A stretch of 61,865 nucleotides of DNA, counting the filler. It is 6 parts of 6 records of this genome, joined end to end, with 100 filler letters (N's around TTAATTAATTAA, not from the genome) between each part and the next. Parts side by side here need not be neighbours in the genome. Positions count along the whole stretch, not along the records: positions 20,901 to 40,791 come from SRR31156797_17397; 5 more parts are not named here. One strand, 5' to 3'. The notes below the pieces were generated by a model. The model was given only the letters and a program-made list of their open reading frames with translations. It was not told the origin of the DNA and searched no databases. A program made the position numbers and the translations under genes. This document shows, piece after piece, positions 1 to 61,865 of the stretch. Positions within the stretch are counted from its first letter, which is position 1. The number at the start of each line of letters is the position of its first letter.

Positions 1-2715
1 ATGAGCAATGTTTCCTATCATTTCACCCATCGAAGCTAGTTTTAAATGATTTTCAAAAAGTTTTAATGAAGTAACATCTTTTGTTACAAAAAGAAGTCTT
101 TTTTTATCTGGTAATATTGAAATAGTCATATTTACTTTTATTCTTTTTCCATTGCTTCCTAAATAAACCTTTTCAAAGTTTTTTACATACCCTTTTTTTA
201 AAACTCTATTTAAGATAGATGTTGTTTTATCTTTATATTCAGGTGCTGATAAACTTATAGATGAGTTAACAAGTATTTTCTCTTTTTCTAAACCTAACAT
301 TTTTTCAAAAGCTTCATTACACTCTAAAAAGTTAGTTTTTAAATCTGTTATTGCTATACCATCTTTTGAGTTTTTGAATATAGCTTCAAACTCTTGCTTT
401 TGTTTTTTTAATTTTCCTAAAAAATAAAGAATTATAAGAAAAACGATAAAAAAAGCACCAATAATTTTGTATATCAATGAATAATTTACAGTCTCTTTAA
501 CGATTAAAGATTGAACCCATTTTGCATGGATGTCTTTTCTTTCAATTTCTGTTATTGAATTCAATGATTTATTTATAATTGATAAGAGTAAAGGTTTCTC
601 TTTCTGAACTAAATATTTATGTTCAAAATTAAAATTTGCTAATCCACTGATTTTTAAATTTTCCAAATGCAATTCGCTCATATAGTATAATGAAGTCGCA
701 ATATGTCCAACAAAGGCATCAGCATTTCCACTCTCTACCATTATTAAAGCTTCTTTAATAGATGAAGATGTTACTAGATTTATATTTGGGTAAGAGTTTA
801 TTAAAAAATTATAGCTAGAATAGTTTTTAGGAACAACTATAGTTTTATCTTTTAATTCTTCTATTCCTTGAATATAGTTATACCTATCATCTGTAACAAT
901 AACCATTGGATATTCACTATAAGTATCACTAACCAAACCTTTATTTACTTCAATTGAAGTATTTCCAATTCCAGGAATAATATCAATCTCTTTTTTATCA
1001 AATTTTGATAATACATCTGTCCAATTTTTTGAAGGGATAAATTTAAAATCAATTCCTGTTCTTTGAGCAATGATGTCTAAATACTCCCCTAGAATACCTG
1101 TCATTTTTCCATTTTCAATTATAGAAAGAGGCTTCCAGTTTACTTCACTATATTTTATTGTTGGATTATTTTTAATAAAAGTATTTTCTTCTTCTGTAAA
1201 ACTTACTTTTAAATTATTTTGTTTTTTATGAAAATTTTCTAAAATCCATTTTTGTTTTAGCTGCGTTATTGTTGAAAAAGGGATTGAATCCAATGTTTTA
1301 TTGATAATAGATGCCAAAATTGGATTTTCTTTTCTTATTCCAAACCTTAAATCCTCTTTTTTTGCTTCATCATGTCTAAAAAGACCAATAGGCTTAATAC
1401 CTTTTATCATAAGTTTTTCAAGTCTATAGATACTCATTGTACTAGTAATTACTGCATCAATATCACCATCTCTAAGTGCATAAAACTTATCGTTGTTTGT
1501 ATCAAACTCTACAATTTCTATATCTTTATTACTTTTTAGAACATCAATTAAATATGACTTTTTTACAATTCCTACTTTTTTGCCAGATAATGAATCCAAG
1601 CCTATATATGTTCCAAAATCATCTTTTGCGAAAACACTGATAGGTATCTCATAATAGGGTTTAGTATATAAGGTAAAATTCGCTCTTTCTTTTCTATAAG
1701 ATATTTCACTTATCATATCTATTTTATTTTCTTTGAACTTTCCAAATACTTCAGGCCAGGTTCCACCAACTTTTTCAAATTCTAAACCACTTTTTCTAGA
1801 AATGATTTCTAATAAATCTTGGGTAAATCCTATTTTTTCATTATTGTAATCAAAACTAAAAGGAATATATGTATCAATTGAACCTGTTAAAACTTTTTTT
1901 GAATTTTTAATGAAATTTTTTTCTTCTTCTGTAAACTCAATTTCTTTATAAACACTATCTTCAGTTTTAACAACCCAAGTACTTGATAAGTCTGAAATAA
2001 ACTTACTATCAATTGCATTTAATGATTTTTGGATAATAGACTCCAATATAGGTTTATCTTTGTTTACACCAAATCTTAAATCCTCTTTTTTTATAGACCT
2101 ATATTCATCCATAGCTTTTACAGTAATCAATGAGTTTTCATTGATTGATTTTATTCCAGTTGTATATGAAGCTAAAAAATAATCAACTTTTCCTGTAACT
2201 AAAGCTTTTGCTTTATCATCACTTGAATTATATTCAATTACTTCTATTCCTAATTTTTCAAGTTTATCTTTATAAAACAAACTTTTTGACACTCCTACTT
2301 TTTTGCCTATTAAACTTTCATTATTTAAGTAATTGTTATCATTTTTTAGTCCAAAAATAAATGTTGGTATTTTATAATAAGGCTCAGTGAAAAGTGCATA
2401 TTTTGAACGCTCTTTTGTATATGAGATTTCAGTTATTACATCACTTGTTTTATTTTTAAAATCTTCTAAAGCTTTTGACCACCTACTAGTAGATATATCA
2501 AATTTCAATCCACTTATTTCTGATACTTTATTTATTAAATCAACTGTAAAACCTCTATGTGTGTTATTTGAGACATATGAGAAGGGTTGAAAGGTATCTA
2601 ACATAGAGACTTTTATAGTTGGATTATCTTTAATCCACTTTTGTTCTTCTTTAGTAAAAATAGAATTAGCAAAAACTATTGTAGAAAAAAAAATAATAAG
2701 CAAAATATGATACAT
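1..2715 (-). CDS. Sensor histidine kinase, 3' truncated: signal peptide, three periplasmic solute-binding (SBP_bac_3-like) repeats, TM, PAS, start of HisKA
   Basis: Not in ORF track. Hand translation from ATG at 2715 gives MYHILLIIFFSTIVFANSIFTKEEQKWIKDNPTIKV; the same frame ends at the window edge with KLASMGEMIGNIAH, the H-box typical of Campylobacterota kinases. Three FTxEE repeat starts near 2655, 1935 and 1200. The middle was not translated codon by codon. Confidence 0.85.
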   Translation of the reverse strand, partial: MYHILLIIFFSTIVFANSIFTKEEQKWIKDNPTIKVSMLDTFQPFSYVSNNTHRGFTVDLINKVSEISGLKFDISTSRWSKALEDFKNKTSDVITEISYTKERSKYALFTEPYYKIPTFIFGLKNDNNYLNNESLIGKKVGVSKSLFYKDKLEKLGIEVIEYNSSDDKAKALVTGKVDYFLASYTTGIKSINENSLITVKAMDEYRSIKKEDLRFGVNKDKPILESIIQKSLNAIDSKFISDLSSTWVVKTEDSVYKEIEFTEEEKNFIKNSKKVLTGSIDTYIPFSFDYNNEKIGFTQDLLEIISRKSGLEFEKVGGTWPEVFGKFKENKIDMISEISYRKERANFTLYTKPYYEIPISVFAKDDFGTYIGLDSLSGKKVGIVKKSYLIDVLKSNKDIEIVEFDTNNDKFYALRDGDIDAVITSTMSIYRLEKLMIKGIKPIGLFRHDEAKKEDLRFGIRKENPILASIINKTLDSIPFSTITQLKQKWILENFHKKQNNLKVSFTEEENTFIKNNPTIKYSEVNWKPLSIIENGKMTGILGEYLDIIAQRTGIDFKFIPSKNWTDVLSKFDKKEIDIIPGIGNTSIEVNKGLVSDTYSEYPMVIVTDDRYNYIQGIEELKDKTIVVPKNYSSYNFLINSYPNINLVTSSSIKEALIMVESGNADAFVGHIATSLYYMSELHLENLKISGLANFNFEHKYLVQKEKPLLLSIINKSLNSITEIERKDIHAKWVQSLIVKETVNYSLIYKIIGAFFIVFLIILYFLGKLKKQKQEFEAIFKNSKDGIAITDLKTNFLECNEAFEKMLGLEKEKILVNSSISLSAPEYKDKTTSILNRVLKKGYVKNFEKVYLGSNGKRIKVNMTISILPDKKRLLFVTKDVTSLKLFENHLKLASMGEMIGNIAH

Positions 2716-2805
2716 AACTAGTTAAACCTTAATTAAAATATAATATTATATTGTAATATAATTAAACTAATTTAACTGTATCATATTGTTCTTTATCAAA
2801 AAAGC

Positions 2806-3690
2806 TTATACAAGAGTAATCTTATCGTTCATTATTTCAAGTTCTTTTTCAGCAGATATTACAATATTTGGATCAACTGTAAAATCAACTCTTTCATCTC
2901 TACCTTCATAATCAACTTTATTTAGAATTGTTTTTATTGCATTATATCTTGACTCAAATTTATTATCACTTCGTATAATTGTCCAAGGTGATTTTTTGGT
3001 ATTTGTTTCTTTTAACATTCTATATTTTTTTGATGTAAATTCATCCCATCTTTCTTGCATTTGCAAATCTATTTCACTAAGTTTCCATTGTTTTAAAGGA
3101 TTTTCTTCCCTTTCATCAAACCTTCTTGCTTGTTCAACTTTTGACACTGAAAAATAGATTTTTAAAAAGTGGATTTTATGTTCTATTAAATCTTCTTCAA
3201 ATCTAGGAACTGTTTTCATAAATGTTTCGTATTCCTCATCACTACAAAAACCAAATACAGGTTCTACCATTGAACGGTTGTACCAAGATCTATCAAAAAT
3301 AACTATCTCTCCACCTTTTGGAAAATGTTGAACATATCGTTGAAAATACCACTGACTTCTTTCAACATCAGAAGGTTTACCTAAAGCAACAACTCTATAA
3401 TGTTTTTCATTCATATATCTTGTGATTCTTCTAATAGCACCACCTTTTCCTGATGCATCTCTTCCCTCAATCAAAATAATCATCTTTTCATTTTTCTTTT
3501 CTAAATGGTCTTGAAGTTTTATAAGTTCAACTTGCAGTACTCTTAAAGCTTCCTCTTGCGATCTATATTGATACTTTTTATGTAATTCTTTTAAAAAATC
3601 TTCGTTAGGTTCCTTTTTTAGTTTTTCTATAAAGTTTTCGTATTCTAAAATATCTTTTACATCTCTTTTATATAATTTTTCAATTTCCAT
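2806..3690 (-). CDS. ppk2: Polyphosphate kinase 2
   Basis: EGRDASGKGG Walker A, FDRSWYNR and WKLSEID motifs. Confidence 0.95.
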   Translation of the reverse strand: MEIEKLYKRDVKDILEYENFIEKLKKEPNEDFLKELHKKYQYRSQEEALRVLQVELIKLQDHLEKKNEKMIILIEGRDASGKGGAIRRITRYMNEKHYRVVALGKPSDVERSQWYFQRYVQHFPKGGEIVIFDRSWYNRSMVEPVFGFCSDEEYETFMKTVPRFEEDLIEHKIHFLKIYFSVSKVEQARRFDEREENPLKQWKLSEIDLQMQERWDEFTSKKYRMLKETNTKKSPWTIIRSDNKFESRYNAIKTILNKVDYEGRDERVDFTVDPNIVISAEKELEIMNDKITLV

Positions 3691-3751
3691 AATCTCTCCA
3701 AAAATAATTAATTAAATATACAATAAAAGTATTACAATTTAGTTATAAAGT

Positions 3752-4315
3752 CTAAGCAGTAAAGTTTTTGTAGTTTGCTAAGAAATAAAATATTACAGAA
3801 ACCTCTTTATTTGACCAAAGATATTCTTTACATAAATCATCTCTTGACTTATCAATATCAACATCAAGTTCATATTTTCGAATGATATCTCTCATTAAAC
3901 TTTTGATATCATTTTCTGATGCATTTAAAAGCATATCATGAAATACTTTTTCTTGATTTGGAAGAATTAGTTCTTCATTTTTTTTATAAACCATCAGCAA
4001 CATTGATACTTGCCAGTTATGCCATTCTTTCTCTTCAAATTTATAATTATCCATTTTTTTATAATCAAAAACTTTAAAAGAATCATATACTTTTCTTGCT
4101 ATGTCTTTTACTTCAACCACTGACATTTTTTCTATTGGCAAAGGTATTTTTAAATTATAAGTATTTGGTAAAGATACAAAAAAATCTTTTTCTCTTGTTT
4201 CAATCTTAACTTCAGTCTCATTACTTTTATTTAATATTAAAATAATAATTATAACTAGTACAATTACAACAACTAAAACAATAATTGAATAAAGAATAAA
4301 ACTCAAATTATTCAC
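3752..4315 (-). CDS. Hypothetical protein with N-terminal membrane anchor
   Basis: 187-aa ORF with hydrophobic N-terminus; overlaps the lpxH stop by 4 nt. Confidence 0.7.
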   Translation of the reverse strand: MNNLSFILYSIIVLVVVIVLVIIIILILNKSNETEVKIETREKDFFVSLPNTYNLKIPLPIEKMSVVEVKDIARKVYDSFKVFDYKKMDNYKFEEKEWHNWQVSMLLMVYKKNEELILPNQEKVFHDMLLNASENDIKSLMRDIIRKYELDVDIDKSRDDLCKEYLWSNKEVSVIFYFLANYKNFTA

Positions 4316-5007
4316 AAATCTTCCCCTATAAAATCTTTTTTTAATCTAGTATATTTTTTGCTACAACATAATGATGGGATATTTACATAAAGCTTATTGT
4401 CTTTTTTAAAACTTTTACCTTGATGAAAATGTCCTTCGATTACAATATCTGAGTCATATTTGTCTAATCTTTTTTTTGCAAATTCTTCAAAATTTCGCAT
4501 TACACTACAGATGTTTTTTTTGATTAATGAATTATAAATTTTTTTAGAAATTAAATTTTTAAAATCTATCAAATTCATAAAAATTAAAAAAATATGATTT
4601 CTTATTATTTTACAATAAACATTATAATGCCAAGGCGTATAAATATCTCCATGGGAAATTTTTACAGTTTTATCTTCATATTTTGCCATTAAAGGTTGTT
4701 TTTCTCTTTTTATGACTTTAACATTAGGGAAAAGCGCCTTCAAATTATAATCGTGATTTCCCTCAAAATAAATTATCTCTATATTCTTAGAAAGTTCATC
4801 AATTATATCAATTAACTCTTGGTTTTTTTTAATAAAATATTTACTCTCACCTGAAATAAAATCAAACATATCTCCCATTAAAAATAATTGAGATGTTTTA
4901 ATCTCACCTTTTTCTAATTTTATTAAGAACTGTTTGAATTCTTGGTTTTTGTCATTGTAGTGAGAATCTGCAACAAAAACAGCTTCCTCTTTTAATCTAA
5001 AACACAT
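4312..5007 (-). CDS. lpxH: UDP-2,3-diacylglucosamine diphosphatase (metallophosphoesterase)
   Basis: ADSH, GDMFD, EGNHD, SHGD and GHFH metallophosphoesterase motifs. Confidence 0.85.
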   Translation of the reverse strand: MCFRLKEEAVFVADSHYNDKNQEFKQFLIKLEKGEIKTSQLFLMGDMFDFISGESKYFIKKNQELIDIIDELSKNIEIIYFEGNHDYNLKALFPNVKVIKREKQPLMAKYEDKTVKISHGDIYTPWHYNVYCKIIRNHIFLIFMNLIDFKNLISKKIYNSLIKKNICSVMRNFEEFAKKRLDKYDSDIVIEGHFHQGKSFKKDNKLYVNIPSLCCSKKYTRLKKDFIGEDL

Positions 5008-5096
5008 AAGCTGTTATTGATATATTTTAGTTTTATTAGTTAAAGGCTTGAATAAGCCTTTATTGTCACAAGTTATTTTATAAAATGGCATATCCA

Positions 5097-5582
5097 TTAT
5101 AAATCTAATTCCTTATAAGATACACTTAATACCTCAAACACTTTTTGACCACCAGGTAATGTTGCAGTAATTTCATCCCCTTCTTCTTTTCCTAAAAGCT
5201 GTTTTGCTAAAGGAGAGTTAAAAGATATAAAACCTTTATCTGCATTTGATTCTACTCCACCAACTATTGCATAAGTAAATTCTTCTTCTGTATCCACATC
5301 TAATAATTCAATTGTTGAACCAAAACTTACTTTTTCATGTGGTAAATTTTCTGGGTCTATAATAACTGCTTTACTTATTATTGCTCCAAGTTCTGCAATT
5401 TGTGCATCAATTAGTGCTAATTTATCTTTAGCAGCATGATACTCTGCATTCTCTTTTAAGTCTCCAAGTTGTCTTGCTTCATCAAGTGCGATTACTGTTT
5501 CAGGTCTTTCTGTATTTTTTAAAAAGCTTAATTCACCTGTAATTTTTTCATACCCTACTCGAGTCATTGGCTCTTTATCCAT
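5097..5582 (-). CDS. greA: Transcription elongation factor GreA
   Basis: GDLKENAEYHAAK and ISFNSPLAKQLLGK motifs. Confidence 0.95.
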   Translation of the reverse strand: MDKEPMTRVGYEKITGELSFLKNTERPETVIALDEARQLGDLKENAEYHAAKDKLALIDAQIAELGAIISKAVIIDPENLPHEKVSFGSTIELLDVDTEEEFTYAIVGGVESNADKGFISFNSPLAKQLLGKEEGDEITATLPGGQKVFEVLSVSYKELDL

Positions 5583-5653
5583 TAAAGCCTCCCTATTAAT
5601 TTTTGTTTTGATAATATTTGATATAATAGCGAAATTTAATTAAAAGAGTAGAT

Positions 5654-6295
5654 ATGCAAAGATATGATAGAACTATAAAACTATTTGGAGAAGAAAACTT
5701 CAAGAAGTTTCAAAACACTAAGCTTATTTTATTAGGTGTTGGAGGAGTTGGGAGTTTTGCTTTAGACTCACTTTATAATACTGGTATAACAAATATAACA
5801 ATTGTTGATTTTGATACTTATGAAGATTCAAATATGAATAGACAATTGGGAAGTCATGGAAATATTGGTAGGACTAAGGTTGAAGCTTTGAAAGAAAGAT
5901 ATCCTGAGATTACTGCAATTCATGCAAAAATAACTCCAGAATGGATTGATGAGTTTGATTTTTCACAGTATGATTTAATACTTGACGCAATTGATGATAT
6001 AAAACCAAAGGTTCACCTTATACAAAAATATTACACAAAAGTTATCACAACAAGTGGAAGTGCTAAAAGGCTAGACCCTAGTAAAATCGAGTATAAATCA
6101 ATATGGGAAACATATAATGACCCATTTATTAGAAAAATTAGATATGAATTAAAACAAAGAGGTTTTAAAAAGAAATTTAAAGTTATTTTCTCAAGTGAAA
6201 ACCCAAACTGCATAGAAAAAGGTAGTTTTGAAGCAGTTACAGGTTCATTTGGATTTATGATGGCTTCTTTAGCTGTTAGAAAGATATTAAAGTGA
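5654..6295 (+). CDS. tcdA: tRNA threonylcarbamoyladenosine dehydratase (ThiF/E1-like)
   Basis: LGVGGVGS, DFD..SNMNRQ, DAID, DPF.RKIR and VFSSE motifs. Confidence 0.85.
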   Translation: MQRYDRTIKLFGEENFKKFQNTKLILLGVGGVGSFALDSLYNTGITNITIVDFDTYEDSNMNRQLGSHGNIGRTKVEALKERYPEITAIHAKITPEWIDEFDFSQYDLILDAIDDIKPKVHLIQKYYTKVITTSGSAKRLDPSKIEYKSIWETYNDPFIRKIRYELKQRGFKKKFKVIFSSENPNCIEKGSFEAVTGSFGFMMASLAVRKILK

Positions 6296-6374
6296 TAAGA
6301 CAAAATAATTTTTTAAAGTTAAGTATAAGATAAAAAGCAATATAATTTAGCAACTAAGCATATAAAGGGTCTTC

Positions 6375-7277
6375 ATGAGTGGTATTAATAGTGTTGAACA
6401 AATGACGCAAGGTCATTTAAGAAATGTTCAGCAATTAGCTGTATTCTACACTGGTCACAATAACATTTATGCAATTAACATTGCAAAAGTTAAGGCATTT
6501 ATAATTACTGAAGAAGTAGCTATAAATGACACTCCAAAAAATACAGATGTAATTGCTGGTATCGCAACTATTAGAGGTGAACCTGTTACACTTGTAAATC
6601 TTGATGCATGGCTTGGTCACCCAAAGCTAGAATTAAAAGATTATAAGTTAATTATTTACTGTGAATTCAATCATAAAAAAGTTGGTTTTTTAATCAGAGA
6701 CATGCTTGATATTGTAGAAAAAACTACAGAAGAATTAAGACATTCAGAAGAGACTAACTCAAAAATTACATATACTACATATGTAAAAGTTCATGGTAAA
6801 GATGAATTATGTACTGTATTCAACGCAGAGCAACTTCTAAAAGATTTAGGTTGGGTTAATGACGGAGATGAAGTTTTAAATAGATATGTTGAATCTGAAT
6901 TCCAAACTTCTAAACTTATTCTAGCGGCAGAAGATTCTGGCGTAGCAAGAGAAGTATTAACTAAATTTTTCAAAAAAGCAAATGCTAACTATGAAATCTA
7001 TGTAAATGGAGCGCAGCTTCTTGAAAGAATAGAAGAATTAGGACCAGATGGTATAGGTTTAATTATAACAGATATTGAAATGCCAGAAGCAGATGGATTC
7101 CAAGTTGCTACATTTATAAAATCAAAAGATGAATACAATCATATTCCTGTAATTGTAAACTCATCAATGACAACTGATGCTGTAAAAAATAAAATGATAA
7201 ATATTGGTGTTGATGGATTTATCGGTAAAACTGATATTCAAGCACTATATCAAACTGTAAAACAGTTTATTAACTAA
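6375..7277 (+). CDS. cheV: Chemotaxis protein CheV (CheW plus receiver domain)
   Basis: YAINIAKV CheW-like N-terminus; AEDS, TDIEMP and NSSM receiver motifs. Confidence 0.92.
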   Translation: MSGINSVEQMTQGHLRNVQQLAVFYTGHNNIYAINIAKVKAFIITEEVAINDTPKNTDVIAGIATIRGEPVTLVNLDAWLGHPKLELKDYKLIIYCEFNHKKVGFLIRDMLDIVEKTTEELRHSEETNSKITYTTYVKVHGKDELCTVFNAEQLLKDLGWVNDGDEVLNRYVESEFQTSKLILAAEDSGVAREVLTKFFKKANANYEIYVNGAQLLERIEELGPDGIGLIITDIEMPEADGFQVATFIKSKDEYNHIPVIVNSSMTTDAVKNKMINIGVDGFIGKTDIQALYQTVKQFIN

Positions 7278-7308
7278 AAAAAGATAAGAGTTAATCTCTT
7301 ATCTTTTT
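7278..7308. terminator. Bidirectional intrinsic terminator between convergent cheV and argH
   Basis: AAAAAGATAAGAG-ttaat-CTCTTATCTTTTT perfect inverted repeat with A/T tails. Confidence 0.75.
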
Positions 7309-7646
7309 AACCATTCTTCAAATACTTTAATTTGTTCAACAGTCTGAATAGTTGATGTCCCACCAAATGATGTTCTAGCATTCATAGAGTTTCTTAAATC
7401 AAGATACATAACAATCTCTTCATCTATATTTTTTAACTCTTCATTTGCACCTCTAATCTCATCTAAAGTTAATTCACTAATATCCTTATTTAATGAGTTA
7501 GCACAAGCTACTACATCTTTTGTAATATAATATGCAGTTCTAAAAGGCATACCTTGTTTTTGAACTAAGAAGTCAGCTAAGTCTGTTGCACTTAAATGTC
7601 CAATTTTACAAGCACTTTCCATTTTATCTACATTTACAATCATAGT
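7299..7646 (-). CDS. argH: Argininosuccinate lyase, C-terminal fragment (cut by contig end)
   Basis: [20 protein letters not shown] and GGTS motifs. Confidence 0.9.
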
Positions 7647-7746
7647 NNNNNNNNNNNNNNNNNNNNNNNNNNNNNNNNNNNNNNNNNNNNTTAATTAATT
7701 AANNNNNNNNNNNNNNNNNNNNNNNNNNNNNNNNNNNNNNNNNNNN
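7647..7746. other. Artificial contig spacer
   Basis: N44-TTAATTAATTAA-N44; composition and gene content change across it. Confidence 0.98.
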
Positions 7747-7856
7747 CATTTTTTCCATCCACCGATAGCAGCCTGTGATGCTATACCGGTACCTAAAGCT
7801 GAACCTAATGCTGCAAGACCTAATGCCGCAGCTGAACCAAACATTCCAAGATCCAT
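7747..7856 (-). CDS. atpK: V/A-type ATPase subunit K (proteolipid), N-terminal fragment
   Basis: Not in ORF track. MDLGMFGSAAALGLAALGSALGTGIASQAAIGGWKK after an AGGAGA RBS, directly downstream of subunit I. Confidence 0.88.
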
Positions 7857-7879
7857 ATTATTTCTCCTTTGATCTTATT

Positions 7880-9706
7880 TTAACTTTGTGTTTTATATTT
7901 TTCATTGAAAGGTTCGTATTTGTAACCCTTCCATTCCAATCCTAATTGTCCACTGAACTCAAGCAAGTTCAAACGGATACCATGTACCATCACGGATAAC
8001 AAACCCATAATGATATTCAATCCATGACCAATGAGCAATACGATGATACCTCCGATCATGGCGGGACCATGCATCATCGGTTCCGCAATGCCATTAAAGC
8101 TGGATGCGATCGCGACAGAGGCCATCCCCACTGCAAACAAACGAATATAGGAAATGATATTCGAAAACGACGAGATCGAGTCGAGGAAAGTATTGAATGC
8201 TCCCCCTAGCCCACCTGCGACACCTTTTAAGAAACTTTTTCCTTTTTCCTGAGCACTGAACAGAATAACCATTAGGAAACCTCCCAATAGCAGCGGGAAA
8301 GCATAGGCAGGCATGGACATGCCTAGGACCAAATTTAGAACCAGTGAAAATGCACCCACTGTTAGCCCAAGCCAACCGAGATGTTCAAATGCTTTAAGGT
8401 TTGGCAGATTATCAATGAAATTCATGATGCTGGCCATACCTAACTGAATGATAGCCAGAATAAAGCAGATCAGTTGTACTCTATCTTGCGGGTTCACCGA
8501 CAACTCAGGAAATACTTCGGGAAAAGAAGCGATCTCAGGAATGATCAGTGATTTGAAGAAAGGTATGTGAGCTATTTCAACCGAACCAAACCATGTTCCT
8601 GTAATAGCTCCCCAAATAATGGTTGTGCTGCTCAGGACATACAATAGAATGACCGCAGAAGGTAACTTCCCGCCATCCCTTTTTATTTTAATTGTCGCAA
8701 AAAGAGAAGCCAGCATGAAGATCACACCGTAACCGGCATCCCCAATGATCATGGCCACAAAAATGGCAAAGAATAGAAGAAAGTACATTGAAATGTCTTT
8801 TTCTCTATAACCGGGTACTGTTCCGAGGAAATCAAAAACCGGCTCAATGATCTTGACCCATTTTGCTGTTTTAAGTTTTGTAGGTGGATTATCTTCTTCA
8901 GAAGGTTCTTCTTCTACATAACCCCAACCGTTTTTCACAGCCGCTTTTTCAATATCTGTTGCTGCTTCGCTGGGTACAAATCCCTGCAGATAGGCAATGG
9001 ATTCAATCATTCCCAAGCCATTCTCTATGCCTGCAAATTGTTTGTCCTTGATCAGACCATCCAGATAGACCTTGATCAGGTCAATATGACGATGATGTCC
9101 GTCAATTATCTTTGAAATTGCGGTCAGTTCTTTTTCTATCTCTTTGCTACGGGAAACTACCTCTTTGTATGGTAATTCCGGTACACTCACCGGACGATAA
9201 TCCAGAGTTTCTTCAGGATCATGACTGACCATGGCGATCTGGACCTTGTCTTTGCTTTCCGATAGGGCAAAAAGATTCTCATTACTTTCAACTTCCTTCC
9301 AGGCTGTGGGAGAAAGTTGATATAACTTGATATAAAATCCTTTTTCTTCAAGTGCATTCAGATCAGCAAGTGAAACCTTGCTCCACTCTGCATACCAGTT
9401 TTCAGCTTCTTTCAGTATGTCAAGTTCACGATCCAATGCTGAGCGCGACTGCATTTTTTCAAGAAGTTCGTCTATGATCTTGCTCGCATTTCCACTACCC
9501 TTTTGCTTAGCTTCATCTGCTTCTCCAAGCAAATGAAGGACGCGTTTGGTTTCTTCAATGCGGGTTTCGATCTCGCTCATATCACTTGAAGGAGGATTTT
9601 GAATCGGTTTTACATGCAAAACACCCAACTTGCGAAGGTCTTTCAATGCCTTTTTGGCATTCGCCTCAGCGACCAGCAGGGTAATTTTTGACATTTTTAC
9701 GATCAT
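7880..9706 (-). CDS. atpI: V/A-type ATPase subunit I (NtpI)
   Basis: GDAGYG, ISYIRLFAVG and HGIRLNLLEF motifs. Confidence 0.95.
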   Translation of the reverse strand: MIVKMSKITLLVAEANAKKALKDLRKLGVLHVKPIQNPPSSDMSEIETRIEETKRVLHLLGEADEAKQKGSGNASKIIDELLEKMQSRSALDRELDILKEAENWYAEWSKVSLADLNALEEKGFYIKLYQLSPTAWKEVESNENLFALSESKDKVQIAMVSHDPEETLDYRPVSVPELPYKEVVSRSKEIEKELTAISKIIDGHHRHIDLIKVYLDGLIKDKQFAGIENGLGMIESIAYLQGFVPSEAATDIEKAAVKNGWGYVEEEPSEEDNPPTKLKTAKWVKIIEPVFDFLGTVPGYREKDISMYFLLFFAIFVAMIIGDAGYGVIFMLASLFATIKIKRDGGKLPSAVILLYVLSSTTIIWGAITGTWFGSVEIAHIPFFKSLIIPEIASFPEVFPELSVNPQDRVQLICFILAIIQLGMASIMNFIDNLPNLKAFEHLGWLGLTVGAFSLVLNLVLGMSMPAYAFPLLLGGFLMVILFSAQEKGKSFLKGVAGGLGGAFNTFLDSISSFSNIISYIRLFAVGMASVAIASSFNGIAEPMMHGPAMIGGIIVLLIGHGLNIIMGLLSVMVHGIRLNLLEFSGQLGLEWKGYKYEPFNEKYKTQS

Positions 9707-9722
9707 GTATAGCCTCTTGCGC

Positions 9723-10334
9723 TTATGCGCTTGCTTCTAATTTTTTCTTGTTGATCTTGTTCTTGGATATCTTACCGCGAACAACTGCGGCCGTATCCTG
9801 ATCACCCATAAAGATCTGGATCTTCTTGATCGTTTCTTTTGTACGGGGGATCATCACTTTATCGAACAGATTGATGCGTTGTACCGTGGTACGTAACTCT
9901 TCCTGGATCAAAGTTTCCTGCTCAGATAGGATCTCCAGTTCCTTTTCAAAGGCTACTGTTTCTTTAACGGCCTTTACACCGGAATCCACCCAGAGAGGAT
10001 ATGCCATCAGATCATAGCTCTTTTCTTCGAATTCAAGTTCTTTGAAAAGAGGAATGTTAATACCGGCAATATTACCGGTCTCTGTGACAATATTCTTAAG
10101 TTCCAGAAGCGAAGTTACATCCACGTCTTCCGCGAATACACCGATCCACTTTGACAACTGCGCTTTCAAGGTATCTAAATCACCTTGTTTAGCATGGATC
10201 TCATCGTGTACACGACGGATCTCAGCCAGCAATTGTTGTTTTTTCAACTCAAGGGTCGGCAAATAACGCGTGAAGCGCTTTAAAGCATCTTTCTGCTTTT
10301 TTAACTCATTTTTTGTTAATTTTATCTTTGCCAT
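9723..10334 (-). CDS. atpD: V/A-type ATPase subunit D (NtpD)
   Basis: LPTLELKKQQL and QRINLFDKVMIP motifs; operon position. Confidence 0.95.
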   Translation of the reverse strand: MAKIKLTKNELKKQKDALKRFTRYLPTLELKKQQLLAEIRRVHDEIHAKQGDLDTLKAQLSKWIGVFAEDVDVTSLLELKNIVTETGNIAGINIPLFKELEFEEKSYDLMAYPLWVDSGVKAVKETVAFEKELEILSEQETLIQEELRTTVQRINLFDKVMIPRTKETIKKIQIFMGDQDTAAVVRGKISKNKINKKKLEASA

Positions 10335-10372
10335 ATATTCCTCTCACAGTCCGTAAACTGCGTGAATTGAAA

Positions 10373-11668
10373 CTATGATTTCGGCCAGTATTTCTCGATC
10401 AAGCTTGAACGGAAACCTGTCTCATCTTTGTCAAAACATTCGGACAGGATATTCCAGCCATTGTCCAAAGCATCTTCCAATGCAATGTTCACAGTCAGGT
10501 CCATCATGTTCTTTTCGAACATTCCGCCGTATTTCAACAGTTTTTCATCCCAGTCACTCATACGGAAACCCATGGAACGTTTTTCTTCTGTTTCAAGGTA
10601 CTGTGCGTAGAGCTGGATCATACCATCCATAATATCACGGTGATCATCACGAGTGTCTTTGTTCACCTGCTGTTTCAAACGTGAAAGTGAACCAAAGGGT
10701 TCGATTCGTCCGTTGCGCAGATAGAACTGACCTTCCGTAATGTAACCTGTATTATCGGGGACGGGATGAGTCACATCATCACCGGGCATGGTTGTAGCGG
10801 CAAGCACGGTAACGGAACCGGCGCCTTCAAAGTCAACAGCCTTTTCATAACGTGATGCCAACTGTGAATAAAGGTCACCTGGATAACCACGGTTCGATGG
10901 AACCTGTTCCATGGTGATGGCGATCTCTTTCATTGAATCTGCAAAGTTTGTCATATCTGTCAAGAGAACCAGAACATCTTTACCTTTCAAAGCAAATTGT
11001 TCGGCAACTGCAAGACAAAGATCGGGAACCATCATACCTTCTACAACGGGATCCGATGCGGTGTGCATAAAGAAAATTGAACGACTCAAAGCGCCGCCTT
11101 TTTCCAATTCATCACGGAAGTACATGTATTCGTCAAATTTCAAACCGATTCCACCAAGGATGATCATATCAACTTCGGCCTGCAGGGCGATACGTGCAAG
11201 CAGTTCATTGTAAGGTTCACCCGAAACTGAGAAGATCGGTAATTTCTGTGAAACCACCAGCGAGTTGAACAGATCGATCATTGGAATGTTCGTACGGATC
11301 ATGCGGGTGGGAATAATACGTTTTGCGGGATTAACGGAAGGACCACCGATCTCGATAAGGTTTTCGTTCAACGCGGGGCCGTTATCTTTGGGTGCACCCG
11401 AACCGTCGAAAATACGACCGAGCATATCATCGGAGAAAGACACTTTCATGGGTGATCCCAAAAAGCGAACTTCATCATCCGTAGAAATTCCGCGAGAACC
11501 GGCAAAAACCTGAAGTGATATCAGATCTTTGTCTATCTTAATAACCTTGGCAAGAGAAGTACCGCGGCGAGTTTTAACTTCCGCAAGCTCTTCGTTGCTA
11601 ACACCTTCGGCACGAACAGTGATAACGTTACCGACAATGCTTAAGATCTTATTATATACTTTTTTCAT
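10373..11668 (-). CDS. atpB: V/A-type ATPase subunit B (NtpB)
   Basis: [19 protein letters not shown] and [14 protein letters not shown] motifs. Confidence 0.96.
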
Positions 11669-11689
11669 TTATTTACTGCTCCTTTAGCC

Positions 11690-13417
11690 TTAGACCTTAG
11701 TCTTGACAAGTGCATCAAGTTTCTTTTCTTGAGTTTTATATTCTTCGGAACCTTCTTTTGCATAGTTCCAATCGAGGGTCAGCTGACGTAATTCATTAAA
11801 GTACTGACGAGCTTCAGTCTTTGTGTCAAATTTAATATCAGCGAAAAGAATATTATAAACTTTATCAAAAATGTAAGCCTGACGTGTAGGTTCACATGAA
11901 CCATCGATCGGATCAAAACTGTTCTGCTGCATGTAAACGGCATCAAGATATTCACCTTTGAGGTAGGTAATGAAATCATCTACCGAGGTACCTTCTTCAC
12001 CCACAACCATCATCATCTGGTGAACTTCATTACCGCGTCTCAATACACCATGAGCTTCATTAACTTTTTCAATGGGAATGATACCTTTGTATTTTGTCCA
12101 TGAATCCATGGGATCGATGGCGGGATACTTACGGGCATCAGATCTTGCTCTGGATAGACCGTGAAATGAACCAACCACTTTCAAGGTAGCCTGAGTCACA
12201 GGTTCTTCAAAGTTACCACCTGCAGGTGAGACCGTACCACCAATGGTCATAGAACCATGTGAGCCATCTTGTAATTCAACATAACCGGCGCGTTCATAGA
12301 ACTCAGCGATCCGGGATTCAAGATAAGCGGGAAAAGCTTCTTCACCGGGGATCTCTTCCAAACGACCTGAAAGCTCGCGCATTGCCTGTGCCCAACGTGA
12401 TGTTGAGTCGGCCAATACCAGAACATCCAAGCCCATCTGACGATAATATTCTCCAAGTGTCGTAGCCGTATAAACCGAAGCTTCACGAGCAGCCACAGGC
12501 ATTGAAGAGGTGTTACAAATAATGATCGTTCTTTCCATCAATGAACGGCCTGTTTTTGGATCGATCAATTCAGGGAATTCACGAAGTGTTTCCACAACCT
12601 CACCCGCACGCTCACCACAAGCTGCAATGATCACGATATCAACGGATGCATTACGTGATGTTACCTGCTGAAGCACAGTTTTACCGGCACCGAAAGGACC
12701 GGGAATACAATAAGTACCACCTTTGGATACAGGGAAGAAAGTATCAACGATACGAACTTTTGTCACCATCGGTTCTTTGGGAACTTTCTTTTCGGCATAG
12801 GCGGTAATTGGGATCTTCACCGGCCATTCAAATGTCATTGTAACCTTGATCTCTTCACCTTTGGCATCGGTGATCACGGCTATGGTATCGGTCAATTTGT
12901 GATCGCCTTCTGCAACCACAGATTTAACGGTATATTCACCTTCCAGGTCAAAGGGTACCATGATCTTATGTTGAAAGATACCTTCGGGAACCCAACCAAG
13001 AGGCGAGCCCTTGTACACAAGGTCACCTTCTTTAGCAAGCGGTGTAAAATGCCATTTTTTCTCAAAATCGATGGGATCCAGAACCACACCGCGGGGCAGA
13101 AAGAAACCATGCTCTTCAGCCAATGCGGGCAGCGGGTTTTGCAAACCGTCATAAACTTGAGATAAGATACCGGGGCCCAATTTCACTGAGAGCAATTCAC
13201 CGGTAAATTCAACTTCGTCTCCAACTTTCAAACCTTTAGTGATCTCGTAAACCTGCAAAAAAGCAGAGTTGTTCGTGATCTTGATCACCTCGGATTTTAA
13301 TTTTTCGTTACCAATCAGTACATATCCAACTTCATTCTGGATAACGCTATCCTCAAATGCCACTTCGATCATATTTCCGTTGATCGAGATGATATGTCCT
13401 ATGTTTTTATTGGCCAT
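11690..13417 (-). CDS. atpA: V/A-type ATPase catalytic subunit A (NtpA)
   Basis: GPFGAGKT P-loop, CGERAGE, DSTSRWAQA and GEEAFPAYL motifs. Confidence 0.97.
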   Translation of the reverse strand: MANKNIGHIISINGNMIEVAFEDSVIQNEVGYVLIGNEKLKSEVIKITNNSAFLQVYEITKGLKVGDEVEFTGELLSVKLGPGILSQVYDGLQNPLPALAEEHGFFLPRGVVLDPIDFEKKWHFTPLAKEGDLVYKGSPLGWVPEGIFQHKIMVPFDLEGEYTVKSVVAEGDHKLTDTIAVITDAKGEEIKVTMTFEWPVKIPITAYAEKKVPKEPMVTKVRIVDTFFPVSKGGTYCIPGPFGAGKTVLQQVTSRNASVDIVIIAACGERAGEVVETLREFPELIDPKTGRSLMERTIIICNTSSMPVAAREASVYTATTLGEYYRQMGLDVLVLADSTSRWAQAMRELSGRLEEIPGEEAFPAYLESRIAEFYERAGYVELQDGSHGSMTIGGTVSPAGGNFEEPVTQATLKVVGSFHGLSRARSDARKYPAIDPMDSWTKYKGIIPIEKVNEAHGVLRRGNEVHQMMMVVGEEGTSVDDFITYLKGEYLDAVYMQQNSFDPIDGSCEPTRQAYIFDKVYNILFADIKFDTKTEARQYFNELRQLTLDWNYAKEGSEEYKTQEKKLDALVKTKV

Positions 13418-13441
13418 TTGAACTCCATTCTCTCGAAGTCA

Positions 13442-13963
13442 TCACTCGGATGCTTCTTCGTCTGTATTTTCTAAATTATGTTTGATCAATGCTTCAAAAG
13501 CTTCCTCACCCATTTCTTGCTTAAATGTTGCTACCCGTTGCAGTAATTGCAATTTCAAGTAGTAAAGCAGAAAGAAATCAAGGTCTGAATAGTGGCCGAA
13601 CTCACGTTCTTCCAACCAATCCCAGCGATACTTGATGAGCTTTAGCTCAATATCAAGGGGATTTCCATCCTTAACCAATTGTGCGGGAAGATGTGCAAAT
13701 TTGTACTCGTAACCTTCTTTGCTCGCGGTTCTATAGGCAGACAGCTCTGTCCTGAGATCCTTTTCAAATTTCAGGTACTCACTGTAAATACCCTTGGCAT
13801 CAACAGCTTTATATTTATCGGAAACAGTAGCGGTCAAAGCCATATAATCGGCTTCATTCATCCATTTTTCCGCATCTGAGAGGAAGTCCTCTACCGATAC
13901 AAATTGCTCTGAGCCCCATATTAAGGAAGGCATTGAAGTAGCAAGATATATGTATTTATCCAT
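13442..13963 (-). CDS. V-ATPase-associated subunit C-like protein (DUF2764-like)
   Basis: YLATSMPSL N-terminus and YYLKLQLLQR C-terminus; lies between subunits E and A. Confidence 0.75.
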   Translation of the reverse strand: MDKYIYLATSMPSLIWGSEQFVSVEDFLSDAEKWMNEADYMALTATVSDKYKAVDAKGIYSEYLKFEKDLRTELSAYRTASKEGYEYKFAHLPAQLVKDGNPLDIELKLIKYRWDWLEEREFGHYSDLDFFLLYYLKLQLLQRVATFKQEMGEEAFEALIKHNLENTDEEASE

Positions 13964-13976
13964 TAGATAAGACTCG

Positions 13977-14567
13977 TTACTTTAAGATCTCTGCCAATTT
14001 CGGATTCAAGAAAATCCGCAATGCTTCAAGAATACTTTCATCAGTGAAATCATAGAAAAGATCTTCACCCTTTTTACCGATACGGAAACCGTGGGAGATC
14101 TTCCTGTCCAATTTAACTTCGACCGTACCTTTTACATTCTTGTTCAGAGCGCTTTTCAGTTGTGCCGTCAGGGCATCAACATCAACACCATTCGTCAGGA
14201 CTTCTACATCTTCGTCTTTTGCCCATACTTCGGCTACTTTAACGATGAGTTCTTTTAGGAAATCCTTATCCATGGCCTTATCAATATCTGCAAGCAATGC
14301 TTGTTCTAGAATTGCTGTGATCTTTTCTTTCAATACAAGAACGGTATCGCGGGCAGCCTGCTGAATGGCTATCTCAGCATTTTTCTGATAACTTTTAGCT
14401 TCGGTTTCAGCGTTCTTTTGGAAAGATCCCGCTTTTTCCTTAGCTTTTTTTACAATGTCATCAGCTTTTTTATTAGCGGCAGCTACGATCTCGTCTGCCT
14501 GCTTATTCGCTGCATCAACCCCATCAGCTTTTATTTTTTCGATCAGGCTGTCAAGTTTGACGTTCAT
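13977..14567 (-). CDS. atpE: V/A-type ATPase subunit E (NtpE)
   Basis: LIEKIKADGV coiled-coil start; GFRIG...YDFTDE C-terminus. Confidence 0.88.
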   Translation of the reverse strand: MNVKLDSLIEKIKADGVDAANKQADEIVAAANKKADDIVKKAKEKAGSFQKNAETEAKSYQKNAEIAIQQAARDTVLVLKEKITAILEQALLADIDKAMDKDFLKELIVKVAEVWAKDEDVEVLTNGVDVDALTAQLKSALNKNVKGTVEVKLDRKISHGFRIGKKGEDLFYDFTDESILEALRIFLNPKLAEILK

Positions 14568-14575
14568 TCTAACTC

Positions 14576-14956
14576 CTATTCTGATTCTGATTCATTGACT
14601 TTTTCAATGATCTTTGTTGCTCTTTTTTCTGTGACCTGCATTTTACCCGAGATCTGAGCGCCTTCTTCAACGACCAGTTTCTTGGTTACAAGTTCACCGG
14701 AAAATTCTGATTTTACACCCAAAACGATCTTTTCTTCAGCATAAATACCTTTTTTTACTTTTCCATTCAAATGAACTTCACGAGCTTTGATCGTACCTTC
14801 TACTAAACCGCCTTCGGGAATACGAACCACGCCTTTTGCATCAATGTTATTCTTGATGGTACCGCCGATGATTATATCGCCGTTAACGTGAATCGGACCG
14901 TCAATGACTGTTGTTGTGCCAATGATGGTATACGTAGGTTTTTCTTTCGTTTGCAT
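14576..14956 (-). CDS. Bactofilin (polymer-forming cytoskeletal protein)
   Basis: TIIG...I.G...G.I beta-helix repeats and LVVEEGAQISG; start moved to ATG 14956 (MQTKEKP) after the M23 gene. Confidence 0.88.
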   Translation of the reverse strand: MQTKEKPTYTIIGTTTVIDGPIHVNGDIIIGGTIKNNIDAKGVVRIPEGGLVEGTIKAREVHLNGKVKKGIYAEEKIVLGVKSEFSGELVTKKLVVEEGAQISGKMQVTEKRATKIIEKVNESESE

Positions 14957-14966
14957 GTATTTGTCC

Positions 14967-15716
14967 TCAATTTTTGTCTTTGTATTCAGGGATGACCGTT
15001 TGGGGATCGATCGCCAAGCCATTGTGCCAGACTTCAAAGTGCAGATGAGGGCCCATACTATAACCCGTCTCTCCGAGCAAAGCGATGAGTTCGCCTTTTT
15101 TAACCCTCTGCCGTTCCTGAACATTCAATTGGTCGTTGTGACCATAAACGGTAATATAGCCACCGGAATGTGAAATGACAACCATATTTCCCAATTCAGG
15201 AGTCCACCCTGCGAAGACGACCAAACCATCCGCCGCAGCGGATATTGGATCACCGATCTTTCCACTGACATCAATACCATAATGCTTGCGTGGACCGCAT
15301 GTAAATTTGTTAGTGATCAAGCCTTTTGCAGGAGCGAGTTCCGGGATTCCACTTAGATATGGCTCTTCGTCCGATGTACCGCTTGCCTGCATCAAAACAT
15401 CATAATTTCCAGAATCAGATGTCAGATCCAATCCAACCAATTCTCTCATATAGGTATTGAATTGTTTCATTTCATTAACATCTTCGAGCAATTGTCTTAA
15501 TTGAACTTCTTGCTCTTTATATGTAGTTATTTTTTCTTTATAATCAGTATATTTTTTGGCTTGAGGAATAAGGATCGAATAGGACACGATCAGCAACAAG
15601 GCGCAAATGACAAGTAATATTTTTACCAGTGTAAAAACACGATGATGAAGTGTTAAGGTCTTTTGTTCGCCCTCTTTACGGGGAACAAAGATAAATGTAA
15701 CCTTATCTGTTTTCAT
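14967..15716 (-). CDS. M23 family metallopeptidase with N-terminal TM and coiled coil
   Basis: HYGID, YGHN and GPHLHFEV motifs; likely start ATG 15716. Confidence 0.9.
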   Translation of the reverse strand: MKTDKVTFIFVPRKEGEQKTLTLHHRVFTLVKILLVICALLLIVSYSILIPQAKKYTDYKEKITTYKEQEVQLRQLLEDVNEMKQFNTYMRELVGLDLTSDSGNYDVLMQASGTSDEEPYLSGIPELAPAKGLITNKFTCGPRKHYGIDVSGKIGDPISAAADGLVVFAGWTPELGNMVVISHSGGYITVYGHNDQLNVQERQRVKKGELIALLGETGYSMGPHLHFEVWHNGLAIDPQTVIPEYKDKN

Positions 15717-16587
15717 TTTCTCCCGATTCCACAATATCGAGGATCCTTTCAAGATCTTCAGTGGAATAATACGTGATTTCTATTATGCCGCCCGGTTTAC
15801 GGTGCTTGATCCGAACTCTGGTTCCCAAAGATTGCTGAAGTGTACTTTCCAGTTTCAATACAGCCGGATCTTTTTCAATCTTTTTGATCTTTGGACTGCC
15901 TCCGGACGTGTCGTCTTTACTTTTCCGGGTTAATCTCTCTGCTTCCCTTACACTCAACCCCTTTTTAACGACCTGTTGCCATACTCTGATCATTGAAGGA
16001 GAGCTGTCGGCTGCAAGGATGGCTCTTGCATGCCCGGATGATATTTCATTAGCTACCAGGCTTTCCCTGATCTCTTGAGGTAGCTTTAAAAGCCGTAAAC
16101 TGTTTGTAATAGTGCTGCGTTTTTTTCCTATGCGTTCTGCAACAGTTTCCTGTGACAGGCCATAACGTTCGATCAATGCACGGTACGCAAGTGCTTCTTC
16201 AATTGGATTCAGGTTTTCTCTCTGAACATTTTCTATAAGAGCCAATTCCATCAACTCTTCATCGCTTTCAACAGCTCTGAAGTATGCCGGGATGGAATCA
16301 TAGCCCAGTTGTTTGCAGGCACGCATACGGCGTTCGCCAGCAACCAGAATATAATCGCCGCCTTGTTCAGTTACGGTAATGGGGGTGATCAAACCTCTTT
16401 CACGAATAGATTGCGCCAGTTCATTCAGCTCTTCGGGCGCAAATTCCCGTCTTGGCTGATATGGATTGGGCTTGATCTTGTGAATATTGATCTCTTTGAC
16501 CGGCGCATCCTGAATTTCCCTGTCTTCCGTCTGGTAGGTGGGGATCAAGGCTTCCAGCCCACGTCCTAATGCTTTACTTTTGGCCAT
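15703..16587 (-). CDS. parB: Chromosome partitioning protein ParB/Spo0J
   Basis: ALGRGLEALI, PNPYQPR, AGERR and ENVQRENL motifs plus HTH. Confidence 0.96.
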   Translation of the reverse strand: MAKSKALGRGLEALIPTYQTEDREIQDAPVKEINIHKIKPNPYQPRREFAPEELNELAQSIRERGLITPITVTEQGGDYILVAGERRMRACKQLGYDSIPAYFRAVESDEELMELALIENVQRENLNPIEEALAYRALIERYGLSQETVAERIGKKRSTITNSLRLLKLPQEIRESLVANEISSGHARAILAADSSPSMIRVWQQVVKKGLSVREAERLTRKSKDDTSGGSPKIKKIEKDPAVLKLESTLQQSLGTRVRIKHRKPGGIIEITYYSTEDLERILDIVESGENENR

Positions 16588-17338
16588 TGAGGAACTCCTC
16601 TGCCAATTTCATATAATTCATTGCTCCTGATGAATGAATATCGAATGAAATGATCGGCTGTCCGTAACTTGGTGCCTCACCCAATCGTACATTTCGTGAT
16701 ATGATCGTTTGATAAACTTTATCACCAAAGTACTTTCTAACTTCTTCTTCCACCATCTTACTAAGATTCAAACGTGAATCATACATGGTAAGGATAATTC
16801 CTTCCAAGTCAAGATCAGGATTGAGGTTTTTCTGGATGAGACGGATAGTGTTCAGTAACTGAGTTAATCCTTCCAATGCAAAATACTCGCATTGGATAGG
16901 GATAAGCACTGAATCGCCGGCCGTAAAACTGTTAACGGTCAAAAGATTCAATGAAGGTGGGCAATCAATGAATATATAGTCGTATTCTTTTTTTGCTTTT
17001 TTCAATACCTTGCGCAAACGAGTTTCACGAGACATGATGTTAACCATTTCTATCTCTGCGGCTACAAGGTCCTGATTTGCCGGCAGTACATCAAGATATT
17101 CCATAAAGGTCTTTTGTACCGCCTCTTTATACGTGACTTTTTCAAGAAGGACATCATAGATAGTTTTATCAAAACTTGCTACATCCAAGCCCAGACCGGA
17201 GGATGCGTTCGCCTGAGGATCGATATCAACGATCAGGATACGCTTTTCCATTACGGCCAGTGACGAGGCCAAGTTGATGGCTGTTGTGGTTTTACCCACA
17301 CCGCCTTTCTGATTTGCTATGACTACAATTTTACCCAT
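16574..17338 (-). CDS. parA: Chromosome partitioning ATPase ParA/Soj
   Basis: NQKGGVGKTTT, DIDPQANAS, DCPPS and QCEYFALEG motifs. Confidence 0.96.
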   Translation of the reverse strand: MGKIVVIANQKGGVGKTTTAINLASSLAVMEKRILIVDIDPQANASSGLGLDVASFDKTIYDVLLEKVTYKEAVQKTFMEYLDVLPANQDLVAAEIEMVNIMSRETRLRKVLKKAKKEYDYIFIDCPPSLNLLTVNSFTAGDSVLIPIQCEYFALEGLTQLLNTIRLIQKNLNPDLDLEGIILTMYDSRLNLSKMVEEEVRKYFGDKVYQTIISRNVRLGEAPSYGQPIISFDIHSSGAMNYMKLAEEFLNGQK

Positions 17339-17403
17339 AAGTTCCTACTTTAGCATCCGTCGAATATAATGATTATCGTTTCACCTTACAATACAAATCG
17401 GTT

Positions 17404-17727
17404 TTATATGATATTTATCACAATAAAGTGGTATGCCGGTTCTTCATAGGGATGCGCTTTTAATAATGCTTTCTTGACCGCATCTATATTTTCTTCTTTA
17501 ACCATGCATTCTACTTTCATCTCTTCCACTTTTGTATCTTCCTCTAGTCTTCCAAGATAGGGAGAACTGCCCTCCAAAGGCCTGAACCTGCCGCTCCCTT
17601 TTGTTGTCCATGCACACCTGTCGTAATTCTTGTATTTTCCGGCTCCGGCATCAAAGATGGCTTCAAGAACGTCTTCCAGATTTTCTTCCGGAACATAAAA
17701 TTCAAGCAAGTATGCACTATCAGACAT
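17404..17727 (-). CDS. Stand-alone YqfO/NIF3 middle-domain (PII/CutA-like) protein
   Basis: AIFDAGAG..NYDRC, FRPLEGS.P and AHPYEEPAY motifs; likely start ATG 17727. Confidence 0.85.
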   Translation of the reverse strand: MSDSAYLLEFYVPEENLEDVLEAIFDAGAGKYKNYDRCAWTTKGSGRFRPLEGSSPYLGRLEEDTKVEEMKVECMVKEENIDAVKKALLKAHPYEEPAYHFIVINII

Positions 17728-19111
17728 GGATGGCTTCTCCCAAAGCATTTTCTGCAGTTTCCATGGTCAGTTCAGACAGTGTAGGATGTGCGTGAATAGT
17801 CTCGGCAAGATCAAATACCGTTAAACCTTTCGTCACGGCAAGAGTAAGCTCAGCGATCAATTCCGTGGCTTCCGAACCTATACAATGGGCCCCCAGGATC
17901 TTCCTGGTTCTCGCATCAACTACAAACTTCATGTAACCGTCGATATGTCCACTGGCAACAGCCTTGCCTATGGCACGATAATAGACCTTGGATATTTCAT
18001 ATGCCAAACCCTGTTCTTCGGCATCATTTTCCCGTAGGCCTACAGAAGCGATCTGTGGTTCACAATAAGTACATCCCGGTATTGCCCTTTTATTTATAGC
18101 ATCAACTTCTTTGCCGGTAATATGATCAATGGCTATCAGAGCTTCTTTACTTGCCTTATGTGCCAAACAGGGGTTACCGGCAATGTCTCCAATGGCATAG
18201 ATACCCGGAACATTTGTTTGCTGATTCTCATCGATCTTAACAAAACCCAGTTCCAGTTCGAGTCCGACTTTTTCGGCACCTATATTATCTGAATTCGGTT
18301 CCACACCTACGGCTGAAAGCAGCATGTCAACGAGTAGCTCACTCTCCCCTTTCGGTCCTTCAAGTGAAAGTTTAATACCCTCGGAAGTTTTCTCTACTCC
18401 CATGACCTTTGTGGATATCAATGATTTGATCTTTTGCTTTTTATAATTTTTCAATATTTCTTTTGAGATCTCTTCGTCTTCGTTCGGTACCAAGGAATCC
18501 AGAGCTTCTATTAAAGTAACTTCAACACCCAAATGTTTGTAAATATAGGCAAACTCCATGCCGATAGCACCTGCACCCATGATCGCCATGGTCTTGGGTA
18601 ATTCTTTTAGCTCCAATGCCTCACGGCTTGAAATAATATCTTTTCCATCAATGGGGATATGCGGCAATGCTTTGGTCCGTGCACCGGTTGCCAGAATAAT
18701 ATTCTTCGCTAAAATACTTTCAATTGATCCGTCATTCATTTCTACATCTATCATGGAATCTCCGGCAAGACGGCCAGAACCATTATATACGGTTACATTG
18801 TTCTTTTTAAGTAGATACGCTACACCTTTGCTTAGTCTGTCCGATACTCCGCGTGAACGTTCGATGATCTTATCCATGTTCACAGTATAATTATCAATAT
18901 CTATGCCCAACTCACTTGCAGAACGTATATCTCGCAATGCATTAATGGATCTGATGATCGCTTTTGTGGGAATACATCCCCAATTAAGGCAAATACCACC
19001 TATATGTTCTTTTTCAACAATGGCAGTTTTCAATCCCCTTTGGGCTCCCCGTATAGCGGCTACATAGCCTCCGGGGCCCGATCCAATAACAAGCAGATCA
19101 AATTTTTCCAT
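17720..19111 (-). CDS. lpdA: Dihydrolipoamide dehydrogenase
   Basis: GSGPGGY, GGICLNWGCIPTK redox disulfide and HAHPTLSE motifs. Confidence 0.96.
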   Translation of the reverse strand: MEKFDLLVIGSGPGGYVAAIRGAQRGLKTAIVEKEHIGGICLNWGCIPTKAIIRSINALRDIRSASELGIDIDNYTVNMDKIIERSRGVSDRLSKGVAYLLKKNNVTVYNGSGRLAGDSMIDVEMNDGSIESILAKNIILATGARTKALPHIPIDGKDIISSREALELKELPKTMAIMGAGAIGMEFAYIYKHLGVEVTLIEALDSLVPNEDEEISKEILKNYKKQKIKSLISTKVMGVEKTSEGIKLSLEGPKGESELLVDMLLSAVGVEPNSDNIGAEKVGLELELGFVKIDENQQTNVPGIYAIGDIAGNPCLAHKASKEALIAIDHITGKEVDAINKRAIPGCTYCEPQIASVGLRENDAEEQGLAYEISKVYYRAIGKAVASGHIDGYMKFVVDARTRKILGAHCIGSEATELIAELTLAVTKGLTVFDLAETIHAHPTLSELTMETAENALGEAIHV

Positions 19112-19119
19112 TTCTTTCC

Positions 19120-20649
19120 TTATTTAAGTACGGTCATCTTTTTGCTCACCGAAAGAGCATTTGTATGTAGTGTGTATATATATGTTCCCGATGTCAGGTC
19201 AGAAGCATCAACAGCAATATTATGCAGACCGGATCCCATATACCCCCTGAATATTTGTTTGACTGGTTTTCCGTTCAGGTCATAAATGTTCAATAATATA
19301 TTTTGGGCTTCATCAAGCTTAAATTGAATATTCGTTGAAGGATTAAAAGGGTTAGGATAATTCTGGAATAGCTCAAACAAATAGGGTATATAATTATTTT
19401 CATCAATAGCGGTAGAATAAGTAACATATTGCACACAATTCAGTTCCATATCGGTCAAATAAAACTCTTCCCCGTCACCAAAGATCTGAGGGACAGCCCC
19501 CGATGGGCTCATGCCCATAGCATTGTTCTCAAGATATTGCTCAGGAACTTGATCGTTTACGTCTTTGGGATATACTTCTCCCCCGATATCCTCATACCAA
19601 GGCGCTCCTATGGTTGCAAGGATCTCGTTATTATCGACATCTATGATAACCTATCTTCCGGCATTGTAATGTTCCGGTGGATTACCGGTATTAACCGTCG
19701 TATAAGCTCTATGATCATTACCATAGACCATAATGCCTTCTTCCTTATCAATCCACTCCATGAAATTTGCCCAGGCATAATAGGTGATCACATTCGTGTC
19801 CGTTTCTTCAGTAAAGTTTCCTATCGTATCAACAGGAGTAAATGAAACAGACGAGGGATCTGAGGATTCATATACGAATATACCCTGTCCGTCAAGATGT
19901 GTTGCCGCAAACAATTGCGCCGTACCGTTTGATTTTGTTCTTACCTGAATAGCATTCTGGATCGTAGGTGTCAAATTCATACCCGCAGATAGAAAATTAA
20001 GATCATCGTCAAGAACATGCAATTGCTCAAATTGGGGATATGGTGCTAAATAGATATAAGAGCAATCCTGAATAGCCGTTACATGCGTTCTTAAAGGTTT
20101 ATCTATCATAAGAGGATCGAATTTTGCAATTCCCGAACCATCCGTATGATCAAGTTTATAAAGTGTGGGACCTGCGGTATACAAGATATTACCTTCATCA
20201 TCCAGTGATATACCGCGGCAGGGACCATTAAAGGGGTTAGATTCATATAAGGTATCTAAACTGCCGTCTGTGAATTCTATCAATTCTATCGGGGAGAAGG
20301 ATGCTTCACTTTTATCCGGCATAAAACATCTTATTCCGGTCAATTTGATGGTATCTCCGGGACTTTTTACGATCTCATTGCTAAAGCCGGTGAAAAAGCC
20401 CAACCACATCTTCCCTTCGGGGTCAATGACCATGCCATAAGGTTTGGATTGATTCCCTGCGTCGTTTCCGGAATAATCTTGAGAATTTACAAGAACAGAA
20501 TCTTCTGCACCAAAATTAAAGATCAGATCTTGAAAAGGATAAAATGTGATTCCATAAAGCGAGGAAAACATTAGGGTAAACATTAAAATGAAGACATAGC
20601 TTCTGAAAGAGTATCTATTTTTGTTATTACAGAACATATTATGAACCAA
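19120..20649 (-). pseudogene. Secreted protein with T9SS type A C-terminal sorting domain, interrupted by one in-frame TAG at 19651-19653
   Basis: ORFs 19651-20649 and 19120-19518 share a frame and the sequence between reads NAGR*VIIDVDNNEILATIGAPWYED; C-terminus LFQNYPNPFNPST...SGTYIY...KKMTVLK. Confidence 0.75.
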
Positions 20650-20800
20650 TAGTGTTACATCTAAAAAGATACTAAGATTTTAGTGAACGCACAAATGTTT
20701 TAGAAGCCAGAGACCAGAAGTTAGAATAATGTTGATGCGCTGATATCAGCGGTTGGGGTCTAGAGTATGTTAAACGATAAACGAAGATTCAAATTCCTAA

Positions 20801-20900
20801 NNNNNNNNNNNNNNNNNNNNNNNNNNNNNNNNNNNNNNNNNNNNTTAATTAATTAANNNNNNNNNNNNNNNNNNNNNNNNNNNNNNNNNNNNNNNNNNNN
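20801..20900. other. Artificial contig spacer
   Basis: N44-TTAATTAATTAA-N44. Confidence 0.98.
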
Positions 20901-20934
20901 GGACCGGCCTGCAATTAGCATGGCAACCCCATCT

Positions 20935-21378
20935 TTATATTAGAAGCAAATCCCCATCGACCACGACCTGTCCGGCTGCCTCCATGATTTTTTCAACACG
21001 GGATCTGGTATTAGTTTGACATGCCTTCCATACAAATTTAATTTTAGGCTGTTTAATACTTTCATATTCAAATCCATTTATAACAACTTCATCAATGGTT
21101 TGTTCATCATGGGTATAAACTTCAATCCATCTGATATTGTATATGTCTAAACCAAAACAGTTGCAGACTAAAGGTGTTAAATACTGCACACAGTTTGTAA
21201 TAGATGTCCCGGACCCCACCCCTTGATCTATCGCAATAATCCATTTAACTGCTTTTTCATCTTCGGCAATAATCAAATGGCAAAAACTGTCCCAATGATC
21301 AAAGAGGGTTTGTTCAGCAACCAAAGCCCTTCCCTTCCAAGCAAAAATTGAATTATGTAAAATGCTAAATGTGTTCAT
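20935..21378 (-). CDS. Hypothetical plasmid protein
   Basis: 147-aa ORF downstream of the par pair; no family recognised. Confidence 0.6.
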   Translation of the reverse strand: MNTFSILHNSIFAWKGRALVAEQTLFDHWDSFCHLIIAEDEKAVKWIIAIDQGVGSGTSITNCVQYLTPLVCNCFGLDIYNIRWIEVYTHDEQTIDEVVINGFEYESIKQPKIKFVWKACQTNTRSRVEKIMEAAGQVVVDGDLLLI

Positions 21379-21426
21379 TAATATTTTCCGTATTTATAAA
21401 TACTTTATTAATATAATTAAATATTA

Positions 21427-21822
21427 TTAAATATTATCTATTTCCTTTTTATATACAGCCCAAAGAGTTTCATTTTTTTTGTCCAAACATTCTAATCCGT
21501 ATTGAAGCAAAGCGACTAAAGAAGGGGATATATTACCGGCTTCTTTAACCCGGTTATAAACCTCTATGGGAATAGGTAAATTAACAAATTTAGTATCATT
21601 ACGCCGCCCTGAACCGTTAACAATAATGAAAGGGCCATCCTCATGCCGGGGTATCGTGGAAAGACTTAAAGAAACCTTTGTTCCTTTCGGATCAGCAGGA
21701 CGACCTATTTTTTTTACTTTTTTATGTTTCTTTGAAGAGTCACCGTTTTGAATTTCATCCTGTTTTTTTAAGAGCCCTTTAGCCTTATCCTTTTTTAACG
21801 TGTTGAAATCATATTTTGCCAT
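21427..21822 (-). CDS. Putative centromere-binding partner of plasmid ParA (RHH-like C-terminus)
   Basis: Overlaps the parA stop by 1 nt; basic N-terminus; FVNLPIPIEVYNRVKE strand-helix pattern. Confidence 0.6.
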   Translation of the reverse strand: MAKYDFNTLKKDKAKGLLKKQDEIQNGDSSKKHKKVKKIGRPADPKGTKVSLSLSTIPRHEDGPFIIVNGSGRRNDTKFVNLPIPIEVYNRVKEAGNISPSLVALLQYGLECLDKKNETLWAVYKKEIDNI

Positions 21823-22409
21823 TATTTGAATTCCTTTATTAAGAGGTCGAACTGATCTTTAATTGATTGATAATTGTATTTTTTCAAACCGCCCTGGGCG
21901 ACCATATCGGCAATAGACATCTTATCAACCAAAAGATTTGGCATAGCCCTAGATTTTTTAATATTTAAAACGGGGAATTCAGGATAAAATTTTTGCATAG
22001 CAGCTTTGATATCCTGATAATCATCACGCCCCTTCTGCTTGCTTGTTTTGTTGGCAACAATAATAATATTTTGATTATGCTTTATAATTTCTTGAATAAA
22101 ATTAATTGTTGTATGAACATCTTTTAATTCATTTACAACCGGCACAACAACATAATCCGCTTGTTTAAGAGCAATGATAGCCCTTCCATCCAAATAGCCG
22201 CCCAAATCAAAAATAACGTCAAAATCATCTGGTAAGACCGGCATTTCTTCATCCGGATTAATTTTAAGATACTGACCATCATTAAGGCCCAATTCAACAG
22301 GGCTTAATGGTTCATTTGTAAGAAGATTAAAACCTAAAGTCATAGCCAAGTTGAGAGCTATATCAGTTTTACCCTGACCACCTTTGATATTGTAAATTAA
22401 AATTTTCAT
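21822..22409 (-). CDS. parA: Short plasmid ParA-family ATPase (type Ib-like)
   Basis: Deviant Walker A NIKGGQGKT at the N-terminus, VIFDLGG, IVANK. Confidence 0.88.
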   Translation of the reverse strand: MKILIYNIKGGQGKTDIALNLAMTLGFNLLTNEPLSPVELGLNDGQYLKINPDEEMPVLPDDFDVIFDLGGYLDGRAIIALKQADYVVVPVVNELKDVHTTINFIQEIIKHNQNIIIVANKTSKQKGRDDYQDIKAAMQKFYPEFPVLNIKKSRAMPNLLVDKMSIADMVAQGGLKKYNYQSIKDQFDLLIKEFK

Positions 22410-22587
22410 AGAGAATCCTTTAAATAATATTTTTGAATACTATTTAAACATACAATAATACTTTTTAAATATCAATAATAATTTAACAATACTTTTTAAG
22501 TATTATTAAATATAATTCCATATTATATAATATTTACTATTATAAACTAATATTATTAAATATGTAAAATTATATTGTGAAAAAAAT

Positions 22588-23080
22588 TTAACTGAAAGTA
22601 CGATAGTAAATATTAAATAGTTAATTTTTGTGGGAAGGAATAATATTCCGCTATTCTCCACGCAAAATTCTTTTTAGTTAACAGCTTAATTTTTTTACGG
22701 TTATTTTACGGCCCCTTGACTTAACTGAAAGTACGATAGTTTTTTTTAATTAAAGTAAATATTAAAAACAACATATTGGTCCTATGCTGTAAAAAAGTTA
22801 TAAAGATGTTCTAGAAAAGCTATAGAGGTTTTGGCAAAAAATCATTAAAATGCTGAAACCGTTGCGGATAAGGGCTTAAAGTTGCTTAACTTAATTAATA
22901 TATACTTAATCCTTAACTAAGAATACGATAGTTTTTAACTGAGAGTACGATAGTTCTTAACCAGGAGTACGATAGTTCTTAACTAAGAGTACGATAAGTT
23001 TAACTGAAAGTACGATAGTAGCAGATAAGAGATAATGAATTGAAACTCTTTGTGTTTGACTTAACTGAAAGTACGATAGT
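22588..23080 (+). repeat. Iteron array / plasmid replication origin
   Basis: Eight copies of 20-nt TTAACTGAAAGTACGATAGT (with variants) at 22588, 22721, 22913, 22935, 22957, 22979, 23000 and 23061; five are tandem at 21-22 nt spacing, preceded by a DnaA-box-like site (22863-22871) and an AT-rich stretch. Confidence 0.9.
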
Positions 23081-23132
23081 AGCCTTTTATAAAAAATTTG
23101 AAAGTCCAAAAACCTAACTTTTTAAAAATCCG

Positions 23133-23161
23133 TTGACCTTGGTATATCTATTATGTATGGT
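23133..23161 (+). promoter_or_regulatory. Putative sigma70 promoter of rep
   Basis: TTGACC-17 nt-TATGGT, followed by AAGGAG RBS before ATG 23201. Confidence 0.5.
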
Positions 23162-23200
23162 GCTTTCCAGCAAGGAAAAAATTTTTAAGGAGATAGCATT

Positions 23201-24544
23201 ATGGGCAAAGGTAAGGCTATTTCGGCTCCATCCAGGGATCGAGTAAAGCAGGATATTAATTTCCTGGAATACCCTATGTGGGCCGTAAGCAAAGGACTTT
23301 TCGAAAAGACCACTCTATATAGATTAGACAGCAAAACTGAAACATACGACGCCTATGTCTACAAAAAAGACGATAGGTTTATGATTGAGAGCATAACGGG
23401 AGTGCCTAAGCTTTTTGACGCCGTTGTACTTATGTACTTATTAAGGGAATCCCAAAAAAGAGGATTTTCAACGGTGATCGATAATCTTACGTATTACCAG
23501 ATATTGAAGGCTTGTGGGTATGGAGTTACCAAGAAGTACTATAACAAGCTGGAAAGCTGTCTGGATCTATGGTCGAAAACAACACTGCGGTTTTTCGGAT
23601 CTTTTTATACCGGGCCAAACAATCGAAAAAAAATGAATATATCTCCGATAGATAGTTGGGGATCAGATCAAATAAAGAAAAGAAAAACTATCTACGTTAG
23701 AATGGGCGCGGAATTTGTTCAAGCTCTTAAGGAAAGTAAGTATTTTAAATATATAGATTTTGAAGAATATAAAAAATTCACTAGCCCCCTGGCTGCCAGG
23801 TTAAACGAATTATTGGTTAAAAGTTTTTTAACCAATAAAGAATGGAAAATAAATATTTACTCCCTGGCCACCAAATTAACGCTTGATTTAAAATATCCAT
23901 CTCTCATGATTCAGAAAATAAACCCTGCCTTAAAACAGGTTAATAAGAATTCATCCAAATATATTTACAGCATGAGTAAGAAAAATAAAAACAACATTGT
24001 TGTTTTTACCAGGGCAAAAAGGGAGCCTTCGTTAGAAATTCCGGAAAAACTCTTAATTTTGATTCCAAAAAAACAAAGGCCAGATTCAAAAAACATTTGT
24101 TTAAAAATATTAAAGAATCAGGGTTTAGAAGCTTTAACTTTTTATATTAAAAATGCTAAAGCCCGAAACACTAAAGAACCGCTTGAATCATGGGGCGCTT
24201 GGATTGCCTCCGCCCTCAAGCGTAAAGAATATGATAACCATGTAAAATATATGGCGGATAAAAAAGCCGCTGCCGCTAAAGAAGCTATAAAGGCAACGCA
24301 AGAGGCAGAAGTTCGAAAAGATGAACAAACCCAGTTGCGAAAATTATATGAATTTAAGCTGTCAGAAATAAAAAATATGCCCGACGATGAACACGAAAAG
24401 TATTTAGTTTGGCTTAAAGAAAAAGGCAAAAAAGATACGGATTCAAAAAAAGCTTTATATCTTTTTCCTTTTTGGGAAGATATCCAAAAATCTTGTCTCA
24501 TAAGACCAAAAAGTGGCGAAAAAACCTTATTTGATGAAATATAA
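23201..24544 (+). CDS. Plasmid replication initiator protein
   Basis: Directly downstream of the iterons; DINFLEYPMW N-terminal motif and winged-helix-like pattern of RepA-type initiators. Confidence 0.8.
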   Translation: MGKGKAISAPSRDRVKQDINFLEYPMWAVSKGLFEKTTLYRLDSKTETYDAYVYKKDDRFMIESITGVPKLFDAVVLMYLLRESQKRGFSTVIDNLTYYQILKACGYGVTKKYYNKLESCLDLWSKTTLRFFGSFYTGPNNRKKMNISPIDSWGSDQIKKRKTIYVRMGAEFVQALKESKYFKYIDFEEYKKFTSPLAARLNELLVKSFLTNKEWKINIYSLATKLTLDLKYPSLMIQKINPALKQVNKNSSKYIYSMSKKNKNNIVVFTRAKREPSLEIPEKLLILIPKKQRPDSKNICLKILKNQGLEALTFYIKNAKARNTKEPLESWGAWIASALKRKEYDNHVKYMADKKAAAAKEAIKATQEAEVRKDEQTQLRKLYEFKLSEIKNMPDDEHEKYLVWLKEKGKKDTDSKKALYLFPFWEDIQKSCLIRPKSGEKTLFDEI

Positions 24545-24685
24545 TTAAAATGGGTAAAAAATGTTAGTTAAGTATAGTTAAAAACGCTATATTTAGGTAG
24601 TTTTTCTCACAAAAAACACGTTTTTATAATTGACACTCCCGTAAAAAAAGCGTAAAAAAACAATCAACAGGGTAGAGGAGTAACC

Positions 24686-24730
24686 CAAAATAAAACGGGG
24701 TAATCAGGTCGGGCAGGACCTGATTACCCC
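24686..24730 (-). terminator. Perfect 14-bp hairpin with a U-rich tail on the minus strand, in the leader of the transfer operon
   Basis: GGGGTAATCAGGTC-gggcag-GACCTGATTACCCC (24697-24730); the minus strand continues GTTTTATTTT. Confidence 0.6.
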
Positions 24731-24868
24731 TATCAATACACTATCAAGCAAGGAGCATAGCGCATTGAATCTGAGCTATATATCATATATTTTAGTCGAT
24801 CACCAATACGACTTTCATAGTTCCCTTAATATAACTACCTGCCCACATATTTCAATCGTGGGGGTAGA

Positions 24869-25159
24869 ATGTCCACCAATACTCATATTGTCAGAATTCC
24901 AGAAGAATTAAATAAAAAAGAATACATCAAAGCTGTTGGCTTAGGTCTGTATTTGATGATCGGGGAGAATTTTCTTCCACCCGCCAATTTTGAATCTGAA
25001 AATTGTGCTGCCCGGATAAATATATCCGATAAAGCCCAAGAGTGTCTTAACACGCTTTTGAAGCGTGATGAATTCAATAGTAAAAAGGAAGTTTTTAAAA
25101 CTGCTCTTTCATGCGTTGCGGATTGTCCAAAATGGATGAGGGACACAACTATTATTTAG
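24869..25159 (+). CDS. Small putative DNA-binding protein (RHH-like) heading the T4SS operon
   Basis: Two strand-helix patterns (HIVRIPEEL, RINISDKAQECL...SKKEVFKTAL); position before virB2. Confidence 0.5.
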   Translation: MSTNTHIVRIPEELNKKEYIKAVGLGLYLMIGENFLPPANFESENCAARINISDKAQECLNTLLKRDEFNSKKEVFKTALSCVADCPKWMRDTTII

Positions 25160-25170
25160 GAGATATAACA

Positions 25171-25467
25171 ATGCAACTAACTCAAAAAACAAAGATTTTT
25201 TATTGCTGGATCGTGGCTTTTCTTGTTCTTAAGGTAAATACAGTATTCGCGGACGATGACCCATTTAGCACTGGAACTGAAAAGGTAAACCTCCTGGTGA
25301 CAGCACTATCCGGACCGTTCACCGTTGCTCTTTTGACCCTGGTAATTATTTTTGCCGGGTTAGCAATGCTGTTTAACAAGTTGCGTATGGATTGGGCGCT
25401 GAAAATCGGCGGGGGAGCCCTGCTTATCCTTGTTGCCGGACAGCTCGCTGGTTGGTGGCTTTCTTGA
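25171..25467 (+). CDS. virB2: T4SS major pilin VirB2/TrbC
   Basis: AGGAG RBS then ATG 25171; signal peptide ending VFA; two hydrophobic helices; first gene of the cluster. Confidence 0.85.
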   Translation: MQLTQKTKIFYCWIVAFLVLKVNTVFADDDPFSTGTEKVNLLVTALSGPFTVALLTLVIIFAGLAMLFNKLRMDWALKIGGGALLILVAGQLAGWWLS

Positions 25468-25739
25468 TGAACAAAAAGACGATTTATCCGACGCCTTGGA
25501 AACCCACAATGGTTAAGGGAATTCCGAGAGATTATGCATTTTTCGCTTTTTTTGTCTGTACTATCCTTGCTGCGCTCTGTGGCCAAATTCTCTTAATGTT
25601 CCCTTTTTTGGTTGTTGCCGAAGGATACGGATACCTCAAAGCTAAAGAAGATCCCGAATTTTTCACTGTTCACGCTGTAAGAATTTTAAAACTCAAAGCA
25701 ACTAAAGGAGATTACAAAGGCCGTGAATATATTCCCTAA
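25467..25739 (+). CDS. virB3: T4SS protein VirB3
   Basis: TGATG coupling with virB2; KPTMVKGIP...KEDPEFF pattern with two TMs. Confidence 0.85.
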   Translation: MNKKTIYPTPWKPTMVKGIPRDYAFFAFFVCTILAALCGQILLMFPFLVVAEGYGYLKAKEDPEFFTVHAVRILKLKATKGDYKGREYIP

Positions 25740-28029
25740 TCAAAATCTATCTAAAATGGATACAATGTGTCCGATTGCAGCGTTATGGCCTAAGGATAAT
25801 GTTACCATTACCAGAGGCGGAAAGTTTGCCCGGGTAGTTGAATTGACGGGTAAAGATTATTCTGGGCTGGCCCCTGAGATTATAGATTCGCTTTTTGAAA
25901 CTCGTAAGGGGTTTTTTGAAAGCCTTGATTCCGATATTACTATACTCCAACATAGTCACAGGATGAGGATAGAACGAAACGTAGAAAAAGAGCATTTTTC
26001 TAACGCCATGGCCGGGCAAATATCTAATACCTGGAACAGTCAATTCAAAAAATCATATAGAACCAAGCATTATTTAATTTTCGTAACGGACCCGGATATC
26101 AAAGATCAATTACAATTATTGGTTCGGTCCCGGGATGATGGGGAAACCCGGGACGATGAGCTTTTACGCAAATTAGATGATTGTATAAAAGATATTCTTG
26201 TCCGGCTGGAGAGCTATGGTCCCAGGGAGTTATCCGGGGATGATTTATCCAGCTATTGGGGTTTTTTGATAAACGGCAGGCCTGTGTATCAAAAAGCTCC
26301 TAAAGATGGTTTGTTGGATGGTTTGCTATCCGGTACCGGGGTTCGGTGGCCCAGGAGAGCAAGATATCAAATATATGATGCCGAACAAGAGAGATATTCG
26401 GCCTGGCTGTATATTAAAGCTCCGGCTACAACTACATCTCAAGGGCTTTTAGATCGACTTTTTGAAGTTAAAGAAGATTTTTCGGTTTATCAAACAATGG
26501 CCACGGCATCAAAGCCCGAAGCTATGAGCATTATAGAAGATAAAATGAAAAATGCGACTGTGTTTACTCATGCGCCGGCAATTATTCAATTGGAGTTGCA
26601 GGAACTTGAAGCACGGGTTCAAGCTGATGAATTGAGTATGGTTAACCATAGATGGGCTATTGAAGTCTTTGGCGATACCTTAAAGGACTTGGAAAACAGT
26701 ATCACAATAGTAAAAAATACAATTGAAAATTTTGGATACAGAACCGTTCGAGAACGGATTAATCAAGAAGCTCTTTTTTGGTCCAGGTTTCCGGAATTCC
26801 ATAATTTAAATTGCCGGTCAAGAATACTAACGTCTGAGAATATTGCCCATTTTGCGACATTTGCGACGGTCGGGGAAGGATACGAAAGTTGCTCTTGGGG
26901 GAAGGCACCGGTGTCTGTTTTTAAGACTAAGGCTGAATCAGAATATAGTTTTATTTTTCATGTTAGTCCCGAAAAAGATGTTTTAGGCAATACTCTTGTA
27001 ATTGGCGGTACCGGTTCAGGAAAAACAACATTTATCAGCTTTCTTTTATCGCAATGTTTTAAATATCCAGACTTTAGAATTTTAGCTTTTGACCGTTTAC
27101 GCGGCATGAAAATTTTTACTCGGGTGCATGGCGGTAATTATCAAGATTTTGCCAAGGCGCCCTCTATTAATCCTTTGCAATTAGACGATTCCGTAGAGAA
27201 CAGGGCGTTTTTAACCCAATGGTTTCAGGTTTTAACCGGAAAAACAGATGAACAATCATTAGAAACAATAGACCAGGCCATAATTCAAATGTTCACGTTA
27301 GATCGAAAGGAGAGAACTCTAGAAAATTTGGCTGATGCTTTTATGCTGAAAGAGAAAGGATCCATTCGAAAAGCTTTGGACCGGTGGTTACCTGGCGGAG
27401 CTTTGGGTGATTTTTTTAATGGGAAAAGGGATTCTCTAGATTTTGAAAATCCTCTGGTTGCATTTGATATGTCCACTTTACTGTCTTCGCCGGATATTTT
27501 GGGACCAATGACCTATTATCTTTTTCACAAGCTTTTTTTGACTGCCCGGAAAAAGGGCGGCTATGCTGTTTTTGTGGACGAGCTGGGGAAATACTTAAAT
27601 TCTGAATTATTCGCTCCGAAAATTGAAATGATGTTGGAAGAAATCAGAAAAACCAACGGTATTTTTATCGGTGCTATTCAGGAAGCCGGGTCCGTTCTGG
27701 ATCACAAAATAGCCCCGAAGATAAAAAACAACATAGGTACATATATTCTTTTTCCCGAACCCAGGGCAGAAAGAAATCATTATGTCAAAGAACTTCGATT
27801 AAATGACACCGAATTCAACTGGATAAAAAAGCCTCATCCCCGAGAGGTAATGGTGAAAAGAAAAGACGGTGAAAGTGTTATTTTGAACATAGATTTAAAG
27901 CCGTTAAATAGATATCTGCAAGTTTTTGATTCTAGTTCTGATTCTGTGGATAAAATGGAAAATTTAAGGAGAAAAACCGATGACTGGAAAACCTTGTTTA
28001 TCAATGGCGATCGCCGCAAATACAATTAA
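25723..28029 (+). CDS. virB4: T4SS ATPase VirB4
   Basis: GGTGSGKT Walker A, FDRLRG, INPLQL, FVDE and RKTNG motifs. Confidence 0.93.
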   Translation: MNIFPNQNLSKMDTMCPIAALWPKDNVTITRGGKFARVVELTGKDYSGLAPEIIDSLFETRKGFFESLDSDITILQHSHRMRIERNVEKEHFSNAMAGQISNTWNSQFKKSYRTKHYLIFVTDPDIKDQLQLLVRSRDDGETRDDELLRKLDDCIKDILVRLESYGPRELSGDDLSSYWGFLINGRPVYQKAPKDGLLDGLLSGTGVRWPRRARYQIYDAEQERYSAWLYIKAPATTTSQGLLDRLFEVKEDFSVYQTMATASKPEAMSIIEDKMKNATVFTHAPAIIQLELQELEARVQADELSMVNHRWAIEVFGDTLKDLENSITIVKNTIENFGYRTVRERINQEALFWSRFPEFHNLNCRSRILTSENIAHFATFATVGEGYESCSWGKAPVSVFKTKAESEYSFIFHVSPEKDVLGNTLVIGGTGSGKTTFISFLLSQCFKYPDFRILAFDRLRGMKIFTRVHGGNYQDFAKAPSINPLQLDDSVENRAFLTQWFQVLTGKTDEQSLETIDQAIIQMFTLDRKERTLENLADAFMLKEKGSIRKALDRWLPGGALGDFFNGKRDSLDFENPLVAFDMSTLLSSPDILGPMTYYLFHKLFLTARKKGGYAVFVDELGKYLNSELFAPKIEMMLEEIRKTNGIFIGAIQEAGSVLDHKIAPKIKNNIGTYILFPEPRAERNHYVKELRLNDTEFNWIKKPHPREVMVKRKDGESVILNIDLKPLNRYLQVFDSSSDSVDKMENLRRKTDDWKTLFINGDRRKYN

Positions 28030-28042
28030 GAAAGGATGTTTT

Positions 28043-28633
28043 ATGAAAACAGTATTTAAAATGACCTTAATTATTATTTTTTCATTATCTTTAAGTTCCT
28101 GTCTTCTTCCTGAGAAATTTGAAAGCACCGTTGAAGTTAAGGCAAGCGATGAATACAAAGCAGAATTTTCCGGAACCATGGTGTTTGCTCCTGCTCAAGT
28201 AGAATTGGTAAATGGCGGAAAATTGACACAAAGCTTTGAAGCTGAATTAAAAGAATTCTCAAAGGAAATTCTCAAAGATAAAGTCTTTAAAAGTGCTGAA
28301 TATATAGGAAACGCTAAATACCAAATTACCGCTTCCGATGAGGGTAAATTGATTGAAACAGTTGCTTTCTTACCCGGGGATCTGTGTTTCATTACCATCA
28401 CCCCATTGCCAAATAATCAAGTTGAAATCAAAGGAATAGAATTAGGGCCAAACGACATTAAAGAATTAATTTCCTTGGGAATTAATTTAGACGGCACCTT
28501 TCATTTAAAAACTAAGGGTAAGGTTATAAAAAATAATGCAACGTCTAAGCCTAAATTCGGCATGTTCGGCGGGTATACCTGGAAAATAAAATCCTATGAA
28601 GACCCCTCTATTTACGCATTGATTCAATTTTAA
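28043..28633 (+). CDS. Lipoprotein of unknown function inside the T4SS operon
   Basis: AAGGA RBS, ATG 28043, lipobox LSSC. Confidence 0.75.
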   Translation: MKTVFKMTLIIIFSLSLSSCLLPEKFESTVEVKASDEYKAEFSGTMVFAPAQVELVNGGKLTQSFEAELKEFSKEILKDKVFKSAEYIGNAKYQITASDEGKLIETVAFLPGDLCFITITPLPNNQVEIKGIELGPNDIKELISLGINLDGTFHLKTKGKVIKNNATSKPKFGMFGGYTWKIKSYEDPSIYALIQF

Positions 28634-28642
28634 GGACTATAA

Positions 28643-29506
28643 ATGAGAAAAATATTTTTCTTAACCATCCTTTTGTTGATTCCATCCCAAGCATTTGCCC
28701 TTTTTGGTGCAGGGGATATTGTTTCAGACCCTGGCAGCTATTCGTATTACGTTGAGCAAATCAAGATAGCCACCGAAGAGTTTGAAAATATGCAAAAGCA
28801 GCTTGAGACGGCTCAAAACACCTTGGAAGAAACCCAAAAAATGCGGGGCCTCCTGGAAGGCACTTATAGCCATGCTACGCAGACCATAGCAGACCTTAGA
28901 GATTTTCAAAAAAAATTAAAATCTGAGCCTTCGGCATTGCTGAACTATGCACAAAAATTTCTTAAAACAGAAATCCATGGATCAGAAGGGGAGTGGATAG
29001 ATGCAGAGGATCTTATCAGAGGTGTCTTTATAGATCCTCGTAAGAAGGGCAATGGTAAAAGTATCCCGGATGATGTGGCTGAAATTATGAAGCAGGCCAA
29101 TGATAGATTCCATTTGAGACAAAAGACTTTAGAACAAACCATTCTCAAAGCCGAAGATTTACATAAAAGGATGCCGGAAAAGTATCAAAAAATTGAAGAG
29201 GCCGCCGCAAAAATCAATATTACTGCAAGCGTTAAAGAGGCGATGGATTTAAATAATCAGCTTTTAGCAGAAATATGGAGAGCAATTACCGATTTAACAA
29301 GCTTGACTGGCTATATTGGTGAAGCCCAAGCAATGCTTTATTACCAGGGGGTAAATAATAATACCTCGGTTCAAATGACAGAAAATATAGAAAACGATAA
29401 TGCCCTTATAAAAACCTACAGGCCCAATGACGAATATTTGGATAGGAATAATATCGACACAGATCAGACCTCTGAAAAATTCTTATTACAATTAATTGAA
29501 GACTAA
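28643..29506 (+). CDS. virB5: T4SS minor pilin VirB5/TrbJ-like
   Basis: Signal peptide, GDIVSDP motif, helical Gln/Glu-rich body, upstream of virB6. Confidence 0.75.
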   Translation: MRKIFFLTILLLIPSQAFALFGAGDIVSDPGSYSYYVEQIKIATEEFENMQKQLETAQNTLEETQKMRGLLEGTYSHATQTIADLRDFQKKLKSEPSALLNYAQKFLKTEIHGSEGEWIDAEDLIRGVFIDPRKKGNGKSIPDDVAEIMKQANDRFHLRQKTLEQTILKAEDLHKRMPEKYQKIEEAAAKINITASVKEAMDLNNQLLAEIWRAITDLTSLTGYIGEAQAMLYYQGVNNNTSVQMTENIENDNALIKTYRPNDEYLDRNNIDTDQTSEKFLLQLIED

Positions 29507-29520
29507 AGGTAATACTATTT

Positions 29521-30597
29521 ATGGAACCTTTTTTAAGAAGTTTATTTGCCACATTCATGAATCAGTTGGATTTATATCTTGAAAATATATTTCCCGCTCT
29601 CATGAACTCTTTTGGTAATTTTGGCCGGGCCTTTGTTGTCCTTTATATTATTATTGTTGGTTTTTGCATTATGAAGGGGTGGTCTGGTGAAAAAACAAAA
29701 GAATTTTTAGTAAGCCTCATTCTTTTGCCTGTGGTTTGGGGTTTTATTTTTGAAGGGTCTTCCGTTTACAATTCTTGGATTGTAACACCAATTGTTAAAA
29801 CAACGTTGAATTTATCAAGCTTTTTTATAGGTGGAGTACAAGACTCTAACTTTACTGCTGGCGCAGGTCTTGGTGATTTATTCTCAAATTTAGACTCATT
29901 ATCACACGATATCTTTAATTTATTACTTAAGACTAAACCTTCTGGCAACTTCATGACTAATGCCTGGGTTTATATTCAAGTAGGAGTTTTGGCAACGTTT
30001 CTTTTTGCTGCCTACGTGGCTGTGTGTGGAGTTTTTGTGTTCTTAATAATCATGGGTTTCTTTTCCATGTATGTTTTTTTTATAGTTGGCGGTATCTGTA
30101 TTTTTTTTGTGTCCTTCGCCAAGACTCGACACATTTTTTACGGTTGGCTCAAAGGCATTGCCAACTTTTCATTAATCATAATTTTTACAAGCATCATTAT
30201 GGCAATTTGCTATTCCGGTATGCAAGATTCAATTAATCAGCTTTTAGAATTAAAGGGTGCAAATCGTTTATTTTCACCTCAATATTTAGGGGTAATTTGT
30301 TGGTGTATTTTTACTTTTGGCGTTCTTCTGAAAGGCGCTGATTATGCATCAACCTTAACCGGTGATATGTCCGGTAGTACTGCGGCTATAGCTGCGGGTG
30401 TCGGCAAAGTAGCCGGTATTGCCGGGGCTGTTGCTGGCGGCGGTTTAATGGCCGGTGCCGCAGCCGGAGGGCAGGGTGGGGCAGCCCTTGCCAAAATGGG
30501 AGTCTCTAAAGGTGGTCAAATGGCATCCGGAGGAATTACCCGGGCTTATAGTGCAATGAAAGGTGTAATTAACCAAAAACCAAAGCAAGGAGAGTAA
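29521..30597 (+). CDS. virB6: T4SS inner-membrane protein VirB6
   Basis: Polytopic membrane protein with TRHIFYGWLK motif and Gly/Ala-rich tail. Confidence 0.88.
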   Translation: MEPFLRSLFATFMNQLDLYLENIFPALMNSFGNFGRAFVVLYIIIVGFCIMKGWSGEKTKEFLVSLILLPVVWGFIFEGSSVYNSWIVTPIVKTTLNLSSFFIGGVQDSNFTAGAGLGDLFSNLDSLSHDIFNLLLKTKPSGNFMTNAWVYIQVGVLATFLFAAYVAVCGVFVFLIIMGFFSMYVFFIVGGICIFFVSFAKTRHIFYGWLKGIANFSLIIIFTSIIMAICYSGMQDSINQLLELKGANRLFSPQYLGVICWCIFTFGVLLKGADYASTLTGDMSGSTAAIAAGVGKVAGIAGAVAGGGLMAGAAAGGQGGAALAKMGVSKGGQMASGGITRAYSAMKGVINQKPKQGE

Positions 30598-30599
30598 AA

Positions 30600-30737
30600 A
30601 TGAAAAAATTGATTTTCGCAATGTTTGTAATTTGTCTTTTAAGCGGTTGCTCTATTCTCAACAAGGAACCCGAAAATCCAAATAAACTTAAAAGATCCCC
30701 GTGTGCATGTATGCCATTGGATATTAAACAAGGGTAA
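30600..30737 (+). CDS. virB7: T4SS lipoprotein VirB7-like (45 aa)
   Basis: Not in ORF track. MKKLIFAMFVICLLSGCSILNKEPENPNKLKRSPCACMPLDIKQG; lipobox LSGC; AGGAG RBS; between virB6 and virB8. Confidence 0.8.
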   Translation: MKKLIFAMFVICLLSGCSILNKEPENPNKLKRSPCACMPLDIKQG

Positions 30738-30742
30738 TCGTT

Positions 30743-31426
30743 ATGTCTAAACGAAATGAAAACCCCTCTTTTCCATGGCTCCAGGCCGTAACAAATAATC
30801 GTATTTTGATTTTTGTGGTAATTGTTTTGGGCATTGTATGTCTTGGCCTGGGCCTGGCCCTTGCATTTCTATTCCCTCTGAAGACCATAGAGCCGATTTA
30901 TGTTGAATTCCAGCATAGCACTAATAGCTTTGTGGTTGTTCAGAGGGCAGGGCGTAAGGTCCGGACAAATGATTTGCTTAAATCTATGTTTCTTCGGTCT
31001 TATGTCTCATCCCGGGAAACAGTGGATAAGGTAACGGAAAGAGACCGCTATCAGTTTGTTGTGGCTTTAAGTGGTGATACGGTTGCCAAGACATTCAAAG
31101 AGATTTACGGCAATAAAAAAACCGGCCTGTATTATCAAGAAGGCCGGAAAAGATATGTTCACATCATCAGTGATAACTCCCTGGGAGCGGGGTATCATCA
31201 GATTATGATAGAAACATCGGACGTTGACGAAAAGATAGACAGAGACAAAGACGGCAAGGCCGATGTGAGAAAAACAGAATGGATCATAACCTTAAGATAT
31301 GGTTTTTATGATCAGCAAGTTAATCTTGATCCCCGCAAGGGCGGGGCACACCTCCTGAATCCCATGGGGATCCAGATCGAAGAATATTCAATTAAAAAAT
31401 TGGCAAAGGCAAGCAAGGGAGAATAA
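30743..31426 (+). CDS. virB8: T4SS protein VirB8
   Basis: Single TM followed by LFPLKT, YVSSRE and NPMGIQIEEY motifs. Confidence 0.92.
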   Translation: MSKRNENPSFPWLQAVTNNRILIFVVIVLGIVCLGLGLALAFLFPLKTIEPIYVEFQHSTNSFVVVQRAGRKVRTNDLLKSMFLRSYVSSRETVDKVTERDRYQFVVALSGDTVAKTFKEIYGNKKTGLYYQEGRKRYVHIISDNSLGAGYHQIMIETSDVDEKIDRDKDGKADVRKTEWIITLRYGFYDQQVNLDPRKGGAHLLNPMGIQIEEYSIKKLAKASKGE

Positions 31427-31429
31427 GCA

Positions 31430-32374
31430 TTGAAGTTTATTAAACTCGTACTTTTAACGTTAATCCTCTTGGTGGGCAGCCAGGGGATAGGACTTTGTAA
31501 AGTTGTAGACGAAACCGGGAACGGTCAGGTGGTGGCACCCGACGAGATCCCGAATCGTCCCATGCGGGACGATGCAAATCTAAAAGCAATTCAAACAGCG
31601 TTTGATAATAGTGATCCTCGGGCCAATATCAAACGATTTCCTTATGATCCCGGGATAACGTATAAAATCCGGTTGAGAGAATTCATGGGCTGCACCGTTG
31701 TTCTTCCGGATCAAGAAAAAATAGTGGGGTATACACTATTCGATAAGCACAATTTTACCTTTACCCCTCTAAGCGATAAAAATCCGGTGCTGACCCATAT
31801 TTTTGATTTATACGCGAAATTTCACGGGGCGGATACAAACCTCGTAGTGCATGGAGAATCCGGCAATATATATTCTTTTTATATTCGTGTGGATTCTGTG
31901 GACTCTGTATTTATGCCTAACCTCGTTTACTATATCGATGATCCTGACACGACCCAGGCTTTTATCAAAAAAAAAGAAGCCGCCGCAGAGGCTGAAAAGT
32001 TAGCCGCTGCCCTGGACGCTGAGGAAAAAAACGAAAAACCTAAAAAAGAAGATGCCCAGGGCAACGATTATTTAAAATCCCTTCCAACAAAGGTCGCTGC
32101 AAAGGATTTAAATTTTTCTTACATCTTCAAAGGCGGCAATGAAGATATCAAGCCGCTTCGGGTCTTTGATGATGGATATTTTACTTTTTTTCAGTTTGGC
32201 AAAGACAACATGAACGAAGTGAAAAAATTGCCTGTTATTTATAGAGTTGTGGACGGCTACGACGTTTTGGTGAATACGCGGATTTCAGGTGGTTGTCTTG
32301 TCGCTGAAAGCATTAATGAAAAATGGACATTGCGGAGCGGAGAAACTCATTACTGTATCTGGATGGATAATTGA
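31430..32374 (+). CDS. virB9: T4SS outer-membrane core protein VirB9
   Basis: Signal peptide, TNLVV, NFSY, PLRVFDDGYFTFF and LPVIY motifs. Confidence 0.92.
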   Translation: MKFIKLVLLTLILLVGSQGIGLCKVVDETGNGQVVAPDEIPNRPMRDDANLKAIQTAFDNSDPRANIKRFPYDPGITYKIRLREFMGCTVVLPDQEKIVGYTLFDKHNFTFTPLSDKNPVLTHIFDLYAKFHGADTNLVVHGESGNIYSFYIRVDSVDSVFMPNLVYYIDDPDTTQAFIKKKEAAAEAEKLAAALDAEEKNEKPKKEDAQGNDYLKSLPTKVAAKDLNFSYIFKGGNEDIKPLRVFDDGYFTFFQFGKDNMNEVKKLPVIYRVVDGYDVLVNTRISGGCLVAESINEKWTLRSGETHYCIWMDN

Positions 32375-33489
32375 ATATGTCTGAATCACCAAAAATACCG
32401 AAAAAGATAGACATCAAACGCCCGGGAATGAATTTGAAAAAGGAAGGTTTTTTTTTCCTGGGTTTGATTGTCATTTTAGGGGCGGTGATCGGATTTGCGG
32501 CATGGCAAAAAAAACAAAGAGATCAGGTGGACGATGATAGGGGAAAAATTATCATAGCTGCTGGTATTGATAAAGATTTTCTAATACGAGAAACCCCTCC
32601 TGAGCCTGAGCCGGAGCCAAAACCGGAACCAGAACCGGAACCGGAACCGGTGGCGGAAATTGTAGAAATTAAACTTCCACCCCCTCCGGAGACTAAACAA
32701 GATCCGCCAACCGCTGAACAACTATTTAAATTCCATAAACCAAAAAAAAATAAAACCCGGGTCGCAGCTCTAAATAATCGGCGGCGGGGTGCTGTTGAAA
32801 TCAATGTTAAAAATCCTAAACCCACCAGAGAAAAGTCAGTGGTAAACGAAATAACCGGCAAATGGAACGAATCAAAAACAAAAGCCAGTTTGCCTATTGA
32901 TATGAGCAGGGTTTTAACTGTGGACCGGTTTATCTCGGCAACTTTAGTCCCTGAGATAGATTCGGAATTATCCGGCAAAATAGTTGCTCAAGTAGACCAT
33001 CATATTTTTGGAGCTCATGGTCGGAAAATTTTAATTCCTGCGGGAACAAAAGCCATAGGCCGGTATAAACCCTTATCAAAAGTGGGTTTAGAACGATTAG
33101 CCGTCACATGGATTAGAATGATTACCCCTGATGGTATTAATATCCATTGTGAGGATGCCGAAATGGCCGACGCCATGGGCCGGTCCGGGATCACTGGTGA
33201 AGTTGACAGTAAATATTGGGAACGCTACGGCATGAGCCTTTTGGTATCAGCTTTTACAGCCGTAACCAGTTACAGCGTGCCTGTTAAAAACGATAGTCAA
33301 CAAGTTGTTATCGAAAGTTTTGGTAAGGAACAAAGCAGCCTGGCCAAAACCATTCTTGAAGAACACTTACAAATCAAACCGCAAGTTACAATCCCATATG
33401 GTTCAAAAATCATAATCAGTCCATCAAAAGATATCTGGTTCAAAACACTCAAAGATAACCAAATGGTTGTTATGCCTGTGGAGGGATAA
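32371..33489 (+). CDS. virB10: T4SS core protein VirB10
   Basis: TM, (PE)n linker, IDSELSG, LIPAGTKAIG and DAMGRSG motifs. Confidence 0.93.
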   Translation: MNMSESPKIPKKIDIKRPGMNLKKEGFFFLGLIVILGAVIGFAAWQKKQRDQVDDDRGKIIIAAGIDKDFLIRETPPEPEPEPKPEPEPEPEPVAEIVEIKLPPPPETKQDPPTAEQLFKFHKPKKNKTRVAALNNRRRGAVEINVKNPKPTREKSVVNEITGKWNESKTKASLPIDMSRVLTVDRFISATLVPEIDSELSGKIVAQVDHHIFGAHGRKILIPAGTKAIGRYKPLSKVGLERLAVTWIRMITPDGINIHCEDAEMADAMGRSGITGEVDSKYWERYGMSLLVSAFTAVTSYSVPVKNDSQQVVIESFGKEQSSLAKTILEEHLQIKPQVTIPYGSKIIISPSKDIWFKTLKDNQMVVMPVEG

Positions 33490-33490
33490 A

Positions 33491-35671
33491 ATGAATCAAA
33501 GAAAATTAAACTCACTTTATAAAGCTCTGGCAATTTCAATTTGCATCTTTTCAATATTTTTTCTTGTTGTTCCTTTCGGCCTGGCCGTAAATGATTCGGA
33601 TGAAATTTCCGACGCTGACGGCAAGATTATAAAACTTAATTTGATCAGCGAAATTAAAGAAAAAGTTTCAACCGATGCCGGAAGTATGTTTGTAGATCTT
33701 ACCCCTGAAGCTGTTAAGATCGGTCTTCCAGATGCCCGTTTATATGGATCGGTAAAGCAAGAACAATTAGTAGACCAATCTACCAGAATGTATATCAATT
33801 GGCACAGCCTTGGAATTCCCACAAGCCAGGGGGAACCGTTGATTGACACACTGGACAACCCTTTAAGGTCCCAGGTTCGGACAGAAGACGAGAAAATTAA
33901 TGTCGGGGAAATTATAACGGCTCAAGGTGATTTGGACGCTCTTATAGAAAAATTTTTAGAACTCAAAGAGCAAGCAGAAAAAAAATCTCCTACAACGGTT
34001 ATTGAAGAAGAGGAAGAAGACGAGAACGATAAAAACAGTTTATCAGCAGATGGGACAGGATCATCCAGCGGGGCCGGTGGTGATTATGATACGGGTTTGG
34101 ACTCTGCATCCGATTTCAGCACCAACATGGTTACCTCATCTTGGGAGGATTGCGAACCCAGGATTGCCCAGGATGAGGGGAAAGTATACCGCCAGGCTCG
34201 CCAGGTTGAAACCGATGAAGAAGGAAACACCGTATCAATTGGGCAATGTACTGACCATGGGGGGTCTGTCGAAGTTTTGAAAGCTTACGGTTCCCCTTGC
34301 GATGTTATTTATGATTATACGAACGGGAAAGCATATGAACAATATCATGAATGGGCTGAATTAGACGGGCGGACCGTTGCTGTAACCAACTGTTCCAACG
34401 ACTTTACACGGTCTTATGACATTTACGGTAAAAAAAATGCGTGCGGCGTAAGACATGACTTTGAAGCTGGCCGGTCCATTGTTCAGGAACAGCTTTTTTA
34501 TATGAATAATGATGGTGAAGAAATTCAAATCACCGAATGCATTGATTCTGATAAAGCATATGCCCATTATCTTACCGAAGCCACTTGCAGCCCATATATT
34601 GATCAGGTTAACAACACGGTCACAATTTATAAAAGAACAGCTTATACCCTGGATGACGGAACGATAGAGTATGCGTCCGATTGCCGGGCTGTGGACGGTG
34701 GTACTAGAGAGCTTTTTGAATCTTACTGCGACCAGAAATACGAGCATGATTTTACAGCAGGGCAAAGCTATTACAGGACAAAAGATTACTATCTTAATGA
34801 TAATAATGATCCCGTATATCTGACTGAGTGTACACGCAGCACAACGACATCATTTCCCCATATATATAATGCTTCGGGGTGCGAAACTGTCAACGATGAT
34901 GAAAATTTAAGAAGTGTTCAATATACGTCCACGTCCATTGAAACCCCGGATGATGGGATAATGGAAATATCGCCTTGCCAGGATAACGGAACAACTATTC
35001 CGTACACCTATATGGGCATTGAAAACAGATCTGCCGTTTTCACAAGTTCGGGAACCTGGACGGTTCCGAATACCGTTAAAAAGATTACTGTAACCCTTGT
35101 TGCCGGTGGTGGAAAAGGGGGAAATGGTGGGCCTTGGTCTTATAACTCATCCCAAGATGGTTATGGAAAAAATGGCGGGGATGGTGCTGGTGACTTTGGC
35201 GGTGGTGGTGGCGGCGGTGCTGGTGGTGAAATTCTTGAAAATAAAAGCGTAACAGTAAGCCCAGGAAGTAATATTACCGTTACAATTGGGTCATCAAACC
35301 AGAATTCTACATTTGGCAGCTATTTAACCGCAAGAATGGGATACGGTTCAAGTGGGTCTAATGGAACAGAGGGTAGTAGTATTCGTGGCGGGAATGGCGG
35401 TAGAGGTGGCGCTGGATATGGAACCCTCAAATTAGCCAAAGACGGCGGAGACGCATGTGGTAGTACATGCTCAGCTGATACAGGAGGAACCGCCGGAATT
35501 GGATACGGGGCAGGCGGCGGTGGTGGTGCCGGTGCCAGTTCACCGTCATTTATTTATTATAACAGAGGTGCAGGCGGTAACGGTGCTCCTGGGTATTGTA
35601 AAGTTACCTGGACAGTTAATGTCTATAAAAGGGCAGACGGCACCTTATATGAAGGCCAAGTACAATGGTAA
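33491..35671 (+). CDS. Secreted modular protein: six ~48-aa two-Cys repeats plus C-terminal glycine-rich tail-fibre-like domain (putative T4SS adhesin)
   Basis: Likely start ATG 33491; signal peptide; repeats at 34142-35015; FTSSGTWTVP...VAGGGKGG...GGNGAPGYCKVTW at 35033-35611. Confidence 0.75.
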   Translation: MNQRKLNSLYKALAISICIFSIFFLVVPFGLAVNDSDEISDADGKIIKLNLISEIKEKVSTDAGSMFVDLTPEAVKIGLPDARLYGSVKQEQLVDQSTRMYINWHSLGIPTSQGEPLIDTLDNPLRSQVRTEDEKINVGEIITAQGDLDALIEKFLELKEQAEKKSPTTVIEEEEEDENDKNSLSADGTGSSSGAGGDYDTGLDSASDFSTNMVTSSWEDCEPRIAQDEGKVYRQARQVETDEEGNTVSIGQCTDHGGSVEVLKAYGSPCDVIYDYTNGKAYEQYHEWAELDGRTVAVTNCSNDFTRSYDIYGKKNACGVRHDFEAGRSIVQEQLFYMNNDGEEIQITECIDSDKAYAHYLTEATCSPYIDQVNNTVTIYKRTAYTLDDGTIEYASDCRAVDGGTRELFESYCDQKYEHDFTAGQSYYRTKDYYLNDNNDPVYLTECTRSTTTSFPHIYNASGCETVNDDENLRSVQYTSTSIETPDDGIMEISPCQDNGTTIPYTYMGIENRSAVFTSSGTWTVPNTVKKITVTLVAGGGKGGNGGPWSYNSSQDGYGKNGGDGAGDFGGGGGGGAGGEILENKSVTVSPGSNITVTIGSSNQNSTFGSYLTARMGYGSSGSNGTEGSSIRGGNGGRGGAGYGTLKLAKDGGDACGSTCSADTGGTAGIGYGAGGGGGAGASSPSFIYYNRGAGGNGAPGYCKVTWTVNVYKRADGTLYEGQVQW

Positions 35672-35675
35672 TGAT

Positions 35676-36572
35676 ATGAGCGTACTATTAAAACAGCATC
35701 TAAAACCCCTTGAAAAGTATTTCCGGATAAAGAACGTGGTCGAGTTATGCATTAATGAGCCTGGCCGGATCTGGATAGAAACCCTGGACGGATGGCAGGA
35801 AAAAAAAGATTCTGCCTTAAGTTTGCAATCATTGGAATATATGGTTACTGCCCTGGCCACAGCCAAAGGGCAAAAGTTCAGCGAAAAGACCCCGTTTCTT
35901 GCAACGGCGATACCTGATCTTGGTTATAGAATTCAGGCCGTTGGCAGCGGCTTGGCTGACTCCGGAATAACAATCTCTATCCGGATTGCCCAGGCCCAAA
36001 GGTTTAAGCTGGAATCCTATATGCCCAAAACCGATGCCCAGGAATTAAAAGCGGCCATCAAGACCGGTAAAACGGTCTTGGTAGCCGGTGGCACATCCTC
36101 TGGTAAAACCACGCTTTTAAACTCTGCTATTCAATATATCCCTGAATCCGCCCGGCTGGTGGTGATTGAAGATACAAAAGAATTGGTTGTAGACCAACCC
36201 AATACCGTCCGGTGGTTGAAGTCAAAAACAGGGACAGACATAGCAAGAATTACTTATCCGGATATCATAAATTCGGCCATGAGGGTGCGGCCTGATCGCA
36301 TCCTCATGGGGGAATTAGATATTCAAAACACCGCCCCTTTCCTGCGGCTGCTTAACGCTGGTCATGCGGGATCGATGGCAACGGTTCACGCCAACGGCAC
36401 GAAAGAGGCAATTGACGCTCTTGTTATGAACGCCCAATTATCCGGGATGCAAGGTGGCCCGGATCTGGTCACACAATATGCCACCAAAGCCTTAGACATA
36501 ATTATATATATCGAACGGCAAAACAGACGAAGTTTCAAAGCCATTGCAGAATATTTGGAGGATGCAGCATGA
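35676..36572 (+). CDS. virB11: T4SS traffic ATPase VirB11
   Basis: ELCINEPG, GGTSSGKTT, IEDTKEL, RPDRILMGE and GHAGSMATVHAN motifs; start moved to ATG 35676. Confidence 0.93.
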   Translation: MSVLLKQHLKPLEKYFRIKNVVELCINEPGRIWIETLDGWQEKKDSALSLQSLEYMVTALATAKGQKFSEKTPFLATAIPDLGYRIQAVGSGLADSGITISIRIAQAQRFKLESYMPKTDAQELKAAIKTGKTVLVAGGTSSGKTTLLNSAIQYIPESARLVVIEDTKELVVDQPNTVRWLKSKTGTDIARITYPDIINSAMRVRPDRILMGELDIQNTAPFLRLLNAGHAGSMATVHANGTKEAIDALVMNAQLSGMQGGPDLVTQYATKALDIIIYIERQNRRSFKAIAEYLEDAA

Positions 36573-38548
36573 AGCAAGCTCTATGTCATCTTATAGACCT
36601 TTCAACAATACTTGTTTTTTATCTAATTTTTTGGGCTGCGGTTATCTTTTTTGGTGGGTATCATTTGTCTTGGGATAATCTCTATATAGGTGCCCCGTTT
36701 ATTGCCATAAAAGAGTTGCCATTCCCATATCCCAATTGGTTTAAATACTCTTTTTTGGCCGCTTTGAGCTTGGCCGTTCTTATTCCTTTATTTAATCCGT
36801 TTCGGTCAAAATCAGGTAAATATGGCAGTGCCCATTTTGCCACGGAAAAAGAAATAAAAAAAATGAATCTGCGGGATGATCAAGGAATAATCCTTGCGGT
36901 TAAAGGCAAAAAGTATATCCGGACAAATGAACCCTTGTCCGTAAATATTTATGCGCCTCCTGGAACCGGTAAAACCGCCTCTATTATTATTCCCACATTA
37001 ATATCATGCTCAAATTCAATGATTGTTCATGATCCTAAAGGGGAATTATACGCCAAAACCCATAAGCGCCGGTCGGAGTTCTCAAGAATTGTTAAATTCT
37101 CCCCAGGGGAACGGGGATCTCTACGGTGGAATCCTTTATCCAAAGAAGAATTGCCAAGGGAATGGGCAGATATCCAGGTCCACGTTGACCGGGTCTCACA
37201 AACTGTTATTCCAGACAACCCGAAAAACCCCGGGGATCATTGGCCCAGGGCAGGCCGTAATTTTTTCATGTTTTGGGCTCTGTTTCTAATTCACAGGGAC
37301 GGAGAAACTTCTCTTCCTGACATATTAAAAGAACCCTACCAAACAGATGATATGAGGAATCATATAGCCGAAATTATAGACGAATACGGGGATAATCTTC
37401 CTGAACGTGTTCTTTTTGAGGGGAACGGTCTGTTGCAGACAGCTGAGGCAGAGTTCGGCAGCATACAAAGCACATTTAAAACGAATTTAAGCGTATTTTT
37501 TGACGAGCGTGTGGATCAAAACCTGTCCGGCAGCGATTTTGCCCTGAAGGATCTGAGGACAGAACGAACAACTATTTATCTGACCGTAAAAAACAATGAT
37601 CAATCCAGGCTTAAAAGCCTTTTGGGTCTGTTTTTTGAAACCTGTACAAATGCAATGCTTGACCATGAACCCACCAAAGACGAATACAGGGTAACAGCCC
37701 TTATCGATGAGGCGGCCCGGATTGCTAAAATGCAAGAATTGATAAACATGCCAGCTATCGGGCGGTCCTATAAATTTAATGCTATTTTTGTTTGGCAGTC
37801 CCCTGGCCAGGTAATGAAAATTTATGGGAAAGAGGACACCAAAGAACTGCTAAACACCTGCGCCTATCACGTTTATTTCACACAGAATGATCCTGAATTT
37901 GCAGAGCAAATATCAAAATCAATCGGGGATCTGACCCGGGATAAAATCAGTGAAGGCGAAAACAAGGGATTCCGCCGCAGTAAAAATATATCCAAAGAGG
38001 GGTATAAACTTATGACGGCTCAAGACGTTATGAGTATGCCTGTGGGTAAAATCCTGGTCATGATGCAGTATCATTTTAAAACGCCTATCCTGACGGATGC
38101 GTCTTTTTGGTTTAAAGATCCTGCATTAAAAGCCCACGTCGAAGATGTTGACTATAAAGATCTTTCCGAAGAACCGTCCCAAACCTTGAATGAAGCCCCC
38201 AAGGCAACCATTTCACCTGTTCCGGTCCTGGCTGCTGATCCGGATCCGGGAGGGCAGGGTGGTGAACCCCATGAGGAAGACCAGGACCAGGCAGATGAAG
38301 AAACCGAAATAGTTTTAAGCGTGTCTGATTTTGTTGGTGAAGATCCAGACACGGATATTACAGAAGAAGAGTCAATTATTGACTCTGACGAAGAACCCGA
38401 GTTTTCCGAAGACATGGACTTGGATGATCTCATGGAATGGAAGGAACCGGAAGAAAACGAATTCTCTCCGGAACCTGATTTTTCTATGGATGATGTCATG
38501 TCTAATTTTGACGAAGACGAAGACGAAGACGAATGCCCCCGGCCATAG
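36569..38548 (+). CDS. virD4: Type IV coupling protein VirD4/TraG with acidic C-terminal tail
   Basis: N-terminal TMs, YGSAHFA, APPGTGKT, HDPKGE, WNPL and LIDE motifs. Confidence 0.93.
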   Translation: MKQALCHLIDLSTILVFYLIFWAAVIFFGGYHLSWDNLYIGAPFIAIKELPFPYPNWFKYSFLAALSLAVLIPLFNPFRSKSGKYGSAHFATEKEIKKMNLRDDQGIILAVKGKKYIRTNEPLSVNIYAPPGTGKTASIIIPTLISCSNSMIVHDPKGELYAKTHKRRSEFSRIVKFSPGERGSLRWNPLSKEELPREWADIQVHVDRVSQTVIPDNPKNPGDHWPRAGRNFFMFWALFLIHRDGETSLPDILKEPYQTDDMRNHIAEIIDEYGDNLPERVLFEGNGLLQTAEAEFGSIQSTFKTNLSVFFDERVDQNLSGSDFALKDLRTERTTIYLTVKNNDQSRLKSLLGLFFETCTNAMLDHEPTKDEYRVTALIDEAARIAKMQELINMPAIGRSYKFNAIFVWQSPGQVMKIYGKEDTKELLNTCAYHVYFTQNDPEFAEQISKSIGDLTRDKISEGENKGFRRSKNISKEGYKLMTAQDVMSMPVGKILVMMQYHFKTPILTDASFWFKDPALKAHVEDVDYKDLSEEPSQTLNEAPKATISPVPVLAADPDPGGQGGEPHEEDQDQADEETEIVLSVSDFVGEDPDTDITEEESIIDSDEEPEFSEDMDLDDLMEWKEPEENEFSPEPDFSMDDVMSNFDEDEDEDECPRP

Positions 38549-38591
38549 CTGGGAAAAAATATTAATTTTTCATCCTGGGCAGAGGATAAAG

Positions 38592-38888
38592 ATGAAATCA
38601 GAAGCAAGGACAAAAGTACGTGAAGTTTATCGCAAAGGAGCTTTAATTCTAAAGCTCTGTTTCAACGAAAAATTTAGGCTGCATAACACTACCGGCCCGG
38701 CGTTTACCCGTTATAAAAAAAATGGTCAACCGGACTGTGAACAATATCTTGTTAACGGTCGGCGGCATCGGGAGGATGGACCGGCTGTCATTCGATATAA
38801 GCCCGACGGAAAAATATCATATGCCGAAAATTGGCTAAACGGAGACTTTTACGGATCAACAGATTTAGAGAAAAAGGAGATTGGGTAA
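38592..38888 (+). CDS. Small beta-hairpin repeat protein (HREDGPA / MORN-like)
   Basis: GAGGA RBS, ATG 38592; two repeats LHNTTGPA and RHREDGPA. Confidence 0.7.
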   Translation: MKSEARTKVREVYRKGALILKLCFNEKFRLHNTTGPAFTRYKKNGQPDCEQYLVNGRRHREDGPAVIRYKPDGKISYAENWLNGDFYGSTDLEKKEIG

Positions 38889-38889
38889 T

Positions 38890-40791
38890 ATGAAAGTTGT
38901 ATTAGCTGAAAAACCGAGCCAGGGTAGGGACTATGCCAAAGTTTTAGGCTGCACCGAAAAACATAATGGATATATTACTGGCAACGGCTATACCGTTACA
39001 TGGGCTATTGGCCACCTGGTTTCAATGGATCGCCCCCAGGAGATGGGCCAGGCTAAAAATATGTCTGATCTTCCTGTAATAAAAGAAACGCCCGGATTCC
39101 GGGTTGTTGAAGATAAAAAGAGTCAATTTTCAGTTATTGAAAGCCTTTTTAATGATCCGGACACCGAAGAAATTATATGCGGGACCGATGCAGGAAGGGA
39201 AGGCGAACATATTTTCAGGCTGATCTATGATCAAGCCGGATGCACAAAGCCTGTAAAAAGGCTTTGGATATCAAGTTTGACACCAGCAGCACTTAAAAAA
39301 GGCTTTGACGCTTTGCGCCCGGGAGATGATTATAAAAACCTGGCCGCTGCCGCCATGTGCCGGGCTAAAGCTGATATGCACGTGGGCCTAAATTTTTCTA
39401 TTGCCCACAGCATCCATAACCGGCAAAAAGTTACCACCGGCAGGGTCCAGACTCCCACCTTGGCGATTGTGGCTCAAAGGGAACTGGATATTAAAAATTT
39501 TAAATCTAATTTTTATTATGAAATTTTGGCCGATCTGGACGGTTTCAAAGCAAAATATGTGAATTCCGAAGGAAAACACGCCATAGAAGATAAAGCTGCG
39601 GCCCAGACTATTTTTGACGGCATTAAAAATGCTAAAATCGCCACGGTAATAAAGAGAGAAGGAAAAACAAAATCCCAAAAAGCCCCGGCCCTGTATAGCC
39701 TGTTGACGCTTCAAGTGGATGCTAATAAATTGTTTGGGCTAACCGCAGACCAAACCCTAAAAATTGCCCAATCCCTTTACGAGTCCCGTAAATTAATTTC
39801 TTATCCCAGGACAGAAAGCAACCATTTGAGTACGGATATGGTGGATGGTCTTCCGGATATCATAAAAAATCTTCCGGATCTTTGCGGAAACTCTGTTGAT
39901 ACTGCTTTAGACCGGCTTAACGATGGTCTTTCCCTGGGTAAAGGATATGTTGACGATACCAAACTTACCGACCATCATGCAATTATACCCACCGGGGAAG
40001 CTGCTACCATTGACGACTTATCCATGGATGAAAGAAATCTTTATCTTTTGGTGTGTGAAAGGTTTTTGTCCATTTTCTTGCCGGAGTGTGTCTCTGAAAT
40101 TACCAAAGTTGACTTAAGTATTGAAGATCAAATTTTCAGGACATCAGGGTCAATCATAACCGATCCCGGGTGGAGGAGTGCTTTAATCATTAATAAAGCC
40201 AAAACAGAAAAAACGGAAACACTCCCGGACCTGGAAGAAAACCAGGCCATAGACATTAAAAAAATTGACTTAGATAAGAAAAAAACAAAGCCCCCGGCCC
40301 GGTTTAATGATGCCTCTTTGCTTAAAGCAATGAAAGCAGCCGGTAAAATGGTGGATGATAAAGACCTGGCCTCATACATGAAAGAAAATGGAATAGGAAC
40401 GTCAGCGACAAGAGGCGGTATCATTGAAAAGCTTATGGCAATAGGATACCTGGCCAGGGAAAAAAAGGCCATTATTCCAACGGATAAAGGATTACAACGT
40501 TTTCTTTCCGAACTTCCTGAATTGAAAAGCCCAAAATTAACCGGGGAATGGGAGCAAAAATTAAAACTCATTGAATCAGGAGAGTATGACCCGGATAAGT
40601 TTGACCAGGAGATAGAATCCTTTATCAAAAAACTGATTCCTCAGGTGGAGAAAACCAAAAAGATTGAACGTGCCTCCTTCGGCACCTGCCCCGTTTGCGG
40701 CAAAGGAGAGATTATCGACGGCGGTAAAGGGTTTGGCTGCTCAGAATATAATAACGGCTGTAAATTCGTAATTTGGAAGAACATCGCCGGT
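38890..40791 (+). CDS. topB: DNA topoisomerase III, plasmid type, 3' truncated
   Basis: AEKPS, TWAIGHL, DAGREGE, GRVQTPT and ISYPRT motifs, plus CPVCG zinc ribbon. Confidence 0.93.
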
Positions 40792-40891
40792 NNNNNNNNN
40801 NNNNNNNNNNNNNNNNNNNNNNNNNNNNNNNNNNNTTAATTAATTAANNNNNNNNNNNNNNNNNNNNNNNNNNNNNNNNNNNNNNNNNNNN
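40792..40891. other. Artificial contig spacer
   Basis: N44-TTAATTAATTAA-N44. Confidence 0.98.
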
Positions 40892-40952
40892 GTTGGTAAA
40901 TTTTAAAAGTTCCATGGCCCTAATACAGGTAATTACATACAAGGAGGAAGCC

Positions 40953-41402
40953 ATGAATGTTGGGGAAGTTTGCAATCGCGAAGTGATTATTATCGACAGG
41001 GAAGGTTCCATCCGTGAAGCAGCCGGACTCATGCGAGAATACCACGTCGGTAATGTCGTAGTTGTCGAAGAGAAGAACGAAGAACGTTTTCCGGTCGGCA
41101 TTCTGACCGACAGAGACATCGTGCTTGAATTAATTGCTCTTGATGTCGACATAAACGCCGTCACGGTTGGCGATGCCATGAGTTTCGAATTAATAACCGC
41201 CAGGGAAGAAGACGACGTTATGGAGACAATCAAGCGAATGCGCCACAAAGGAGTGCGTCGTATACCGGTTGTAAACAATCGCGGCGGTCTGGAAGGCATA
41301 CTTGCGGTGGATGACCTTATAGATCTACTCTCCGAACAATTGACGGACCTTGCAAGACTGGTCATGGGGGAACAGCAGCGGGAAAGCGAAAAACGCCTGT
41401 GA
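40953..41402 (+). CDS. CBS-domain pair protein
   Basis: AAGGAGG RBS, ATG 40953; PVGILTDRDIV and VRRIPVV motifs. Confidence 0.92.
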   Translation: MNVGEVCNREVIIIDREGSIREAAGLMREYHVGNVVVVEEKNEERFPVGILTDRDIVLELIALDVDINAVTVGDAMSFELITAREEDDVMETIKRMRHKGVRRIPVVNNRGGLEGILAVDDLIDLLSEQLTDLARLVMGEQQRESEKRL

Positions 41403-41461
41403 CACTTAGTGCATAACGGCATAAATGACAATCTCTATCAAAAAGGGGCTTCCGACAGAAC

Positions 41462-41489
41462 TTGACGGTGTATCATAATCTAATATAAT
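41462..41489 (+). promoter_or_regulatory. Near-consensus sigma70 promoter in the element left end
   Basis: TTGACG-16 nt-TATAAT upstream of tnpB. Confidence 0.65.
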
Positions 41490-41522
41490 CTATCCTTTAA
41501 TTAAAATAGGGGTAGCAGCAAA

Positions 41523-42656
41523 ATGTTGAAGGTCCACAAAATTAAACTTGATCCAAATGTAGATCAAAAAAAGTATTTTGCAAAGGCCTGCGGAGTCGCT
41601 CGCGTAGCCTATAATTGGGCTCTGTTCGAGTGGGAAAAGCAATACAAAGATGGTGAAAAGCCTTCTGAGATGGCTTTGAGAAAAAAGCTCAATTCTATCA
41701 AAAAAACAGAGTTTCCTTGGATGACGGAGGTCACCAAAAATGCCCCACAACAAGCCATTAAAAATCTTGGAACAGCTTACACCAATGCATTCCGTAGGAT
41801 GAAACAAGGAGAGAAAACCGGGTCTGAAAAAAATCCATATGGGTTTCCAAGACCTAAGCGAAAATTCATAAATGACAGTTTTCGTGCAGATAATGGACCA
41901 CAAAAAAAAGGCGCTGATACCGTTCCCATCAAGGGGAAAAAAATTAAACTCCCCAAGATTGGATGGGTGAGGATGAGAGAGTCTCTCCGCTTCACTGGTC
42001 AGATCAAATCCGTCACAATTTCACGACAAGCGGATAAGTGGTTTGCAGCAATATCGATTGAAACCGAAGACATTTCCCATCAACGAAAGGCTGAAAAGTC
42101 TTGTGGTATTGACTTGGGAGTAAAACATCTTGCGACTCTTTCCGACGGCACTAAGATCGAAGGAGCAAAGTCTCTGGAGGCTTTGTTGAAAAAGAAAAAA
42201 CGACTCCAACGAGAATTGTGTCGCCGCAAGAAAGGTTCCGAAAATCGGAGCAAGACAAAATTGAAGCTTGCAAAACGTGAGGCTCAAATCAGCAATGCTC
42301 GAAATGATGCTCACCACAAAGCTACTACAGAAATTGTGCTTAATAACCATACCATCGCAATGGAAGATCTCAATGTGAAAGGCATGGTAAAAAATCATAA
42401 GTTGGCAAGGCGGTTGACCGACCAGGCTTTTGGAGAATTTAAGCGTCAGATTGAATACAAAGCTGATTGGTATGGAAGCAGAGTTACCCAGGTGGATAGA
42501 TTCTTTCCATCAAGTAAAACATGTAATGCCTGCGGATACATAAAAGAAGATCTCAAGTTATCGGATCGGATATTTGTTTGTCCAGTATGCGACTACAAAG
42601 AAGATAGAGATGTGAATGCCGCCAAAAATATCAAAGATAATGCGGTGGCAGCATAA
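41523..42656 (+). CDS. tnpB: RNA-guided endonuclease TnpB
   Basis: N-terminal HTH (ARVAYNWAL), RuvC-I GIDLG, RuvC-II MEDLNV, PSSKTCNACG..CPVC zinc finger, RuvC-III DRDVNAAKNI; catalytic D/E/D intact. Confidence 0.95.
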   Translation: MLKVHKIKLDPNVDQKKYFAKACGVARVAYNWALFEWEKQYKDGEKPSEMALRKKLNSIKKTEFPWMTEVTKNAPQQAIKNLGTAYTNAFRRMKQGEKTGSEKNPYGFPRPKRKFINDSFRADNGPQKKGADTVPIKGKKIKLPKIGWVRMRESLRFTGQIKSVTISRQADKWFAAISIETEDISHQRKAEKSCGIDLGVKHLATLSDGTKIEGAKSLEALLKKKKRLQRELCRRKKGSENRSKTKLKLAKREAQISNARNDAHHKATTEIVLNNHTIAMEDLNVKGMVKNHKLARRLTDQAFGEFKRQIEYKADWYGSRVTQVDRFFPSSKTCNACGYIKEDLKLSDRIFVCPVCDYKEDRDVNAAKNIKDNAVAA

Positions 42657-42819
42657 ACGATATGTACCGTGAGTCCCATGGGATCTTAAGCCTGTGGAGA
42701 ACGTAGCTCTGGCTGGAAGATTCTTTCCAGTGAAACTACCTCTATGAAGCAGGAAGAAAAGGATAGATAATGTTGATTATCTTAGATTTTTCAGGACGGA
42801 TATAATGCCGACCGAATCT
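42640..42819 (+). ncRNA. Putative TnpB omega/reRNA scaffold plus ~20-nt guide
   Basis: Structured non-coding DNA 3' of tnpB: TACCGTGAG..GCCTGTGGAG, GTAG..CTGGAA-gattct-TTCCAG..CTAC stem, TGAAGCAGGAA; boundaries approximate. Confidence 0.65.
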
Positions 42820-43254
42820 TTACCGAAATCCCTGAAGACCTTTCATGATATCGGCTTTGAAGAGATTGATCACACAGCTGATTGCGCACTTCATATTTTC
42901 GGAAAAAACTTTTTAAAATTGCTTACAAATGCAGCGATCGGCATGACCAGCCTGATAGCCTTGGAGCCTTCCGCTATTCCTGATGATACAACGCGGCACC
43001 TTGAATTGGAGGCCATGGATGCCGAGAGCTTATTGGTAGAATGGTTGAGTGAACTGGCCTATTGGGCTGAAACGGAGATGCTCATATTTCACCGGTTTGA
43101 ACTCTACAAGGTGACACCGAATCATTTGCAGGCCGTTATACACGGTGGTCACGTATCCGGTTTTAAAAAGCATATAAAAGCAGTAACCTATCACAACCTG
43201 GAGGTTATCGAAACGGAAAAAGGCCTGGAGGCTACGGTGGTATTCGATGTATAA
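42805..43254 (+). CDS. Archease (RtcB activator)
   Basis: EEIDHTAD, LLVEWLSEL, IKAVTYH and C-terminal FDV motifs. Confidence 0.93.
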   Translation: MPTESLPKSLKTFHDIGFEEIDHTADCALHIFGKNFLKLLTNAAIGMTSLIALEPSAIPDDTTRHLELEAMDAESLLVEWLSELAYWAETEMLIFHRFELYKVTPNHLQAVIHGGHVSGFKKHIKAVTYHNLEVIETEKGLEATVVFDV

Positions 43255-43272
43255 TTATAAGGAAGGCCTAAG

Positions 43273-44724
43273 ATGATCAGTGACCATAATTTCAAGCAAA
43301 TTGACAAATACCTGTACGAAATTCCCAAAACATTTCGTGCCGACATGCGCGTTCCGGCCCGCTTTTACGCCGATCCGGAACTCCTGAAGGCCATACAGGG
43401 CGATAGAAGTCTGGAACAATTGGTCAATACAGCTACCCTTCCGGGAATTGTCAAATACGCACTGGCCATGCCCGACATTCACCAGGGCTATGGTTTTCCT
43501 ATCGGAGGGGTGGTCGCCACCCAATTGCCCGATGGGATTATTTCCCCCGGCGGTGTCGGCTACGATATCAACTGCGGCGTACGTTTGCTGGCAACTAAAA
43601 TGGAAAAAGAGGAAATAAACCCTTACCTGGATGATCTGGCCTCGGCGCTATACGCCAACTGTCCCAGTGGTGTCGGCAAAGCAGGTCATATAAAACTTCA
43701 GCCGGGTGAACTGGACGTTCTGGTGGAAAAAGGAGCGAACTGGGCATTTAAGCGTGGGTATGCCACCGAGTCTGACCTGGAACGCACTGAAGAGAATGGC
43801 TGTCTGGCGGGTGCTGACGCCGGCAAGATTAGTGACAGGGCCAAAAATCGAGGTAAAAACCAGGTCGGCACCCTGGGTTCAGGCAATCATTTTATTGAGG
43901 TCGATACGGTAGACCGGATTTACGACGAACCGACCGCCCGGCAGATGGGACTTTTCCCCAACCAGATAACCGTCCAGATCCATTGCGGCTCACGGGGGCT
44001 TGGGCATCAGATTTGCACGGACTATGTAAAACGCCTTCAAAAAGCGGTTCATCAATACGGCCTTATTTTGCCGGACCGGGAACTGGTTTGCGCACCGCTC
44101 AGCAGTCCCGAAGGACAAGATTACCTGGCAGCCATGAAAGCGGCAGCCAACTATGCTTTTGTCAACCGTCAGGTCCTGGCCTATCATATCCGTCGCAGCT
44201 TTGAACAGGTGCTGGCCGGTAAGGTAAAAAATTATCATATTTACCAAATTTACGACATTGCCCACAACATGGCCAAAGTTGAAGCGCATGAGGTGGACGG
44301 GCGCCGGATAAAGGTATGCGTTCACCGCAAGGGAGCAATACGCGCTTTTGGCCCCGGTTCCCCGGTTTTGCCTGGAATTTACCGTAACATCGGTCAACCG
44401 GTGCTGGTGCCCGGCACCATGGGAACCGCTAGTTGGGTGCTGGTGGGCACAAAAGAATCAATGACCCAAACCTTCGGGTCCATCTGCCACGGTGCCGGCA
44501 GAGTAATGAGCCGAAGCAAAGCAAAAAAAAACGTACGGGGAACCAAGCTGCGGGAAGAATTAGAGAAAAAAGGCATCCGCGTACGGGCCGGCAGCATGTC
44601 GGGCCTGGCCGAAGAAGCACCCATGGCATATAAAGACGTGGACCGGGTGATCCAGGTGGTTCACGGGACAGGCATTGCCAAAAAAGTTGCGCGATTGATT
44701 CCGTTGGCCGTCATCAAGGGATAG
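43273..44724 (+). CDS. rtcB: RNA ligase RtcB (archease-associated, archaeal-like type)
   Basis: [45 protein letters not shown] and EEAPMAYK motifs. Confidence 0.96.
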
Positions 44725-44739
44725 TCGGAGGTCGAGATT

Positions 44740-45804
44740 ATGTTGCATATAGACGGCTCCTACAGAGAAGGCGGCGGACAGATCATACGAACCGCGCTGG
44801 CCCTTTCCGCTCTGACCCGAATACCTTTCAGAGCGGAAAAAATCAGACAAAACAGACCTAATCCGGGGCTCAAACACCAGCATCTGTGCTGTATCAATGC
44901 CCTTGAGAAGTTATCCGATGCACGGGTGAAAGGCGTACAACTGGGTTCATCGGCCATTGAATTTGTTCCCGGCAAAACGACCCCCGGTACATTACGGCTC
45001 GATATCGGTACAGCCGGTTCCATTACTCTGCTGCTTCAATCTCTGCTGCTTCCAAGCATGTTTGCCGATAACAAGGTTCAGCTCAAAATCAAAGGGGGTA
45101 CGGATACCAAATGGAGCATGCCTATAGATTATTTTACTCATGTCATACTGGACCATTTCAAGGATTTTGCGTCGATAAAGATTAAGGCCCAAAAAAGAGG
45201 ATATTACCCTAGAGGCCAAGGTTTTCTGGAACTAAGCATCATTCCCGTATTTCATATTAATAATTTTAAAAATACAGATGAGTTTATTTCACACTTACGA
45301 ACATCGGTTAAGCGGATTAATCTTACGGAAAAGGTTCCCTTGTTTCAGATCAGAGGAATATCTTCGGCATCCCAAATATTGAAATCCGCCGATGTTGCAA
45401 AACGCCAGGCTGCCGCTGCAAAAGAAAAAATCGGCCGCTTTTACCCGGTAAATATTGAGGAAGAGTATGAAAAGACAGCTTCTATCGGCACGGTTATAAC
45501 CCTGTGGGCAGTTTGTAAACAGGGAAAGGTTGCCATAGGAGCCGATGCACTGGGTGAAAGGGGAAAGCGTGCGGAAACGGTGGGCGCAACCGCAGCGGAA
45601 AAACTCCTTGGGGTTCTGAATTCAGATGCTGTTGCAGACAGCCATCTTGTGGACAATGTTATTCCGTTGCTCGCACTGGTGGGTGGAAAAATAAAAACGG
45701 AAATAATAACCGAACACATACGCTCCAATATTTATGTCTGTGAGACGTTTCTTGGCACCCGGTTCAAGGTTGATAAAAAACAGAATCTTATTGAAGCAGA
45801 ATAA
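44740..45804 (+). CDS. rtcA: RNA 3'-terminal phosphate cyclase
   Basis: IDGS..EGGGQIIRT, RPNPGL..QH, GGTD, RGYYPRG motifs and the His-containing DSHLVD motif. Confidence 0.93.
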   Translation: MLHIDGSYREGGGQIIRTALALSALTRIPFRAEKIRQNRPNPGLKHQHLCCINALEKLSDARVKGVQLGSSAIEFVPGKTTPGTLRLDIGTAGSITLLLQSLLLPSMFADNKVQLKIKGGTDTKWSMPIDYFTHVILDHFKDFASIKIKAQKRGYYPRGQGFLELSIIPVFHINNFKNTDEFISHLRTSVKRINLTEKVPLFQIRGISSASQILKSADVAKRQAAAAKEKIGRFYPVNIEEEYEKTASIGTVITLWAVCKQGKVAIGADALGERGKRAETVGATAAEKLLGVLNSDAVADSHLVDNVIPLLALVGGKIKTEIITEHIRSNIYVCETFLGTRFKVDKKQNLIEAE

Positions 45805-46100
45805 TGAATGGAAGAGCACAAACCATCAGACAGGAAATTATAAATCTCCTTGAAAGCGGTCCTATGACGGTACGGGATATTTCCCAATCCGTTGGTGTTA
45901 TGGAAAAGGATGTTTTCCATCATTTAGAATTCATAGATAAAACCGTTCGGACCCAAAAGAAAAGAATACGGATGGAACCTTACTGCTGTCTGAATTGCGG
46001 ATTCGAATTTAAAAACAGGAAAAGATTCAAAAAGCCTGGTAAATGCCCTTCTTGCAGAAATGGTAGGATCGCGCCAGCTGTTTTTTGGATTGCGCCTTAA
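45804..46100 (+). CDS. HTH plus Zn-ribbon putative transcriptional regulator
   Basis: TIRQEIINLL..MTVRDISQ HTH; CLNCGFEF...PGKCPSC; TAATG coupling to rtcA. Confidence 0.85.
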   Translation: MNGRAQTIRQEIINLLESGPMTVRDISQSVGVMEKDVFHHLEFIDKTVRTQKKRIRMEPYCCLNCGFEFKNRKRFKKPGKCPSCRNGRIAPAVFWIAP

Positions 46101-46162
46101 GTTTATCGGGTAAAGGCGTTTCTCTTCACCTATGACGAGCAAGAGAAGGAGGTATCTTTTTT

Positions 46163-47200
46163 GTGAATGACCGATTGAATCCCGATAGAGCCAGTGCCCG
46201 CTGTCCTTTTGCGTCATACACAGCAGCAGATTTGCCGATTGATGAGGATGGGCGAACGTACCACCTTCAGATCAAACCGGGGCAAATGGCCCCCAATATC
46301 CTATTGGTCGGGGATCCTGGACGTGCTGAGTTCATTGGTTCAACATTATTGCGTGATATAGAGGTTGAGCACGAGCATCGGGGAATCGTGACTGTAACCG
46401 GAACCTCAGAAATCACAGGAGGGCGGGCAACGATCATTTCGCCGGTGAAAACCACCGTAACGACATCCGGGATCGGAACGCCTTCCCTTGAGATCGTTGT
46501 GAATGAGTTGGTTGCGCTGAACGAAATTAATTTCGAGACACGAACGCACAAGCGCGATTTTCCACGGCTTCATATCATAAGAGTGGGCACTTCCGGTGGA
46601 CTTCAGGCATCAACAAAGATCGGTACCCCAATCATCACCTCTTATGCCATTGGTATGGACAATACAGGCTTGTTCTATGAGGCACCCTATCCAGACGAAA
46701 TATGCGAGCGACTCGAACAGGAGCTCGGTCATGTTGTTAGAATCTCTATGAGCATAGGATCTCGATTTCACGGGAGAATCCACCCATATGTCTCTCGCGC
46801 TGAGCCGACCATTGTCGATGCTCTATTGGAGGCTTCGGCGAGCCTTGGCGTTCCGGCTAAACTCGGTTTGACGGTCTCAACCAGTGGCTTTTACGCCCCC
46901 CAAGGCCGTGACATCGCTCGAGTGAAGTCTGTCATTCCGGAAATAGACAGAGTCTTTTCCGAATACGACCCGATGGTGGGTGGCCAACGTATCGAAAACA
47001 TGGAGATGGAAACGAGCTTCCTGATCCACTTTCTTGGCGCGCTCGGGTACTGGGCCGGCGCAATCTGCACGACTATCAATAATCGGCGAGAGAACACATT
47101 TGACCACCATTACCAAGAGGCCGTCAAGAATTCGACCAAGGTGGCACTTTTGGCATTGGCTACCATTAGACGTCGTGATCCTGATTTAAAAACAGGTTGA
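46163..47200 (+). CDS. Nucleoside phosphorylase (uridine phosphorylase / PNP_UDP_1 family)
   Basis: YHL, LVGDPGRA, GIGTPS, IRVGTSG, GFYAPQGR and NMEMET motifs. Confidence 0.88.
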   Translation: MNDRLNPDRASARCPFASYTAADLPIDEDGRTYHLQIKPGQMAPNILLVGDPGRAEFIGSTLLRDIEVEHEHRGIVTVTGTSEITGGRATIISPVKTTVTTSGIGTPSLEIVVNELVALNEINFETRTHKRDFPRLHIIRVGTSGGLQASTKIGTPIITSYAIGMDNTGLFYEAPYPDEICERLEQELGHVVRISMSIGSRFHGRIHPYVSRAEPTIVDALLEASASLGVPAKLGLTVSTSGFYAPQGRDIARVKSVIPEIDRVFSEYDPMVGGQRIENMEMETSFLIHFLGALGYWAGAICTTINNRRENTFDHHYQEAVKNSTKVALLALATIRRRDPDLKTG

Positions 47201-47486
47201 CCGTGAGTACCCCGGCCCCAAGTTTATCTTGACGTTGATCACCTGTGATTTATCGTTAATTACATAAGAAACTAACAATCCTTCCTGATTCAGACCCCCT
47301 TGATACCTAACGATGACACAGCAAGCTAATATAATGCTAATAATTTTGACACATAATGATTTGTTATGCTAATTTGAGGCAAAATTTACTGTTTTCGATA
47401 CAGGTAAACAAAATTATCTTGAAGTGCTCTGAGGTAAGTTGTTAAAATTAAAGATGTTTTCTTGAACATAAATATCTGGAGATGAG

Positions 47487-47633
47487 TTGTTGTCTTTAAA
47501 AAATATCAGCATAGGTAAAAAAATTGGTGGAAGCTTTGGTCTTGTATTGATCCTTTTCATTAGTGTCTCTTTGACATCATGGTGGGGGATTGATCATATG
47601 GTTGACGGATTTATCCGCTACCGTGGTCTGGCA
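47487..47633 (+). CDS. N-terminus of a probable methyl-accepting chemotaxis protein (truncated)
   Basis: LKNISIGKKIGGSFGLVLILF is a typical MCP TM1 start. Confidence 0.6.
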
Positions 47634-47733
47634 NNNNNNNNNNNNNNNNNNNNNNNNNNNNNNNNNNNNNNNNNNNNTTAATTAATTAANNNNNNNNNNN
47701 NNNNNNNNNNNNNNNNNNNNNNNNNNNNNNNNN
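47634..47733. other. Artificial contig spacer
   Basis: N44-TTAATTAATTAA-N44. Confidence 0.98.
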
Positions 47734-48456
47734 ATCTCTATCATATTCAGAATGTCCACTAACGAATATTTGTTTTCTATCTTTTGTTGCAACTATATAA
47801 ACTCCCGCTTCTTCTGATTCAGAAAGTATTTCAAGTTCATCGATTTTTTCAATATCCTCTTTTTTAACATTTGTATGTCTTGAATGAGGTGCATAAAATA
47901 AATCATCAAAACCTCTAAGAATTTTATTTTTTTTATTAGTTATTGTATGTTTAAATACTCCAAATTGTTTTTTAGGAAGTTTATACTTCTGAATCCCATA
48001 GTGATAATATAAACCAGCTTGAGCACTCCAGCAAATGTGAAAAGTTGAAGTAATGTTTGTTTTGGAAAACTCCATAATCTCTTCAAGTTCTTTCCAATAT
48101 TCAACTTCTTCAAACTCCATCATCTCTACAGGTGCTCCTGTCATAATCATTCCATCATAATGATGCGATTTTATATCGTCAAAAGTTTTATAGAAACTAT
48201 CTAAATGATCCACACAAGTATTTTTTGATTTATAACTAGCTGTATTTAGAAGTGTTATTTCAGTCTGTAATGGGGTATTTCCTAGTAACCTAAGAAGCTG
48301 TGCTTCAGTTTCTAATTTTGTTGGCATTAAATTTAATATTACTATTTTGAGTGGTCTAATATCTTGATGAATTGACCTTTCTTTTGTCATTACAAATATA
48401 TTCTCATTTAATAATATATCGTGAGCTGGTAAAGACTTTGGTATTACTATTGGCAT
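47734..48456 (-). CDS. metA: Homoserine O-acyltransferase MetA, 3' truncated (probably acetyltransferase: Glu in GAPVE)
   Basis: MPIVIP start at ATG 48456; QDIRPL, LNLMP, TGAPVE, ICWSAQA, PHSRH and GHSEYD motifs. Confidence 0.95.
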
Positions 48457-48605
48457 AAAATCACCTTGTATAATGAACTTGTAGTTAAACTGCAAGTTTA
48501 TTCCTTTCTATCATTAATATAGACTCATGGTTTGGTTTCATTATCTACAGTCTAACTGATTAATTAAGACGTCAACCACAATTTCATGTTTTTAATTAAC
48601 TGAGA

Positions 48606-51600
48606 TTAAAAGAATCCAACATCTTTACCATACTTTAACATTTTCGCAATATCTTCTGCTTTCGGTTTTTCCCATTCAAATTTTAAACGTTCTAAGACTT
48701 TATTTGTTCGACATGATTTTAGTGCTACTGTTGAACTTTTTGATAACTCCATCATATTTAAAAGGATATTTTCAACGTTCACTTGCAAATCACTACATTC
48801 ATGATGTTCCTTTAAAAAGTCAAAATATTCATCAATTTCAAGTAACTCAATATTTTCTCCAGAATCGGCTAAATGTTTTCCTAATCGATACATTGATACA
48901 TTATGCGGATTATAAACATGCATTACTTCATTGTCCATTTTTCCTTCTGAAATCAATAGAACGATTGCTTTACTTACAAAATCAATGTATGATAACTCAA
49001 ATGAAAACTCAAGGGATTTGTTTTTAGCTTTTGGAATTTTTCCAGTTGCCAGCATATCTTTAACTTTTGAATAAAAAGCATTTTCTTCAATGTTTTCTTG
49101 GAATTTCCCGCTTTTAGAATTAAAGACTAAATTTCCTACTCTCAAAATATTTGCATTAACTCCATCACCTCTAGCATCTTCACATAATTTTTCAGCTTCG
49201 AGTTTTGTCTTGATATAAAAGTTATTAATTTCTTGACCTTCATCTAGTGAAGTTTCGCTATATACTAGATAGTCTTTTTTAGGAATTGTACCGGATGCGA
49301 CACTTTTCGTTGAAATTTGGAAAAAATCAATGTTGGTATTTCTTTTGCAAAGCTCAAGCAGATTTTCTACACCTTTTACATTAACAGCATGAAAATCTTT
49401 ATATCTTCCATAGTGTTTTACATTTGCAGCAGAATTAATTATGCAATCAATATCTTTAATTAATTCTAAAGATTTTTCATCTAAACCAAGATTATCTTTG
49501 CTTATATCACCAGCCAAAACAGTTACACGGTTTTGACCAATTTCATGCTTATACTCATCTTCGAAATAGAATTTCATTTTATCAATTATTCTTTTTTTTG
49601 CTTCTTCCAGAGTATTTCCTCTTATAATTACATAGATATGAGCATTAGTTCGCTTTATTAAATCATATAATAAATGTGCGCCAAGATAACCGGTAGCTCC
49701 TGTTAACAGCACATTGTTATGAATCCTTTCAGTAGCTGTATTTCTGTTTTCAATATAATCTGTCATATCTTTCTCATATTTGTGAAATTCCTTTTCTAAT
49801 AACTCCTCCACATAATTTTTTTGTTTTTCACATTCATGTTTATAGAATAAATCCTTGAGTACTGAAATATTTTTTTCAAGACTTTTTTTATCGCCTCTTA
49901 TTTTTTCAGCTAATTTCATAACAGTTTTTTGTTCAAACATGTCAGTTGCTGAAATATTGAAATTTTTACTTAATCTTCCAACGACTCTAATTGCATCAAG
50001 GGAATCTCCTCCTAAAACGAAGAAATCACTATTTCTATCTATATCGTCTCTTTCAAGTACATCTTTCCAGATCATGATAATTTCATTTTCTATAATTGAA
50101 CCAGTTAAATTCTCACTGGTAATTGTTGCATTATTTTCGATAACAGGTAGAGCTTTTCGATCAATTTTACCACTAATTGTAAATGGCATCTTGTCTAAAA
50201 ATATGTATTGTTGTGGAATCATATAATCTGGGAGAACTTTACTTAATTTTCTTCTGATTCTACTAATTTCGTATTCTTCTCCTGTATAATACGCTGCTAA
50301 AAATTTGTCTCCACGATCATTTTCTCTATCAATTACCGTAACAAGTTCAATACCGTTTAATTCAGATAATCGGCTTTCTATTTCACCAAGTTCAATTCTA
50401 AACCCTCTTATTTTAACTTGGAAATCAATTCTTCCTAAGTAATCAATATTTCCAGTTTTTTCCCATTTAGCTAAATCACCAGTTTTATACATTAAAGAAT
50501 TATCGAAAAATGATGATTTGATAAATTTTTCAGCAGTTAGGTCTGGTCTATTTAGATATCCTAATGCAAGACCTTCTCCAAGAATACATAACTCACCAGG
50601 GAAGTCTATAGGTGCAAGATGGCCATATTTATCAACAATAACTGCCTTAGAATTAAAAATAGGTGTTCCAATTGGTAAAGGTTTTTGAACATCGTCTTTT
50701 GAGGTAAAAGAATATGCTGTTGAAATATCTGTACACTCAGTAGGACCATAGATATTACTCATTATAAAATCTTTGTTTGCGTATTGTAGAAAATCTTGAA
50801 TTTTATGATAATCTAACTTTTCTCCACCTGTTAAAACATTTTTAAAGCTATTTAAGTGCTGATAGTTATCTCTTTTATCGTGTTCAAGCATAGCATAAAA
50901 TAACGAAGGAACACAATTTAAAATAGTTGCCTCATTTCTATAAACAAGTCTAACAAGAGTATTCATATCTAGAATATCATCATGTGCAAGTAATAATCTT
51001 CCTCCTGAAACTAAAGGTGAATAAATATTTTTAACAGAAGCATCAAATGAACTTGAAATCGCTAATAAAACTGCACTAGAACTATTAATATTAGCATATT
51101 CGCAATACCATTTCACTAGATTCAAAAAACTATTGTGAGCTATTTGTACTCCTTTTGGATTTCCAGTTGATCCAGAAGTATAAATTGTATAACAAGGGTT
51201 ATTTAAATTGTTTGAAATATTTAGATTAACTGTACTTAAATTACTATTTTCTATTTCATTTACAGCTATACACTTAATAGCTGGATTACACAATTGAGGT
51301 AGTTTAGTTAATACTAGTTGAGCACTAGAATCTTCTAAAATAAAATTAATTCTATCTTTTGGCGTTTTAGGGTCAATAGGAAGATAGGCTCCTCCAGCTT
51401 TGTGAATTGCTAAAATTCCAATAATCATTTCAAAGGATCTTTTATATAAAATGGGAACTAGTTCACCAGTTTTTAGTCCTTGAATTTTTAATAAATGTGC
51501 TAATTGATTTGATTTTTCATTTAATTCTTTATAAGTTAAATGGTCATCATCATAAATAACAGCAGTGTTCTCAGGAGATTTTTCAGCTTGAATTTCAAAT

Positions 51601-52964
51601 AGTTCAACTACAGATTTAGAACGAGAATATTCAAAACTAGTCTCGTTAAAGTTACAAGTTATCTGTCTTTTTTCAGCTTCAGAAATAATTTCAATATCCT
51701 TAATTAGTTTTGTTGGAGAATCAATTATATTTTCAATTATTATATTTAATCTATGAATAAATGATGTAACTTCATCTAAACTTAATACTTCTTCGGCATA
51801 ATCGATTGCAATTTCCATCTCATTATTAGATAGTTTGTTTCTTGGGTTTAGAACAATTGACATTTCATATCCAGAATGTTTAGGAAAAAATTGTTCCAGA
51901 ATTTCAATAGATTCATGATTAATTGGAGGATTTTCCGATATTGTTATATTAATAAAATCAGAATTCACATTAGAGTTTTCATCTTGTCTTAGTAAACTGA
52001 TTAAAGAGTTATAAGGAAATTTTTCATGTCTCATGTTACTCATCATTTCAGTATTTATAGATTTTAAATTTTCTAAAACATTAATTTCTTGATTTATTTC
52101 AATAATTAGCGGAACTGTAGAGACAAACATACCAACAATAGAGCGATGATTTTTTTTAGTTCTATTATGTATTGCTCTTCCAATTAGAATTTTGTTTTCA
52201 TTTTTTATTCTTTCAAAATAAATAGCCATAGCCGTTGAAAGAAGCTTGAAGTATGTTGTGTTATTTTCTTTGGAGAAAAGATTTATTTTAGTAAATAAAT
52301 CTTTAGATACTGAAATGTATTTTTTTTTAGTGGTAAAAAATTTCACTTCTTTTTGTATTTCGCAAATAGTAGTATTAATATCTAGAGTTTTAAATTTTTC
52401 AAGCCAATACTGTTTATTTGTTTCGTATCTTTTAGAGTTAAGATAGCTTTTTTCATATTCGATAAAATCAGTATAACTACTTGAATTCACTAGTGATTCA
52501 TGATTATCATCGTAAAATTTCAGAATATCCTCAATCACTAATGCAGCAGATATACCATCAATAACCGAATGATGAAATTTAACATAAAAACCACTTTCTT
52601 CTGAATTAAAATGAATACATGAAAGAGTTGTTAAAGTATCTTCAAAAATATCAAACTTCTCTCTATATTTTTTCTTAATATGCTTCATTAGATCATGGGT
52701 TTCAGTGTAATTAATTAAATCGATTTTAGTGTACTTGTGATCTTTAAAAAATTGATTTAATTTTTTATCATTATTAATTTGAATACGAAGTCCATCGTTT
52801 TGTTTTAAGACTTCATTCCAAGCCTTTTCAAGCTTTAACGGGTCAAGCCTTTTTTTAGCATTAACAAGATAACCTACATTCGCCATTTCCAATCGAGGAT
52901 TCATGATATCGTTATACACTATCCTCATTTGTGGATTTGTTAATTCATAACATCTTTTTTCCAC
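48606..52964 (-). CDS. Single-module NRPS: condensation-adenylation-PCP-thioester reductase (C-A-T-R)
   Basis: HHSVIDG (C); YTSGSTGNPKG, YGPTE, YKTGD and QVKIRGFRIELGEIE (A); GGDSL (PCP); LTGATGYLG and YIKTK (SDR reductase); GGAGG RBS before GTG. Confidence 0.93.
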   Translation of the reverse strand: MEKRCYELTNPQMRIVYNDIMNPRLEMANVGYLVNAKKRLDPLKLEKAWNEVLKQNDGLRIQINNDKKLNQFFKDHKYTKIDLINYTETHDLMKHIKKKYREKFDIFEDTLTTLSCIHFNSEESGFYVKFHHSVIDGISAALVIEDILKFYDDNHESLVNSSSYTDFIEYEKSYLNSKRYETNKQYWLEKFKTLDINTTICEIQKEVKFFTTKKKYISVSKDLFTKINLFSKENNTTYFKLLSTAMAIYFERIKNENKILIGRAIHNRTKKNHRSIVGMFVSTVPLIIEINQEINVLENLKSINTEMMSNMRHEKFPYNSLISLLRQDENSNVNSDFINITISENPPINHESIEILEQFFPKHSGYEMSIVLNPRNKLSNNEMEIAIDYAEEVLSLDEVTSFIHRLNIIIENIIDSPTKLIKDIEIISEAEKRQITCNFNETSFEYSRSKSVVELFEIQAEKSPENTAVIYDDDHLTYKELNEKSNQLAHLLKIQGLKTGELVPILYKRSFEMIIGILAIHKAGGAYLPIDPKTPKDRINFILEDSSAQLVLTKLPQLCNPAIKCIAVNEIENSNLSTVNLNISNNLNNPCYTIYTSGSTGNPKGVQIAHNSFLNLVKWYCEYANINSSSAVLLAISSSFDASVKNIYSPLVSGGRLLLAHDDILDMNTLVRLVYRNEATILNCVPSLFYAMLEHDKRDNYQHLNSFKNVLTGGEKLDYHKIQDFLQYANKDFIMSNIYGPTECTDISTAYSFTSKDDVQKPLPIGTPIFNSKAVIVDKYGHLAPIDFPGELCILGEGLALGYLNRPDLTAEKFIKSSFFDNSLMYKTGDLAKWEKTGNIDYLGRIDFQVKIRGFRIELGEIESRLSELNGIELVTVIDRENDRGDKFLAAYYTGEEYEISRIRRKLSKVLPDYMIPQQYIFLDKMPFTISGKIDRKALPVIENNATITSENLTGSIIENEIIMIWKDVLERDDIDRNSDFFVLGGDSLDAIRVVGRLSKNFNISATDMFEQKTVMKLAEKIRGDKKSLEKNISVLKDLFYKHECEKQKNYVEELLEKEFHKYEKDMTDYIENRNTATERIHNNVLLTGATGYLGAHLLYDLIKRTNAHIYVIIRGNTLEEAKKRIIDKMKFYFEDEYKHEIGQNRVTVLAGDISKDNLGLDEKSLELIKDIDCIINSAANVKHYGRYKDFHAVNVKGVENLLELCKRNTNIDFFQISTKSVASGTIPKKDYLVYSETSLDEGQEINNFYIKTKLEAEKLCEDARGDGVNANILRVGNLVFNSKSGKFQENIEENAFYSKVKDMLATGKIPKAKNKSLEFSFELSYIDFVSKAIVLLISEGKMDNEVMHVYNPHNVSMYRLGKHLADSGENIELLEIDEYFDFLKEHHECSDLQVNVENILLNMMELSKSSTVALKSCRTNKVLERLKFEWEKPKAEDIAKMLKYGKDVGFF

Positions 52965-53017
52965 AACATTCCTCCTTTAAAATATATATTTAAACTCACA
53001 TCATCCTTAAAAATTTC

Positions 53018-53061
53018 AAAAAAAAACAGATTAAAACAAAACTCAATTGCTTTAATCTGTT
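53018..53061 (-). terminator. Intrinsic terminator after the binding-protein gene
   Basis: AACAGATTAAA...TTTAATCTGTT stem followed by a T run on the minus strand. Confidence 0.65.
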
Positions 53062-53091
53062 GAATTCTAAACACTATATAGAAATTATTAT

Positions 53092-54129
53092 TTATTGTCT
53101 TTCTAAAAAATTCCCTTCATAATCAGTGTAGATTTTCCATGCAGCTCCTAACATTTCTACACTAAATTCAACATCGATATTTTGAGCCCTCATTTGATTT
53201 AAAATAATAAGAGTTTTTGCAGGATCTTCTGGTTTAATACTGTTTATTTTTTCACCTTTCAAAACTCTATCAGCCATATCTATCATTTGATCAACGGTAG
53301 TTAAAGAATCAATAGCTAAAGCTGATAAATTCCCTTGCATAACAGCGTTTTCCCAAAAACCAATGTTTGGTTTTTTATTATTTTCTCTTTCCCATTTAAA
53401 ATAGTCTTCGAAAGAATATTTCTTCTGATCTTTTCTTCTTGAAATAGCTTCAGCAGAAATAATCCAGCCAACTTCAGGATCATCATTGTGTTTTAAAACA
53501 AACTCTTGATAATCTTCGACATACAAGAATTCTTTAAATTCCTTAAGTTCAAAATTAAACTGCTTTAAAGCTTTCTTAACTTTATTTTCAGTAAAAGCTG
53601 CTGTAGGATATGTTGCAAATGCCACTTTTTTTCCATTTAAAGGTGAAATTTCATTTAATAGAAAAAATGCATTGGCTAAATGTGTCCTAGGCATAGTATA
53701 CGTACCAGTTAAATTAGTTGTAGGATAGCCATTCTCATCTACTAATATCATATTTTCATTTTCATCTTCTAATTCTAATCCACCACCAGAAACACAAGGA
53801 ATACCAGCTTCTTTCAGTTTCATTGCGATATCTTTAACCAGTGTAGTATTCATAAGAACTACATCAGGTTTTATTCTTTTGATCTCTTCAATAACAATTG
53901 CTTTTCTAGATTCTTTTCCTTCGATTGATAGAGGAATATACTCTGCTTTATCAGGCGTCCACCCTTTTTTTACTATTAAATCATTCATTAGTCCAGAAAC
54001 TGCAGTAAAGAATGCTCCGTCATCATCTTTAACAAATACAACTTTCTTCTTTGACATATTCTCGTTTGCAAAAACAATATTAGTACAGGCTAGAAGTAAA
54101 ATTAGTAGCATAATAGATTTTTTTAACAT
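53092..54129 (-). CDS. Orphan ABC-type substrate-binding-like secreted protein
   Basis: Signal peptide ending VFA; KPDVV, NLTG and ADRVLKGE..IILN features of the ABC_sub_bind family; no permease genes adjacent. Confidence 0.7.
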   Translation of the reverse strand: MLKKSIMLLILLLACTNIVFANENMSKKKVVFVKDDDGAFFTAVSGLMNDLIVKKGWTPDKAEYIPLSIEGKESRKAIVIEEIKRIKPDVVLMNTTLVKDIAMKLKEAGIPCVSGGGLELEDENENMILVDENGYPTTNLTGTYTMPRTHLANAFFLLNEISPLNGKKVAFATYPTAAFTENKVKKALKQFNFELKEFKEFLYVEDYQEFVLKHNDDPEVGWIISAEAISRRKDQKKYSFEDYFKWERENNKKPNIGFWENAVMQGNLSALAIDSLTTVDQMIDMADRVLKGEKINSIKPEDPAKTLIILNQMRAQNIDVEFSVEMLGAAWKIYTDYEGNFLERQ

Positions 54130-54933
54130 AACAATTCCTCCAATAGTAATTTATTTTAGCCAATTGCTGAGCTTTAGTAATAAAAAAGTGAAGTATATAA
54201 ATGATAAAATCATAAAAAACTGTATTATAAATGAATTGGAATCAAATATATTTACACGAAATTACTAAAAAATGTTTTTTGAATCATGAGAATTAACATA
54301 TTGTAACTATTTAATATAAACTTTCATCTACAGTATATATTTTATTATTTTGTGCCCTATTTTGCAAGAGTCAATTTGAAGAAAGTTTTTGCAAAAAAAC
54401 ACCTGTTACTAAAAAAAGTAATTTATTAGTAAATTTATCAACGGATGAGAAGTCATTTAAGCTAAATAAGTCTTTTAATAATGATTGAGCTTCTAAAATT
54501 TTTACATTTTTTTTTAACAAATTATTATAAATTAGCTTTTTTGGTGTTATTTTTGCTTAAAAACATCAAAAAATCATTTTATCAATTAGTAAAAAACATA
54601 GCTGTATTATAGTAAAAACTAATTTGTCAGGACAAAATAGAAACGAAATAATAGTTAATGTCTTTTGATAATGAGATTTATTTTTTTTATTTAATAAAAA
54701 GATAAAAAATACGTCTTTTGTCAATAAAAAATAATTAAATAATTTAGAAAAATAAAAAATGATGTATTTCCTCAGAATACAACTAAATTAGACAAAAAGT
54801 TGTAAAACGGTAATGAATTGGAAAAATTTCTTAATGAATACCTTGAAAAAAACAATAGAAAGAGTTATAATAAACAAGTAACAACTTTATTATTGATTAG
54901 AAAAAACGATACAATTATCGGAGGATCGGATAG

Positions 54934-56319
54934 ATGGAAAATTTGTTTTTTGCCGAAGAAGATAATTTAGCTGCTGAACAACAAAGGAATACTTGGAAAG
55001 TTCTATTGGTTGATGACGAACCTGATATCCACTCTGTGACAAGACTAGCTCTTAGAGATGTGGAATTCGCAGGAAAAGAACTTGAGATTCTGAGCAGTTT
55101 TTCTGAAGATGATAGTAGAAAAGTTCTGAGAGCAAATCCGGATGTAGCAGTTGTTCTGCTGGATGTGGTAATGGAAAATGATGACTCAGGGCTTAGACTA
55201 GTTAGATTCATTAGAGAAGAGCTAAATAATCATTTAGTTAGAATTATCCTTAGAACAGGACAGCCGGGAATGGCACCTGAGAGAAGGGTAGTAATGGAAT
55301 ACGATATAAATGACTATAAGGAAAAGACGGAATTAACTTCTCAGAAGTTATTTACGACTGTTATTTCCGGTATTAGATCATTCAAAGATATTCAAACGAT
55401 AGAAAGAAGTAAAAAAGGACTGGAAAAGATACTTGAGGCTTCTACAGAGTTATTTAGACCTGATAGGAGAACGAGTAATTTCGCTGAAGCGATACTTGAT
55501 CAATTATCTTCATTAATAAAATCAAAAGATTCATTATTCTATTTTCAACCATCGAGCTTTGTTACTATACCACAGCAAGGTGATATGAAAATAGTAGCAG
55601 CAACTGGAGATTTTAAGGATTATGTAAATAATTCTATCAATGAGATTCATGATATGATTCTCAAAGAAAAAATCGCTACTGTTGCGAAAGATAAAAATGT
55701 CATTATTGATGACAATGAATTCTTTGGTTGCTTTGAATCAGGTCACGGAGCAGAATCTATAATTTATTTTAGAGATGCTTCCGGTTTTTCAGATGTTGAC
55801 AAAAATTTACTTAAAATATTTTCAATAAATGTTTCTACTTCACTTAATAATTTATTATTAAACGAAGAGATTATTAATACCCAAAAGGAACTAATAGTTA
55901 CTCTGGGAGAAGTAGTAGAGTCCAGATCAATGGAAACAGGTCATCATGTTAAGCGTGTTGCTGAATACTCTCACTTCTTAGCTAAGAAGCTGGGATTATC
56001 AGATGATGATGCTGATACACTGAGATCTGCCTCTCCAATGCATGATATTGGTAAAGTAGGTATCCCTGATGGTATACTAAATAAACCGGGTAAATTAACA
56101 GCAGAAGAGTTTTCGTTAATCAAAACTCACACAACTCTTGGTTATGGTATGCTGAAGAATTCTCATAAGAAGATATTCCAGGCAGCTGCAATTGTAGCAC
56201 ACCAGCACCATGAAAGATGGGATGGAAGTGGTTATCCCAATGGTCTAAAAGGTAGCGAGATACATATATATGGAAGGATCACAGCTGTTTGTGATGTTTT
56301 CGATGCCCTCTCTCATAAG
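54934..56319 (+). CDS. RpfG-like response regulator: REC-DUF3369-HD-GYP cyclic di-GMP phosphodiesterase (3' truncated)
   Basis: LVDDE, LLDVVME, RIILRTGQPG, HDIGK and HHERWDGSGYP motifs. Confidence 0.92.
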
Positions 56320-56419
56320 NNNNNNNNNNNNNNNNNNNNNNNNNNNNNNNNNNNNNNNNNNNNTTAATTAATTAANNNNNNNNNNNNNNNNNNNNNNNNN
56401 NNNNNNNNNNNNNNNNNNN
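56320..56419. other. Artificial contig spacer
   Basis: N44-TTAATTAATTAA-N44. Confidence 0.98.
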
Positions 56420-56683
56420 ATTTTTATAATAATCATTTAATTCATTTTCGGTTAAATAACCAGCAATTTTATAAAGTTCGATGACATTGATTTCTAAAAC
56501 GCGTGATATTTTTTGTAATGTTTCCGCTCTTGGTATCGGAGCCTTTCCATTCTCAATTCTAGATAAATTTCCTCGATCTATTTCAAGCAGTTTTGCTAAT
56601 TTGTATGCTGATAGTCCTTTGATAGTTCTTTGTTCTACAATATATCGACCTAATTCTTTTGTTATTTCATTCAATGAAATCAC
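56420..56683 (-). CDS. XRE-family HTH repressor (CI-like), truncated at contig edge
   Basis: GLSAYKLA...LSRIENGK...TLQKIS motif; TTG at 56674 after GAGGTG is a plausible true start. Confidence 0.85.
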
Positions 56684-56698
56684 CTCATGAGATTATAC

Positions 56699-56800
56699 CA
56701 AACGTTTTCTTATAACACAACGTTGTATTCTAACACAAAAAGTTTGACAAAACGTTTCAGGTGTATTAAAATACAAGTGTTGTATATAAAAACAACGTAG
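56699..56800. promoter_or_regulatory. Divergent promoter/operator region of a repressor-Cro pair
   Basis: Palindromes ACAACGTTGT (56717-56726) and ATACAA-gtg-TTGTAT (56771-56785); TTGACA at 56744. Confidence 0.6.
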
Positions 56801-56810
56801 GAGGGGTAAA

Positions 56811-57014
56811 ATGAATATATCGTCATATCAAGTTTATTTGGCATATGTTGAAAGTGGTTTAACTTATCGCCAATTAGCAAAAAAATTAAACGATAGTTCT
56901 GGAAATGTTCATAGAACAATCAAGAAAATGAAAAACGGAGGTTCCGTAACAACTAAAACTATTGAAAAATATGCGCGGATACTTGGTTTATTTGATGAAA
57001 AAAGTGATGAATGA
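56811..57014 (+). CDS. Cro-like small HTH protein
   Basis: GLTYRQLAKKL...TIEKYARILG; GGAGG RBS; divergent from the XRE repressor. Confidence 0.75.
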   Translation: MNISSYQVYLAYVESGLTYRQLAKKLNDSSGNVHRTIKKMKNGGSVTTKTIEKYARILGLFDEKSDE

Positions 57015-57029
57015 AATGAAGGGGGTCAA

Positions 57030-57206
57030 ATGACAGAGAAGCAGATAAGGGAAAAGAAAGTTAAGGAAATACTGAAAGTAGTAAAATCAGATGTCGGGGA
57101 GGATGACGATTATTTCGATCGTTATCAAAATATATTGGATGAGATGAATTCAAGTGAGTTAGATTTAGAATTACAACTGATCATGGGAGAAAAAAATCTT
57201 AAATAG
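57030..57206 (+). CDS. Small hypothetical protein (58 aa)
   Basis: Not in ORF track. AAGGGGG RBS; MTEKQIREKKVKEILK...GEKNLK; fills the gap between neighbours. Confidence 0.6.
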   Translation: MTEKQIREKKVKEILKVVKSDVGEDDDYFDRYQNILDEMNSSELDLELQLIMGEKNLK

Positions 57207-57217
57207 CGGGGGATTTT

Positions 57218-57421
57218 ATGAAAATAGGAGAGATAAAATTAATAGATAATAAATTGATAAAATGCGTAAAAAGTGATGAGGCAGGCTCATGTGATGGATG
57301 TTACTTCGACAAAGAGAATAATTATAATTGCCTGAGATATATGAATGAAATTGGTGATTGCTCAGGTCTGAATAGTCGTGACAGGCAGACAGTTATATTT
57401 GTTGAGCTAAAAAAGAGTTAA
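57218..57421 (+). CDS. Small Cys-rich phage-like protein
   Basis: CDGCYF...C...C..RDRQTVIFVE; follows the cro-like gene. Confidence 0.65.
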   Translation: MKIGEIKLIDNKLIKCVKSDEAGSCDGCYFDKENNYNCLRYMNEIGDCSGLNSRDRQTVIFVELKKS

Positions 57422-57478
57422 GTACAGATTTATATAATAGGAGAGTAAAATAAAGCAGAGCTTAAGACATGAATAGTC

Positions 57479-58420
57479 TTAAGCTCTTTTTTCAATAAAT
57501 GTATCAATTAATCTAAGTTTTTCTACTGCATTGTCATAATAAAAATGATCTGAATATGAACTCTCTATGATACTTTGAAAATATAATTTTGAAAGTTCAT
57601 AATCTTTTGTATATAGATGAAATAAACCATTGAGAAATGAATAGAATACCTTACTTATTTCTTTATTAATGTTCATATCCATATCTGAGAAATTATTTTC
57701 TGATGAATTCGATCTTCTGATATATTTATTCCATTTTCTATAATACTCGTCCGCTTTACCGCTATCTCCCTCTGCTAATAGAAGAAAAGCTTTAATGATC
57801 ATTTTCTCTTCATTGACAATCTCATATTCCATCTGCTTGAAATCTGTCTTCTCTTCATCTTCAGTGTGAATGTTTTTAATAAAATTAAGAATTAGGTTAA
57901 CTGGAAACACAAAATGTTTTTCCGGAGCTGCTTCTTTAAAATGTAGATTATCCAAACTCTCTACAACTTCTTTTGGTTCTGAGAGGTTAAAATCTGAGAT
58001 AGAAGGTAAACTATAATCTTCGAAATAATCCGTAATTATATCCGGTTCAACACTCTCTTTTGGTTTTTCTGGTTCTTTTTCAAGAGCTGGATACGACATA
58101 AGTCCATCAATAAAAAGGAAAGTAGATATGAATATAATACCCTCAATGGAACTAAAAACCATTAAAAGGCTGATATTAGTTATTGTTACCAGTAAAAATA
58201 GTATAAAATTGCTTATGCGAGTGGTTTTTGCACTCAAATACAGGAGCAGTGTGTTAACACTTGAGAATGCAAAGGCCATTAGAATAATTAGAATAAAATT
58301 CCTATTTAAAAATGTATCATTTTTCAAAATATAGCTATACATTAAAACAAAAATAAAAAAGATAAATTTTTCCATGATCTCTCCTCTCATAATTCTGAAT
58401 ATAATAATTACTTTTTCCAT
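57479..58420 (-). CDS. Hypothetical membrane protein with helical (TPR-like) C-terminus
   Basis: About four N-terminal TMs; ATG 58375 after GAGGAG is the likelier start. Confidence 0.65.
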   Translation of the reverse strand: MEKVIIIFRIMRGEIMEKFIFFIFVLMYSYILKNDTFLNRNFILIILMAFAFSSVNTLLLYLSAKTTRISNFILFLLVTITNISLLMVFSSIEGIIFISTFLFIDGLMSYPALEKEPEKPKESVEPDIITDYFEDYSLPSISDFNLSEPKEVVESLDNLHFKEAAPEKHFVFPVNLILNFIKNIHTEDEEKTDFKQMEYEIVNEEKMIIKAFLLLAEGDSGKADEYYRKWNKYIRRSNSSENNFSDMDMNINKEISKVFYSFLNGLFHLYTKDYELSKLYFQSIIESSYSDHFYYDNAVEKLRLIDTFIEKRA

Positions 58421-58712
58421 AAAAAACTGATATTCCTCTTATTATTTTTAGTTTATAACTAAAAATAATCTAATTTATGAGTAGGGTAAATTTTTGCCTA
58501 TAAAATATTAATCGGCCAATATAGGAAATGTATATAGTCAATAATAACGTAGTGATAATATAAAATCGCTAAAATAATTCCAAGAGCAGACCCTGTAAAA
58601 AGAAATTCAGGTTTGAAAAGTATGAAAAAAATTAAAGGAATAGTGATTTATAGGCGAATATAAAAATAATAGGGATTGAAATAAATTTAGTAAAATTTAG
58701 GAGGTAAAAGAG

Positions 58713-58871
58713 ATGAATATGAATCAGGAAATGATTAATCAAGAAGAATTAAACTATTTACCGAGAAGAAGAGCTTACAATCCGGATAAGATTGAAAAGA
58801 TGGTTGCTAGATTTAGGACAAAAAAAATGAGTAAAATGGAAAAACTAAAAAAAATATTAAAAATTATATAA
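58713..58871 (+). CDS. Small basic hypothetical protein (52 aa)
   Basis: Not in ORF track. AGGAGG RBS; MNMNQEMINQEELNYLPRRRAYNPDKIEKMVARF; followed by hairpin and T run (58885-58917). Confidence 0.6.
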   Translation: MNMNQEMINQEELNYLPRRRAYNPDKIEKMVARFRTKKMSKMEKLKKILKII

Positions 58872-58958
58872 TAATGCTTATTTTGGAGTAGTTTTATTGG
58901 AACTGCTTCTTTTTTTTCAAAAAAATAAATTAAATATTATAAAAAAGAGATCAAGAAA

Positions 58959-60416
58959 TTACTCCTGATCTCTTTTGTTATCTTCAAATGTTTTATAAAA
59001 TACAACTTGATTTCTTCCGTTTGCTTTTCCTTCGTAGAGTGCATTATCAGCAATACTTACGATTTTATCCATATTATTAATAACTGCACTATATTCACTA
59101 ATTCCACAAGTTACGGTTATTTTTTCTGTCATATTCTCAAATTCAGTATTTTCTATAGTTTTTCTTAATTCCTCAGCAGCTATGTATGCTTGCTCAATAT
59201 TCAGTCTTGGTAGTAAAATAGCAAACTCTTCACCACCATATCTACATATGATATCATCTACTCTAAAATTTTCGATTAATATAGAAGCGACTTTTTTGAT
59301 TACCTGATCACCAACCAGATGCCCGTATTTATCATTAACTTTTTTAAAGAAATCAATATCCAGAATAATAAATGATAAACTTCTGGAATATTGTTGAGCA
59401 TTTGTTATCTCCTTCTCAAAATTTTCTTCGAAATATCTTCTGTTATACAGAGTGGTAAGATGGTCTTTTATTGATGTTTCTTTTAATTCTTTGTTTATTT
59501 TTACTAAATCAGAAGTGATTATCTTAATCTTTCTTCTAAGAGATAAATTGTATAGAAGTACTAAAATGAAAATAGATGGTATGAGAATTATACTTAAAAT
59601 TTTATAGTCTATAACTTTTTCTATTACAATATTGTCTTTATATATAACCCTGTTTGCTGTATAGGTGTTTATTGCTTCAAAATAAAATGAGTCTGGATTC
59701 ATTTTTTCTTTAGCTAAAATATTATCTATAAATGGTATAAGCTCTTTAGCCAGAGCAGAGTCCTTTTTAAATCCCACTTTGATTGGTGTAGGGTTAAATA
59801 TAATAGGTGTCTGCATAAATTCTCTTCTGTCCTTTAGAACGAAATCAGCAAACTCTCTGGGGATAACACATACATCAGCTTCACCTAATGCAACTTTTTC
59901 GATTGCTTCTGTATAATCACCAGTTTCAATAAAGCGAGGTCTTATATCAAGTGCCGCAAGTACTTCTTTTATGGCATCTTCATTTCCTTCGTAATATACA
60001 TCTTCATCAACAACTGCTATTCTTAGATTTTTCAGGTCAAATAATGAAGTCACTTTTATATCTGTACTGCCGTATATAACTCCCCAAGACAAGAAAATTG
60101 TTTCTTGGTTAAAGTCATATTCGCTCATTCTCTCTTTTGTAGGTGCAATATCGAAAAGCATGTCAACTTCACCGGTTTTAAGCCATTCTAGTATTTCCGC
60201 CCATGTACCATATTTATAACTTAGGCGGTAATTCGTATCTTTGAATATTTCATCAAAAATATCATGGAAATATCCTTTTACTTTTCCGCTCTCTATATAG
60301 ATAGCAGGTGGGTCGTCATAGATTCCTACTTTGATTTCTTTAATCTCTCCGGAAGCCGAGCTGATAACGAAAATGCTTAGAAATAATATGAAGATAGCAA
60401 ATAGTTTACTTTTCAT
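58959..60416 (-). CDS. Diguanylate cyclase with periplasmic solute-binding sensor domain
   Basis: Signal peptide, SBP_bac_3-like domain, TM, DHLTTLYNRR, DIDFFK, RVDD I-site and GGEEF. Confidence 0.93.
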   Translation of the reverse strand: MKSKLFAIFILFLSIFVISSASGEIKEIKVGIYDDPPAIYIESGKVKGYFHDIFDEIFKDTNYRLSYKYGTWAEILEWLKTGEVDMLFDIAPTKERMSEYDFNQETIFLSWGVIYGSTDIKVTSLFDLKNLRIAVVDEDVYYEGNEDAIKEVLAALDIRPRFIETGDYTEAIEKVALGEADVCVIPREFADFVLKDRREFMQTPIIFNPTPIKVGFKKDSALAKELIPFIDNILAKEKMNPDSFYFEAINTYTANRVIYKDNIVIEKVIDYKILSIILIPSIFILVLLYNLSLRRKIKIITSDLVKINKELKETSIKDHLTTLYNRRYFEENFEKEITNAQQYSRSLSFIILDIDFFKKVNDKYGHLVGDQVIKKVASILIENFRVDDIICRYGGEEFAILLPRLNIEQAYIAAEELRKTIENTEFENMTEKITVTCGISEYSAVINNMDKIVSIADNALYEGKANGRNQVVFYKTFEDNKRDQE

Positions 60417-60625
60417 AAATTTAATCCCCTTAATTATTAATGCTGTTGTTGTTAATTTACATTTATAATTATACCATACTAATTTGGAATAAAAAAATGG
60501 ATGAAAATTTAGAAATTGAAAATGGTTGATATTAATAGAATTAAAGTAATAAAATACATAAGAGGAAAAAGTTATAACTTAAGAATAGAATAGTATTAAT
60601 TTTAACTCTGAAAGGAGGTATTTAT

Positions 60626-61669
60626 GTGAATAAAGAAGATAAAGCAAAGGTACTTTTTGTTGATGATGAAAAAAATATACTTCATACAATTAAAAGAACC
60701 TTTATAAGGCAGCCGTTCAAAGTGTTTGTAGGAAACTCTGCTGAAGAGGGGCTGAGGATTTTAGAAAAAGAGGAAATAGATGTAGTAGTTTCAGATGTTA
60801 AGATGCCTGAAATGGATGGAATTGAATTTTTAACTGTAGTGAAGGAAAAATATCCAAATGTTAACAGGATAATTTTAAGTGGTTTTGTTGAAAAAATTTA
60901 TGTAATTAATGCAATATTAACCGGTATAGCTTTTACATACTTAACGAAACCTTGGAAAAATGAGGAACTGGTTGATAAATTAAAACACGTAATGAAGATT
61001 AAAAAAATATTACATAGCGAAGATGTGCTTATGAAGATAAATAAAATTGAGAAACTGCCTGATGTTCCAGAGTTATATCAGAAATTTATAGAGGGAGTTG
61101 CAAAGGATGCTTCTATACATGAAATTAGTGATATAATTTCAAAAGATTTAAGTCTGACTACGAAGATACTTCAAATAATAAATTCGGCGTTTTACTCTAC
61201 TGTTAAGATATCTTCACTTGATAAAGCAGTTAGTTTGTTGGGTTTAAATAATCTGAAAAGTATAATTTTTTCAACTATATTTTTAAATGAAAAAGATTAT
61301 TCTGCTAAAGAAAAGAGAGAGTTGCTTAGATTAAATAGTATTTCGTATAAAGTGAATAAAGTTTTGCAAAAAATTTATTTGGTAAAATACAATGAGAGGC
61401 TTCATGAAGATTATAAATCATTAGGTTTATTATATGAGATTGGGAAGCTGATTTTGATAAAAGATTTCAGTGATGAATATTTTGAAATTCATAAAAAACT
61501 AGAGGAAAATAATAGTTGTGATTTTCATGCGAAAGAGATTGAATTAGGAAGAGGAAAATGTACATATAGAGAAATAGGTGCCTATTTTTTACATCTGTGG
61601 AATTTTCCTGAAATCAATGTTACTGCTGCTTTATTTGATATAGAAATGGATCTGTTGAGAGAAGAGTAA
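60626..61669 (+). CDS. Response regulator with HDOD domain (probable frameshift near the 3' end; extension to 61812)
   Basis: FVDDE and SDVKMP receiver; DLSLTTKILQIINSAFY and GLLYEIGKL HDOD motifs. Confidence 0.88.
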   Translation: MNKEDKAKVLFVDDEKNILHTIKRTFIRQPFKVFVGNSAEEGLRILEKEEIDVVVSDVKMPEMDGIEFLTVVKEKYPNVNRIILSGFVEKIYVINAILTGIAFTYLTKPWKNEELVDKLKHVMKIKKILHSEDVLMKINKIEKLPDVPELYQKFIEGVAKDASIHEISDIISKDLSLTTKILQIINSAFYSTVKISSLDKAVSLLGLNNLKSIIFSTIFLNEKDYSAKEKRELLRLNSISYKVNKVLQKIYLVKYNERLHEDYKSLGLLYEIGKLILIKDFSDEYFEIHKKLEENNSCDFHAKEIELGRGKCTYREIGAYFLHLWNFPEINVTAALFDIEMDLLREE

Positions 61670-61815
61670 TTGAAACTTTACATCTTGCTGATAAATTGGT
61701 GAAGTGTTTAGAAAAGAATAGGTTACTGGATTTTTATGAAACATTAGAGTTTAGAAAAAGTGGCTTAAGTAAACAGCAAATTGAAGAATTAAGAAAAGAA
61801 TTGGGGATTTGATCT

Positions 61816-61841
61816 AAGGAGCATTTACATGCTCCTTTTTA
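61816..61841 (+). terminator. Intrinsic terminator
   Basis: AAGGAGCAT-ttac-ATGCTCCTT followed by T run, 3 nt after the alternative-frame stop at 61812. Confidence 0.75.
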
Positions 61842-61865
61842 TATATTGGGAAAGTATAAACTTGT

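Follow-up and report, generated by a model that had tools for sequence, protein, structure and literature searches.

It is poorly understood how conjugation systems of the minimal VirB type recognise recipient cells and keep hold of them, and, to our knowledge, most of the dedicated specificity factors described belong to F-type (TraN) or I-type (PilV) plasmids. The locus described here puts the question in a concrete form: what is an additional gene doing between virB10 and virB11? The DNA analysed (hereafter, the window) is a stretch of 61,865 nucleotides, and we call the product of the gene P0001. With modest confidence, we favour the reading that P0001 is an adhesin docked on the outer-membrane core of the type IV secretion system (T4SS), with a swappable tip for recipient recognition, and an analogue of TraN. 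A preliminary description of the same DNA had proposed a stalk presenting a phage-derived receptor-binding tip; every computable prediction of that proposal held up, and its surface, receptor and transfer roles, like the phage origin of the tip, are the part that we still have to infer.

The gene is tightly enclosed. The TAA of virB10 (33487-33489) is followed after a single nucleotide by the ATG at 33491, which has a GGAGG Shine-Dalgarno site 8 nt to its 5' side, and the gene's own TAA (35669-35671) lies 4 nt before the virB11 ATG at 35676, just as previously described. Its translation has no internal stops and contains all the motifs quoted in the preliminary description. Pfam matches to VirB2, B3, B4, B6, B8, B9, B10, B11 and VirD4 surround it, and the gene sits inside a complete VirB2-B11/D4 cluster of the VirB/D4 type (MPF_T; Table 1). 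A scan of the genome contigs returned only one locus. The genomic-context search found no tRNA genes, and promoters and terminators predicted across positions 24000-41500 were at chance level (44 vs 41.8 and 24 vs 17.9).

Table 1. Coordinates of P0001, its parts and the neighbouring T4SS genes in the window
Feature	Position	Strand	Remarks
virB2, virB3, virB4, one unassigned ORF, weak VirB5-like ORF, virB6, VirB7-like ORF, virB8, virB9	25111..32374	+	
Weak VirB5-like ORF	28643-29506	+	Pfam 21.1 bits, under the 24.7 cut-off
VirB7-like lipoprotein ORF	30600-30737	+	45 aa, with lipobox
virB10	32371..33489	+	Pfam TrbI/VirB10 1.2e-39; TrbI domain complete, 2-188 of 188
Whole gene, accessory T4SS protein P0001	33491..35671	+	726 aa plus stop
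N-terminal basic and hydrophobic segment, residues 1-33	33491..33589	+	Read from sequence
N-domain, residues 45-165	33623..33985	+	Modelled fold matches the C-terminal domain of VirB10, the one in the outer-membrane core
Acidic and Gly/Ser-rich linker, residues 166-212 (~47 aa)	33986..34126	+	Predicted disordered, pLDDT 29-34
Stalk, six ~48-aa beta repeats, residues 213-505	34127..35005	+	Two Cys per repeat
TNF-like/glycine-rich module (tip), residues 506-726	35006..35668	+	Phage-fibre type
virB11-type ATPase	35676..36572	+	Pfam T2SSE 2.1e-26; start taken as the ATG at 35676
virD4 coupling protein, small ORF, type IA topoisomerase	36569..40839	+	Pfam

P0001 runs from a predicted signal peptide through an N-domain of ~120 aa, a disordered acidic/Gly-Ser linker and a six-repeat stalk to a Gly-rich C-terminal module. 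Residues 1-33 are probably a Sec signal peptide. Read from the sequence, this segment has G-L-A before V33 and no lipobox Cys, the structure model places a helix at residues 3-25, and, of the 160 members of the family whose sequence begins with M, 150 have a hydrophobic N-terminus. Neither a lipobox, a recognisable outer-membrane barrel nor a known surface-export signal was found in P0001. The linker is 21-62% identical among relatives.

General searches returned little for the protein. No Pfam family matched P0001 at E<=0.01, so there is no match to PF03743 and none to Pfam TraN; the only NCBIfam match (E 0.025) was irrelevant; PDB sequences searched with the profile A1 gave nothing below E 0.4; and residues 40-505 had no usable match in the ESM Atlas. 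Foldseek with the full model against the PDB returned only beta-propeller-type rows (TM 0.04-0.07), which we treated as noise caused by the repeats.

The individual domains were more informative. The model of the N-domain is confident (pLDDT 93.2, pTM 0.85), and when it was compared by VIA with 48,161 PDB representatives the top seven matches were all VirB10-type chains (Z 6.8-8.7; 103-116 of 131 residues aligned), with the next, unrelated chain at Z 4.1, although a Z of 8-9 is close to the level at which VIA warns of a possible common arrangement. In Foldseek, T4SS core entries made up 11 of the first 14 rows (best E 4.1e-3), and the VirB10-type matches had probabilities of 0.82-1.00 at E>=4.1e-3. 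BLASTP of the N-domain against the VirB10 encoded next door found nothing, and hhalign of the N-domain (A1) against a nine-sequence VirB10 alignment gave a probability of 0.3% (E 0.19). As modelled, the likeness is one of fold only, without a sequence-level signal. The preliminary description had missed this predicted fold, which is newly recognised here.

VirB10/TrbI C-terminal domains are also found in TraF (pKM101), TrwE (R388), ComB10, CagY and TraB (F), and in VirB10 this domain is the part that lines the outer-membrane core complex. P0001 resembles VirB10 in the modelled fold of this domain, and its gene follows virB10 directly; unlike VirB10, it appears to lack an N-terminal inner-membrane anchor, and no Pro-rich region is visible in its sequence. 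Compared with the C-terminal domains of VirB10 proteins the N-domain is ~70 aa smaller; with ~120 aa against ~190, it would be a reduced version of them. The true VirB10 beside it is complete. An anchor of this kind would suggest how accessory proteins can get grafted onto the core complex. A parallel in layout is offered by CagY, from the Cag T4SS of Helicobacter pylori. This protein combines a VirB10-fold domain with long tandem repeats carrying regularly spaced cysteines, and CagY chains, for instance 6odi_b (Z 8.1 by VIA), are among the fold matches of the N-domain. CagY is, however, the Cag system's own VirB10, with repeats that lie N-terminal to the VirB10 domain, whereas P0001 has the opposite domain order, exists alongside a separate VirB10 and carries a fibre-type tip at its end.

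The stalk agrees with the six tandem two-Cys repeats originally reported. The repeats align in register, each with two invariant Cys (221/253, 270/301, 318/350, 366/398, 413/447 and 464/496) and with 13-24% pairwise identity to the first; all 12 Cys are invariant across 16 family members. The region is modelled as confident all-beta (pLDDT ~90), as had been predicted, and each repeat is probably closed by one disulfide, formed in the periplasm. A single repeat is weakly like the E-G5 domains of SasG and like G5 domains (VIA Z 3.4-4.5). The G5-E rods of the Gram-positive surface proteins SasG and Aap offer an analogy only: they too are elongated beta repeats, with which one repeat aligns at Z 3.7-4.5, but the stalk of P0001 has no sequence relation to them, its score is weak and it has predicted disulfides.

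It is worth asking how widespread such a protein is. The family numbers 271 cluster representatives at E<=1e-30, rising to 492 at E<=0.001, and a separate search found 18 homologues; because of these 18 homologues and 492 representatives, the observation is more than chance. No Pfam match was obtained in 53 of the 54 members scanned, and the family is large and unnamed. Our literature search, which covered papers outside subscription-only journals, found none on a gene of this kind, and the available part of a 2025 T4SS nomenclature review (PMC12857230) contains none of the terms "cysteine", "tail fiber" and "mating pair stabilization" and describes no such subunit. Linkage to the secretion system, as the preliminary description had expected, is strict: VirB10 lies directly upstream and the VirB11 ATPase downstream in all 11 homologue loci examined. 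Their hosts are Beta-, Alpha- and Epsilonproteobacteria/Campylobacterota and Desulfovibrionia. Carriers of a family member include Azospirillum p5, which is typed as conjugative, and Magnetospirillum pMSR-1.

These results also bear on whether the gene is functional. No relaxase or integrase was recognised among the scanned ORFs of the window, and a pDFE-type relaxase was not found in it either, so this copy of the element may not be self-transmissible. The missing relaxase would suit an ORF that is a mere passenger, decaying or non-functional, or else a secreted substrate with no part in mating contact, but we regard either as very improbable: the ORF is intact and has a Shine-Dalgarno site, the 12 invariant Cys and a conserved N-domain are kept across phyla, and the position of the gene is fixed in 11/11 loci.

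At the other end of the protein, the tip is a TNF-like beta-sandwich with stacked Gly-rich loops in the model, superposable on solved fibre tips. VIA-align matched it to the fibre protein gp24 of cyanophage Pam3 (7ypx_A) at Z 14.1, with an rmsd of 2.9 over 159 aligned residues and 28% identity, to the tail tip of mycobacteriophage Bxb1 (9d93_Pa) at Z 10.7, and to the ALK glycine-rich domain at Z 4.4-5.5. BFVD returned 173 matches at E<=1e-3; most of them are "glycine-rich domain", tail-fibre or minor-tail proteins. Among tail-fibre PHROGs, phrog_863 matches residues 514-721 of P0001 at 2.9e-7 and phrog_6202 matches the close relative P0003 at 8.1e-12, and PHROG tail families match P0001 and 6/7 Gly-tip relatives against 0/50 other members, with the proviso that Gly-rich composition may inflate these scores. 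The phage-fibre likeness first noticed in the sequence is borne out by solved structures, phage protein models and PHROGs alike.

Some caution is appropriate in naming the fold more exactly. Parts of the tip model are low (pLDDT 41-66), with moderately confident Gly loops, and it is the likeness of the model to Pam3 gp24 that underlies the identification of a polyglycine-II sandwich. The classic polyglycine-II adhesin, S16 gp38 (6F45), is not among the best 50 matches listed. PF21722 (Gly_rich_2) scored 9.9 bits (E 0.93) on the isolated C-terminal 222 aa, under the Pfam threshold of 24.3, and 21.8 bits in the relative P0014. The tip alone had no match below E 0.4 among PDB sequences, and no close relative of it turned up when 50,697 phage records were searched by tblastn.

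The Gly-rich tip is, moreover, one of many alternatives in a large family, a point that the preliminary description had missed. Close relatives share 55-79% identity with P0001 over the N-domain and 55-75% over the stalk, against 48-54% over the tip; with distant relatives, the stalk retains 42-44% and the tip only 12-20%. BLAST clustering of 157 C-terminal modules gave 52 groups, 39 of which consist of a single sequence. The P0001 tip is one among at least 52 unrelated modules carried on a conserved stalk. HMMs detected the stalk in all 163 proteins; the N-domain was recognised in 133 of them and the Gly tip in 36. By these comparisons of primary sequence the family keeps its stalk and swaps the tip as a cassette, in line with the variable tip that had been foreseen. 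Stalk length varies as well, from one set of repeats up to 2143-aa proteins with 72 Cys.

This diversity bears on the question of which side of the outer membrane the protein works on. Predicted Sec export, periplasmic disulfides, the lack of any outer-membrane targeting feature, an N-domain of VirB10 fold and a strict position among core genes in 11/11 loci would all be in keeping with a periplasmic structural part, whose N-domain joins or caps the core, whose stalk is a spacer or strut to the peptidoglycan or inner-membrane complex, and whose tip binds the donor envelope. Neither 52 unrelated C-terminal modules nor a phage receptor-recognition module would be expected on an internal strut, however; stalks ranging up to 2143 aa and 72 Cys fit a periplasm of fixed width poorly, and VirB2-B11 is complete even without P0001. 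We consider such a part improbable.

On the adhesin reading, P0001 would be an exported accessory subunit of the VirB/D4-type conjugation machine. Its N-domain would dock it on the outer-membrane core, beside VirB9 and VirB10; the disordered tether would join the N-domain to a rigid stalk that keeps the tip at a distance from the donor; and the tip would bind a surface structure on recipient cells, forming or stabilising mating pairs and biasing which recipients get the element. For the proposed surface exposure and function there is a precedent in TraN, the outer-membrane mating-pair stabilisation protein of F-like, IncA/C and IncH plasmids. The available part of PMC9246713 describes F-plasmid TraN as Cys-rich and beta-rich, with a variable beta-sandwich tip that binds recipient outer-membrane proteins and sets the species specificity of conjugation. 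Like TraN, P0001 is encoded in a conjugation operon, predicted to be exported, cysteine-rich and mostly beta, and in its family, too, the body is conserved while the beta-sandwich tip varies. The likeness is functional, by analogy, and architectural only, as P0001 has no sequence relation to TraN, its system is VirB-type (MPF_T) and not F-type, its body is a tandem-repeat stalk, its N-domain is VirB10-like and its tip is of phage-fibre type.

Two further placements share the variable tip. A minor subunit at the tip or side of the pilus, carried outward by pilus growth and making first contact with the recipient, would have the same adhesin-type features and could use the long flexible tether after the N-domain; passage through the channel would also explain exit without an outer-membrane signal. 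We think this unlikely, considering that the cluster already has a weak match to VirB5, which is the protein usually found at the pilus tip, that a folded, disulfide-bonded stalk would be hard to pass through the channel, and that the modelled N-domain resembles a core-complex subunit in its fold and not a pilin or VirB5. Less likely again is self/non-self recognition or surface exclusion, in which the variable tip would detect carriers of the same element and avoid redundant matings. The great diversity of tips, which goes with the element and not with the host, would suit this, but no partner gene is evident, and the exclusion proteins known to us are small lipoproteins or inner-membrane proteins, which P0001 does not resemble; a 726-aa fibre would be an unusual design.

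If the adhesin reading is correct, the P0001 family would provide a concrete determinant of recipient range, linked to the machine and with a swappable tip, and would be relevant to many environmental plasmids and ICEs, the family spanning several phyla. A bolder extension, which we hold only tentatively, is that VirB-type conjugation machines of a widespread clade have a twelfth subunit that has gone unrecognised and that P0001 represents. It would be a "conjugative tail fibre" held on the outer-membrane core by a VirB10-paralogous domain, with a disulfide-bonded repeat stalk whose length can evolve and with interchangeable tips, some of them shared with phage fibres. Plasmids and ICEs of such a clade would then pick recipients by the phage-like modular logic of host choice, and one type of receptor-binding module would serve phages and conjugative elements alike.

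The comparison with phage fibres can be taken somewhat further. The P0001 tip shares its modelled fold with Pam3 gp24 (7YPX) and the Bxb1 tail-tip protein (9D93), and like phage Gly-rich fibre domains it opens with a shared strand motif followed by GGGG runs. In the accessible portion of PMC9608196, the authors on Pam3 propose that receptors are recognised by this same part, TNF-like plus Gly-rich, and describe gp24 as a trimer requiring a chaperone. Unlike phage fibres, the module in P0001 is fused to a T4SS protein and has no N-terminal helical trimerisation shaft; no trimerising helix is evident and, unlike in Pam3, no gp25-like chaperone gene follows. The Gly motifs of the module are conserved and are separated by variable stretches and by indels, as in the Pam3 tip (PMC9608196, same portion). 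The P0001 tip ends in a Y-x-R-x-D tail (Y712, R714, D716) that is common across the family.

The gene for the 726-aa protein P0001 is a single open reading frame of 726 codons without interruption, with GGAGG 8 nt upstream of its ATG, and its start and stop coordinates (see the table) confirm the gaps of 1 nt to virB10 and 4 nt to virB11 given in the preliminary description. Every sequence feature quoted there was found in the translation, and the six tandem repeats can be lined up in register, each with its two Cys at invariant positions. That this should be a non-functional ORF strikes us as barely credible.

Pfam names the neighbours as VirB2, VirB3, VirB4, VirB6, VirB8, VirB9, VirB10 (as TrbI, 1.2e-39), VirB11-type ATPase, VirD4, and type IA topoisomerase; a VirB5-like ORF is weak (21.1 bits, under the Pfam cut-off). 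A small ORF with a lipobox between virB6 and virB8 is, judging from its sequence, probably the VirB7 lipoprotein. The T4SS is thus complete without the P0001 gene, a true extra.

Features of the window and their positions
Position	Strand	Feature	Details
1-8000		Flank	26-30% G+C
7880-13963	-	V/A-type ATPase operon	Subunits I, D, B, A and DUF2764; adjoins bactofilin gene and parAB
8000-48000		Inner (T4SS) segment	41-48% G+C, dip to 31-40% over about 20-30 kb
30600-30737	+	45-aa ORF, probable VirB7	Lipobox L-S-G-C
33487-33489		virB10 stop	TAA
33491-35671	+	P0001 gene	ATG at 33491, stop at 35669-35671
35676		Start of next gene (virB11)	ATG
41523-45804	+	IS605-family TnpB, then archease, RtcB, RtcA	OrfB_IS605, Cas12f-like TNB domain; RNA-repair cluster just downstream of transfer genes
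48000-61865		Flank	26-30% G+C
48606-52964	-	Single-module NRPS-like protein, 1452 aa	Condensation, adenylation, carrier and terminal reductase domains; in low-G+C flank

No Pfam family matches P0001 at E≤0.01, NCBIfam gives no meaningful match, and a Pfam scan of 54 family members left 53 without any family. A word-indexed search returned 18 relatives, including seven full-length ones at 48-60% identity and one from Desulfospira joergensenii named “hypothetical protein.” With a 16-member profile, a search of 1.84 billion cluster representatives gave 492 proteins at E≤0.001, of which 420 also pass ≤1e-10 and 271 pass ≤1e-30; the set spans 312 to 2143 aa in length. Homologues were also found by tblastn in 17 plasmid records, ten of which we inspected together with one metagenome-assembled genome (MAG) locus from genome contigs. 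In all 11 loci the homologue directly follows the TrbI/VirB10 gene and precedes the VirB11-type ATPase, which bears out the proposed tie to T4SS loci; the gene is annotated “hypothetical protein” in every record. These loci come from Nitrosospira pNRS527-2, Desulfovibrio ferrophilus pDFE, Aliarcobacter butzleri (with one added 64-aa ORF ahead of virB11), Paracaedimonas (Pfam), Magnetospirillum pMSR-1, Roseibium, Azospirillum, Magnetospira, Thalassospira lucentensis, Thalassospira marina (spanning the start of the circular record), and a Gallionella MAG (Pfam).

Two side observations concern these plasmids. Related loci have small ORFs at the same virB6-virB8 place as the lipobox ORF. The A. 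butzleri locus (L003, 3226-4415) has no annotated gene between virB4 and virB6 and no VirB5-like gene listed, with the stalk-protein homologue present; this raises the question of a VirB5 substitute, which is only a lead, the plasmid gene table being incomplete by design.

In the 16-member alignment (A1), the N-terminus is hydrophobic and a conserved domain covers about residues 45-165. An acidic/Gly-Ser segment of low conservation leads to the stalk, all 12 Cys of which are invariant, and the variable region beyond it closes with the tail motif Y-x-R-x-D (Y712, R714, D716), again invariant. Confidence in an AlphaFold2 model built on A1 (mean pLDDT 77.3) differs by region: residues 45-165 score about 85 and residues 213-520 about 90, against 29-34 in the stretch between (166-212) and 41-92 in the tip. 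Its pTM is 0.36 because interdomain orientations are undefined.

When the full model was compared with 48,161 PDB representatives using VIA-align, every entry from rank 3 to rank 9 came from a T4SS outer-membrane core and aligned to residues 43-174, in the N-domain (Z 7.1-8.9). Residues 40-170, refolded with a 47-row alignment (pLDDT 93.2, pTM 0.85), again placed seven such chains on top, with 103-116 residues aligned each: 7okn_A (Z 8.7), 3jqo_A (8.5), 6gyb_c (8.2), 6odi_b, CagY (8.1), 7o3j_A (7.9), 2bhv_A, ComB10 (7.2), and 8cb2_DDD (6.8). Thereafter Z drops to 4.1, with unrelated chains. Entry titles name a VirB10 homologue in two of the seven, CagY and ComB10; in the multi-protein entries we take the chain to be the VirB10-type subunit from residue numbering and subunit lengths, and 8cb2_DDD could be either CagX or CagY. 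Foldseek with the N-domain gave no match at E≤0.001; 11 of its first 14 rows were T4SS core entries, the best being 8cb2 (E 4.1e-3, probability 1.00). As modelled, the N-domain bears a real resemblance in fold to the VirB10 C-terminal domain, in shortened form. Comparison with VirB10 at the sequence level gave no support; the two may nevertheless share an origin, for example if part of the neighbouring virB10 was once duplicated.

The repeat region is all-beta in the model, in keeping with the beta stalk that had been predicted. One disulfide in each repeat seems likely from the sequence because the spacing of the Cys pairs is fixed at 31-34 residues and the Cys are invariant. The repeat at 212-262 aligns weakly with SasG E-G5 and other G5 domains (Z 3.4-4.5), a likeness that is an analogy to elongated beta-repeat rods only. 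Stalk length varies, some members having many more repeat units and up to 72 Cys; repeat-based surface fibrils are likewise highly polymorphic in stalk length. Five giants (P0049, P0052, P0055, P0059, and P0128) reach 1935-2143 aa; the stalk HMM matches each of them 9-11 times, and their Cys number as many as 72.

For the tip, two phage chains rank first in VIA-align: the cyanophage Pam3 fibre 7ypx_A, over model residues 510-724 (Z 14.1, rmsd 2.9 Å, 159 aligned, 28% identity), and the mycobacteriophage Bxb1 tail tip 9d93_Pa (Z 10.7), followed by the glycine-rich domain of ALK (Z 4.4-5.5). According to the Pam3 paper (PMC9608196), the corresponding residues of gp24 form a TNF-like domain and a glycine-rich domain. 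In the latter, 12 Gly-rich motifs make up a lattice of four layers; its stem is conserved, its distal end hypervariable. The authors liken it to S16 gp38 and propose, without proof, that it recognizes the host receptor. Foldseek against BFVD gave 173 matches at E≤1e-3, mostly “glycine-rich domain-containing protein,” tail-fibre, and minor-tail proteins. Residues 514-721 match phrog_863 (category tail) at 2.9e-7, and PHROG families match six of seven members with a Gly-rich tip versus none of 50 without. For three of those six the match is to a tail family, phrog_863 or phrog_6202 (the latter as low as 8.1e-12); two other families also appear, with the best match overall to phrog_2295 (4.5e-17, function unknown). 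Pfam Gly_rich_2 stays at 9.9 bits, under its cut-off of 24.3, and neither sequence searches of the PDB nor tblastn against 50,697 phage records gave a match. The tip had been described as of the phage tail-fibre Gly-rich type, and such it is, by fold and profile, without a close phage relative.

This tip is one cassette among many. In a panel of 163 proteins (P0001, the 18 word-search relatives, and the best 150 profile matches, with overlaps), the stalk HMM from A1 matched every protein, whereas the N-domain HMM matched 133 and that of the Gly-rich tip 36. In 157 sequences the last stalk match is followed by 60 residues or more, and these sequences fell into 52 BLAST clusters, 39 of them singletons; the Gly-rich type has 37 members, and two further types have 30 and 24. 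Identity to P0001 among close relatives is 55-79% (N-domain), 55-75% (stalk), and 48-54% (tip); among distant ones it is 42-44% for the stalk versus 12-20% for the tip, and the expectation of a varying tip on a conserved stalk thus held. On a midpoint-rooted FastTree of the last stalk unit (113 leaves; 50 proteins with a match <80% of the model were dropped), the Gly-rich tip appears to be mostly inherited, with several switches, because it needs 6 parsimony changes versus a shuffled-label mean of 23.8 (minimum 18). That the distal parts are so diverse, and vary so much in length, is the strongest argument against a periplasmic strut with a purely internal structural role, a reading we consider rather unlikely. 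The Y-x-R-x-D tail (712-716 in P0001) lies inside the final 60 residues in 98 of the 163 proteins, persists where the tip modules ahead of it are otherwise unrelated, and has Gly as its middle residue (“RGD”) in 46 of the 98; a conserved contact site or closing strand may explain it.

The closest functional precedent is TraN (PMC9246713): 22 of its Cys are conserved, its body is rich in beta structure, and its variable tip, a beta-sandwich, binds OmpK36, OmpW, OmpA, or OmpF and sets species specificity. The best-supported reading of P0001 is a core-docked exported fibre whose distal recognition module would contact recipients. The protein would be exported by Sec and form its disulfides in the periplasm, its VirB10-like domain would dock on the core complex, and a flexible tether and rigid stalk would let the distal module contact recipient cells; the route to the cell surface is the weakest link. 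A pilus-borne subunit, against which the VirB10-like N-domain speaks, looks improbable, and an exclusion factor more improbable still.

Conjugation adhesins are already known as a kind (TraN, PilV, VirB5/Pep). Our literature search, with most subscription journals outside it and an earlier mention possible, found no description of such a gene. A recent T4SS nomenclature review (PMC12857230) nowhere uses “cysteine,” “tail fiber,” or “mating pair stabilization,” and the passages of it that were consulted describe no such subunit. Neither this family nor its VirB10-like anchor or phage-fibre-type cassette seems to have been described before.

The step in G+C from the flanks to the inner segment is sharp. 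Scanned ORFs of the window included no recognised relaxase or integrase, and no tRNA genes were found in the inner segment, which is possibly not self-transmissible. Judged by its gene content (RepA-like, ParA/ParB, T4SS, and topoisomerase), that segment is plasmid-like and could represent a plasmid or ICE that has integrated or been mis-joined. It also bears the IS605-family TnpB, the RtcB/RtcA/archease cluster, and the V/A-type ATPase operon, an unusual cargo for a conjugative element.
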